Positions 1 to 39,807 of a stretch of 39,807 nucleotides of DNA are shown piece after piece; position 1 is the first letter of the stretch; each line of letters begins with the position of its first letter. The notes under the pieces are model-generated. The model searched no databases, was not told the origin of the DNA, and saw only the letters and a list, made by a program, of their open reading frames with translations. Source of the stretch: Rhodothermales bacterium (GTDB taxonomy: Bacteria > Bacteroidota > Rhodothermia > Rhodothermales > VXPQ01). The position numbers and the translations under genes are program-made. The stretch spans positions 1-39,807 of the forward strand of contig JBBDTI010000021.1 of assembly GCA_040904565.1 (NCBI GenBank). The letters run 5' to 3'.

Positions 1-160
1 TAATCGGGCCGAACGACCGCGTCCCGATCGTATCCAGGATGGATCCCACCGTGACGGGATCTTCCCCGTCGGCCGCCGCATCGACGCGGTCGAGCACTTC
101 TTCGACATTGGTAGGATCCTGATCTCCGGCCGAAGAAGGAGGATGGACTTCAGACGCCAT
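1..160 (-). CDS. ExoD-family (exopolysaccharide synthesis) membrane protein, 5' part only (runs off the window)
   Basis: Hand translation from ATG at 160: MASEVHPPSSAGDQDPTNVEEVLDRVDAAADGEDPVTVGSILDTIGTRSFGPI. The 'VTVGSILDTIGTRSFGP' segment matches the ExoD N-terminal pattern. Not in the ORF track because it is truncated. Confidence 0.65.
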   Translation of the reverse strand, partial: MASEVHPPSSAGDQDPTNVEEVLDRVDAAADGEDPVTVGSILDTIGTRSFGPI

Positions 161-254
161 GGGTGAAACGGGACGAGCTTTATCCTTTGGAACAGTATTC
201 CCCGCGTGGATCCAATACCCAACTCCTCGCACCCGAAAGAGTCATATTGCGATC

Positions 255-330
255 TGGTGGGCCCGGCAGGATTCGAACCTGCGACCAATGGATTATGAGT
301 CCACTGCTCTAACCGCTGAGCTACGGGCCC
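255..330 (-). tRNA. tRNA with CAU anticodon, most likely tRNA-Ile2 (lysidine-modified)
   Basis: Reverse complement GGGCCCGTAGCTCAGCGGTTAGAGCAGTGGACTCATAATCCATTGGTCGCAGGTTCGAATCCTGCCGGGCCCACCA: 76 nt cloverleaf, GTTCGAATC T-loop, encoded CCA. The CTCATAA loop and ileX-like context favour Ile2 over Met. Confidence 0.93.
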
Positions 331-598
331 CTAGACGCGCCTCTCTGCACGTCCTGCCGTCCAAGATACGATGCGTCCGTAACACGTTCGTCCGAATCCG
401 ATGTTTCGAGGCCGGTGCTCGTCCGATGGGAGGTGCCGGCGGAGTCGACCGACATTAGCGGCCGAGATTGGCCGCCCTCCGTGCCCTTTTCGGTTCTGTG
501 TCTACGTGACCGCAGCGAACGGTACCATCAACCGATCCGTGCCGATTCGTTTGTATATTAGTGGCACACGGCCCCTCCATTCGCAGAGCGTCAACCCG

Positions 599-2293
599 AT
601 GAGGCGAGCATCATGTTGGTTGTCAGGTGCCATTCTTATCCAGGTGACGATACTTTTGCTGTTCTCCACCGGTCCCCCACGTGCGGGGGCCGACCGCGAC
701 GGGCTTACGCCGGCATCCATACGCCATGCGGCCGTAGCGTCACATATGTATACGAAAGCAGCCTGTGCAGGCTGCCATGACGACTCGGACGGGTTCGTCG
801 ACAGCCCGGACCACGTGCTCAACCGCAGATCCGAACTCGACCCGCCGGCGTGGGCCGATTCCGCTCGCGTTCAGTCGAAGTGCGGCACCTGCCATCTCGT
901 TCCCGATCCGTCGGACCTGCCGCCAGGTCGCTGGGACGATGCCCTCGTGAATTACATGAGTAAGGTGATGTACTACCTGCAGGAGGCCCCGGACTTTAGC
1001 GTCGCGCCCGTCGGCATGCCCTATGCTGAGTGGATGGCTCAGACCAGAGACGAGTGGATGGATGTACTGCATTATTATCTCGCCTTCAGCTCGTCCGACA
1101 CCTTACTTCCGCCGGACCCCGCCGTTTCGGGGCTCCGATTCGAGCACACGAGCATCGGCAGGCCTCCCGGCACCCGCGGGAGGCCGCAGGTCGGCAACGT
1201 GAACGTCGTGGATCTCGACGGGGACGGACGGAAGGATGTGGTTGTCGGCGATTTCGAGCGGCACCGCGTATCGCTCGTTCGGAGAGAGGAGAACGGCTGG
1301 AGGGAGCACGACCTGGCGTCCATCCCTTACCCGGGCCATACGGAGGTAGGAGACTTCGATGGAGATGGGGACAGCGACATCGTCGTGGCCAACGTAGGCA
1401 GCGCCGTGCCGACCGACAATCGTGTGGGCAGCGTCGTCCTCCTGACCCGAATGGAGGGGCTGAACTTTGAGTCCACCACGATCCTTGAGGGCGTCGGCCG
1501 GGTCGCGGACGTTAGGCCGGGTGATTTTGACCAGGACGGCGACGTCGACTTCGTGGTGGCCATCTTCGGATTCCTGAACGAAGGAGGTATCGGATGGCTC
1601 GAGCGGCAAGCCGACGGCTCGTATCGATATCACCCCTTGAGCGACAAGCAGGGCGGGGTCAATGTCCTTCCAACCGATCTGAACGGCGACGGTCGGCTCG
1701 ATTTTATCGCCCTGATCTCTCAACAGTATGAGGAGATCACCGCCTTCGTCAATCAGGGTGGAGGACGTTTCACCGAGCAGCTTCTGTTTAAGGCGGACTC
1801 GCCAACGTTCGGTTCGTCGGGCATTGAACTCGTGGATCTCGACCGCGACGGGGATGTGGATGTTCTCTTTACGAATGGAGACGGATTTGACCTGTCGAGT
1901 TCGATGATCCGACCGTATCATGGCGTGCAGTGGCTCGAGAACGAGGGGGAGTATCGCTTTCGCTACCACGACCTCCTCCGTCTGTACGGAGCCTATCGGG
2001 CGGTGCCGGGCGACCTGGATGGTGACGGCGATCTGGACATTATCGCGACCAGTCTACTCAACGACTGGAGCGATCCGGAGAGGATGAGCCTGATCTGGCT
2101 CGAAAACGACGGTCGCCAGCATTTCACGCCGCACGGTATAGGAAACACTCCCGCGTCGATCATTACCGCCGACGTGGCCGATCTCGACGGAGACGGCCGA
2201 CTCGACATTGTGACGGGGAGCATGCCGATGTCGGCGTCCGACCCCCGCCAGGGGCGCGTCACGGTGTTCTCCAATCTGGGCCCGCTCGATTAA
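599..2293 (+). CDS. Exported protein with two CxxCH heme-binding motifs fused to an FG-GAP/VCBS-repeat beta-propeller
   Basis: ORF 401..2293; probable start ATG 599 (MRRASCWLSGAILIQVTILLLF, signal-like). CAGCH and CGTCH motifs, then repeated DLDGDG/DFDGDG..D Ca-binding repeats. Confidence 0.8.
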   Translation: MRRASCWLSGAILIQVTILLLFSTGPPRAGADRDGLTPASIRHAAVASHMYTKAACAGCHDDSDGFVDSPDHVLNRRSELDPPAWADSARVQSKCGTCHLVPDPSDLPPGRWDDALVNYMSKVMYYLQEAPDFSVAPVGMPYAEWMAQTRDEWMDVLHYYLAFSSSDTLLPPDPAVSGLRFEHTSIGRPPGTRGRPQVGNVNVVDLDGDGRKDVVVGDFERHRVSLVRREENGWREHDLASIPYPGHTEVGDFDGDGDSDIVVANVGSAVPTDNRVGSVVLLTRMEGLNFESTTILEGVGRVADVRPGDFDQDGDVDFVVAIFGFLNEGGIGWLERQADGSYRYHPLSDKQGGVNVLPTDLNGDGRLDFIALISQQYEEITAFVNQGGGRFTEQLLFKADSPTFGSSGIELVDLDRDGDVDVLFTNGDGFDLSSSMIRPYHGVQWLENEGEYRFRYHDLLRLYGAYRAVPGDLDGDGDLDIIATSLLNDWSDPERMSLIWLENDGRQHFTPHGIGNTPASIITADVADLDGDGRLDIVTGSMPMSASDPRQGRVTVFSNLGPLD

Positions 2294-2303
2294 CAGCAAC
2301 GGG

Positions 2304-2387
2304 CCTGTGCCTGCAGACAACTGAAAGGCACGGGACCTCTTGTGGAAAACCGACGTGGACGGCCGCTACCGGCCGGTGGCGGCCGTC
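2304..2387. terminator. Paired stem-loops between convergent genes (probable terminator region)
   Basis: Stem CCTGTGCCT/AGGCACGGG (2304-2334) and a 30-bp near-perfect palindrome GACGGCCGCTACCGGCCGGTGGCGGCCGTC (2358-2387). U-tracts are weak. Confidence 0.45.
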
Positions 2388-2389
2388 GC

Positions 2390-3706
2390 TCAGTTCATCG
2401 ACGGAAGTCCACGCAGGTATTCCCGCGCCGCCTCGTTGTTCGGATCGTGGCGGAGCGCCGCCTCCCACGCATCGCGCGCCGCGTCATCCTGGCCGATCCG
2501 CGCGAGGGCGATGCCGGCGTTGATCCAGGCCGGCACGAAGGTGTCATCCTGCTGGAGAATGGCATTGTACTCTTCCAGCGCACGCTCGACGTCGCGGTGC
2601 TTTAAAAAAAGATTCGCCACCCCGAAGCGCACCTCGACGTTCCCGGGATCGATGTGGAGCACCGTCTGGAAGGCCTGCATCGCCTCGGCATCGCGGCCTG
2701 CACGGTACAGGGCATATCCGTACGTCGCCCAGGCCGCGGGATCTTCAGGGTACAGCCGGGTCTTCGTCTCGTACTCGCGCAGGCCGTCCTCGATACGCTG
2801 CAGGCTGTCGGCGACCGCCAGGAATCGGGAAGCCTCGTCGAGCTGATCGAGATCGGCGAGGGCCCGTCCGAGTCCGTAGTAGCCCTCACTGTGATTGGGG
2901 TCCTGCTCGACGACCTGCCGAAACGTCGCAACGGCCTCTTCCACAGCGCCCGTTCGCAGGAGCATCGAGCCGATGAGGTATCGGTAGTCGGCATTGTCCG
3001 GCTCCTGTTCGAGTGCACGGCGGGCGTGGGGCAGCGCCGCCTCGGTATCGCCGTTTTGATCGAAGAGACGAGCCAGGCGGGCATGGGCCTCCGGGATGCT
3101 GTCCCCCTGGTCAATCGCGGCCTCGAATGCGAGGCGCGCGCTGTCGACGTAGCCGAGCTCCAGATACGCACGGCCCTTGTAGACCTTAACTCGCGGATCG
3201 TCGTGGGCCTCATTCTCCTGTTCGTAATATCCGACCGCGCGCTTGAACTGTCCGTTGCGGAAGGCATTGTTGCCCAGGTTCATGTAGGCACCCCGGTAGT
3301 TCGGGACGAGCGAGAGGACGCGCTGGTAGGCGTGCTGCGCGGCATCGGTGTCATGGAGTTCCGAGTAGATGCGACCCCGTAGAAAGGTGACGTCCGCCAG
3401 AAAGGTGGCATCACCCCGTGCGCCGCTCAGCCCGACATCTTCCCCAGCACCCTCGCCGCCGCTCTGCCCGGCATGCTGCTCGGCGCTATCGGCCTGTGCG
3501 AGCGCCGTGCCGATGTCGCCCGTCTGAAATGCTTTCTGGGCTTCTACCAGATATCCCGCGGCACGTGGATCGACACCCGTGCGGTCCGGACCCCGCTGCT
3601 CGTCGCGTTCGGTGTCGGACCCGCAGCCGAGGACGACGAGAAGAAGAGCCATGAGTGCAGCCGTGAGCCGAGAACGGCTCGAGGCCGGCACGAAAGAGAC
3701 GTGCAT
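2390..3706 (-). CDS. TPR-repeat lipoprotein
   Basis: 438 aa; lipobox-like LLVVLGC; many TPR-like helices (AYMNLGNNAF, YYGLGRALA, AWINAGIALA). Confidence 0.85.
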   Translation of the reverse strand: MHVSFVPASSRSRLTAALMALLLVVLGCGSDTERDEQRGPDRTGVDPRAAGYLVEAQKAFQTGDIGTALAQADSAEQHAGQSGGEGAGEDVGLSGARGDATFLADVTFLRGRIYSELHDTDAAQHAYQRVLSLVPNYRGAYMNLGNNAFRNGQFKRAVGYYEQENEAHDDPRVKVYKGRAYLELGYVDSARLAFEAAIDQGDSIPEAHARLARLFDQNGDTEAALPHARRALEQEPDNADYRYLIGSMLLRTGAVEEAVATFRQVVEQDPNHSEGYYGLGRALADLDQLDEASRFLAVADSLQRIEDGLREYETKTRLYPEDPAAWATYGYALYRAGRDAEAMQAFQTVLHIDPGNVEVRFGVANLFLKHRDVERALEEYNAILQQDDTFVPAWINAGIALARIGQDDAARDAWEAALRHDPNNEAAREYLRGLPSMN

Positions 3707-3718
3707 GGGGCGCCCCCT

Positions 3719-4750
3719 CTAGAATCCGACGTGCAGCCCTAAGCGATTGACGTTCCCCAGGTCGCCAAACTGCGAGTAAGCGTAGTCGGCACCAAAACTG
3801 AGACCGCTCACGTCGAGATTGAGGCCGGCGCCAAGATTCAGACCCTGCTCATCATTCGGAACCACATAGCCGGCCCGGAGAAAGAGTAGGTTCATGAACT
3901 GGTACTCACCGCCGACACGCAGCTGCTCGTCGAAGGAGCGCGGATGGCCCGCCTCCGCGCTGATCAACAGACCGTGGTTCCCCGTCATCGCCGGAGCCAC
4001 GACATCCAGCATGTCCATCGACGCACCGGCCGCGAGCAGCAGTGGTGTCTCGAAGGCTTCCTGCTCGTATGTCACCGTCGGCGAGAAGTTACGAGCGGAC
4101 ATGCCCACATTAAGGCTGCGAAAACCCGTCCGATAGAGCACGCCGAAGTCAAATACCGGCGTGCTCACGCTGTTTCCCTGGGTCGTCCCACTGGCGTCCA
4201 TGATGCTGTTCCCCAGGTCCTGGTGCACGTAGCGCACGCCGCCGCCGACCGAGAAACGATCGGAAAGAGATCGAGCGTAGCCCAGGCCAAGGGCGAGAGC
4301 CGACGGACTGAACGTTCCGATCCGTTCGTAGCCGAGGTCCGAACTCGATCGGATCGTGCCTTCGATCTCGCCGTAGTCGACCGACACGGCGGTAAATGCG
4401 AACGTTCCCAGGCGTCCGCCAGCCGGACTGTAACCGATGCTTGCACCGTTATAACTGATGTCCGCGATCCACTGAATGGTGCCGACGCTGAGGTCGCCGC
4501 CGTTCAGACTTGCCATTGCGGCCGGATTGTAGAACATGGCCATCGATGTACCCACGTCGGTAGCCACCATCGCATCGCCGAGAGCCGCGGCGCGCGGGCT
4601 CATCGAGACGCTCAGGAACTGCATCCCGGTCTGGGCCCGTTTGTCCCGTGGATGATCAAGCACGTCGGGCCGCTCATCCTGCGCAAGGGCCGTCTGCATC
4701 TGCGGCCCGACGACCAGTACGAGCACGAGCGTGAGAAGGAGACTTTTCAT
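3719..4750 (-). CDS. PorV/PorQ-family outer-membrane beta-barrel (T9SS shuttle-like)
   Basis: 343 aa; signal peptide; 'QFLSVSMSPRAAALGDA...MFYNPAA' signature; DYAYS..GDLG near the end; C-terminal Phe. Confidence 0.82.
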   Translation of the reverse strand: MKSLLLTLVLVLVVGPQMQTALAQDERPDVLDHPRDKRAQTGMQFLSVSMSPRAAALGDAMVATDVGTSMAMFYNPAAMASLNGGDLSVGTIQWIADISYNGASIGYSPAGGRLGTFAFTAVSVDYGEIEGTIRSSSDLGYERIGTFSPSALALGLGYARSLSDRFSVGGGVRYVHQDLGNSIMDASGTTQGNSVSTPVFDFGVLYRTGFRSLNVGMSARNFSPTVTYEQEAFETPLLLAAGASMDMLDVVAPAMTGNHGLLISAEAGHPRSFDEQLRVGGEYQFMNLLFLRAGYVVPNDEQGLNLGAGLNLDVSGLSFGADYAYSQFGDLGNVNRLGLHVGF

Positions 4751-4800
4751 GACGTAAACCTATTGTAAGTCCGTATTCGGCGACGAGTGCAACATTCCGC

Positions 4801-6981
4801 CTAGCGGATGACGACGAACTTCTTTATCACACGCTCGCCCGTCTCGTGGTTGTCGACAACGACGATGTAGACACCGCTGACGATAACCTGCTGCGAATCG
4901 GTGGTGAGGTTCCAGGCCTCGTCACCGGTCCCCGTCGTGTGCTCGATGGTTTTCACAAGGTCACCGCGCTCGGTAAAAATGCGAATCGTGCACCGTCCCG
5001 GAATATCCAGGAATGCCACCTTGTCTTCGCGATCAGGCCACCTGATATCGCCTGTCGCCGCAACGTTGAGCGGATTCGGAACGATGACAAAATCTGACGT
5101 GGCCTGACCCGGGCCACGAGCGGCGGCTGCCCCATCCCACGTCTGCGTCCAGTAGCGGTTGCTCTTTAACCGTACACCGTCGGGCGTGGCCGGCGAACCG
5201 GCGCCGGTCACATCGGAGGCGACGGCCTGGAGGTAGTAGAACTGCTCTACGCCGCGACCAGGGAGGGCGTCATTAAATTCACGCGCGTCGGGACCAAGGG
5301 CCGGAGTACCCGGACATCCCGCAATGCAGTCGTATCGGAAACCGTTCTCAACCGGACCCCAATAATACGTACGCGACCGGTAAAGCTCCCAACCCGCGAT
5401 CGGGCCGGCGTTCGGGTAGACATCCCACCCGATCTGGACTTCGTCTTCACCCGGGATTACCCGGAAGGATGAAGGCGGCATCGGTCCCTTGGGGATGCCG
5501 TACTGCGTCATACCGCTGCTCGCCCCGTAGGCCGCCAGCACGCGGTTGAAGGTCTGGAAGAGCGAATCCCTACCTGACTGTAGCCAGCCGTTTTTACTCA
5601 ATGTCTCACCGCGGTACGTGATGTTCCGTGTCGTGGCCAGATCCGGGGACATCTGGTCGCGCCGGTGGTTGGCGAGCTCCTTGAAGGCACTCCCAATGAG
5701 CTCGGCCTCGTGCTGATCGAGGCCGTCGACCGCCTCGGCAAGTACAATGCGCACGTCCTCTCCCGGTCCAAGCGAGTACGGTCCATAACTGAACATGGTC
5801 GAATAGCCGCCCGCCTTGCCGAGCTGCGGTGTGCCGTCATATGTGAGAAAATCGCCGTCCACGTCTACGATATCAGCGTGGTGCGGAAACATGTGGCCCA
5901 CGGCAATCACCTGATTGTAATCCTGTTCGCTGCGCTGAGAGTCGAAAGCGTCATTACCCGAAAGGAGGGGATGGTCCGAGTCAATGTGCCCCGTCGACGA
6001 GGGCTGTGTGGGGTCGTCCGACCCGTCGTCCGCACCGGCGTCGGCGTGCAGCGTGACCGTACCGATAAACTGCGGCACCGTTAGACGGCCGGTCGTGTCT
6101 CCCGGGGCCTCCGGGATCGACCGCCATCCGGAATTGTCGACCAGGCCAAGCTTTGGATAGCCCGCCTCGTCAAACGTGCCTGCATCCGAGTTCTGGGCGT
6201 TGCCGAGCCACGTGTACTGGGCACGGAAATCCACATCGTAGTCCTCCATCCCGTCTCCGACGACATCGTTCATTACGTTGGCGCCCCAACCGTCAGAGCC
6301 CCCCGGGTGGAACGCCCATTCGGCCATCTGGTAGCGCTTCTGGAAGTGGAGGTATACGCCCTCAAGCGTCTGCTCGACGTCCTGTTCCCCGTCGCCGTCC
6401 TGGTCGCCGGTGTTGGTCAGGACGAATTCCTGGATATGGTAGTTGTCGTTGTATGACTGATCGTAGGCGTATACCCGGCGTTCGTAGGTAAGGCCAATCG
6501 CACTGGCCGCCTTCGTATAGATCATGCGGTCGGCCGGTAGGTTCGGATCGACCTCGTCGTTGTCCGGGAAGTAGTCCAGGCTCTCGACGCGATCACCGGT
6601 CGGGAGCTGTACGATCACCTCGGGCGGCTCGAATCGGCTCACCGTCCGAAACTCCATCGGGAACAGCTCGCCGGCACCGCCGACGCGCGGACCGACGTGC
6701 GCCACCATATAGTCGAAGGTCTCGCCGGACATATGCTCGACGTTGCGCGCGCCCATCCACATCACGCCTACGCGCAAATTGTCCTGCTGCATGATGCGGG
6801 GCCACCTCAGACTTCTTCCACTGAACCAGCCCTCGCGCTCCCCGCCGATCTCGCTGTAAACGTTGACGAGGTTGCCGACGGCCAGCGGTTTGTTCTGGAA
6901 TTGAGCCAGCCCTTCGACCGGTGCAACGAGCCATAGGAGCACCGGGAGGAGGAACCCGAGTTTCAATCTTCTATCAGACAT
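4801..6981 (-). CDS. Secreted protein of unknown function with FN3-like region and T9SS type-A-like (FlgD-Ig) C-terminal domain
   Basis: 726 aa; signal peptide ending GLA-Q; C-terminus 'VPNPLNV...IRIFTERGDLVKTI...WNLTTDSQQVIVSGVYIVVV...KKFVVIR' resembles a T9SS sorting domain. Confidence 0.75.
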   Translation of the reverse strand: MSDRRLKLGFLLPVLLWLVAPVEGLAQFQNKPLAVGNLVNVYSEIGGEREGWFSGRSLRWPRIMQQDNLRVGVMWMGARNVEHMSGETFDYMVAHVGPRVGGAGELFPMEFRTVSRFEPPEVIVQLPTGDRVESLDYFPDNDEVDPNLPADRMIYTKAASAIGLTYERRVYAYDQSYNDNYHIQEFVLTNTGDQDGDGEQDVEQTLEGVYLHFQKRYQMAEWAFHPGGSDGWGANVMNDVVGDGMEDYDVDFRAQYTWLGNAQNSDAGTFDEAGYPKLGLVDNSGWRSIPEAPGDTTGRLTVPQFIGTVTLHADAGADDGSDDPTQPSSTGHIDSDHPLLSGNDAFDSQRSEQDYNQVIAVGHMFPHHADIVDVDGDFLTYDGTPQLGKAGGYSTMFSYGPYSLGPGEDVRIVLAEAVDGLDQHEAELIGSAFKELANHRRDQMSPDLATTRNITYRGETLSKNGWLQSGRDSLFQTFNRVLAAYGASSGMTQYGIPKGPMPPSSFRVIPGEDEVQIGWDVYPNAGPIAGWELYRSRTYYWGPVENGFRYDCIAGCPGTPALGPDAREFNDALPGRGVEQFYYLQAVASDVTGAGSPATPDGVRLKSNRYWTQTWDGAAAARGPGQATSDFVIVPNPLNVAATGDIRWPDREDKVAFLDIPGRCTIRIFTERGDLVKTIEHTTGTGDEAWNLTTDSQQVIVSGVYIVVVDNHETGERVIKKFVVIR

Positions 6982-7094
6982 TGTTCGACTAGAAGTTTGC
7001 TGTAATCAGTGTACCCTTTCACAGCGCCGCGCCTCCCTATGCGTCGGGAGTGACGCCCATGGGATCGCCGGTGATGCCCGGCTGCGCCGACGTT

Positions 7095-10094
7095 TTAGAG
7101 CGAAAGACGCATTCCGAAGAAGACCCTTCGAGGGAAGAGGTAGTGAAACGAGCTAATGTTCGGCGGATCGACGTAGTCCTTGCCAAGCGTCCCCGGTATG
7201 TCGTCGCCATAGAGGGGCTCCCCATCCTCGGACGGAACGTAGAACTGCTCCCAACCCTCGACCATCTCCTCGGGGAGCCGCAACGAGTTCATGTACTGAT
7301 TGAAGTCTTCCCCTGCTCCAAAGGAGGACGCATTAAAGTTCTTCAGGCTGAACACGTTGAAGATGTCGACGTAGGCGTTTACAGCCATCCCGTCGCCGAC
7401 CTCGAAGTTCTTGCTGATGCGTGCATCGACGTTGCGAAAGTGCCGCCAGTGCATGTTGCTCTGAATACCTGAGACCGGCTCGCGGCCCGTGTACGTGAAG
7501 TACTCACCGTGCTTCCATTCGCCGAGAAGGCTCAGCCGTAAGTCGCCGAGAAGGGCGAGGCCGCCGAGGTCGGGTCCGAAATCGTCCGGGGTAATGACCT
7601 CGATATTCGCACGGGCGAAAGGCCGAGCCAGCGGCTTGTTCTGGTAGTAGTCCGTCGTCCCACGTTCGTAACGGATCTGATCGATTCGATTTTCCCGGTA
7701 AGAGGGAAAGCCGAAGTTACCGCCTGAGTCGACCATATACGTGTAGTTGACGAAGCCGCGTATCCATTCGCCCCCACTCTTGAATAGGCTGATCTCGACG
7801 CCGCGCGTGTCGCTGTAGGAGTCCGGTACGTTCGTGTCGTAGTCGATTAATCCGTCACGGCTGATGAAGGCTACCTGCCGGGGCTGATTCTTCGAATCGC
7901 GGTAGTACCCGGCGATGCGGACCAGGAACTGGTCCAGAAAACTCTGCTCGTAACCCAGCTCGTACTGGATCGTGAGCATCATCGGATTGTTCGGGTTCGC
8001 TATCTGGAAAACGCCGTCATCCTGAAAACGGCGAGTGAGCCGATAGAGGTCTTGCGGCTTCGGTCGCTGGTAGGCATGCCCATAGTTGAGATAGAGCTTG
8101 CTCGCTACGGTAACAGGGAAGGAGACACCGACGCGCGGACTCAGGGCGATCTGCGGACTAACGCGCTCCTGGTCTATCAGCTCCTCGAACTGGTCGACGT
8201 TCTTGCCCAGAAAGGCATCGCTGTACGGATCGTCGTACACATACCAGTCCGTGCTCGGATCCATATAGTCGAGCCGGAGGCCGACGTTGGCGATCATCCC
8301 CTGGAATTCGAGCTTGTCCTGGAGGTAGGCGGCGGCGTAGATTTCCGTCTCATTCCACCTCCCGTATACGTCATTGGGATTGATCAGGGCATCGATGAAG
8401 CCAAAGTTAATGTCCTGCGGCCCTACGATAAGCTCGACGCCGCTCTCGACGAGGTTGGTGCGGTTAACCTGGCTCGTGATATCGAAGCGCGCAGAATACT
8501 GGGCGACGCTGGACGTGTCACGGAATTCGGCCCAGTGTCCGCCCATGCGCATGTTCTCGAAGGACGTGGCTCCCTGAAATTTCCAGCCGAGGGGCGCCTC
8601 GTCGAGGCAGAAGTTGCCAAAGCACTCGACCGGGGATTCGTCACGCTCTTCAGGCGGTACCGTCGAGTAGCGTTCGCCCAGGCGCTGTAGTCTCACCTCG
8701 TAGAACGTGCTCGGGTTGGGCGTGTGCGTGAACGAGGCACCGATCAGGTTCGTCTTGATGGTCGAGATCGATGTCGTCCCATTACTGAAGATCTGGTCTT
8801 CGGCCAGGCCGTAGCGAGCCGTCGAACCCGTACCGGTCTGGACGTTGCCGTCGCGCACGATGCGCGTGGTGCCGCCACGATCCTCGGTCGACGTTCCGGC
8901 TTGCTGACCCATCATCCCGTGAAGCACCAGCTTCATGTTCTGGGCGATGTTCGAGGTGAGCTTCAGACTACTATTTTCCTCTGAAAACCCGTCTCTCGAA
9001 CGTGGAATGATGTATTGGTCATTGGCCCGCCGGTACGTGGCGTAAAAGCGCAGGTCGCCCAGCGCGTCGCTAATACCCGGCACGGGGCCACCGACGCCGC
9101 CGTCGACCGTATAGTCCGGGGCGTCAGGCTCAATGTCTCGACGGTGACGAAACTCGAAGATATCCTGCAGCTGTTCGGGCGTCAGGTCATCATCCGGGTT
9201 GTCGTTATTGGCGAGGCTCTCTGCCATGTCGCTGTATCCGTCGAAGCGCGGATACTGATTCTGGGTAAAGTCGTCCCACTCATCGGTGCCCTCGAAGGCC
9301 ACCTCGGAATCCGTGTAGGGACGCATCCAGTACGAGTTCGGGTCGTTCGGATCGATGCCGAAATACTTCTTGGCGGGCGGGCTATACGACGCATTTATCG
9401 TGGCCTCGTATGAATCGCGCTGCCCCTCTTTCGTCACGACGTTGACGATCCCCGAGCGCATGTTGCCGTACTTGGCCGTGAAGCCGCCCGACTGAATCTG
9501 GATCTCCTCAATGGACGAATAGCTGATCCCGGTGTAGGGCGTGTTGTCGCGCCGGCTCGTCAAGTTCAGTCCGTCCATGAAGACGGCCGCCTGGTCGGCT
9601 CCGGCGCCACGGATGTTCATCCCCTGCACACCGGCCTGCAGGCCCACGACTCGATTGATGTCGTTCACGGGCAGGTTCTCGATTTGTGCAGAGGTTACGT
9701 CGACGCGGCTGGCGGAGAGGTCGGTCTTAACCACCTCCCGTTCGGCCGACACCACAACCTCATCGAGGCCTACCGCTTGTTCGGTGAGGTCGAAATTGAC
9801 CTCCGCAGTCAGGTCGATACTGACGCGCACGTCTTCGACCACCTGCGGCGTGAAGCCGATGAAAGACGCCCGCACGTCGTACGTACCGGGACGCACGTTG
9901 ATGATGGAATAGTATCCATCGGAGCCGGTCGAGGTACCCTGGGTCGTACCGTCGATGACGACGTTGACCCCCGGCAGTGGATCACCCGTGGCCGCGTCCG
10001 TAACCTGACCGGAGATCTTGCCCGACTGGGCGAATACCGGCGAACCTACCAAGCACAGCACGAGCAGGCTTAGAAGCTGTATCGGTGTTCTCAT
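7095..10094 (-). CDS. TonB-dependent receptor with N-terminal carboxypeptidase-regulatory-like domain
   Basis: ORF 7095..10160; probable start ATG 10094 (MRTPIQLLSLLVLCLVGSPVFAQ). GKISGQVTDAATGDPLPGVNV domain, TonB-box-like DEVVVSA, plug motif GGFTAKYG..SGIVNVVTK, terminal strand PRRVFFGMRLSL. Confidence 0.9.
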   Translation of the reverse strand: MRTPIQLLSLLVLCLVGSPVFAQSGKISGQVTDAATGDPLPGVNVVIDGTTQGTSTGSDGYYSIINVRPGTYDVRASFIGFTPQVVEDVRVSIDLTAEVNFDLTEQAVGLDEVVVSAEREVVKTDLSASRVDVTSAQIENLPVNDINRVVGLQAGVQGMNIRGAGADQAAVFMDGLNLTSRRDNTPYTGISYSSIEEIQIQSGGFTAKYGNMRSGIVNVVTKEGQRDSYEATINASYSPPAKKYFGIDPNDPNSYWMRPYTDSEVAFEGTDEWDDFTQNQYPRFDGYSDMAESLANNDNPDDDLTPEQLQDIFEFRHRRDIEPDAPDYTVDGGVGGPVPGISDALGDLRFYATYRRANDQYIIPRSRDGFSEENSSLKLTSNIAQNMKLVLHGMMGQQAGTSTEDRGGTTRIVRDGNVQTGTGSTARYGLAEDQIFSNGTTSISTIKTNLIGASFTHTPNPSTFYEVRLQRLGERYSTVPPEERDESPVECFGNFCLDEAPLGWKFQGATSFENMRMGGHWAEFRDTSSVAQYSARFDITSQVNRTNLVESGVELIVGPQDINFGFIDALINPNDVYGRWNETEIYAAAYLQDKLEFQGMIANVGLRLDYMDPSTDWYVYDDPYSDAFLGKNVDQFEELIDQERVSPQIALSPRVGVSFPVTVASKLYLNYGHAYQRPKPQDLYRLTRRFQDDGVFQIANPNNPMMLTIQYELGYEQSFLDQFLVRIAGYYRDSKNQPRQVAFISRDGLIDYDTNVPDSYSDTRGVEISLFKSGGEWIRGFVNYTYMVDSGGNFGFPSYRENRIDQIRYERGTTDYYQNKPLARPFARANIEVITPDDFGPDLGGLALLGDLRLSLLGEWKHGEYFTYTGREPVSGIQSNMHWRHFRNVDARISKNFEVGDGMAVNAYVDIFNVFSLKNFNASSFGAGEDFNQYMNSLRLPEEMVEGWEQFYVPSEDGEPLYGDDIPGTLGKDYVDPPNISSFHYLFPRRVFFGMRLSL

Positions 10095-10312
10095 AGAAGC
10101 GAGATATCTGGGTGATCGGTGACTACCAAAAATCTGGCATGAACGAACGGCCAACCGCATCGCATGACTACTATCCGGCGCGTTACCGGAGACGGTGAAG
10201 ACGGACCATGAACGGATTCCATCTTGTGCAATAAGGCCACCAGTGCCCCTCCGCCTCCATCACGTTCCTCACGTCAACTATCCTGCGCGAGGGTCCAAAC
10301 GCCACGTTTTCA

Positions 10313-10326
10313 TAAAAGCGCTTCCA
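10313..10326. promoter_or_regulatory. LacI/GalR-type operator candidate (TGGAAGCGCTTTTA on minus strand)
   Basis: Imperfect palindrome with central AAGCGCTT, just downstream of the predicted TBDR promoter. Confidence 0.5.
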
Positions 10327-10374
10327 GACGCGAATGCCAACGTGTGAAAACGCGTTGGTTCACATGCTCTTAAC

Positions 10375-10403
10375 ACGATATAAAAATGCTTTTCATAAGT
10401 CAA
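10375..10403 (-). promoter_or_regulatory. Sigma70-type promoter for the TBDR operon
   Basis: Minus strand TTGACT-N17-TATCGT in an AT-rich patch. The spacer region forms an imperfect palindrome TATGAAAAGCATTTTTATA. Confidence 0.6.
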
Positions 10404-10717
10404 GTTAAACCCAATGACGATAGTACGTTATCCTCATCGGAAATAGACCCCGGCGCCCTCCGAAAAATAAATCGTGCCAGCTGTCACGTACATCTATCCA
10501 TCTGGCGACCGCGCATCTTATTCCGGAACCATTTCTCGAGGATGATTCTCAAATGTAACTTATCCATCTATCTTGAGACCATTCGGCATCTCACATCATG
10601 AGACGTGACCTGTCGTTACGGTATTTTCCCATTGTATTTTTTTATGGTTTGATTCACTGCGCAGGGGAATCCTCAAGCATCTCAGTCCGGATCCGCGACG
10701 ACGGACGTCATCGCGAC

Positions 10718-12430
10718 TCAGTCGACGTAATGGATGCTGTCGGATCCTTCGACGAGGCGCACGTGGCGATTGCCGGAAACGTGCGTGAAGTGGTCGATCC
10801 TGCCGCTTGGCCACTCAACCGCGAGACTGTCGACCGAGGATGCTGATCCGAGACCGAATGTGACCGGGAGCTCCGACGCCGAAAGATAGGTGGAGCCGGA
10901 GCGAACGCGGCGCTCCATCCAGCGGCCTTCTGACACGGCGACGATGCGCGCCGAAAGGCCGCTGCGGTTGCTTCGCGTTCCTTCCAGAGTCACGCGGAGG
11001 AAGCCCGTCGACGGCTCTAGATCCCTGCCCGAATCGTTGAGTTCGTTGCGCCACAGGTGCACCCGGCCCCCGTTCTCCGTTACGAGAACGTCCAGGTCGC
11101 CGTCGCCGTCAATGTCCGCATGCGCGGAACCCCGGGCCACGATGCGCTCGGAGAGGACACCGCCGATCTTGGGCGCGGCGTCGACGAACGAACCATCACC
11201 TTGATTCACGAAGAGGTGCGGCGCTTCTGCATATCGTACGGATTCGTCGACGGTTTCGATGTCCGGTTGAACGTGCCCGTTGGCGGCGAACAGATCCAGA
11301 TCGCCGTCTAGATCGACATCGAACAGGAACAGGCCGAACGTGAGCGTCATGAGACTCGGACGACCGATCTTCGAGACGAAGGCGCGGTCTTCAAACAGAC
11401 CGACACGCGCGTGCCGGTAAACGCCGATCGTTTCTTTTGAAAAATTGCCCACGAATAGGGATACTTCTCCGGTGCTGTCTACGACGCCCGCGTCTATGCC
11501 CATACCGGCCCGGGCCGCACCGTTCTCGTCGTACGCTATCCCGGCGATCGTACCGCGCTCGGTGAAGGTACCATCACCGTTGTTTTCGTACAGCAGGTCC
11601 GGCTCCGTGTCGCTGGCAACCGCGAGATCGGGCGCCCCGTCGCGATTGTAATCGAGTTCGACCACACCGAGGGCCTTGCCCGGGGCCGGCACGAACCCGG
11701 CGTCTTCCGTCGCGTCGCGGAATGTGCCGTCCCCGTTGTTCACGTAGAATCGGCCAGGTACGCCATCGTAGGCCTCCGGCGTACAATAGTCCTTTCGGAT
11801 GCCGTCGAGCGAGCAGAAGATGTCGGTCTCCGGAGACCAGCGCACGTAGTTTCCGACGTAGAAATCGACGGCGCCGTCGCCGTTTGCATCAAAGAACAAG
11901 GCGGACGAGCTCCAGACCGGATCGCCGGCCACTCCGGCATCGACCGGTGCGAAGATCCCGCTGTTGTTGCGAAACAAGATGTTCTCGCTCAGGGTCGTGA
12001 CGTAGAAATCCTGATCGCCGTCATTGTCGTAATCGGCTACGGCGAAGCCCAGCGTATAGGCGTCGACCTGGCCGAGCCCGACCTCCGCGGTGACATCCTT
12101 GAACGTGCCTCCGCCGTCATTGCGATACAGTGACAGCGTCGGACGATCCGTCGCCGACCACGAGCCGCCTCCGGCAAGGAGGATATCCGGCCTGCCGTCC
12201 CCGTTGTAATCGATGAAGGCGCACCCCGAACCCATTGATTCGGGAAACCACTTGTCTCCGACGGCGCCTGTTTCGTGCCGGAATCCACCCAGCCCGGCCT
12301 CCTCCGTAATGTCGGAAAAGCGTGGAGTGGCAGATGTCGGCCGGGAGTCATCCGGCGACGCCGGGGGCGCCGAGGAGTCCGGTGACCCGCAGGCCGCGAC
12401 GAGCATCGTGACCAGCAGCAGGCCACCCAT
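10718..12430 (-). CDS. CRTAC1-family FG-GAP repeat lipoprotein with C-terminal ASPIC/UnbV domain
   Basis: ORF 10718..12616; likely start near 12430 (MGGLLLVTMLVAAC lipobox). ESMGSG..DYNGDG repeats; C-terminal 'GSTYLSASELPVTFGLG...VEWPSG' is typical of ASPIC/UnbV. Confidence 0.85.
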   Translation of the reverse strand: MGGLLLVTMLVAACGSPDSSAPPASPDDSRPTSATPRFSDITEEAGLGGFRHETGAVGDKWFPESMGSGCAFIDYNGDGRPDILLAGGGSWSATDRPTLSLYRNDGGGTFKDVTAEVGLGQVDAYTLGFAVADYDNDGDQDFYVTTLSENILFRNNSGIFAPVDAGVAGDPVWSSSALFFDANGDGAVDFYVGNYVRWSPETDIFCSLDGIRKDYCTPEAYDGVPGRFYVNNGDGTFRDATEDAGFVPAPGKALGVVELDYNRDGAPDLAVASDTEPDLLYENNGDGTFTERGTIAGIAYDENGAARAGMGIDAGVVDSTGEVSLFVGNFSKETIGVYRHARVGLFEDRAFVSKIGRPSLMTLTFGLFLFDVDLDGDLDLFAANGHVQPDIETVDESVRYAEAPHLFVNQGDGSFVDAAPKIGGVLSERIVARGSAHADIDGDGDLDVLVTENGGRVHLWRNELNDSGRDLEPSTGFLRVTLEGTRSNRSGLSARIVAVSEGRWMERRVRSGSTYLSASELPVTFGLGSASSVDSLAVEWPSGRIDHFTHVSGNRHVRLVEGSDSIHYVD

Positions 12431-12709
12431 CGCCAGAGTGCTTACGACACAATGCAAGCCGGCGCACTCGTGTATATCCCCACAGGCGCCAGCAGATCGC
12501 CTTTTACCCTGGCGACGATCGAAAGATCGAATCGCCGCCCCTTGCGGGTTACGCAACGTCAGGGGAGACGGAACCGGACTTCGGCAGCCTCCTGACGAAA
12601 AAAGGACGTGGGCCATGCCGCCGTCGAACGTTCGATTACGGGTTGAGCGATATCCTCTTCGCAGCCGAATTCACGATGCCCGAGATACCGCACGCTACGT
12701 ACCTAATAC

Positions 12710-13453
12710 CTACCGCATCTCCGAATACACGGTCGGACGCATGGTGACGGACTCGATGTTGGCGACGAGCGGGCCGTCGCGGTGCGATTCCTCGGCCACC
12801 TGCTGCCATTCCGGATCGGCGATGAATTCCCGCCACGATTCGTACTGTGCGTGCACGCCGGGGAAGGCGAGGATGTAGATCAGCCGCTCCTCATCCTGAT
12901 CGATCCAGTAGGCCACGTTCTGCATCCCGTGCTTCTCGAAGATCCGCAGCGTGTGGTCGCGGAATCGGGTGAGCAAATCCTCGAACTTGCCCTCGTGCGG
13001 CGTATAGGTACGCAGTTCGAAGACGCGCTCGTACTCCAGCGAGGCGGGGCCGATGGTGGGCGAAAAATCGGCCGCATCCATCATGACCGACTCGACGTTC
13101 GTTACGATATCCCCCTGCGCCTCGGTAATCGCCTTGGCGTGCAGCCAGTCCGGGTCGCGGAAGAAGCGTGCCCAGGATGAATCCCGCGCGACGCAGTCCG
13201 GATACGACAGCACGTAGATGAACTGATTGTCCGGATTCTCGATCGGAATCCAGTATCCGAGTCCGTCCATCCCGTACTCGAAAAATACGGGGCGGGTGTA
13301 CTTGGCGAACCGCCGGTTCAGATCGTCGAGCCGGCCGTCCGGCGCCGTGTAGGTGCGCAGCTCGTAGCATTTGTCGTCGGCCTGCGCCTTCGCGTCCGGA
13401 GCCGCCAATCCGGCGACGAAGGCAACAATGCACAGCAGATAAACGTGTCTCAT
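12710..13453 (-). CDS. Secreted double-NIPSNAP domain protein
   Basis: Signal peptide; two repeats of (Y/F)ELRTYT...G...L..RF...F...GM...YW....W..F..DP.W. Confidence 0.88.
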   Translation of the reverse strand: MRHVYLLCIVAFVAGLAAPDAKAQADDKCYELRTYTAPDGRLDDLNRRFAKYTRPVFFEYGMDGLGYWIPIENPDNQFIYVLSYPDCVARDSSWARFFRDPDWLHAKAITEAQGDIVTNVESVMMDAADFSPTIGPASLEYERVFELRTYTPHEGKFEDLLTRFRDHTLRIFEKHGMQNVAYWIDQDEERLIYILAFPGVHAQYESWREFIADPEWQQVAEESHRDGPLVANIESVTMRPTVYSEMR

Positions 13454-13585
13454 TGTATCGTGGTGTGAGTCAGAAAAGTCGTGGAATGTGGGCCGCCCTC
13501 GCGCGCGCCGGCTTCCCGACGCATTCGGGCTCCTCCCAGTATAGGACGAAACGTATCGCTTTGCAGACCATTACGCCGTCTTTTC

Positions 13586-14548
13586 ATGCACGATCTTCGC
13601 GCCGCCTCCGTCCAGTTTCAGCACGCCCCCGGCGGGATCGGTGCTAACCTGGCCCGCGTGACCGCCTTCGTCAAAGAGGCTTCCGGCCGCGGCGTCGACC
13701 TCATCGCGTTTCCGGAAATGTGCCTCACGGGCTACTGGCACGTGCGCCGTCTCGGCCGTGAGGAGGTCGACGCGCTGGCGGAGCCGGTGCCGGGCGGAAC
13801 CTGCACCGAGGCGCTGCTCGAGCTCGCCGACGAGCACGAGATGACGATCGGGGCCGGACTCATCGAACGGGACGCCGACGGCACCTTATATAATAGCTAC
13901 GTCGTGGCGATGCCCGACGGCCGCTTCGCCTGTCACCGCAAGCTGCACGCCTTCATCAGCGAGCACATCACCTCGGGCGACAGCTTCACGGTGTTCGATC
14001 TGCCGAACGGCACGAAGGCCGGGATCCTCACGTGCTACGACAACAATCTCATCGAGAATGCGCGCATCACGGCGCTCATGGGCGCCGAGGTGCTCATCGC
14101 GCCGCATCAGACGGGTGGATGTCACTCCCGCAGCCCCCGCGCCATGGGACGCATCGACCCCGCCCTCTGGCACGACCGCGCGGAGAACCCGGACGCCCTC
14201 CGGCGCGAGTTCCTGGGTCCCAAGGGCCGCGAGTGGATCCTCCGCTGGCTCCCCTCCCGCGCGCACGACAACGGGATGTACCTGCTCTTCGCCAACGGAG
14301 TGGGACTCGACGACGACGAAGTGCGCACGGGCAACGCGATGATCCTGGATCCCTACGGTCAGATCGTAGCCGAGTCGCGCTCCATCGCCGACGACATGGT
14401 CGTGGCCGACCTGAAGGCCGACGACCTCCCGATGTCGTCCGGCCGCCGCTGGCTGAAGGCCCGCCGACCGGAGCTCTACGCCCCCCTCACGGAGTCGACG
14501 GGCAGCGAAACCGCCATCCGAACCGTCCGCTTCGGCCAGGACGAATGA
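13586..14548 (+). CDS. Nitrilase/carbon-nitrogen hydrolase family protein
   Basis: ORF 13481..14548; probable start ATG 13586 (MHDLRAASVQF). Catalytic triad motifs FPEM, HRKLH, LTCYD. Confidence 0.9.
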   Translation: MHDLRAASVQFQHAPGGIGANLARVTAFVKEASGRGVDLIAFPEMCLTGYWHVRRLGREEVDALAEPVPGGTCTEALLELADEHEMTIGAGLIERDADGTLYNSYVVAMPDGRFACHRKLHAFISEHITSGDSFTVFDLPNGTKAGILTCYDNNLIENARITALMGAEVLIAPHQTGGCHSRSPRAMGRIDPALWHDRAENPDALRREFLGPKGREWILRWLPSRAHDNGMYLLFANGVGLDDDEVRTGNAMILDPYGQIVAESRSIADDMVVADLKADDLPMSSGRRWLKARRPELYAPLTESTGSETAIRTVRFGQDE

Positions 14549-14665
14549 TGCGGCGGCGTGCCGCATAGACGGCGGCGCGCTGCGGCCTCGGCGGTATCAT
14601 ATGGTGGTAGACTGCCGCGGTTGGCTGCGGCGGTGGGCTGCGGCGCATTACCGTCCCGCAACGCC

Positions 14666-15598
14666 TTATCCCCCGAACGCATCGCGCAGCAGGGCCAGAC
14701 TCGTCGGGACGGCCGTGTCCGGCGATTCCTTGCCCTCGAATTCGAGCGAGACGTAGCCCCGGAAGCCGGCGTCCTGCATGATCCCCGCGATGCGATCGTA
14801 GTCCAGATCCAGCGTATACCAGGTGCCGCCGCCGTAGTACGTCTTCGCCTGTACGAGGACGGCGTGGGGGGCCAGCATGGCGAGCTCGTCGTAGGGATCC
14901 TCCAGAAAGTTTCCCGTATCGAGGGTGACCTGCAGCCAGGGCGAGTCGATGGCCTCCACGATCCGGAGGACGCCCTCCGGCGTCCGGCCGAGGCCCCAGT
15001 GATTCTCGAGCCCCAGCACGACGCCCCTCTCGGCCGCGTGCTCGACGCACTCGCCGATGGCCTCGATCACCCACTCGAACCCGTCCTCGTCCGTGTACCC
15101 TTCCAGCGGCGGCTCGATGCCCCGGTTGGCCATCAGGGCGTCGAAGGACTCGCTCGTTCCCCATCGCCCCGTGTTGATGCGCATCGTGGGGATCCCCATC
15201 GCCGCGGCCAGATCGATCTGATGCTTCGTGTCCTCCACGTTCTCCTGCCGCTCGGCGGCGTCGGGCGAGACGAAGCCCTGGTGGGTCGAGAAGCCCATCA
15301 GGTCCACCCCCAGCTCGATCGCCCGCCGCTTGAGCAGCTGCAGGTGGGCGTTCTCCTCGGATCCCATCTGGATGTGCAGGATCTCGACGCCGTCGAAGCC
15401 CATGTCGGCGGCCTGTTCGATGCACCACTCGATGGGATAGTTCTCCCTCGGACCGTCGAAGCGCCAGAAGGAATAGGTCGAGACACCGATCCGGTTGCCA
15501 GCGCGTCTCTGGGACTCCAGCAATGGGTGTAGCGAAGGTGCCGCAGCCAGTCCCGCGCCAGCGGCGGCTGACTGCTTAAAAAAGGTGCGCCGGTCCAT
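14666..15598 (-). CDS. Tat-exported xylose-isomerase-like TIM barrel (sugar-phosphate isomerase/epimerase family)
   Basis: Probable start 15598 MDRRTFFKQSAAAGAG (twin-arginine signal); GFDGVE, LGLENH, LDTGNF, SLEFEG motifs. Confidence 0.88.
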   Translation of the reverse strand: MDRRTFFKQSAAAGAGLAAAPSLHPLLESQRRAGNRIGVSTYSFWRFDGPRENYPIEWCIEQAADMGFDGVEILHIQMGSEENAHLQLLKRRAIELGVDLMGFSTHQGFVSPDAAERQENVEDTKHQIDLAAAMGIPTMRINTGRWGTSESFDALMANRGIEPPLEGYTDEDGFEWVIEAIGECVEHAAERGVVLGLENHWGLGRTPEGVLRIVEAIDSPWLQVTLDTGNFLEDPYDELAMLAPHAVLVQAKTYYGGGTWYTLDLDYDRIAGIMQDAGFRGYVSLEFEGKESPDTAVPTSLALLRDAFGG

Positions 15599-15835
15599 CT
15601 TACAGCTCGTTTGCTCCATGAGATCTTTTCGTGGCGGAACCGCACGCATCGTACCGCACCGGTGCGCCGGCTACCGCCGCACGCGCCAATGTAACGAGGC
15701 GGGCGGACAACAGCGAGGCGCGGGGGCCGCCAACCTCGCGTGTATCCTCGAAGCGCTTCCGCCGCAAAGGCTCTGTGAATTTCGGCCCATTACGACCCGA
15801 ACAACGCAACACAACATAAATTTTTTAGTCTGATG

Positions 15836-15865
15836 TTGACAAACGTCCAAAAAGCCATGTAAATT
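15836..15865 (+). promoter_or_regulatory. Sigma70-type promoter candidate for lrp-glnA
   Basis: TTGACA-N18-TAAATT in an AT-rich intergenic region upstream of the Lrp gene. Confidence 0.5.
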
Positions 15866-15894
15866 CTGGCGACTTGGATAAATTAATTAAGTTA

Positions 15895-15909
15895 CCTAAA
15901 ATACTTAGG
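15895..15909. promoter_or_regulatory. Palindromic operator candidate CCTAA-N5-TTAGG
   Basis: Perfect 5-5-5 inverted repeat between the promoter candidate and the Lrp start codon. Confidence 0.4.
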
Positions 15910-15929
15910 CACCAGTACCCGTCCCGTTT

Positions 15930-16433
15930 ATGGACCGAATTGATGAGATCGACACGACCATTCTGCAGCTGCTGCAAGAGAACGGTCGGATGAAGCGGAA
16001 CGCGATTGCGGAAATCGTTGATCTCTCCGTGCCCTCCGTCAGCGAGCGGATGCGCAAGCTCGAAGAACGCGGCGTCATCACGGGGTACCACGCCGTCGTC
16101 GATCCCAAGCGGCTTCACTTCGACATCACGTCGTTCATTCGTGTTACGGTCGACGGCTCCGAGCATTTCGACCCGTTCGTAGCGGAAGCGATGAGTTTTC
16201 CGGAGGTGCTCGAAGTGCATTCCATAACCGGCGAAGGCTCCCACATTCTGAAGATCCGTACGAAGAACACGACCTCGCTCGAACGCCTGCTCTCGAAGGT
16301 GCAGGCCCTGCCGGGCGTCCACGGCACGTCCACCAGCATCGTCCTGAGCACGTTCAAGGAAACGCAGGCGGTCCAGCCGTCTCCGATGGAGCTGGCCGAA
16401 TACGACAGAGAAAAGGAGCCCGTACCGAGTTGA
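15930..16433 (+). CDS. Lrp/AsnC family transcriptional regulator
   Basis: MDRIDEIDTTILQLLQENGR...LSVPSVSERMRKLEERGVITGY HTH and EVHSITGE RAM domain. Confidence 0.95.
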   Translation: MDRIDEIDTTILQLLQENGRMKRNAIAEIVDLSVPSVSERMRKLEERGVITGYHAVVDPKRLHFDITSFIRVTVDGSEHFDPFVAEAMSFPEVLEVHSITGEGSHILKIRTKNTTSLERLLSKVQALPGVHGTSTSIVLSTFKETQAVQPSPMELAEYDREKEPVPS

Positions 16434-16460
16434 TCCTTTCCCACCCAATCCGACGACGTC

Positions 16461-17873
16461 ATGACACCTAAGGATTTCTTTGCTTTCGCGGAAAAGCATG
16501 AAGCCCGTATGGTCGACCTGAAATTCACCGACTTGCTGGGCAGCTGGCAACACTGCTCGTTTCCCGTTCAGACGTGGGACGAGGATACGTTCGAGGCCGG
16601 TGTCGGTTTTGACGGATCTTCGATTCGAGGCTGGCAGGCGATCAACGTGTCGGACATGCTCGCCGTACCCGACGCTTCGACCGCACAGATCGATCCGTTC
16701 TTCGCCCGCCCGACCGTGAGCGTCATCGCGGATATCGTGGACCCGGAAACCGGCGAGGACTATTCCCGTGATCCCCGGCACGTTGCCCGCAAGGCGTCCG
16801 AGTATTTGAAGGAGAAGGGGTTTGCGGACATCTGCTACGTAGGGCCGGAGCCGGAATTTTTCATTTTCGACGAGGTTCGGTACGAACAGACGCAGTACAA
16901 GGGATATTATGAGATCGATTCGGTGGAGGGCGCCTGGAACACGGCGCGCTTCGAAGAACCGAATCTGGGCTACAAACCGAGCTACAAGGGCGGCTACTTC
17001 CCCGTGAGCCCGACAGATACCTATCATGACCTGCGCGGAGAGATGGTGCACGAAATGGCCAACGTGGGCATCGTCGTCGAAGCGCACCATCATGAAGTTG
17101 GAACCGGGGGCCAGGGGGAGATAGACATGCAGTACGCCCCGCTGTTGGAGATGGCGGACCAGTTCATGTGGTTCAAATACATCATCCGAAACGTGGCGAA
17201 GCAGTACGGCAAGACCGTCACGTTCATGCCGAAACCGATTTTCGACGACAACGGCAGCGGCATGCACACGCATATGTCTCTCTGGAACGACGGTCAACCG
17301 CTCTTTGCGGGCGACGGATACGCCGGCCTCAGTGATATGGCCCTCCATGCCATCGGTGGCCTGCTTAAGCATGCCCGCGCCGTCCTCGCGTTCGCCGCTC
17401 CAACGGCCAACTCCTACCATCGCCTCGTTCCCGGCTTTGAAGCACCCGTAAATCTCGCCATGTCGAAGCGCAACCGATCGGCGTCGGTTCGCATCCCTAT
17501 GTATTCGGAAAACCCGAAAGCGAAACGCCTGGAATTTCGATGCCCCGATCCGAGCTGCAACGGCTACCTGACGTTTTCTGCCATGCTGATGGCCCTGCTC
17601 GACGGCATCGAGAACGAAATCGATCCAGGAGAGCCTCTTGATCGGGATATCTACGAGATGACTCCCGACGAACTGGCCGCTACCGAAAAGACGCCCGCAT
17701 CGCTGGAAGAAGCACTCGACGCGCTGCAGAATGATCACGAGTTTCTCCTGAGAGGAGACGTGTTTACGGACGATCTCATCGAAACGTGGATATCCTACAA
17801 ATTTGAAAACGAACTTGAGCCCTTGCGGTTACGCCCACATCCCTACGAATTCTTTCTCTATTACGACAGCTGA
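16461..17873 (+). CDS. glnA: Glutamine synthetase type I (beta)
   Basis: [58 protein letters not shown] motifs; DIYEM equivalent of the adenylylated Tyr. Confidence 0.97.
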
Positions 17874-18039
17874 GGCGACTGTCAGCACGACCTCACCCGG
17901 GACGGCGCACCTAAATACTGCTACCACCTCAAGTACGGCAGTGTAGTACCTCCCCGATGTGTCGCACGGTACAACCACGGCCGGACGACGCGCTCATTCC
18001 TTACGTACAGTAAACAGACACAACTGCACATAGACGACC

Positions 18040-20232
18040 ATGCCCAGAGTCATCGAAGACTACAACCTGAAAGCGGCTACGAAATTCGTTCACAACGGCA
18101 AGCCGGCCGCCCAGCCGATGGACGTCGAGAAGATCTTCGGCGAGAACACCTTCGGGCTGGAAGAGATGAAGAGCCGCCTCCCGAAAAGCGTCTATAAGAG
18201 CCTGCTCGCCACGATCGAAAAGGGACGTACGCTCGACCCGAACATCGCCGACTCCGTCGCGATGGCCATGAAGGAGTGGGCGACCGAGCGCGGCGTAACG
18301 CACTACACGCACTGGTTCCAGCCGCTGACCGGCTTCACGGCCGAGAAGCACGACAGCTTCATCACGCCGAATAAGGGCGGCGGTGCGGTTGCCGAGTTTT
18401 CGGGGAAGGAACTGATCCAGGGAGAACCTGATGCATCGAGTTTCCCCAGCGGCGGCCTTCGCCAGACGTTCGAGGCCCGCGGCTATACGGCGTGGGACCC
18501 CACCTCACCGGCCTTTATCGTCGAGAACGACAATGGGTCGTACCTGGCCATCCCGACGGGTTTCGCGTCGTGGACCGGCGATGCGCTCGATTATAAGATT
18601 CCGCTGCTCCGCTCGATGGAAGCGATCGACCGCGCCGCGCGCCGCGCACTGGAGCTCTTCGACGTCACGGACGTGAGCAAGGTCTTCTCCACGGTCGGCT
18701 CCGAGCAGGAATACTTCCTGATCGACGAGGAATACTACTACCGCCGCCCGGATCTCGTGACGACGGGGCGAACGCTGGTCGGTGCGAGGCCGCCGAAGGG
18801 ACAGGAGCTGGACGATCACTATTTCGGATCGATCAACGATCGCGTCCTCTCGTGCATGCTCGACGCCGAACGGGAGCTCTATCGACTGGGCGTTCCCGTG
18901 AAGACGCGCCACAACGAAGTGGCTCCGGGCCAGTACGAGCTGGCTCCGATCTTCGAGAACACGAATCTTTCGGCCGACCACCAGCAGCTCATCATGCTCA
19001 TGCTGCAGAAGACCGCGCGCAAGTACGGTCTGGTCTGCCTGCTCCACGAGAAGCCGTTTGCCGGACTCAACGGATCGGGCAAGCATAACAACTGGTCGAT
19101 GGCCACGGACACAGGGATGAACCTGCTCGAACCGGGCGACAATCCGCACGACAACCTGCAGTTCCTCTTCTTCTGCACCGCCGTCATCCGAGCGGTCTAC
19201 AAGCATCAGGACCTGCTGCGCATCTCGGTAGCATCGGCCGGAAACGACCATCGCCTGGGCGCCAACGAGGCTCCGCCGGCGATTATCAGCATCTTCCTGG
19301 GCGAGCAGCTGCACGACGTGTTCGAACAGATCGCCGAGGGGCCGGCGAAGTCGAGCAAGCAGGGCGGACTCCTCGGACTGGGCAACCCGGTCCTCCCGGA
19401 ACTCCACCGCCACGCCGGCGACCGTAACCGTACCTCCCCCTTCGCGTTCACGAGCAACAAGTTCGAGTTCCGGGCCGTGGGATCGAACCAGACGATCTCG
19501 TTCCCGAACACGGTCCTCAACGTGGCCGTTGCCGATGCGCTCGACAAGCTGTGCGACGACCTGGAAGCGAACCTGGAAGGCAAGAAGAAGAACAAGACGA
19601 ACTTCGATGCCGCCGTCGGCGAAGTCCTGCAGGACTCGATTAAGGAGACGAAAGCCATCCTTTTCGAGGGCGACAACTATGCGGAGGAGTGGCACAAGGA
19701 GGCCGAAGAGCGCGGATTGCTCAATCTGCGCACCACGCTCGACGCGCTCGATAAGCTGCTCGATAAGAAGAACGTCGAGCTCTTCGAACGCGAAAACGTG
19801 CTCTCCAAGGCCGAGCTCGAAAGCCGCTACGAGACCTGGCTCGAGCAGTACTTCATCACGATCAACATCGAGGCCGAAACGACGGAAGCCATCGCCCGCA
19901 CGATGATTCTGCCGGCCGCCGTTCACTACCTCGGAGATCTGGCTTCGACGGTCGAACGGGGCGACGATATCGGTCTCTCCTTCGTAGGTGTGAAGACGAC
20001 GGCCGAGGAGGTCTCCGCGTTCATCGATACGCTCCGCACCGAGCTGGACGTGCTCATCAAAGAGAACAAGGCGCTGGGAGGCGACCGGGTTCACGATAAG
20101 GCCGCGCACATGCGCGACGAGGTGATCCCCGCTATGACCGCCGTTCGTGCCGCCTGCGACGACCTCGAACGGGTCGTTCCGAGCGAGTACTGGCCGCTGC
20201 CGACCTACCGCGAGATTCTGTTCGTTCGGTAA
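18040..20232 (+). CDS. glnN: Glutamine synthetase type III
   Basis: 730 aa; [89 protein letters not shown] motifs. Confidence 0.96.
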
Positions 20233-20260
20233 GTTGAAGGAAACGCGGTAACGTCGAGAG

Positions 20261-20298
20261 AGCCCGCCGTCCTACCTCCCAGGGCGGCGGGTTTTCTT
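20261..20298 (+). terminator. Rho-independent terminator after GSIII
   Basis: AGCCCGCCGTCCT-loop-AGGGCGGCGGGTT followed by TTCTT. Confidence 0.8.
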
Positions 20299-20339
20299 GT
20301 GGATGGGTTTGGCCTCACGATGGAGCGCGGCCGGATGAT

Positions 20340-20394
20340 CCCTCAGGACCGCAGCCCGATAAACCCTCAGGACCGCGGCCGAAAAATCCCTCAG
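20340..20394. repeat. 24-bp tandem repeat, ~2.3 copies
   Basis: CCCTCAGGACCGCAGCCCGATAAA / CCCTCAGGACCGCGGCCGAAAAAT / CCCTCAG. The last partial copy contains the stop codon of the adjacent minus-strand gene. Confidence 0.75.
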
Positions 20395-21554
20395 ATAACC
20401 CGCCCGCGCGCATCGACCGGCCAGGTGTCGACGACCTCTTCACCGTCGACGACGTAAAGCAGATCGCGCAGGTTGACGCAGACGCAGGCGTGGTTCGGCA
20501 CGAAGCGGATGCGGTTGCCGACCTCGAGCGTCGATCCGCCCGACACCTGGATCCAGGCGTGCTCTTCGGAGAGTCCGGTGATGCACGCGTGCGGCATCGG
20601 CTGCATCCGGCGCGCGTTGTAGAGGATCTGTCCGTAACCCTCCGTCAGCGCGCCGGTGTCGGTCGTGACGACCTTCGATCCCGCGTCGGCGAACAGCCGC
20701 TCGCTGCCGGACCGGTTGCGATGCCGGCTGACGACCGTCGTGAGGACCGTCAGCGCACATTCCTCGAGCGCGACCGTGCCGAGCGACACCTGCATGGCGT
20801 CGTAAAAGACGTAGTTGCCCGGACGCACCTCCGTGACGCGGAAACCGCCTTCCTCGCGCCGTTCGAACACTTTCGCGGTCGGCGTGGAACCGACGCTGAT
20901 TTCGAAGGAGCCGGGCTCGGCCACGCCCGCTTCGCGGAGGCGGCCGGCGAAGCGCAGCATGGCGTCGCGCTCGTGGTCGGATACGCGGCGGATGGCCTCG
21001 GCTTTCGTCTCCCCGTCTTGAGGGCCCCCGTAGACCTGCCCGGCGTGCGTGAGAATCCCCACGAGCCGGAGTCCGGGCAGCTTCGATACGTCCACGGCCG
21101 CCTGCACGCCCCGCTCATCGTCCGGATCGACCCCGCAGCGGTGCGCTCCGACGTCGACGATCAGCAGCACGTCGACCTCAAGGTCCTTCGCGGCGAAAAA
21201 GTCGGACGCCATCCGGGCCCCCTCGATCGTGTCGACGCAGAACGAGACGCGGGTCGTCTTGAGGAGATCGGCCATGCGCTCGAGCTTGTCGGTCCCCACC
21301 ACGGGATAGGCGATCCGGATGTCGTCGAAACCGCCGGCGGCGAAACGTTCGGCCTCGCCCACCTTGGCCACCGTGATGCCGCGCGCGCCGAGATCAGATT
21401 GCATCCGGGCGAGCGCGACGGATTTGTGCGTCTTGATGTGTGGACGCAGGCGCACCTCGTTGTCATCCGCCCGCGACTGCATCGCTCGCAGGTTGGCTTC
21501 CAGACGAGACCGTTCCACCAGTAAACAAGGCGTAGGAAGATCGTCTAGAATCAT
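20391..21554 (-). CDS. PLP-dependent alanine-racemase-fold enzyme, DSD1/D-threonine aldolase family
   Basis: LPTPCLLV, RPHIKTHK (PLP Lys), GSTPT, EVRPGNYVFYD, SEEH, PNHAC. ATG at 21554 overlaps the upstream stop (TGATG). Confidence 0.88.
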   Translation of the reverse strand: MILDDLPTPCLLVERSRLEANLRAMQSRADDNEVRLRPHIKTHKSVALARMQSDLGARGITVAKVGEAERFAAGGFDDIRIAYPVVGTDKLERMADLLKTTRVSFCVDTIEGARMASDFFAAKDLEVDVLLIVDVGAHRCGVDPDDERGVQAAVDVSKLPGLRLVGILTHAGQVYGGPQDGETKAEAIRRVSDHERDAMLRFAGRLREAGVAEPGSFEISVGSTPTAKVFERREEGGFRVTEVRPGNYVFYDAMQVSLGTVALEECALTVLTTVVSRHRNRSGSERLFADAGSKVVTTDTGALTEGYGQILYNARRMQPMPHACITGLSEEHAWIQVSGGSTLEVGNRIRFVPNHACVCVNLRDLLYVVDGEEVVDTWPVDARGRVI

Positions 21555-23767
21555 CACCACTGAAACGTGTACGTGTATTTGAGAAGGACGCTGCGCGTGC
21601 TCATGAGCGGCAGCACGGGGTCGTAGGTGTGCCGGTTCGTGTTCAGGCCTTCATTGTACACAATGTAGAGATCGTTTCCTTCCCGCGGGTTGTAGCGCAG
21701 GCGAAGGTTGGTGAGCACCGCGTCAATGTCGCTGTTGTACTGGATGAAGGCGCTCAGCGCCCACTCCGTGTTGAGGGTGGCCTGCGAGCGGATGCGGCTG
21801 ATGTGCGCGAGGGAGCTGGAACGGCCATCACCAAGGTCGACGCGGTTGATCTCATAGTAAGCCTGGACTTCGAGGACGCGGCTGATCGTCCAGATCGGAT
21901 TGAGAACGGCGGCGATCCGGGTGCCCCCGTAGAACGAGCCGGCCTCGAACGCCCACTCCCCCCAGAGGTCGCGGGTGCCCGGCGCCTGGCCTTCGACCTC
22001 TATGCCGTGGAACCAGTAACTGCCCACGGGCACCTCGACGCCCGGAAAGTGGAGCGGCTCGCGCAGGTCTTCGTAGCTGGATCGCCACTGGACGTCCACC
22101 ATCCAGCCGCTTTTCGAGGTGGCCTCCCAGGCCGGGCCCGCGAAGAACGACTCGACCGAATTGTCGGTCAGCCTGAACCAGGCCATAGCCCACCAGCCAA
22201 GCCGATGGCTCTGCAGGAACGAGCCTTCATCCGGGAGCCAGCCCCAACCCGTTCGGTTGCCGATATACTGGTAGTCCTCGCGCGTCTCGAAGCCCAGCTC
22301 GGGCCGGTACCGCGGTCCGGAACGGGAATAGCGCGTCCAGTAGCTGAGCCCCGAGAACGTCCGCCGGTTCCACGTCGCGATGACCCGCATCTGGTTGATG
22401 TCGATGGGGTTGTTCTCGAAGGAATCGTCGTAGGTCTGGGCCGCGATGAACTCCAGATAGTCGTCCCCGGCGACGCGCCAGGTATGGTCCGTTCCGAGGG
22501 CGACGTTGTACGTACCGTCTATCCCGACGCGCGACGTGATGATGCCGCCGGAATAGGAGAACGGGTTGACGGTCGACCGCCGGAAACGAAAGACGCCGTG
22601 GTTCTCCGACGGGAGTCCGGCCGCTTCGGCCGTGTGCATATTGAGGAGCCCGACGTCCCATCCCGCGACGCGTCCGGCTACCTTGGCGCCGCCGATGATG
22701 GGGACGATCTGCCCATCGTGGAGTCCGATCCGCCGGCTGTAGAAGAGCCGGCTGCGTCCACCCAGGCTGAACTCGAAAATACTGGCGCGCTCCAGGAAGA
22801 AGCGCCGCTTCTCGGGGAAAAACGTAGGCAAACGGGTGAAATTGACCTGCTGATCGTCGGCCTCCACCTGGGCGAAGTCCGTGTTGACGGTCAGGTCCAT
22901 CGTCAGGTTGTTCGTGATCCCGTACTTGAGATCGAGGCCGATCTCCCGCTCGGGGATGTCGTCGCGCACGTATCCCGTCCCGGCCTCATTGAGCTCGTGC
23001 CGCTGGTTGAGTCCGCCCAGCACGTACGGCGTCAGGTAGACGGGCTGCGCGCTGTATACGCCGTCGAAGGTGACGGACTGCGCGATGGAGGGCTTCGCCC
23101 AGCTCCACTGGCCGTAGGTCGGATTGATGGCCGGGAACGTATAGTTTTCGTTCCGCTTGCCGGAGCGGCGGTTGATGATGATGCCCATCTCCGAGAGGCC
23201 GGCGACGGATTCGAAGCGGAGGCTGGAGAAGGGAATGCGAATTTCCGCGTACCATCCCCGATCGTCGCGCGTCACCTCCACGTCCCAGAACGTGTCCCAG
23301 CTCGCATTGGCCGGCTCCTGGCCGCCGCCCGCCTGCGCGTCGTTCGAGATGCTGAAATCGAGCCGGAGTCCGGTCGGCGTCGTGTAGAATCCGAAGCCGT
23401 TCTCGTTGTCGTTGAAGGAGTCGATGAAGATGCCGAAATAGTCCGAGTTCGGCTGCATCAGGTCGCGCTTGTACGACGTCGCGAGGATGGAGTCCGGATC
23501 GTCAAAGAGCCGCCCCGCCAGATAGAGGTAGTCGTCGTCGTAGGCGATCCGAACGTCCGATTCGACGCTGGGCGTGCCCCGAAACGTGGGCATCATCATG
23601 GTCAGCGGCACAGCCTCGACCCCATCCCACGCCGGATCGTCTATACGGCCGTCGAGCTCGATGGGGCCCGTAAGCCGGGGCACGGCAAACGGCGACTGAG
23701 CCGATACATCGACTGCCGAGCCGATCAGCAGCAGAAGAAAAACACAGCAGTACGTCCGTAGCGTCAT
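21554..23767 (-). CDS. CBM9-like + DUF5916 outer-membrane-associated protein
   Basis: Signal peptide; IELDGRIDDPAW, W.AEIRIPFSSLRF, NTDFAQVEADDQQVN...FFPEKRRFFLE, LFYSRRIG, KYTYTF. Start taken at ATG 23767. Confidence 0.85.
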   Translation of the reverse strand: MTLRTYCCVFLLLLIGSAVDVSAQSPFAVPRLTGPIELDGRIDDPAWDGVEAVPLTMMMPTFRGTPSVESDVRIAYDDDYLYLAGRLFDDPDSILATSYKRDLMQPNSDYFGIFIDSFNDNENGFGFYTTPTGLRLDFSISNDAQAGGGQEPANASWDTFWDVEVTRDDRGWYAEIRIPFSSLRFESVAGLSEMGIIINRRSGKRNENYTFPAINPTYGQWSWAKPSIAQSVTFDGVYSAQPVYLTPYVLGGLNQRHELNEAGTGYVRDDIPEREIGLDLKYGITNNLTMDLTVNTDFAQVEADDQQVNFTRLPTFFPEKRRFFLERASIFEFSLGGRSRLFYSRRIGLHDGQIVPIIGGAKVAGRVAGWDVGLLNMHTAEAAGLPSENHGVFRFRRSTVNPFSYSGGIITSRVGIDGTYNVALGTDHTWRVAGDDYLEFIAAQTYDDSFENNPIDINQMRVIATWNRRTFSGLSYWTRYSRSGPRYRPELGFETREDYQYIGNRTGWGWLPDEGSFLQSHRLGWWAMAWFRLTDNSVESFFAGPAWEATSKSGWMVDVQWRSSYEDLREPLHFPGVEVPVGSYWFHGIEVEGQAPGTRDLWGEWAFEAGSFYGGTRIAAVLNPIWTISRVLEVQAYYEINRVDLGDGRSSSLAHISRIRSQATLNTEWALSAFIQYNSDIDAVLTNLRLRYNPREGNDLYIVYNEGLNTNRHTYDPVLPLMSTRSVLLKYTYTFQW

Positions 23768-23822
23768 GGTGCGTCGAAGCGAAGCGGGGGGCAATGGAGG
23801 TAGGAGATTGTGGGCCGTAATA

Positions 23823-23852
23823 TAAAAAAGCCCGGACCTCGACGGACCGGGC
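23823..23852 (-). terminator. Rho-independent terminator of atpD-atpC
   Basis: Minus strand GCCCGGTCC-GTCGA-GGTCCGGGC followed by TTTTTT. Confidence 0.8.
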
Positions 23853-23966
23853 GATCATTCCGCCTGAATGGAGAATATTTCGATTCTCGCTTCCGGGCGA
23901 TCGCACCGGGCAGGGTGTTCGGGCCATGCCCAACGCTCGGCGCCGCACGCGGCGCCACGCGGGCCC

Positions 23967-24392
23967 TTACGTTCGGGAACGGCGACCGACCTGACCCATG
24001 GCGATCCGCAGCCGGTTCCGGGCGCGTTCGAGCGCGCTTTCGGCTCGACGGCGCTCGGCCGCCGAGTCTTCTTCCTCCAAAAGCTCCAGCGCCCGCTCCT
24101 CCGCGGCCCGAGCACGTTCGACGTCGATCTCCGAAGCAGGCTCCGCCGTTTCGGCAAGGACCGTCACGTGGTTGTCGATCACCTCGATGATCCCGCCGCT
24201 CGTCGCAAAAAAGACTTCTTCGCCCGTCGTCGCCGTCACGCGGATCGGGCCGACCTCGAAGGCGGAGATCATCGGTGCGTGATTGTAGAGCACCTCGAAC
24301 GATCCTTCCACACCGGGTGCCTTTACGCCCTGCGCCTCGCCACGGAAGACGCGGCGGCTCGGAGCGATGATTTCGACGTGTAGGTTAGGCAT
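23967..24392 (-). CDS. atpC: F1 ATP synthase epsilon subunit
   Basis: PGVEGSFEVLYNHAPMI, SGGIIEV..N.VTVLAETAE...ID.ERA..A; directly downstream of atpD. Confidence 0.95.
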   Translation of the reverse strand: MPNLHVEIIAPSRRVFRGEAQGVKAPGVEGSFEVLYNHAPMISAFEVGPIRVTATTGEEVFFATSGGIIEVIDNHVTVLAETAEPASEIDVERARAAEERALELLEEEDSAAERRRAESALERARNRLRIAMGQVGRRSRT

Positions 24393-24476
24393 CTTTTATC
24401 GGTTGACGATGAGCGGTTGACGGTCACACGCCGCGGCCTCGACGGTCATCACAAGACCCGCAGTTCGACTGACCGC

Positions 24477-25991
<1,515 letters not shown>

Positions 25992-26225
25992 TTAGATGCT
26001 GTAGTCCGTTGTTCGCGCGTTCGCTGCCGCATCACAACCTGCAAGCTGCACCACAAAAAGAAAAGATGCTGCGAAGCTGCCGCGACTTTTTGGAAATCCC
26101 CGGCGGGGAAACGAAAATACCCAGCGCCTTCTGCAGTTGCATGCCTCCTACTAGGCATCCGCACCTGAGATCGCAAAGAATCGACGAAAACTGTATCCGA
26201 ATTTTCTCATCAGCCTCCCGACCCC

Positions 26226-27335
26226 GTGGAAATCGCCCTACTCGGCATTTTTACGCTGCTCCTGATCGTTCAGATCGGCAACATCGCCTACCTGCGCCGG
26301 CCCGCCGCGCCGCCGACCGGACGGCGGCCGTTCGTCTCCGTCCTCATCCCCGCGCGCAACGAAGCGGCGAACCTGCGGCGTCTGATCCCCTCCCTCCTCG
26401 ATCAGACCTGCGGGGATTTCGAGGTGCTCGTCTACGACGACGCGTCGGAGGATGAAACGTGGGCGGTCCTGCAGTCCTTCGACGACCCCCGCCTCCGCAC
26501 CCTCCGCGGCACGGGACCCCCTGAGGGATGGGTCGGTAAGGTGCACGCCCTCTTTCAGGCGGCGAAAGAAGCTCGGGGCGATGTATATGTTTTTTTGGAT
26601 GCGGATGCCGAGCTGCTCGATGACGGAGCGCTGGGACGGCTGGTGGACCGGTTCCGAACGCTGGCGCCGCGGCAGGTGCTGACCGGCTTTACCGACCTTC
26701 GGGGGGGCGGACTCCTGCTCGTCAGCCTCGTCCCACACACCATCCTCACGTTTCTGCCCTGGTTTCTCGTCGAACACGTGCGCTCGACATCGCTCGGCTC
26801 GGTAAACGGCCAGTGCTGGCTGATCGACGCCGAGACGTACCATGCGCTCGCGCCCCACGAACACGTCCGCAACGAAGTGCTCGAGGACGTGGCCATCGGA
26901 CGCTATCTGAAAGGCGAGGGGGTCGACCCGGTGATGACGGACGTGCGCCGGGAACTGGCCGTGTATATGTACGACAGTTTTGGGGACGCATGGCGCGGGT
27001 TCCGCAAGAACGCATATCTGTTGATGGGGGGCCGGTGGTGGACGTTCACTCTCTGGTGGATCGCCTACGCGTGGATGTTCGCCATCGCCCCGTTCGTCTG
27101 GCCGGAAGTGCTCGCGGCGGTCTATTGCCTGAAGATCGTCAGCGACCGGGCCGCCGGGATGCCGATTCGCGTGACGATCCTGGGGCCGCTCGCCCACATA
27201 GCCGGGGTCGGGCTGCACGTCGACTCGGCGGTGAGCCACTGGACCGGCCGCGCGAGGTGGAAAGGACGCCGCGTCGGCTACAGCAACCCCGCCTCGCGCA
27301 GCCTCTCGAAAAGCAGGGGAAACCAGGGCGAGTAG
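26226..27335 (+). CDS. GT2 glycosyltransferase, carotenoid glycosyltransferase (CruC/CrtQ-like)
   Basis: VSVLIPARNE, DDASED, PEGWVGK, FLDAD, NGQC, LEDV, GFRKN, WKGR motifs; GTG start; adjacent to crt genes. Confidence 0.85.
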   Translation: MEIALLGIFTLLLIVQIGNIAYLRRPAAPPTGRRPFVSVLIPARNEAANLRRLIPSLLDQTCGDFEVLVYDDASEDETWAVLQSFDDPRLRTLRGTGPPEGWVGKVHALFQAAKEARGDVYVFLDADAELLDDGALGRLVDRFRTLAPRQVLTGFTDLRGGGLLLVSLVPHTILTFLPWFLVEHVRSTSLGSVNGQCWLIDAETYHALAPHEHVRNEVLEDVAIGRYLKGEGVDPVMTDVRRELAVYMYDSFGDAWRGFRKNAYLLMGGRWWTFTLWWIAYAWMFAIAPFVWPEVLAAVYCLKIVSDRAAGMPIRVTILGPLAHIAGVGLHVDSAVSHWTGRARWKGRRVGYSNPASRSLSKSRGNQGE

Positions 27336-27790
27336 CGCGACGGATCCCGGTCGAGATCCCGGGCGACCTCCTCCGCCGACGCCCAGCGCCAGTCCACGAC
27401 CTCGTCCGCGTTTGGCCGGGGCGCTTCGTCGCTGCGTCCGACGAAGACGTGATCGTACTCGTGCTCGACGAGCCCGTCGTCGAATTCGGCGCGATAGATA
27501 AACGAGAGCGCGTGATGCAGATCGGCATCGAACCCCATTTCCTCGCGCAGCCGACGCGCGGCGGCGTCCACGGTCGGTTCACCTGGACGAGGATGGGTGC
27601 AGCACGTGTTCGACCAGAGTCCACCCGAGTGATACTTCGCAGGATTCCGCTGCTGAAGAAGCATCTCGCCGTCGGCATTGATCAGGAGCACCGAGCACGC
27701 ACGATGCAGCAGCGCCTCACGATGCGCCTTCATCTTTTCCGCCGTGCCGACCTCACGGTCCTGTTCGTCAACCAGCGTCACGAATTCCAT
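27278..27790 (-). CDS. idi: Isopentenyl-diphosphate delta-isomerase, type 1
   Basis: Probable start 27790 MEFVTLVDEQD; LHRA, LLQQR..KYHSGGLWSNTCCTHP, EHEYDHVF, SPWF. Confidence 0.93.
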   Translation of the reverse strand: MEFVTLVDEQDREVGTAEKMKAHREALLHRACSVLLINADGEMLLQQRNPAKYHSGGLWSNTCCTHPRPGEPTVDAAARRLREEMGFDADLHHALSFIYRAEFDDGLVEHEYDHVFVGRSDEAPRPNADEVVDWRWASAEEVARDLDRDPSRYSPWFPLLFERLREAGLL

Positions 27791-27807
27791 AAGCCATATG
27801 CTCAGAT

Positions 27808-29349
27808 TTAGCCGCGAGCGTGCGCCGCGGCCGGTTCGGAGCGAACCTCGGACCATCCCAGGTCGCTCGCAATGCAGTATTCGGTTGCTTCCGCAGACAA
27901 CATCACGCCCGGAACGCCGGCACCCGGATGCGTTCCGGCCCCCACGAAATACAATCCCTCCACGTCCTCGCTGCGGTTGTGCGGACGGAAATAGGCGGTC
28001 TGCGTGAGCCGCGGCTCGGGCCCGAAGGCGTTCCCTTCGAAGGCGTTGAGCTCCGACTCAAAATCCCGAGGCGTGAACGCGCGAGATACCTCGACGTTTT
28101 CTCGCAGTCCATCCAGCCCCCACTTCTCCAGAAACGTAAGCACGCGGTCGCCGTACTGCTCGACGGCCCGCTCGTCCCAGGCGTGGCCGGACCGTAGATT
28201 CGGCACAGGAACGAGCACGTAGAGACTCTCCCCTCCCTTCGGCGCCATCGTCGCGTCGGTGCGGGTCGGCGCATGCAGGTACATGCTGAAATCGTCCGGC
28301 AGCACCTTCCGATCGAACACGTCCTCGACCAGTTCGCGGTACCGATGCGAGAGAATCAGCGTGTGGTGCGCGAGCCTGGGATACGTCCGCCGCACCCCCA
28401 GATAGAGCAGGAAGCAGCTCATCGAATAATGCATCTTCTCGACCCGCCGGTCGGTCCACCTGCCCCGCTCCCCGGGTGCGATCAGGTCGCGATACGTGTG
28501 CGCCACGTCGGCGTTGCTGACGACGAGATCGGCGCGCAGCACTTCGTCACCGATGCGCACGCCGGACGCTTTGCCGCCGCGCACGACGATCTCGTCGACT
28601 TCCGCATTCGTTCGGATCGTGCCGCCGATGTCGATGAAGAGGCCGGCCAGCGCCTCGACCAGCGCGTACATCCCTCCGCGAGCGAACCAGACGCCCTGCT
28701 CCCGTTCCAGATACGGAATCATGGCGTAGATGGACGGCGCGCGGAACGGGTTCCCTCCCAGGAACAGGGGATGAAAGCTGAACAGAAACCGGTGGCGGAA
28801 GTCGTTGAAATACGTTGCGGCGAATGTAGACACCGGCTTCAGGGCCCCGAGTCGAAGAGCTCGCGGCGCGAAGGACAGCATCGACCCGATCGTATCGAAG
28901 GGCCGCGATCCGAGCCCGTCTTCGATCACGGCGCCGTAGATGAGCCGGACGGCCTCCATGAACGCGTCGTAGCGGGCGGCATCCCCTTCGTCGAACCGGG
29001 CCATCTGCCGCTTCATGTCGACCGGGTTGCCCGAGTAGTCGATCGAAGACCCGTCGTGGAAGAAGATCCGGTAGAAGGGGTCCATCGGCATCAACTCGAC
29101 GTAGTCTTCCAGCCGCCGGCCGGCCGACTCGAAGATCCGGCGGATGATGTCCGGCGCCGTAATGAGGCTCGGGCCCATGTCGAACGTATAGCCCGCCTCC
29201 CGGAACTGATACGCGCGGCCGCCGACCTTCTCGCGCTTCTCGACGAGGGTTACGTCCACCCCCCGAGCCTGGAGGCGCACGGCCGCGGCGAGTCCGCCGA
29301 ACCCGCTGCCCACGACGATCGCCTTGTGCTTCTTTGCAAACTCGTTCAT
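27808..29349 (-). CDS. crtI: Phytoene desaturase
   Basis: GSGFGGLAAA FAD motif, FDMGPSLIT, GGNPF, YFVGAGTHPGAGVPGV. Confidence 0.92.
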   Translation of the reverse strand: MNEFAKKHKAIVVGSGFGGLAAAVRLQARGVDVTLVEKREKVGGRAYQFREAGYTFDMGPSLITAPDIIRRIFESAGRRLEDYVELMPMDPFYRIFFHDGSSIDYSGNPVDMKRQMARFDEGDAARYDAFMEAVRLIYGAVIEDGLGSRPFDTIGSMLSFAPRALRLGALKPVSTFAATYFNDFRHRFLFSFHPLFLGGNPFRAPSIYAMIPYLEREQGVWFARGGMYALVEALAGLFIDIGGTIRTNAEVDEIVVRGGKASGVRIGDEVLRADLVVSNADVAHTYRDLIAPGERGRWTDRRVEKMHYSMSCFLLYLGVRRTYPRLAHHTLILSHRYRELVEDVFDRKVLPDDFSMYLHAPTRTDATMAPKGGESLYVLVPVPNLRSGHAWDERAVEQYGDRVLTFLEKWGLDGLRENVEVSRAFTPRDFESELNAFEGNAFGPEPRLTQTAYFRPHNRSEDVEGLYFVGAGTHPGAGVPGVMLSAEATEYCIASDLGWSEVRSEPAAAHARG

Positions 29350-29365
29350 CTAATCCTCTGACCTG

Positions 29366-30025
29366 TTATCGGGTGGATGTCCATGCGGCGCCGGCATCCT
29401 CGCCGTGCTCCGCCAGTACCTCAGCCATCTCGTCGAGGAGGTCCTCGACGGCCCGCTCGGCGACGGCCGCGTCCATCGTTCCGCCCGGCTCGATTCCTCG
29501 CGGCGCCCCGACCCCGATGAAGGCCGACCATGCCGGTGAGGCGAGCGGTTCGAGGTGGAGTGCGACGGGAACGACCGTACACGGCGCAAGCTCGCGGGCA
29601 AACACTTCCAGCCCGCGGCGGAAGCCGAGCGGACGCTTCCAGGACGGCCAGATACGTCCCTGCGGGAAAAAGGACAACCAGCAGGGGCGGTCGTCGGAGG
29701 CCGGCAGGCGGATCGCCTGCTTGATCGAGCCGGCCGTCTCGGTGAGGCCGATGGCGCCCATTCGGGAGAAAAAGGGAAACCGCGCGAGCTGGTCGGCGCG
29801 CATCAACGTGTAGAGGGGCGCGTCCGTGTCCGCCCTACGGTGCAATTCCCGGAGCAGGAAGCCGTCCCACCAGCTGACGTGATTGGACGCCAGGATGACC
29901 TTTCGATCGCCCGGTACGCCGTCGATTCCGCCGCGAACGTATAAGGCATGGAAGCGGAGGTGCATCCACGGGCGAAAGACGGATTCGAAGGCTCGAACCA
30001 GCAGTGGATTCCAGGTCGTCCTCAT
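29366..30025 (-). CDS. PlsC-like acyltransferase, probable carotenoid-glycoside acyltransferase (CruD-like)
   Basis: Real gene is the C-terminal half of ORF 29366..30688, from ATG 30025 (MRTTWNP), which overlaps the upstream stop (ATGA). NHVSWWD and FFPQG motifs. Confidence 0.82.
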   Translation of the reverse strand: MRTTWNPLLVRAFESVFRPWMHLRFHALYVRGGIDGVPGDRKVILASNHVSWWDGFLLRELHRRADTDAPLYTLMRADQLARFPFFSRMGAIGLTETAGSIKQAIRLPASDDRPCWLSFFPQGRIWPSWKRPLGFRRGLEVFARELAPCTVVPVALHLEPLASPAWSAFIGVGAPRGIEPGGTMDAAVAERAVEDLLDEMAEVLAEHGEDAGAAWTSTR

Positions 30026-32580
30026 GATTCGCCTCGCAGGATGACGTGATCGAGCGCGGCGGTGAGCGCTTCGCGGCGCGCCTCCGACAGCCCGCCGCGG
30101 CGCAGCACGAAGCGAACCATCTCGGCGTAGAGCGCCGGGGGATAGTACCCCGCGACGTCCGGAAGCAGCACGGCCAGGACGTCGAAATCGTCGGCGACCG
30201 ACCATCCGCGTCCCAGTATTCCGGGTAGATGGTAGCAGGTCAGCAGGCGCAGGTAGCGTATCTCGACGTGATCGGGGTGGGCCCGCACCTGGTCGTCGAG
30301 CACGTCGAGTCCGCGACGAACCGACTTCAGCTTGGACGGAGGCCAGAAGGCGTGCTTGCCCTCGAGGGCGATAAGGGCCCCGTCGTACGCCCGGTAGACG
30401 CCCCCGTCGCACGCGTCGATCGCCGCGCGCGTGGTCCGGAGAGCCTGTTCGTCGTCGACCGCCTCGATGTAGCCGCTGCGCACGTCCGCCAGACCTGGGC
30501 ACGCTGCCGAGGCGGTGCGAACGGCGAGGGTAGAGACGAGGACAGTGACGAGGGAGGAGACGAGGGCGATCCACAACACAACCGATGTCGGGACAGCCGC
30601 CGTGGCCGAGGCGGATTCGGACGACGAACGGGGGGCGGAGAGGCGTGTTCGTGGCGCGAGGGCCGATTTCGCCGCGTTCAGTTCCCACAGCGCACGGCCG
30701 GCCAGCAGCAGCTTTCTCGGCGGGCTCGTTACGGCACGCCGGCGAAGGTTGTCGTACCCGTTGCGGACGACCTCCGCGTGAATGCCGCGATAGACGGAGG
30801 ATGCGACGGCGGCGGCCCGGCCGAAGGTCTCCGGGAGCGCCGACAGTCCAGGTTTCGCGACCTCGTAGAGCGCTTCGGCACGACCGATCATCTCGTGCAT
30901 CATCGCCCGGTACGCGGCGGGAACGGGCTCAGCCGGAGACGATCCGTTGACCGACCTCGTCCACGCCGGGAGCCCTGACTCCGGCCCCGGACTCGCGAGC
31001 CCCGCATAGGCTCGAAGCACCTCTTCCGTGAGACCGTACCGATCGAGCACCTCCCGGGGAAGGTAGACGCGATCTTCCGCCAGATCTTCCCCGACGTCGC
31101 GAAGAATGTTGGTGAGCTGCATCGCCTTTCCCAGCGCGGCAGCCTGGGCATGTGCGTCGGGATCACGAACGCCGAAGAGGTAGCACATCCAGATGCCGAC
31201 CACCGACGCGACGCGATACATATAGAGATCGAGGTCCTCCCACGTCTGCATCCGCACGTGGACGAGGTCCATCCGTACGCCTTCGATCAACTCGTGGGCC
31301 AGGTCGATGGGCGCGCCGCGGTCGGCGGAAGCAGACATGACGGCATCCAGCCACGGGATGCCCGAGTCACCCGTCGCATAGGCCTGCTCGACGAGTGCGG
31401 CCCACGCCTCGAGACGCGCCGCAACGACGGCAGCGTCAGCATCGCCGCGATCCACGAAGTCGTCGGTCGTGCGGCAGAACGCATAGAGTCCGGCAATTAG
31501 GCGACGCTCGCCGCGTTCGAACCAGCGGGATGCAAAGGAAAACGACCGGGAATGCGCGGCGAAGAAGTCCACCGGCGCAGCCATCGACCCGGCTTCCGCC
31601 GCCCGGTTCCGCACGAAGGAGAGCGCCTGCGACGGTCCGGCTCTGCCTGGCGTTCCGGACGACGGATCCATCGGACTCGCGGTGGCGGACGACGGCGCCG
31701 CCGTGCGCGGTGTCGACGCGGCGCGCGATGAGACGGGGTCTCCGGCTGAGCCGGCCTCTGTCGGCGGTCGTGCGTCGTTCGACAGCGCAAACGCTGCGAG
31801 TCCGCCTGCGACGACGACGCTCACACCAACGCCCATCCACATGCCAGCCGCCGCAATCATGCCCAGGGGCATCAGGATCGTCAACCCATAATAGGCCGCA
31901 TGCCATCGGACGGAGAGCCGGTCGATGAGGTGCTCTTTCAGGGTCGTCTCAATCAGTCCCATCAGCACGATCCCGGTCAGCATCCATCCACCCAGATTGA
32001 TCAGCGGCATGCCGTAATACGGTCCGCCCTCCCCCCACGACCAGTAGCTGGTGAGTCCGCTCATGGCCGGATCCAGCGCCACGTCCCAGGCCGTCAGCAG
32101 CGCCGCACCGAGTAGAAACCGCTGCACCCGCTGGCTGGACCGGCGGAAGCGCCGGCGTGCGAGTACGTAGGATGGCAACGCCATAAGGAACCAGCTCAAC
32201 GGAATCAGCGCCGGCACCAGCCCGAACCACTTCCAGCCCAGGAGACCCGAATACGCGTAGCTGCCGAATGGAAGCCCGGTCGCTGTTCCGAGGAGCTCGC
32301 TGGCAAGGCTCGCCGCATAAACCAGTGCTCCCGCGACGACCCACCCACCGCCGATGCGTCGGACGAGGTACACCCCGAGGACGACGGCGGCAACCACCAC
32401 GTGCGCCTGCGCGAATAATCGAAACGACACGACGTAGAATGACGTCAGCGCCGGATACTCAGCCAGCAGCTGGGGATGCAGGCCGAACGATCCGAATCCG
32501 GCTACCGCAATCAGGGTGAAGAGCAGATAGGTCGTCAACCCGACCCCGTATCGCCAGTCCATCGATGAGTTCGCCGTCAT
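30022..32580 (-). CDS. crtB: Three-part fusion: CruF-type carotenoid 1,2-hydratase + phytoene synthase + TM segment and unknown helical domain
   Basis: N-terminal membrane domain (SELLGTATGLPFGSYAY, AWDVALDP, YYGMPLINLGGW); CrtB domain (SRSFSFAS, CRTTDDFVD, QLTNILRDVGED); C-terminal ~190 aa with a hydrophobic stretch and 'KHAFWPPSKL...EIRYLR...LP'. Start uncertain (32580 chosen). Confidence 0.85.
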   Translation of the reverse strand: MTANSSMDWRYGVGLTTYLLFTLIAVAGFGSFGLHPQLLAEYPALTSFYVVSFRLFAQAHVVVAAVVLGVYLVRRIGGGWVVAGALVYAASLASELLGTATGLPFGSYAYSGLLGWKWFGLVPALIPLSWFLMALPSYVLARRRFRRSSQRVQRFLLGAALLTAWDVALDPAMSGLTSYWSWGEGGPYYGMPLINLGGWMLTGIVLMGLIETTLKEHLIDRLSVRWHAAYYGLTILMPLGMIAAAGMWMGVGVSVVVAGGLAAFALSNDARPPTEAGSAGDPVSSRAASTPRTAAPSSATASPMDPSSGTPGRAGPSQALSFVRNRAAEAGSMAAPVDFFAAHSRSFSFASRWFERGERRLIAGLYAFCRTTDDFVDRGDADAAVVAARLEAWAALVEQAYATGDSGIPWLDAVMSASADRGAPIDLAHELIEGVRMDLVHVRMQTWEDLDLYMYRVASVVGIWMCYLFGVRDPDAHAQAAALGKAMQLTNILRDVGEDLAEDRVYLPREVLDRYGLTEEVLRAYAGLASPGPESGLPAWTRSVNGSSPAEPVPAAYRAMMHEMIGRAEALYEVAKPGLSALPETFGRAAAVASSVYRGIHAEVVRNGYDNLRRRAVTSPPRKLLLAGRALWELNAAKSALAPRTRLSAPRSSSESASATAAVPTSVVLWIALVSSLVTVLVSTLAVRTASAACPGLADVRSGYIEAVDDEQALRTTRAAIDACDGGVYRAYDGALIALEGKHAFWPPSKLKSVRRGLDVLDDQVRAHPDHVEIRYLRLLTCYHLPGILGRGWSVADDFDVLAVLLPDVAGYYPPALYAEMVRFVLRRGGLSEARREALTAALDHVILRGES

Positions 32581-32633
32581 AGGTCGTCGTAGTTCATGTC
32601 TGGCTGCATTCGCAGCACGTATCACGCCCGATC

Positions 32634-33521
32634 TTACAGCCATTGCGAAAAGGCGGTGAGACTGTCGAAGGCCCTGCAATCTTCGAAGGGATGACCTTCC
32701 AGATCCGTCGCGTCGAGCTGGCGTGCGGGCTCTCCGCCCAGGGCGATACGGTAAGGGGAGTCGGCCCTGTACAGGCCGCCCAGCACGCGCAGGGCGTTCT
32801 TCGCGTCGGAGGCTACCTGCGGAGGTGCCAGTCCCATCCCGACGAGGTTACTCGCGGTTTTCTGCTGCTGAATCGCAAACTCGTGAACGGGCACGTCGGC
32901 GCCGAGATAGACGACGCGCCACCCGCGGGATTCGAGGACCATGCGCGCCATGTTGACGCCCAGGTCGTGCCGATTCCCCTCCATGCATCCAACTACGGCC
33001 GAATGACCGCACGACGGATCTCTCGAAGCCGCACTCCGAAGGTCATACAGCGCGTCGGTCAGCAGCCCGGTCATAAGGTGCTCGTCACCCACCCCCATCG
33101 CCCCGCTGCTCCAGCCGTTTCCGACCCGGTGCAGCACGGGCCCAACGACCTTGTCGAACAGCTGCTCGAGCCGCAGCCCCTGCGTCAGCAACAGCTTCAA
33201 AAACGCCCCGATCGTCTCGTCGCCACGGTCCCGCAGCCCGCCGAACAGAAACGCGACGGACGCCGAAAACCGCTCATCGCGGGCACGCTCGAGCGTCTGA
33301 TACACGATCTCCGCGCGTTCTCCGAACTGAAGGAAGTCGCATTCGAGGTCCTCCGTCCGGGCATAGTCGAGCAGCGAGGAGAGCACCACACGCCGATGTC
33401 CGCCCGGCGTCCGCACGTGGTCGATCCGACCGGCATCACACCATCGCTTGATGGTCGACTCGTGGACGTGAACGATTTCAGACGCCTCCCCGGTCGTTAC
33501 CTTCAGCCCTATTTCGCTCAT
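32634..33521 (-). CDS. carH: CarH/LitR-like cobalamin-binding photoregulator (MerR/Xis-type HTH + B12-binding domains)
   Basis: N-terminal HTH (TTGEASE...STIKRW...RTPGGHRR); Wx9EH motif (WSSGAMGVGDEH); B12-binding His motif (RHDLG) and YLGADVP; located within the crt cluster. Confidence 0.8.
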   Translation of the reverse strand: MSEIGLKVTTGEASEIVHVHESTIKRWCDAGRIDHVRTPGGHRRVVLSSLLDYARTEDLECDFLQFGERAEIVYQTLERARDERFSASVAFLFGGLRDRGDETIGAFLKLLLTQGLRLEQLFDKVVGPVLHRVGNGWSSGAMGVGDEHLMTGLLTDALYDLRSAASRDPSCGHSAVVGCMEGNRHDLGVNMARMVLESRGWRVVYLGADVPVHEFAIQQQKTASNLVGMGLAPPQVASDAKNALRVLGGLYRADSPYRIALGGEPARQLDATDLEGHPFEDCRAFDSLTAFSQWL

Positions 33522-33615
33522 TTAAATCTAAATGATCGCTTATGTATGAGATAGGTGAACCATAGAACCTCAAAAACGTTCTCTTTGAAATGTTACAAGT
33601 TCATTCCGTGTATTC

Positions 33616-33645
33616 GGCGATATAGAGGGGCGATATAGAGGGGCG
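33616..33645. repeat. Perfect 13-bp tandem repeat in the carH/crtO divergent intergenic region
   Basis: GGCGATATAGAGG x2 + GGCG. Confidence 0.8.
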
Positions 33646-33674
33646 GTTTTGAGGAGGCAATCTTCAGGGGGAGT

Positions 33675-35204
33675 ATGGATTACGACGTCATCATTATCGG
33701 AGCGGGGCACAACGGGCTCGTGGCCGGGTGCTACCTGGCCCGTGCGGGCTACCGGGTCGGCGTGTTCGAGCGCCGTCACCTCGTCGGCGGCGCCGTCTCG
33801 ACGGAGGAGCTCGTCCCGGGGTATCAGTTCGACTATGGCGGCAGCGCGCATACGCTGATCCGGCTTACGCCGATCGTCGAGGAGCTTGAACTGGAAACGT
33901 ACGGGTTGGAGTATATCGACCTCGACCCCATCTTCGCGGTCCCGTCGGTCGACGAGGAGCCGCTGTATTTCTATCGCAGCGTCGATCGCACGGTGGACGA
34001 GCTCGAACGGATGCTGCCCGGGGAAGGACTCGCCTACAGGCGCTTCATCGACGACTGGCAACCGTTCGCCGAGACGGTAAAGGACGTTTTCCTGACCGTG
34101 CCGGGCCCGTTCCAGATCGGAAAGAAGATGATTCGGGGGGATGGTCCACGCATCGGCTGGAAAGATGCGCTGCGAACGATCGCACGGCCCTACGGCGAAG
34201 TGGTCGACCAGTACTTCGCCTCCGAACGGCTGAAATCGGCCCTTGTATGGATGGCCGCGCAGTCGGGGCCGCCCCCCACGGAACCGGCCTCCGCTCCCTT
34301 TCTTCTCTGGCATCCCCTCTATCACGAAGCGGGGATCGCACGGCCGCGCGGCGGGTCGGGCATGCTCACCGTAGCGCTGCAGCGGGATCTCGAAGCGCAC
34401 GGCGGCGACGTGCACGTCGGAGCACCGGTGAGCGAGATCGTCGTCGAGGCAGGCCGCGCCGTCGGCGTACAGGTGGGTGGGCACGGCTATACCGCGCGCG
34501 CCGTCCTCTCCGGGGCGCACGCCGTCGAGACGTTCACGCACCTGCTGCCGGAAGAACACCGGCCCAGGGGCGTCGAGAACCTGCGCGTCGGAAACGGCTT
34601 CGGCGCTGTGATCCGCGCGGCGCTGGATGAGCCGGTCCGCTATCCGGGAGCGGATGACCGGGCGCGTATCGGACTGCAGCTGCTCTGCCGGGACCGCCGG
34701 CAGATCATGGCGGCCTACGGCGACTACCTTGCGCGACGGCCCGCCGCTGATCCGCCCATCGTGGCGATGACGTTCTCTGCCGTCGATCCGTCACTCGCCC
34801 CGCCAGGCGGTGAGGTGCTCTGGCTGTGGGCACAGTATTTTCCGTACGAGCTGGCGGAGGGTACGTGGGACGAGCGCGGGGAGGCCGTCGCCGCGTCCAT
34901 CTTCGACGCGTTCGAAGTCTATGCGCCCGGAACGCGCGACAAGGTGGTGGACTATCTCTTCGAACACCCGCTGTACCTGGAACGGGAACTGGGACTCTTC
35001 CGCGGCAACGTAATGCACCTCGAAATGAGCCTCGACCAGATGTTCTGCCTGCGACCGACGCGCGAAATGAGCGGTTACCGGGCCCACCTCCAGGGACTCT
35101 ACCTGACCGGCGCCAGCACGCATCCGGGCGGCGGCATCATGGGCGCGTCGGGCCGGAACGCGGCGACGGTGCTGCTGAAGGATCTCGAACGGAAAAAGGT
35201 ATAG
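33675..35204 (+). CDS. crtO: CrtI-superfamily FAD oxidoreductase, probable CrtO-type carotenoid 4-ketolase
   Basis: [44 protein letters not shown]...[24 protein letters not shown]; SD-like GGGGAG upstream; crt context. Confidence 0.75.
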
Positions 35205-35354
35205 GCCGGTGTGAACCGAGCACGCATCGCCCCGCTATCATCAAGCCCCGCCGCCAGCAGATTCCTTCGGCATCACGTCCCTGCGCCAACACAGCCCGCC
35301 GTCGTCGCGCCCTCCCGTGATACTACCCCACCATCATCACACAACATTGCCGCA

Positions 35355-36185
35355 GTGACCTACCTCACGTTCCATCTCGTCTTTCTCCTGCCGCCCATCG
35401 CAGTGCTGGCGCTGGCCCTTCGCCGCGTAGACGCCGCGCGCGGGTCGATCAAGTTCGTGGCGTTGCTGTGCGGACTGGCCTTGGTCTATACGACGCCGTG
35501 GGACAACTATCTCGTCTACCGGGAGGTCTGGTCGTACGGATCCGACCGGGTCGCCGGCACGATCGGTTACGTTCCCGTCGAGGAGTATCTGTTCTTCCTG
35601 CTGCAGCCGCTCCTGACCGGGCTCTGGCTGCTCGTCGTGCTGGACCGCTTGCCGCATTCGATTCCCGGATGTCGGCACCCTGGAAGGCGGCGATCGGACG
35701 TGCAGTCAGACGTGCGTCCGGGCATGCCATCGGGAGCGGCACGGAACGTGCGGTCGGAGGCGCCATCGGGAGCGCCGGCCGCCTCGCCGTCGGACGTGCA
35801 AACGCTCCGCCGGGCCGGCGCGGTGGCCGGATCGGTCGTCGCCCTGACGGGAGCGCTCTGCATCGCGTTTGAACAGACTCTGTATCTCGGCCTGATCCTC
35901 GCGTGGGCCGGGCCGGTCGTTGCCGGACAGTGGTTCCTCGCAGGCGAGCGGTTTATAAATCGGGCCTGCCTTCCGGGTATAGCCGTGCCTACGCTCTACC
36001 TGTGGATAGCCGATCGGATCGCAATCGGCGACGGGATCTGGTCGATATCCACCCGCTACACAATCGGGTGGGAACCGCTTGGACTCCCCGTCGAGGAAGC
36101 CGTCTTCTTTCTCGTCACCAACATCCTCGTCGTCCAGGGCCTGCTCATGTTTATCGACGGGAAACCATCGAGCGGCGGGCAATAG
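35355..36185 (+). CDS. Fused two-domain membrane lycopene cyclase (CrtYcd-type)
   Basis: Probable GTG start 35355 (MTYLTFHLVF); YTTPWDNYLV..VW.Y, VPVEEYLFF, PTLYLWIAD...GIW.I, LPVEEAVFF. Confidence 0.85.
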   Translation: MTYLTFHLVFLLPPIAVLALALRRVDAARGSIKFVALLCGLALVYTTPWDNYLVYREVWSYGSDRVAGTIGYVPVEEYLFFLLQPLLTGLWLLVVLDRLPHSIPGCRHPGRRRSDVQSDVRPGMPSGAARNVRSEAPSGAPAASPSDVQTLRRAGAVAGSVVALTGALCIAFEQTLYLGLILAWAGPVVAGQWFLAGERFINRACLPGIAVPTLYLWIADRIAIGDGIWSISTRYTIGWEPLGLPVEEAVFFLVTNILVVQGLLMFIDGKPSSGGQ

Positions 36186-36290
36186 TCCACGCTGGTTAGT
36201 AACCTGATACCGCATCAGTACGGGCGACGCCGCAAGCGGCCGTCTCGGTCGACCGCCCAGCGAAGATTAATTCAACAACATAGCGATACT

Positions 36291-36788
36291 ATGAGACATG
36301 CCACCGGAATCTTAACGCTCATCGTCCTCCTGGCCGGCTGCGCAACGACGGAGCTTCCCGAATTGACCGACGACGAATTACCCAACGACGAGCCCTTTGT
36401 GGGAGCGAACGTAATTCTCATCGAAATGGATGGGGACAGTGAGGCGATTCGAAGCCGGGTCGTGCAGACGATTCGCATCGAAGGGACGGACATCGCCCAG
36501 CCTTCGCTCGACGAACCCACGATTGGTACAGAGCCGGTAACGTTCTCTGGAGTTAACGGTTCGGCACGCTACTTTGTCGACATTCCGGAAAACGAAGGAG
36601 ATCCGGTGCGCATGTACGGGATCCTCATCGAGGAAACGGTGTCGGATCGCAACTCGTTCGCACGCTATCCCACGTATCGAGTAGTGCCCGGCGGATCGCG
36701 CCAATCGATCACCTGGCAGACGTGGACGGCAATGAACGACCTGGCGAATATCATGGCGCAGGGAGACATCCTATACGATCGGGAATAG
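36291..36788 (+). CDS. Hypothetical lipoprotein
   Basis: 165 aa with lipobox LLAGC; occupies the gap between flanking genes; no family recognised. Confidence 0.7.
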   Translation: MRHATGILTLIVLLAGCATTELPELTDDELPNDEPFVGANVILIEMDGDSEAIRSRVVQTIRIEGTDIAQPSLDEPTIGTEPVTFSGVNGSARYFVDIPENEGDPVRMYGILIEETVSDRNSFARYPTYRVVPGGSRQSITWQTWTAMNDLANIMAQGDILYDRE

Positions 36789-36930
36789 CGAGAGCAGGCG
36801 GTAACAGCTTCGGCGCCGTGATGCGCTCGGCGATGGAGAAACTGGCCCGTTTTTCGAGAACGAGGGATAGGACGCACGTGGGTCCGGATCCGGTGGTGTC
36901 CCTTCGCGACGCGACAATGAGGTGTCGGCC

Positions 36931-37983
36931 TCAGGTCCCGCTCTCGTCGCGGAAGTGATCGTATCCGCCCTTCCCCAGCGGAAAGGTCGTCCCATCCGGC
37001 ATCTTGACGGTTACGTCCGATTCGGCCGTGAAACGACCGATGACGCTGTACGATTCGTCCTCTATCTTCTCCAGATCGTCCCTGGCCGCGGCGAAAAGCA
37101 GCTCGTAGTCTTCCCCACCGAAGAGCGCGAACGTATCCACATCCTCCTCAAACTCGTCGGCGACGCGCCGCGTCTCGAGTGCTACCGGGACGGCAGCTAC
37201 GTGCAGTTCGGCGCCGCATCCGCTCTGCGTGCAGACGTGATGAATGTCGGATCCGAGTCCGTCAGACAGGTCGATGAGCGCATGGGGCTTCACGCCCGCC
37301 TCGCGCCAGGCGCGCACGACGTCGAGTCGGGCCGTCGGGACGAGATGCCGCTGGATCACGTATTGATATTCTTCGACGTTCGGCGCGAAATCATCGCCGC
37401 GTTCCTGCAGCTCCTGACGCTGGCGAAGAAGAATCTTGAGTCCGGCGAAAGCACCGCCCAGGTCTCCGGTGACGCAGAGCAGGTCGCCCGGCGCCGCCCC
37501 GCGGCGATAGACGACGTCGCGCGTCCGCGCTTCGCCGACGACCGTTACGGAGATGGTGAGCTGATGGGCGGCGGACGTATCGCCGCCGACGACGGTCACG
37601 CCGTAGCGTTCGCACGCCTTGCGCATGCCCTGGTAGAATGATTCGACCTGCTCGACGGATACGGTCTCGGGAAGCCCGAGTCCGACCGTCGCATACCGCG
37701 GCTCGGCGTTCATCGCGACGACGTCGCTCACGTTGACGGCGATAGACTTCATCCCGAGGTACTCCATCGGGTTGATGAGGCGATCGAAGTGGACGCCTTC
37801 TATGAGGACATCCGTCGTCATGACGTGGACGTGGTCGTCGTCGATGCGGTAGACGGCCGCATCATCTGAAATGCCCGCTAATACGTCGTCGTTGGTCGGC
37901 TTTCCGAGAATAGTCTTCATCCTGTCGATGAGTCCAAACTCGCCGACCTCACGAATCGGCGTAAAGTCACTGTCTGTGGCCAT
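36931..37983 (-). CDS. thiL: Thiamine-monophosphate kinase
   Basis: GEFGLI, DDAAV, EGVHFD, VNVSDVVAMNA, GGDT, IDLSDGL, GGEDYELLF, GYDHF. Confidence 0.95.
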   Translation of the reverse strand: MATDSDFTPIREVGEFGLIDRMKTILGKPTNDDVLAGISDDAAVYRIDDDHVHVMTTDVLIEGVHFDRLINPMEYLGMKSIAVNVSDVVAMNAEPRYATVGLGLPETVSVEQVESFYQGMRKACERYGVTVVGGDTSAAHQLTISVTVVGEARTRDVVYRRGAAPGDLLCVTGDLGGAFAGLKILLRQRQELQERGDDFAPNVEEYQYVIQRHLVPTARLDVVRAWREAGVKPHALIDLSDGLGSDIHHVCTQSGCGAELHVAAVPVALETRRVADEFEEDVDTFALFGGEDYELLFAAARDDLEKIEDESYSVIGRFTAESDVTVKMPDGTTFPLGKGGYDHFRDESGT

Positions 37984-38036
37984 GCGTCAAGATCTATTGG
38001 ATGGTAGGTAGATATCGTGTTGCGCGTCGAACCCGA

Positions 38037-39233
38037 TCAGGCCGGCACGCAGATCTTCCCGAGTATCGTCGCATGCGAAGCCCCCGTCACGGACGGAAGG
38101 CTGGTGGGCGTGCCGTTCACGGCTTCATGAGCCAGGACGGCGAAACAGAGGGCCTCCTTGGCATCGGCGTCGAGTCCATACTCTTCGACGGTGCGAACGG
38201 GAATCGGCGCGAACGTGTTCTTGAGGCGATCCATGAGATACGTGTTATGCATGCCGCCGCCGGAGACCACGAGCACGTCGAGCTCGTGCCGGTCGCGGAT
38301 GAACCGGGCGTACGCCTGGTAGATGGAGAGTACGGTCAGCATGGTACCCGTGGCCATGATGTCTTCCGGCCGCGGATCGTCCATCAACTCGCTGCAGCGC
38401 GTGACGAGCCGCTCTGCGTAGGGAAGCCCGAAACGTTCGCGCCCGGTCGACTTCGGGGGCTCGTGCGTGAAGTAGGGATCTCCCAGAAGCTCCGCCATAA
38501 GGGCATCGTCGAACCGTCCCTCCGCGGCCCGCCGGCCGCCGTCGTCGAACGGCTCGTCGAAGAGGATGCGCGAAAGCGAGTCGACCACCATGTTGGCCGG
38601 GCCCGTATCGAACGCGAAGATCTCGTCGCGCCCACCACCGGCGGGGATGACGGTGACGTTGGCGATGCCTCCCAGGTTCAGCAGTCCGCGTGTCTCGTTC
38701 TCGTCGCGAAAGTACACGTAGTCGAAATAAGGGACGAGCGGCGCTCCCTGTCCGCCCAGCGCCATGTCGGCCAGCCGAAAATCACCCACGACGGGGATGT
38801 CGAGGAGATTGGCCAGGACGGAGGGATCGCCGACCTGAAGCGTCGAGGCCGTCTTCCGGCCGGCACATGGAATGGGATTGGGCACGTGATGGAGAGTCTG
38901 CCCATGTGACCCGACCAGATCGACGTTTCCGGTAGTGAGTCCGGCCGCCTCGACGACCCGGTCGACAGCGCGGCGGTATTCGTGCGCGAGACGGACGTTG
39001 AGCTGCGAGATATCCAGGACGTTCGAGCTCGCCGGCGTAGAGTTGGAAAGTAGACGGGTGCGCAAATCTTCGGGATACGGCGTGGTATCGAAACCGAGCA
39101 GCTCGATACGAAGGGCTTCTCCGGTGCCCGCGATACGCGCGATGGCCGCGTCGATCCCGTCGAGCGACGTGCCGCTCATCAGGCCGACGACGACGAGAGA
39201 GGGCGCCTCCCACAAGCTTCGGAGTCGCCGCAT
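38037..39233 (-). CDS. anmK: Anhydro-N-acetylmuramic acid kinase
   Basis: Probable start 39233; GLMSGTSLDGID, GSHGQT, DFRLADMALGGQGAPLVP, NLGGIAN, FDTGPAN, PKSTGRE, KEALCFA. Confidence 0.95.
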   Translation of the reverse strand: MRRLRSLWEAPSLVVVGLMSGTSLDGIDAAIARIAGTGEALRIELLGFDTTPYPEDLRTRLLSNSTPASSNVLDISQLNVRLAHEYRRAVDRVVEAAGLTTGNVDLVGSHGQTLHHVPNPIPCAGRKTASTLQVGDPSVLANLLDIPVVGDFRLADMALGGQGAPLVPYFDYVYFRDENETRGLLNLGGIANVTVIPAGGGRDEIFAFDTGPANMVVDSLSRILFDEPFDDGGRRAAEGRFDDALMAELLGDPYFTHEPPKSTGRERFGLPYAERLVTRCSELMDDPRPEDIMATGTMLTVLSIYQAYARFIRDRHELDVLVVSGGGMHNTYLMDRLKNTFAPIPVRTVEEYGLDADAKEALCFAVLAHEAVNGTPTSLPSVTGASHATILGKICVPA

Positions 39234-39240
39234 GATGGAG

Positions 39241-39807
39241 CTATTCCTCGGATGCCTTCGAGCGCATTTCTTCCGCCTTCGCCTTGTAAGCCGCCTCGTC
39301 ATCCGACTGCTGGACGGCGAGTAGGTCGTAGACGCGTGCAGCTTCATCGTACTGGCCCTGCGAGGCGTAGATCCTCGCCAGCGTCACGCTAACAACATCT
39401 TCAATGTCGTCGTCGAGCTCCGGCTCGGGCAGGGTGTCCAGGTCCGGTCGCGGGACGATGCGGGCGGACTCGAGCTCCGCGATGAGGCGATCGAGGTCCC
39501 GATCCTCCCCGGGGTCCCGGTGGCTCGAGATGTCCTGGTCTTGCTCCACCCCACGTTCCTCCGCGAGGTCCCGATCGTCGGCAAGGTCCTGAACGTGTTC
39601 GGACTCCGGGTCCGGCTCGAGGGGCGGAGCGGATTCCGGGTCCCGGTCTGCGCGCTCGTCAACATCCGGATGCACGTCCGAGGCCATCCGGACGTCCGCC
39701 TCATCGGGTTCGGCCCACTCCGTCGCATCATCAGATTCGGCCCAGTCTGTCGCCGGCGTGCTCACCGTCACGGACGGCAGCTCTTCCGCGGTTGCACCGG
39801 ACGCGGC
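39241..39807 (-). CDS. Acidic low-complexity protein with C-terminal TPR-like motif, 3' part only
   Basis: The frame appears to stay open to the window edge; D/E-rich; C-terminal 'VSVTLARIYASQGQYDEAARVY'; stop 7 bp before the anmK start. Confidence 0.7.
   Translation of the reverse strand, partial: AASGATAEELPSVTVSTPATDWAESDDATEWAEPDEADVRMASDVHPDVDERADRDPESAPPLEPDPESEHVQDLADDRDLAEERGVEQDQDISSHRDPGEDRDLDRLIAELESARIVPRPDLDTLPEPELDDDIEDVVSVTLARIYASQGQYDEAARVYDLLAVQQSDDEAAYKAKAEEMRSKASEE

Follow-up and report, generated by a model that had tools for sequence, protein, structure and literature searches.

A conserved triad of TonB-dependent receptor, T9SS-tailed partner and PorV/PorQ-family barrel that appears to do the job of SusC/SusD

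How might a TonB-dependent receptor (TBDR) encoded without a neighbouring SusD be supplied with substrate at the cell surface? This question is raised by a locus in a 39,807-nt stretch of a Rhodothermales genome (the window), where four co-oriented minus-strand ORFs encode a TBDR, a protein that we refer to as MID, an outer-membrane barrel and a TPR protein (Table 1). The coordinates and the gaps between these genes (113, 50 and 12 bp) are exactly as given in an initial annotation of this DNA. Its claim of export signals on all four products also holds, as each has, by eye, an N-terminal hydrophobic leader (ending in A-Q in TBDR, MID and barrel), and the lipobox of the TPR protein is followed by an acidic stretch. 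Family searches found no SusD, glycoside hydrolase or regulator within the cassette or directly next to it, in agreement with that annotation. The single promoter it had predicted was not supported: our scan located one 9-of-12 sigma-70 site, and the number of sites in the region (4) is at chance level (2.9 ± 1.5 in shuffles). An FG-GAP/UnbV_ASPIC gene lies upstream of the TBDR on the same strand (gap ~560-620 bp); a second FG-GAP gene is convergent with the cassette, and its membership is uncertain.

Table 1. Features of the cassette and its flanks; region boundaries in MID are given in residues and nucleotides.
Feature	Position (nt)	Strand	Remark
TBDR	7095..10094	(-)	likely internal ATG at 10094, giving ~999 aa; ORF extends to 10160 (1021 aa)
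MID, 726 aa	4801..6981	(-)	ORF translation; 0 Pfam families
MID signal peptide, residues 1-26			followed by invariant Gln27
MID galactose-mutarotase-like supersandwich, residues ~28-495	5497-6900		
MID FN3, residues ~500-590	5212-5484		PDB profile matches
MID variant T9SS C-terminal domain (CTD), residues 626-726	4804-5106		
PorV/PorQ-family outer-membrane barrel, 343 aa	3719..4750	(-)	NF033709
TPR lipoprotein, 438 aa	2390..3706	(-)	TPR families; lipobox ending in Cys28
FG-GAP/UnbV_ASPIC protein, ~632 aa, start uncertain	10718..12616	(-)	FG-GAP_3 127 bits, UnbV_ASPIC 54 bits
Second FG-GAP repeat protein, 630 aa	401..2293	(+)	Pfam FG-GAP_3 147.8 bits
Sigma-70 site, 9 of 12	10403-10375	(-)	

The conserved unit and its paralogs

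We surveyed the loci of the best 80 of 499 confirmed MID relatives. In this set, a TBDR lies upstream of MID at 75/77 loci with room for one, a barrel lies downstream at 72/75, and the TBDR-MID-barrel order is intact at 70 of the 72 loci with room on both sides, an arrangement far beyond chance: the cassette is real. The synteny that had been anticipated is thus present across phyla, as the loci come from Rhodothermales, Balneolales, Ignavibacteriota, KSB1, Latescibacterota, Calditrichota and Marinimicrobia, with median gaps of ~46 nt between TBDR and MID and ~0 nt between MID and barrel. Three homologs (L066, L091 and L095) are orphans, with no TBDR or barrel nearby on contigs with sufficient room. 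Downstream of the barrel, TPR/FG-GAP genes occur at 6/68 loci and TIG/CTD/GHL10 genes at 53/68; the TPR match is confined to the closest relatives, and an FG-GAP/UnbV protein follows the barrel in L032, L036 and L050. Of the four-gene cassette originally proposed, the TBDR/MID/barrel core is therefore conserved, whereas the TPR lipoprotein is restricted to one clade; the conserved unit is the triad, and the TPR lipoprotein is a clade-specific accessory outside the core. This core is widespread and seems to fill the role of the SusC/SusD nutrient-capture pair. As our literature search found no paper describing a TBDR-MID-barrel triad, it seems to be undescribed.

The same genome carries three triads, and the nearest paralogs of each window component are those of the other two (TBDR, 722.6 and 192.5 bits, with the remaining TBDRs at or below 87 bits; MID, 866 and 56 bits; barrel, 448 and 112 bits). 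The triad was duplicated as a whole unit. In one copy, on contig C16, a TBDR of 1102 aa and a barrel of 345 aa accompany a giant partner of 1116 aa, whose tail belongs to the MID subtype (98.2%, E 4.9e-14, 34% identity over 97 columns) and whose fold search returns the same top PDB matches as MID (Z 19.2-16.8).

The description of the system as SusD-less does not extend to the genome, which has two SusC/SusD pairs (two SusD genes). The window order is FG-GAP/UnbV, TBDR, MID, barrel, TPR; that of the third triad, on C11, is TBDR, MID, barrel, FG-GAP/UnbV, TPR; and C1 reads SusC-like, SusD, 231-aa ORF, FG-GAP/UnbV, TPR. The window FG-GAP/UnbV protein has paralogs at the C11 triad (644 bits) and after SusD on C1 (597 bits) and C58, and the TPR protein has paralogs at the C11 triad (236 bits) and on C1 (160 bits), there after SusC/SusD and FG-GAP/UnbV. 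Because these accessory paralogs follow SusC/SusD too, MID and the barrel occupy the place of SusD, a positional equivalence that is new here.

These accessories also bear on an alternative in which the module is an envelope-structure or export device, such as a surface-layer/adhesion unit with a TBDR-like barrel as its platform, rather than a nutrient uptake system. TPR and FG-GAP/UnbV are typical protein-interaction/adhesion-type folds, the cassette has no catabolic genes, and there is a precedent for a FadL-fold barrel with an extracellular protein in the Bacteroidota BAM complex, where BamG holds BamH in a non-transport role (PMC12578637). However, the same accessories come after true SusC/SusD pairs, the TBDR keeps its plug domain, and the genes at relatives' loci include those for GHL10 hydrolases, sugar-amine enzymes, a sulfatase and a sodium:solute symporter. 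We give this alternative barely any credence.

MID, its tail and the adjoining barrel

The TBDR consists of a signal peptide, a CarboxypepD_reg-like N-terminal domain (Pfam CarbopepD_reg_2, 85.8 bits), a plug (33.2 bits) and a divergent barrel with partial NCBIfam matches at residues 609-810. The NCBIfam model for SusC/RagA matches the N-terminus alone, at 77.5 bits (cut-off 368).

No Pfam family matches any part of MID, and its more than 505 homologs are all unnamed. The AF2 model is mainly beta (pLDDT 83.9, pTM 0.83); its best VIA fold match is 8rf9_A (Z 18.5, rmsd 3.4, 259 aligned), and residues 25-541 resemble the supersandwich N-domains of GH94, GH15, GH65 and GH116 proteins (Z 18.5-17). 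The (alpha/alpha)6 catalytic domain is absent from both MID and the giant partner. As mutarotases, lyases and YidC in the same list share the supersandwich, the fold itself shows no function.

Could MID be an enzyme, namely a polysaccharide lyase, hydrolase or epimerase of a new supersandwich type that is secreted by the T9SS, tethered by the barrel and trims polymer for the TBDR? Galactose mutarotases (Z 12-13.5), a GH174 fucanase and several lyases, PL26 among them, are on the fold list, and no other degradative enzyme is encoded in the window. In addition, many polar and aromatic residues are invariant or nearly so in the MID family (R99, D179, N180, H182, E185, R216, W232, H368 and D472), and a catalytic site could be built from the polar ones, such as the nearly invariant D179-N180-x-H182 and E185. 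However, the best-matching folds (Z 17-18.5) come from the N-termini of multi-domain GHs and phosphorylases, and such supersandwich domains are not known to be catalytic. At 53/68 relatives' loci the barrel is followed by a separate TIG protein and CTD protein, often with a GHL10 hydrolase, so that an enzyme is supplied elsewhere, and relative to the paralogous C1 locus MID and the barrel take the place of SusD, a binder. Given these points, we consider a catalytic MID unlikely.

The tail of MID had been read as a T9SS CTD. The NCBIfam matches of MID are weak and C-terminal (PorZ C-terminus, E 1.7e-7; TIGR04183, 15.5 bits, cut-off 23), and its tail profile is homologous to a canonical CTD profile (hhalign 96.2%, E 2.1e-9). 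When used to search the genome, the MID tail profile matches the three triad partners only, and the canonical profile matches 23 other ORFs, including PorU, and 0/3 partners; against NCBIfam, each of the three partners' tails scores best with the PorZ C-terminus. The homology to canonical CTDs therefore stands, but the tail fails curated type-A thresholds and is a distinct subtype resembling the PorZ tail, which is retained uncleaved and binds PorQ (PMC10202324).

The barrel matches the PorV/PorQ family model NF033709 at 188.6 bits (cut-off 90) and fails both equivalogs (PorV 85.2, cut-off 250; PorQ 84.6, cut-off 220). A FadL candidate, Toluene_X (26.8 bits, E 2.3e-6), is below its cut-off of 29.7, so the earlier choice of PorV/PorQ over FadL is upheld. 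A cargo-barrel interface is also predicted: complex models of barrel residues 24-343 with MID residues 618-726 score 0.91 in 3/3 runs, and the best of three controls, which were unrelated proteins rather than other barrels or other CTDs, scores 0.00. The mark was reached by 116/157 solved complexes and 2/215 mismatched pairs, rates that are only approximate with our own alignments. Partner pLDDT is at least 87, contacts agree between runs at 83% or more, and the predicted interface includes family-invariant residues of MID (V634-P637, K721) and barrel (Q40, F45, G127, T132, G140, P149). As structures of PorV with a CTD on its loops have already been solved (PMC10994853), the score may be recall. 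The barrel probably holds MID on the cell surface.

The T9SS core genes that this would require are present (SprA 1951 bits, PorU 986 bits), and a true PorQ lies elsewhere in the genome (277 bits, cut-off 220). The separate housekeeping porV that had been expected was not recovered, as the best of 7 barrels in the assembly score 68-85 bits against the cut-off of 250; for porKLMN there were no matches in the genome, and the GldK and GldM models gave nothing above cut-off. Because PorU adjoins a contig edge, the assembly may simply have missed a canonical porV. None of the four outcomes that the initial annotation had named as refuting it was seen, and its interpretation is supported in part.

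These results could also be read as indicating that the barrel is a working FadL-type channel or general T9SS carrier instead of a private anchor, that MID is ordinary released T9SS cargo, and that the TBDR linkage reflects co-regulation with no complex. In this regard, the barrel is in the FadL superfamily and, in an assembly with no canonical PorV, scores highest against the PorV model, and the three orphan MID homologs have no adjoining barrel. However, each triad has its own barrel, diverged in step with its partner, the tail subtype is limited to proteins with a barrel next door, and gene order is kept across phyla (70/72 loci among the best 80 of 499 relatives). The missing porV may be explained by the contig edge, and a general carrier would remain necessary for the 23 canonical-CTD ORFs. 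We find this reading highly improbable.

A proposed SusD-like surface partner and its relation to known systems

We propose, at slightly better than even odds (roughly 0.55), that the triad is an outer-membrane uptake module in which barrel-anchored MID acts as a SusD-like substrate catcher. MID would be exported by Sec, fold in the periplasm and cross the outer membrane via the T9SS translocon, presumably with its variant type-A CTD leading. Its tail would be neither cleaved nor passed to LPS and would instead remain on the extracellular loops of the co-encoded barrel, like the PorZ tail on PorQ, so that the barrel would anchor MID permanently at the surface beside the TBDR. The supersandwich and FN3 body would catch substrate for the TBDR to import, as SusD or a surface glycan-binding protein does for SusC, and the TPR lipoprotein and both FG-GAP proteins may be swappable clade-specific accessories. 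The substrate is most likely a glycan; as the window has no glycoside hydrolase, this rests on the MID fold and the relatives' neighbouring genes. The gene order and how widely it is kept, the families and folds, the confined tail subtype and the position shared with SusD are observations; T9SS secretion, tail retention, MID-TBDR contact, binding over catalysis and the substrate's identity we infer.

One close system is the giant-partner triad, which shares gene order, tail subtype and N-terminal supersandwich with the MID triad. MID is a short form (~720 aa, compared with 1116 aa), and the two sequences are significantly similar only in the tail, FN3 and one supersandwich segment. A PorV/PorQ-family barrel paired with a CTD kept uncleaved is also found in PorQ-PorZ and PorV-PorU of Porphyromonas gingivalis (PMC10202324). 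The MID tail has the PorZ C-terminus as its best NCBIfam match and the barrel scores PorV and PorQ equally, but it fails both equivalog cut-offs and the true PorQ is elsewhere; as MID and barrel are wired to a TBDR in three diverged copies, they are not part of the secretion machine. Type-B cargo, such as SprB with SprF in Flavobacterium johnsoniae, uses a private carrier barrel encoded next door that takes the cargo off the translocon and anchors it (PMC10994853 and PMC10202324), the same adjoining cargo-carrier logic as in MID-barrel. In contrast to that system, the MID tail is homologous to type-A CTDs, no PorP/SprF model is among the barrel's 6 NCBIfam matches at E <= 0.1, and MID is proposed to be tied to nutrient import rather than gliding.

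Like the triad, SusC/SusD (RagA/RagB) has a large TBDR with a CarboxypepD_reg-like N-terminal domain and the surface-partner gene directly next to it. However, the window TBDR fails the SusC/RagA model (77.5 vs 368), and MID has a mainly beta model and no SusD Pfam match, whereas SusD is an alpha-helical, TPR-like lipoprotein. In place of a lipobox, MID carries a T9SS-type tail along with a cleavable signal peptide, and we propose that a third gene, that of the barrel, is required to keep it on the cell. The two types nevertheless share the FG-GAP/UnbV and TPR accessories encoded behind either one (C1 compared with C11 and the window).

The receptor-partner-barrel triad and its conservation

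The cassette consists of four co-oriented ORFs separated by 113, 50 and 12 bp, as the initial annotation had described, and all four products carry N-terminal leaders (judged by eye), in agreement with the export signals assigned to them. No gene for SusD, a glycoside hydrolase or a regulator lies within or next to the cassette, again as claimed. The single promoter placed in front of the four genes found no support beyond chance, with 4 sigma-70-like sites against 2.9 ± 1.5 in shuffled sequences; across the promoter and terminator scan, sites did not exceed the shuffled expectation, with internal terminators likewise unsupported. A window-wide Rfam search matched one tRNA and placed no RNA element in the cassette.

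Coordinates and gene order of features in the window, on other contigs of its genome (C numbers) and in fetched loci (L numbers)
Feature	Sequence	Position	Strand	Length (aa)	Description
tRNA gene	window	258-330	minus		Rfam 78.4 bits; spurious ORFs overlap at window start
Second FG-GAP protein	window	401-2293	convergent with cassette		flanks the other side of the cassette
TPR protein	window	2390-3706	minus	438	lipobox
Barrel	window	3719-4750	minus	343	PorV/PorQ family
MID	window	4801-6981	minus	726	unannotated partner
TBDR	window	7095-10160	minus	1021	probable start is the ATG at 10094, yielding a normal signal peptide
FG-GAP protein	window	10718-12616	minus		UnbV_ASPIC domain; upstream of cassette
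CBM9/DUF5916 protein	window	21554-23794	minus	746
Carotenoid genes	window	27808-35204			two amine-oxidase/phytoene-desaturase-type flavoproteins; 885-aa fusion of carotenoid-synthesis (lycopene-cyclase-type) domain and phytoene synthase
Window triad	window				FG-GAP/UnbV_ASPIC, TBDR, MID, barrel, TPR lipoprotein
Second triad	C11				TBDR, MID paralog, barrel, FG-GAP/UnbV_ASPIC, TPR lipoprotein
SusC/SusD locus	C1 (L096)	3892-12704			SusC-like TBDR, SusD, 231-aa ORF, FG-GAP/UnbV_ASPIC, TPR lipoprotein
SusC/SusD locus	C58 (L097)	38-18511			pair amid four FG-GAP proteins, three with UnbV_ASPIC
Tandem-barrel locus	C16 (L012)	9048-12703			565-aa protein with FlgD_ig/PorZ-like tail and partial F510_1955 glycosylhydrolase match, two tandem barrels, without TBDR
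PorV2-like barrel locus	C13 (L013)	5751-10532			directly after pstC-pstA-pstB-phoU
PorZ N-terminal fragment	C12	5-313			contig edge
Orphan MID homolog	L066	154-2274
Orphan MID homolog	L091	10001-12085
Orphan MID homolog	L095	9959-12031			between AI-2E transporter gene and recX/recA
Six-gene PUL-like loci	L018, L022, L039, L044, L058, others	about 13000-18000			main-clade triad plus TIG/CTD/GHL10 trio
Latescibacterota triads	L085-L087, L092	about 11100-17800			then DUF6785/DUF6784 protein and phosphotriesterase-family protein; sulfatase in L086

The receptor contains the Pfam domains CarbopepD_reg_2 (85.8 bits) and Plug (33.2 bits; cut-off 23.9), and a C-terminal β-barrel is indicated by partial NCBIfam matches at residues 609-810 and by homology to PF00593-bearing TBDRs such as its paralog on contig C16. 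With both plug and barrel, it classifies as a generic TonB-dependent receptor. It did not classify as SusC/RagA (TIGR04056, 77.5 bits against 368.25), the match covering model positions 2-281 of 981 at the N-terminus only. We also considered the TPR protein as a PorW/SprE-like T9SS component and rejected this assignment, as its generic NCBIfam match scored 41.7 bits against 250 and a paralog follows a SusC/SusD pair. In MID, an invariant glutamine (Q27) directly follows the predicted signal-peptide cut, and the barrel and TBDR leaders also end in A-Q; cyclisation of an N-terminal glutamine to pyroglutamate is typical of exported Bacteroidota proteins.

MID relatives account for more than 505 database matches, none of which has a name or a Pfam domain. 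Scanning one genome per species yielded 499 encoded relatives, from which the best 80 loci were fetched and their ORFs searched with the window proteins (phmmer, E <= 1e-5). Among these best 80 of 499, a TBDR lies directly upstream of MID in 75 of the 77 loci with at least 1 kb of room, and a PorV-family barrel directly downstream in 72 of the 75 with at least 0.7 kb; both flank MID in 70/72 loci, bearing out the expected synteny across phyla. The fetched loci come from Rhodothermales, Balneolales, Ignavibacteriales, Melioribacter, KSB1, Latescibacterota, Calditrichota and Neomarinimicrobiota, and median spacing is ~46 nt from TBDR stop to MID start and ~0 nt from MID stop to barrel start. The exceptions, L066, L091 and L095, are MID homologs amid unrelated genes that keep the tail and have no adjoining TBDR or barrel. 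A barrel encoded elsewhere may serve them; the genome of L095 also holds a full triad (L058).

When the MID profile was run against an even sample of 201 genomes from the window's GTDB phylum, 62 matched at E <= 1e-20, a count that takes in the window's own genome and some matches that reach no further than the FN3 and tail regions. The profile matched every one of the 11 other genomes of the same order, and three large families in the sample gave 0/39, 0/12 and 0/13. The window's genome encodes three triads, and the closest paralogs of each component are its counterparts in the other two (TBDR, 723 and 193 bits; MID, 866 and 56 bits; barrel, 448 and 112 bits), which argues that the module was duplicated as a whole.

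The partner protein, its tail and the proposed carrier barrel

MID matched no Pfam family at E <= 0.1, and this result, a type-I-like signal peptide and a mainly β model led us to reject it as a SusD/RagB protein (PF07980, PF14322). The AlphaFold2 model, built with 42 homologs (pLDDT 83.9, pTM 0.83), was compared with known structures by a VIA search, in which residues 25-541 resembled the galactose-mutarotase-like supersandwich that GH94, GH15, GH65 and GH116 enzymes have as their N-terminal domain (top match 8rf9_A, Z 18.5, rmsd 3.4, 259 aligned; then 9ju0, 5nz7, 7w2t, 2cqs, 8ic6, 1lf6 and 1ulv). The model has no (α/α)6 catalytic domain after the supersandwich. A PDB sequence profile search placed an FN3 domain at about residues 500-590, with FN3-type matches only (4 at E <= 1). 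Foldseek of the whole model against the PDB also pointed to GH94-type N-domains, FN3 and PorZ, with TM-scores of 0.25 or less; because these are low, the fold assignment rests on the VIA search. In the protein atlas, the clusters nearest MID are the unnamed family itself, one of them with Por_Secre_tail on 17% of its members.

The initial annotation assigned a type-A CTD to MID. Homology to such tails stands: the profile of the MID tail (residues ~626-726) aligned to a canonical profile, made from 13 Por_Secre_tail-positive tails of neighbouring genes, at 96.2% (hhalign, E 2.1e-9, 76 columns) with two insertions in MID. The formal assignment does not, as MID scored 15.5 bits against 23 with TIGR04183 and gave no match to Pfam Por_Secre_tail (PF18962) at E <= 0.1; its best NCBIfam match is the PorZ C-terminus (E 1.7e-7). 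We then surveyed 9088 stop-to-stop ORFs of at least 150 aa from the same genome. The MID-tail profile matched only MID, its C11 paralog and an 1116-aa protein on contig C16, all three of which sit between a TBDR and a PorV-family barrel, and a canonical CTD profile matched 23 other ORFs, including PorU, and none of the three triad partners. By these profiles, the MID tail is a predicted private subtype within its genome.

The family of the 1116-aa protein is larger, with more than 1359 database matches. The tail of this protein aligned to that of MID at 98.2% (E 4.9e-14, 34% identity over 97 columns); the gaps that arose against canonical tails are absent from this alignment. An hhalign comparison of the two family alignments aligned the tail alone, and kinship of the bodies is argued from fold lists and segmental HMM matches: the model of the 1116-aa protein (pLDDT 81.7) has the same N-terminal supersandwich and the same top PDB chains (Z 19.2-16.8). 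Given the shared tail subtype and supersandwich, MID is a short form of this giant partner.

The barrel was correctly placed in the PorV/PorQ family (NF033709, 188.6 bits against a cut-off of 90, positions 1-326 of 326). It is neither PorV proper (NF033710, 85.2 bits as protein and 67.9 bits in six-frame search; cut-off 250) nor PorQ proper (NF033711, 84.6 bits; cut-off 220). As anticipated, it is not FadL, since PF03349 (FadL/OmpP1/TodX) matched its N-terminal part only, at 26.8 bits against a gathering cut-off of 29.7; although it is not a member of that family, its kinship to the superfamily is real. Seven PorV/PorQ-family barrels are encoded in the genome, three of them in triads. The barrel on contig C72 is a true PorQ (277 bits against 220). 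Two tandem barrels follow the 565-aa FlgD_ig-tailed protein on C16, which may form another cargo-carrier set with them. The C13 barrel, PorV2-like at 286 bits against a cut-off of 325, adjoins phosphate-transport genes, which suggests a phosphate-linked role for its subfamily.

Of the T9SS genes expected in addition to the cassette, sprA is present (SprA, 1951 bits) and a housekeeping porV was not recovered, as none of the seven barrels passed the PorV equivalog. PorU scored 986 bits, and its gene ends at base 43 of contig C82; given this contig end and an assembly that is 94.9% complete, a canonical porV may be unassembled. By the SprA and PorU scores, the genome encodes a T9SS translocon and sortase. 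GldK (TIGR03525), GldM (TIGR03517) and GldM_1st (PF12081) gave nothing above cut-off in this genome, and the control genomes also yielded no positive. The PorZ model had no full-length match above cut-off in the genome, an N-terminal fragment being found at a contig edge.

We modeled the barrel (residues 24-343) with the MID tail (618-726), using a separate alignment for each partner, and the predicted cargo-barrel interface proposed earlier was obtained with a score of 0.91 in 3/3 runs; the best of three controls, which were unrelated proteins and not other barrels, scored 0.00. Neither partner fell below a pLDDT of 87, and contact agreement was 83% or more. In a benchmark, this mark was reached by 116 of 157 solved complexes and 2 of 215 mismatched pairs, counts that are only rough when own alignments are used. 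The interface includes family-invariant residues of MID (V634-P635-N636-P637, K721) and of the barrel (Q40, F45, G127, T132, G140, P149). A solved structure has a CTD bound to PorV extracellular loops, in the account we draw on (PMC10994853); because such a complex is already solved, the score of 0.91 indicates likeness to that arrangement and is not proof for MID and its barrel.

Accessory genes and the position of SusD

A quick IQ-TREE analysis of 80 MID proteins, midpoint-rooted for drawing only, gave two clades with full support. In the 64-row clade, the genes that usually come after the barrel encode an IPT/TIG protein (~415 aa), a Por_Secre_tail protein (~450 aa) and a CTD-bearing GHL10 (PF02638) hydrolase. 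The 16-row clade includes the window and its C11 paralog. Their nearest relatives, which also belong to it, have TPR and/or FG-GAP/UnbV genes, and a further group, from Latescibacterota, has DUF6785/6784, a phosphotriesterase-family protein and a sulfatase. Downstream of the barrel, the 68 loci with at least 1.3 kb fell into TIG/CTD/GHL10 (53), TPR/FG-GAP (6), DUF6785/PTE (4) and other (5) classes, and where a TIG-class locus had at least 6.5 kb of room, GHL10 was found downstream in 27 of 41 cases. This distribution indicates a constant core with a modular periphery. The proposed four-gene cassette thus holds for its triad, and the TPR lipoprotein is an accessory of one clade (TPR/FG-GAP in 6/68 loci).

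The SusD-less description does not extend to the genome, which has two classical SusC/SusD pairs, on contigs C1 and C58. The accessories of the C1 pair are true paralogs of their window counterparts (FG-GAP, 597 bits; TPR, 160 bits). As the loci are otherwise equivalent, MID and its barrel stand in the place of SusD, and this positional equivalence is the strongest new argument. A strict PUL is defined by adjoining susC-like and susD-like genes, so the window cassette, with no susD in the window, is not a PUL in that sense.

By eye, the window TPR protein and both accessory types of C1 and C11 (TPR and FG-GAP/UnbV) show a lipobox cysteine with an acidic or serine-rich stretch after it, a pattern that we take to resemble the Bacteroidota surface-export signal. 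The window FG-GAP/UnbV protein, whose gene start is uncertain, has no visible lipobox cysteine. FG-GAP/UnbV_ASPIC proteins (CRTAC1-like) occur beside both SusC/SusD pairs, with a TPR lipoprotein on C1 too, and may be a so far uncharacterised class of PUL accessory; we found no description of SusD with UnbV/ASPIC neighbours in open-access full text (PMC and bioRxiv, supplements excluded).

Proposed function and relation to known systems

We propose that MID would be exported by Sec and then pass through the T9SS translocon, which it would leave with its tail bound to the private barrel, remaining uncleaved. The anchored supersandwich-FN3 body could then catch substrate for the adjoining TBDR. 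Such tail retention has precedents in part of a review (PMC10202324), where PorZ is retained on PorQ and PorU on PorV by their tails and cognate PorV-like barrels are proposed to shield tails from cleavage.

Hints to the substrate are weak. The fold of MID is that of N-domains of sugar enzymes, and the main clade travels with GHL10 hydrolases, a domain described as a peptidoglycan lytic transglycosylase in Cwp19 (in part of PMC6016235) and as starch-active in DogH (in part of PMC9967864). Flanks of some relatives encode Amidase_3, a GlcN-6-P isomerase/PIG-L fusion, a sulfatase or a sodium:solute symporter, and clues in the window's own clade are limited to the FG-GAP/UnbV and TPR accessories.

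Polymer uptake in Bacteroidota is modelled on SusC/SusD, in which a TonB-dependent importer works with a surface partner. Our broadest reading, to which we give a chance of only about three in ten, is that across much of the FCB group outside Bacteroidia the standard surface lid or substrate catcher of TBDRs would be a T9SS-delivered protein, locked by an uncleaved variant tail into a private PorV/PorQ-type barrel docked beside the receptor. In this reading, MID (~720 aa) and the giant partners (1040-1400 aa) would represent separate branches of a single superfamily that could replace SusD, or be replaced by it, as a module. The window's genome would show this interchangeability directly, because identical accessory genes are wired to either solution, and this natural swap makes the idea directly testable. 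If true, it would explain substrate capture in many SusD-poor FCB lineages (Rhodothermales, Balneolales, Ignavibacteriota, KSB1, Latescibacterota and Marinimicrobia), give the T9SS a third class of cognate carrier-cargo pair, name two large "hypothetical" families and improve PUL prediction, which at present keys on susD.

To our knowledge, carrier barrels of the T9SS have been described in no context other than secretion, attachment and gliding. We found no account of a TBDR-CTD protein-PorV-like triad in open-access full text (PMC and bioRxiv, supplements excluded), and a term search within a 2026 review of glycoside transporters (PMC13543919) returned 0 mentions of PorV or T9SS. New here are the occurrence of the short-form partner in Rhodothermales, its connection with the giant partners, a tail subtype of restricted distribution and the same-genome SusD swap. 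The parts are of known kinds (a TBDR, a T9SS cargo and a PorV/PorQ-family carrier), and it is their fixed union as an uptake module that appears undescribed. In having a modular periphery around a constant core, triad loci resemble PULs.
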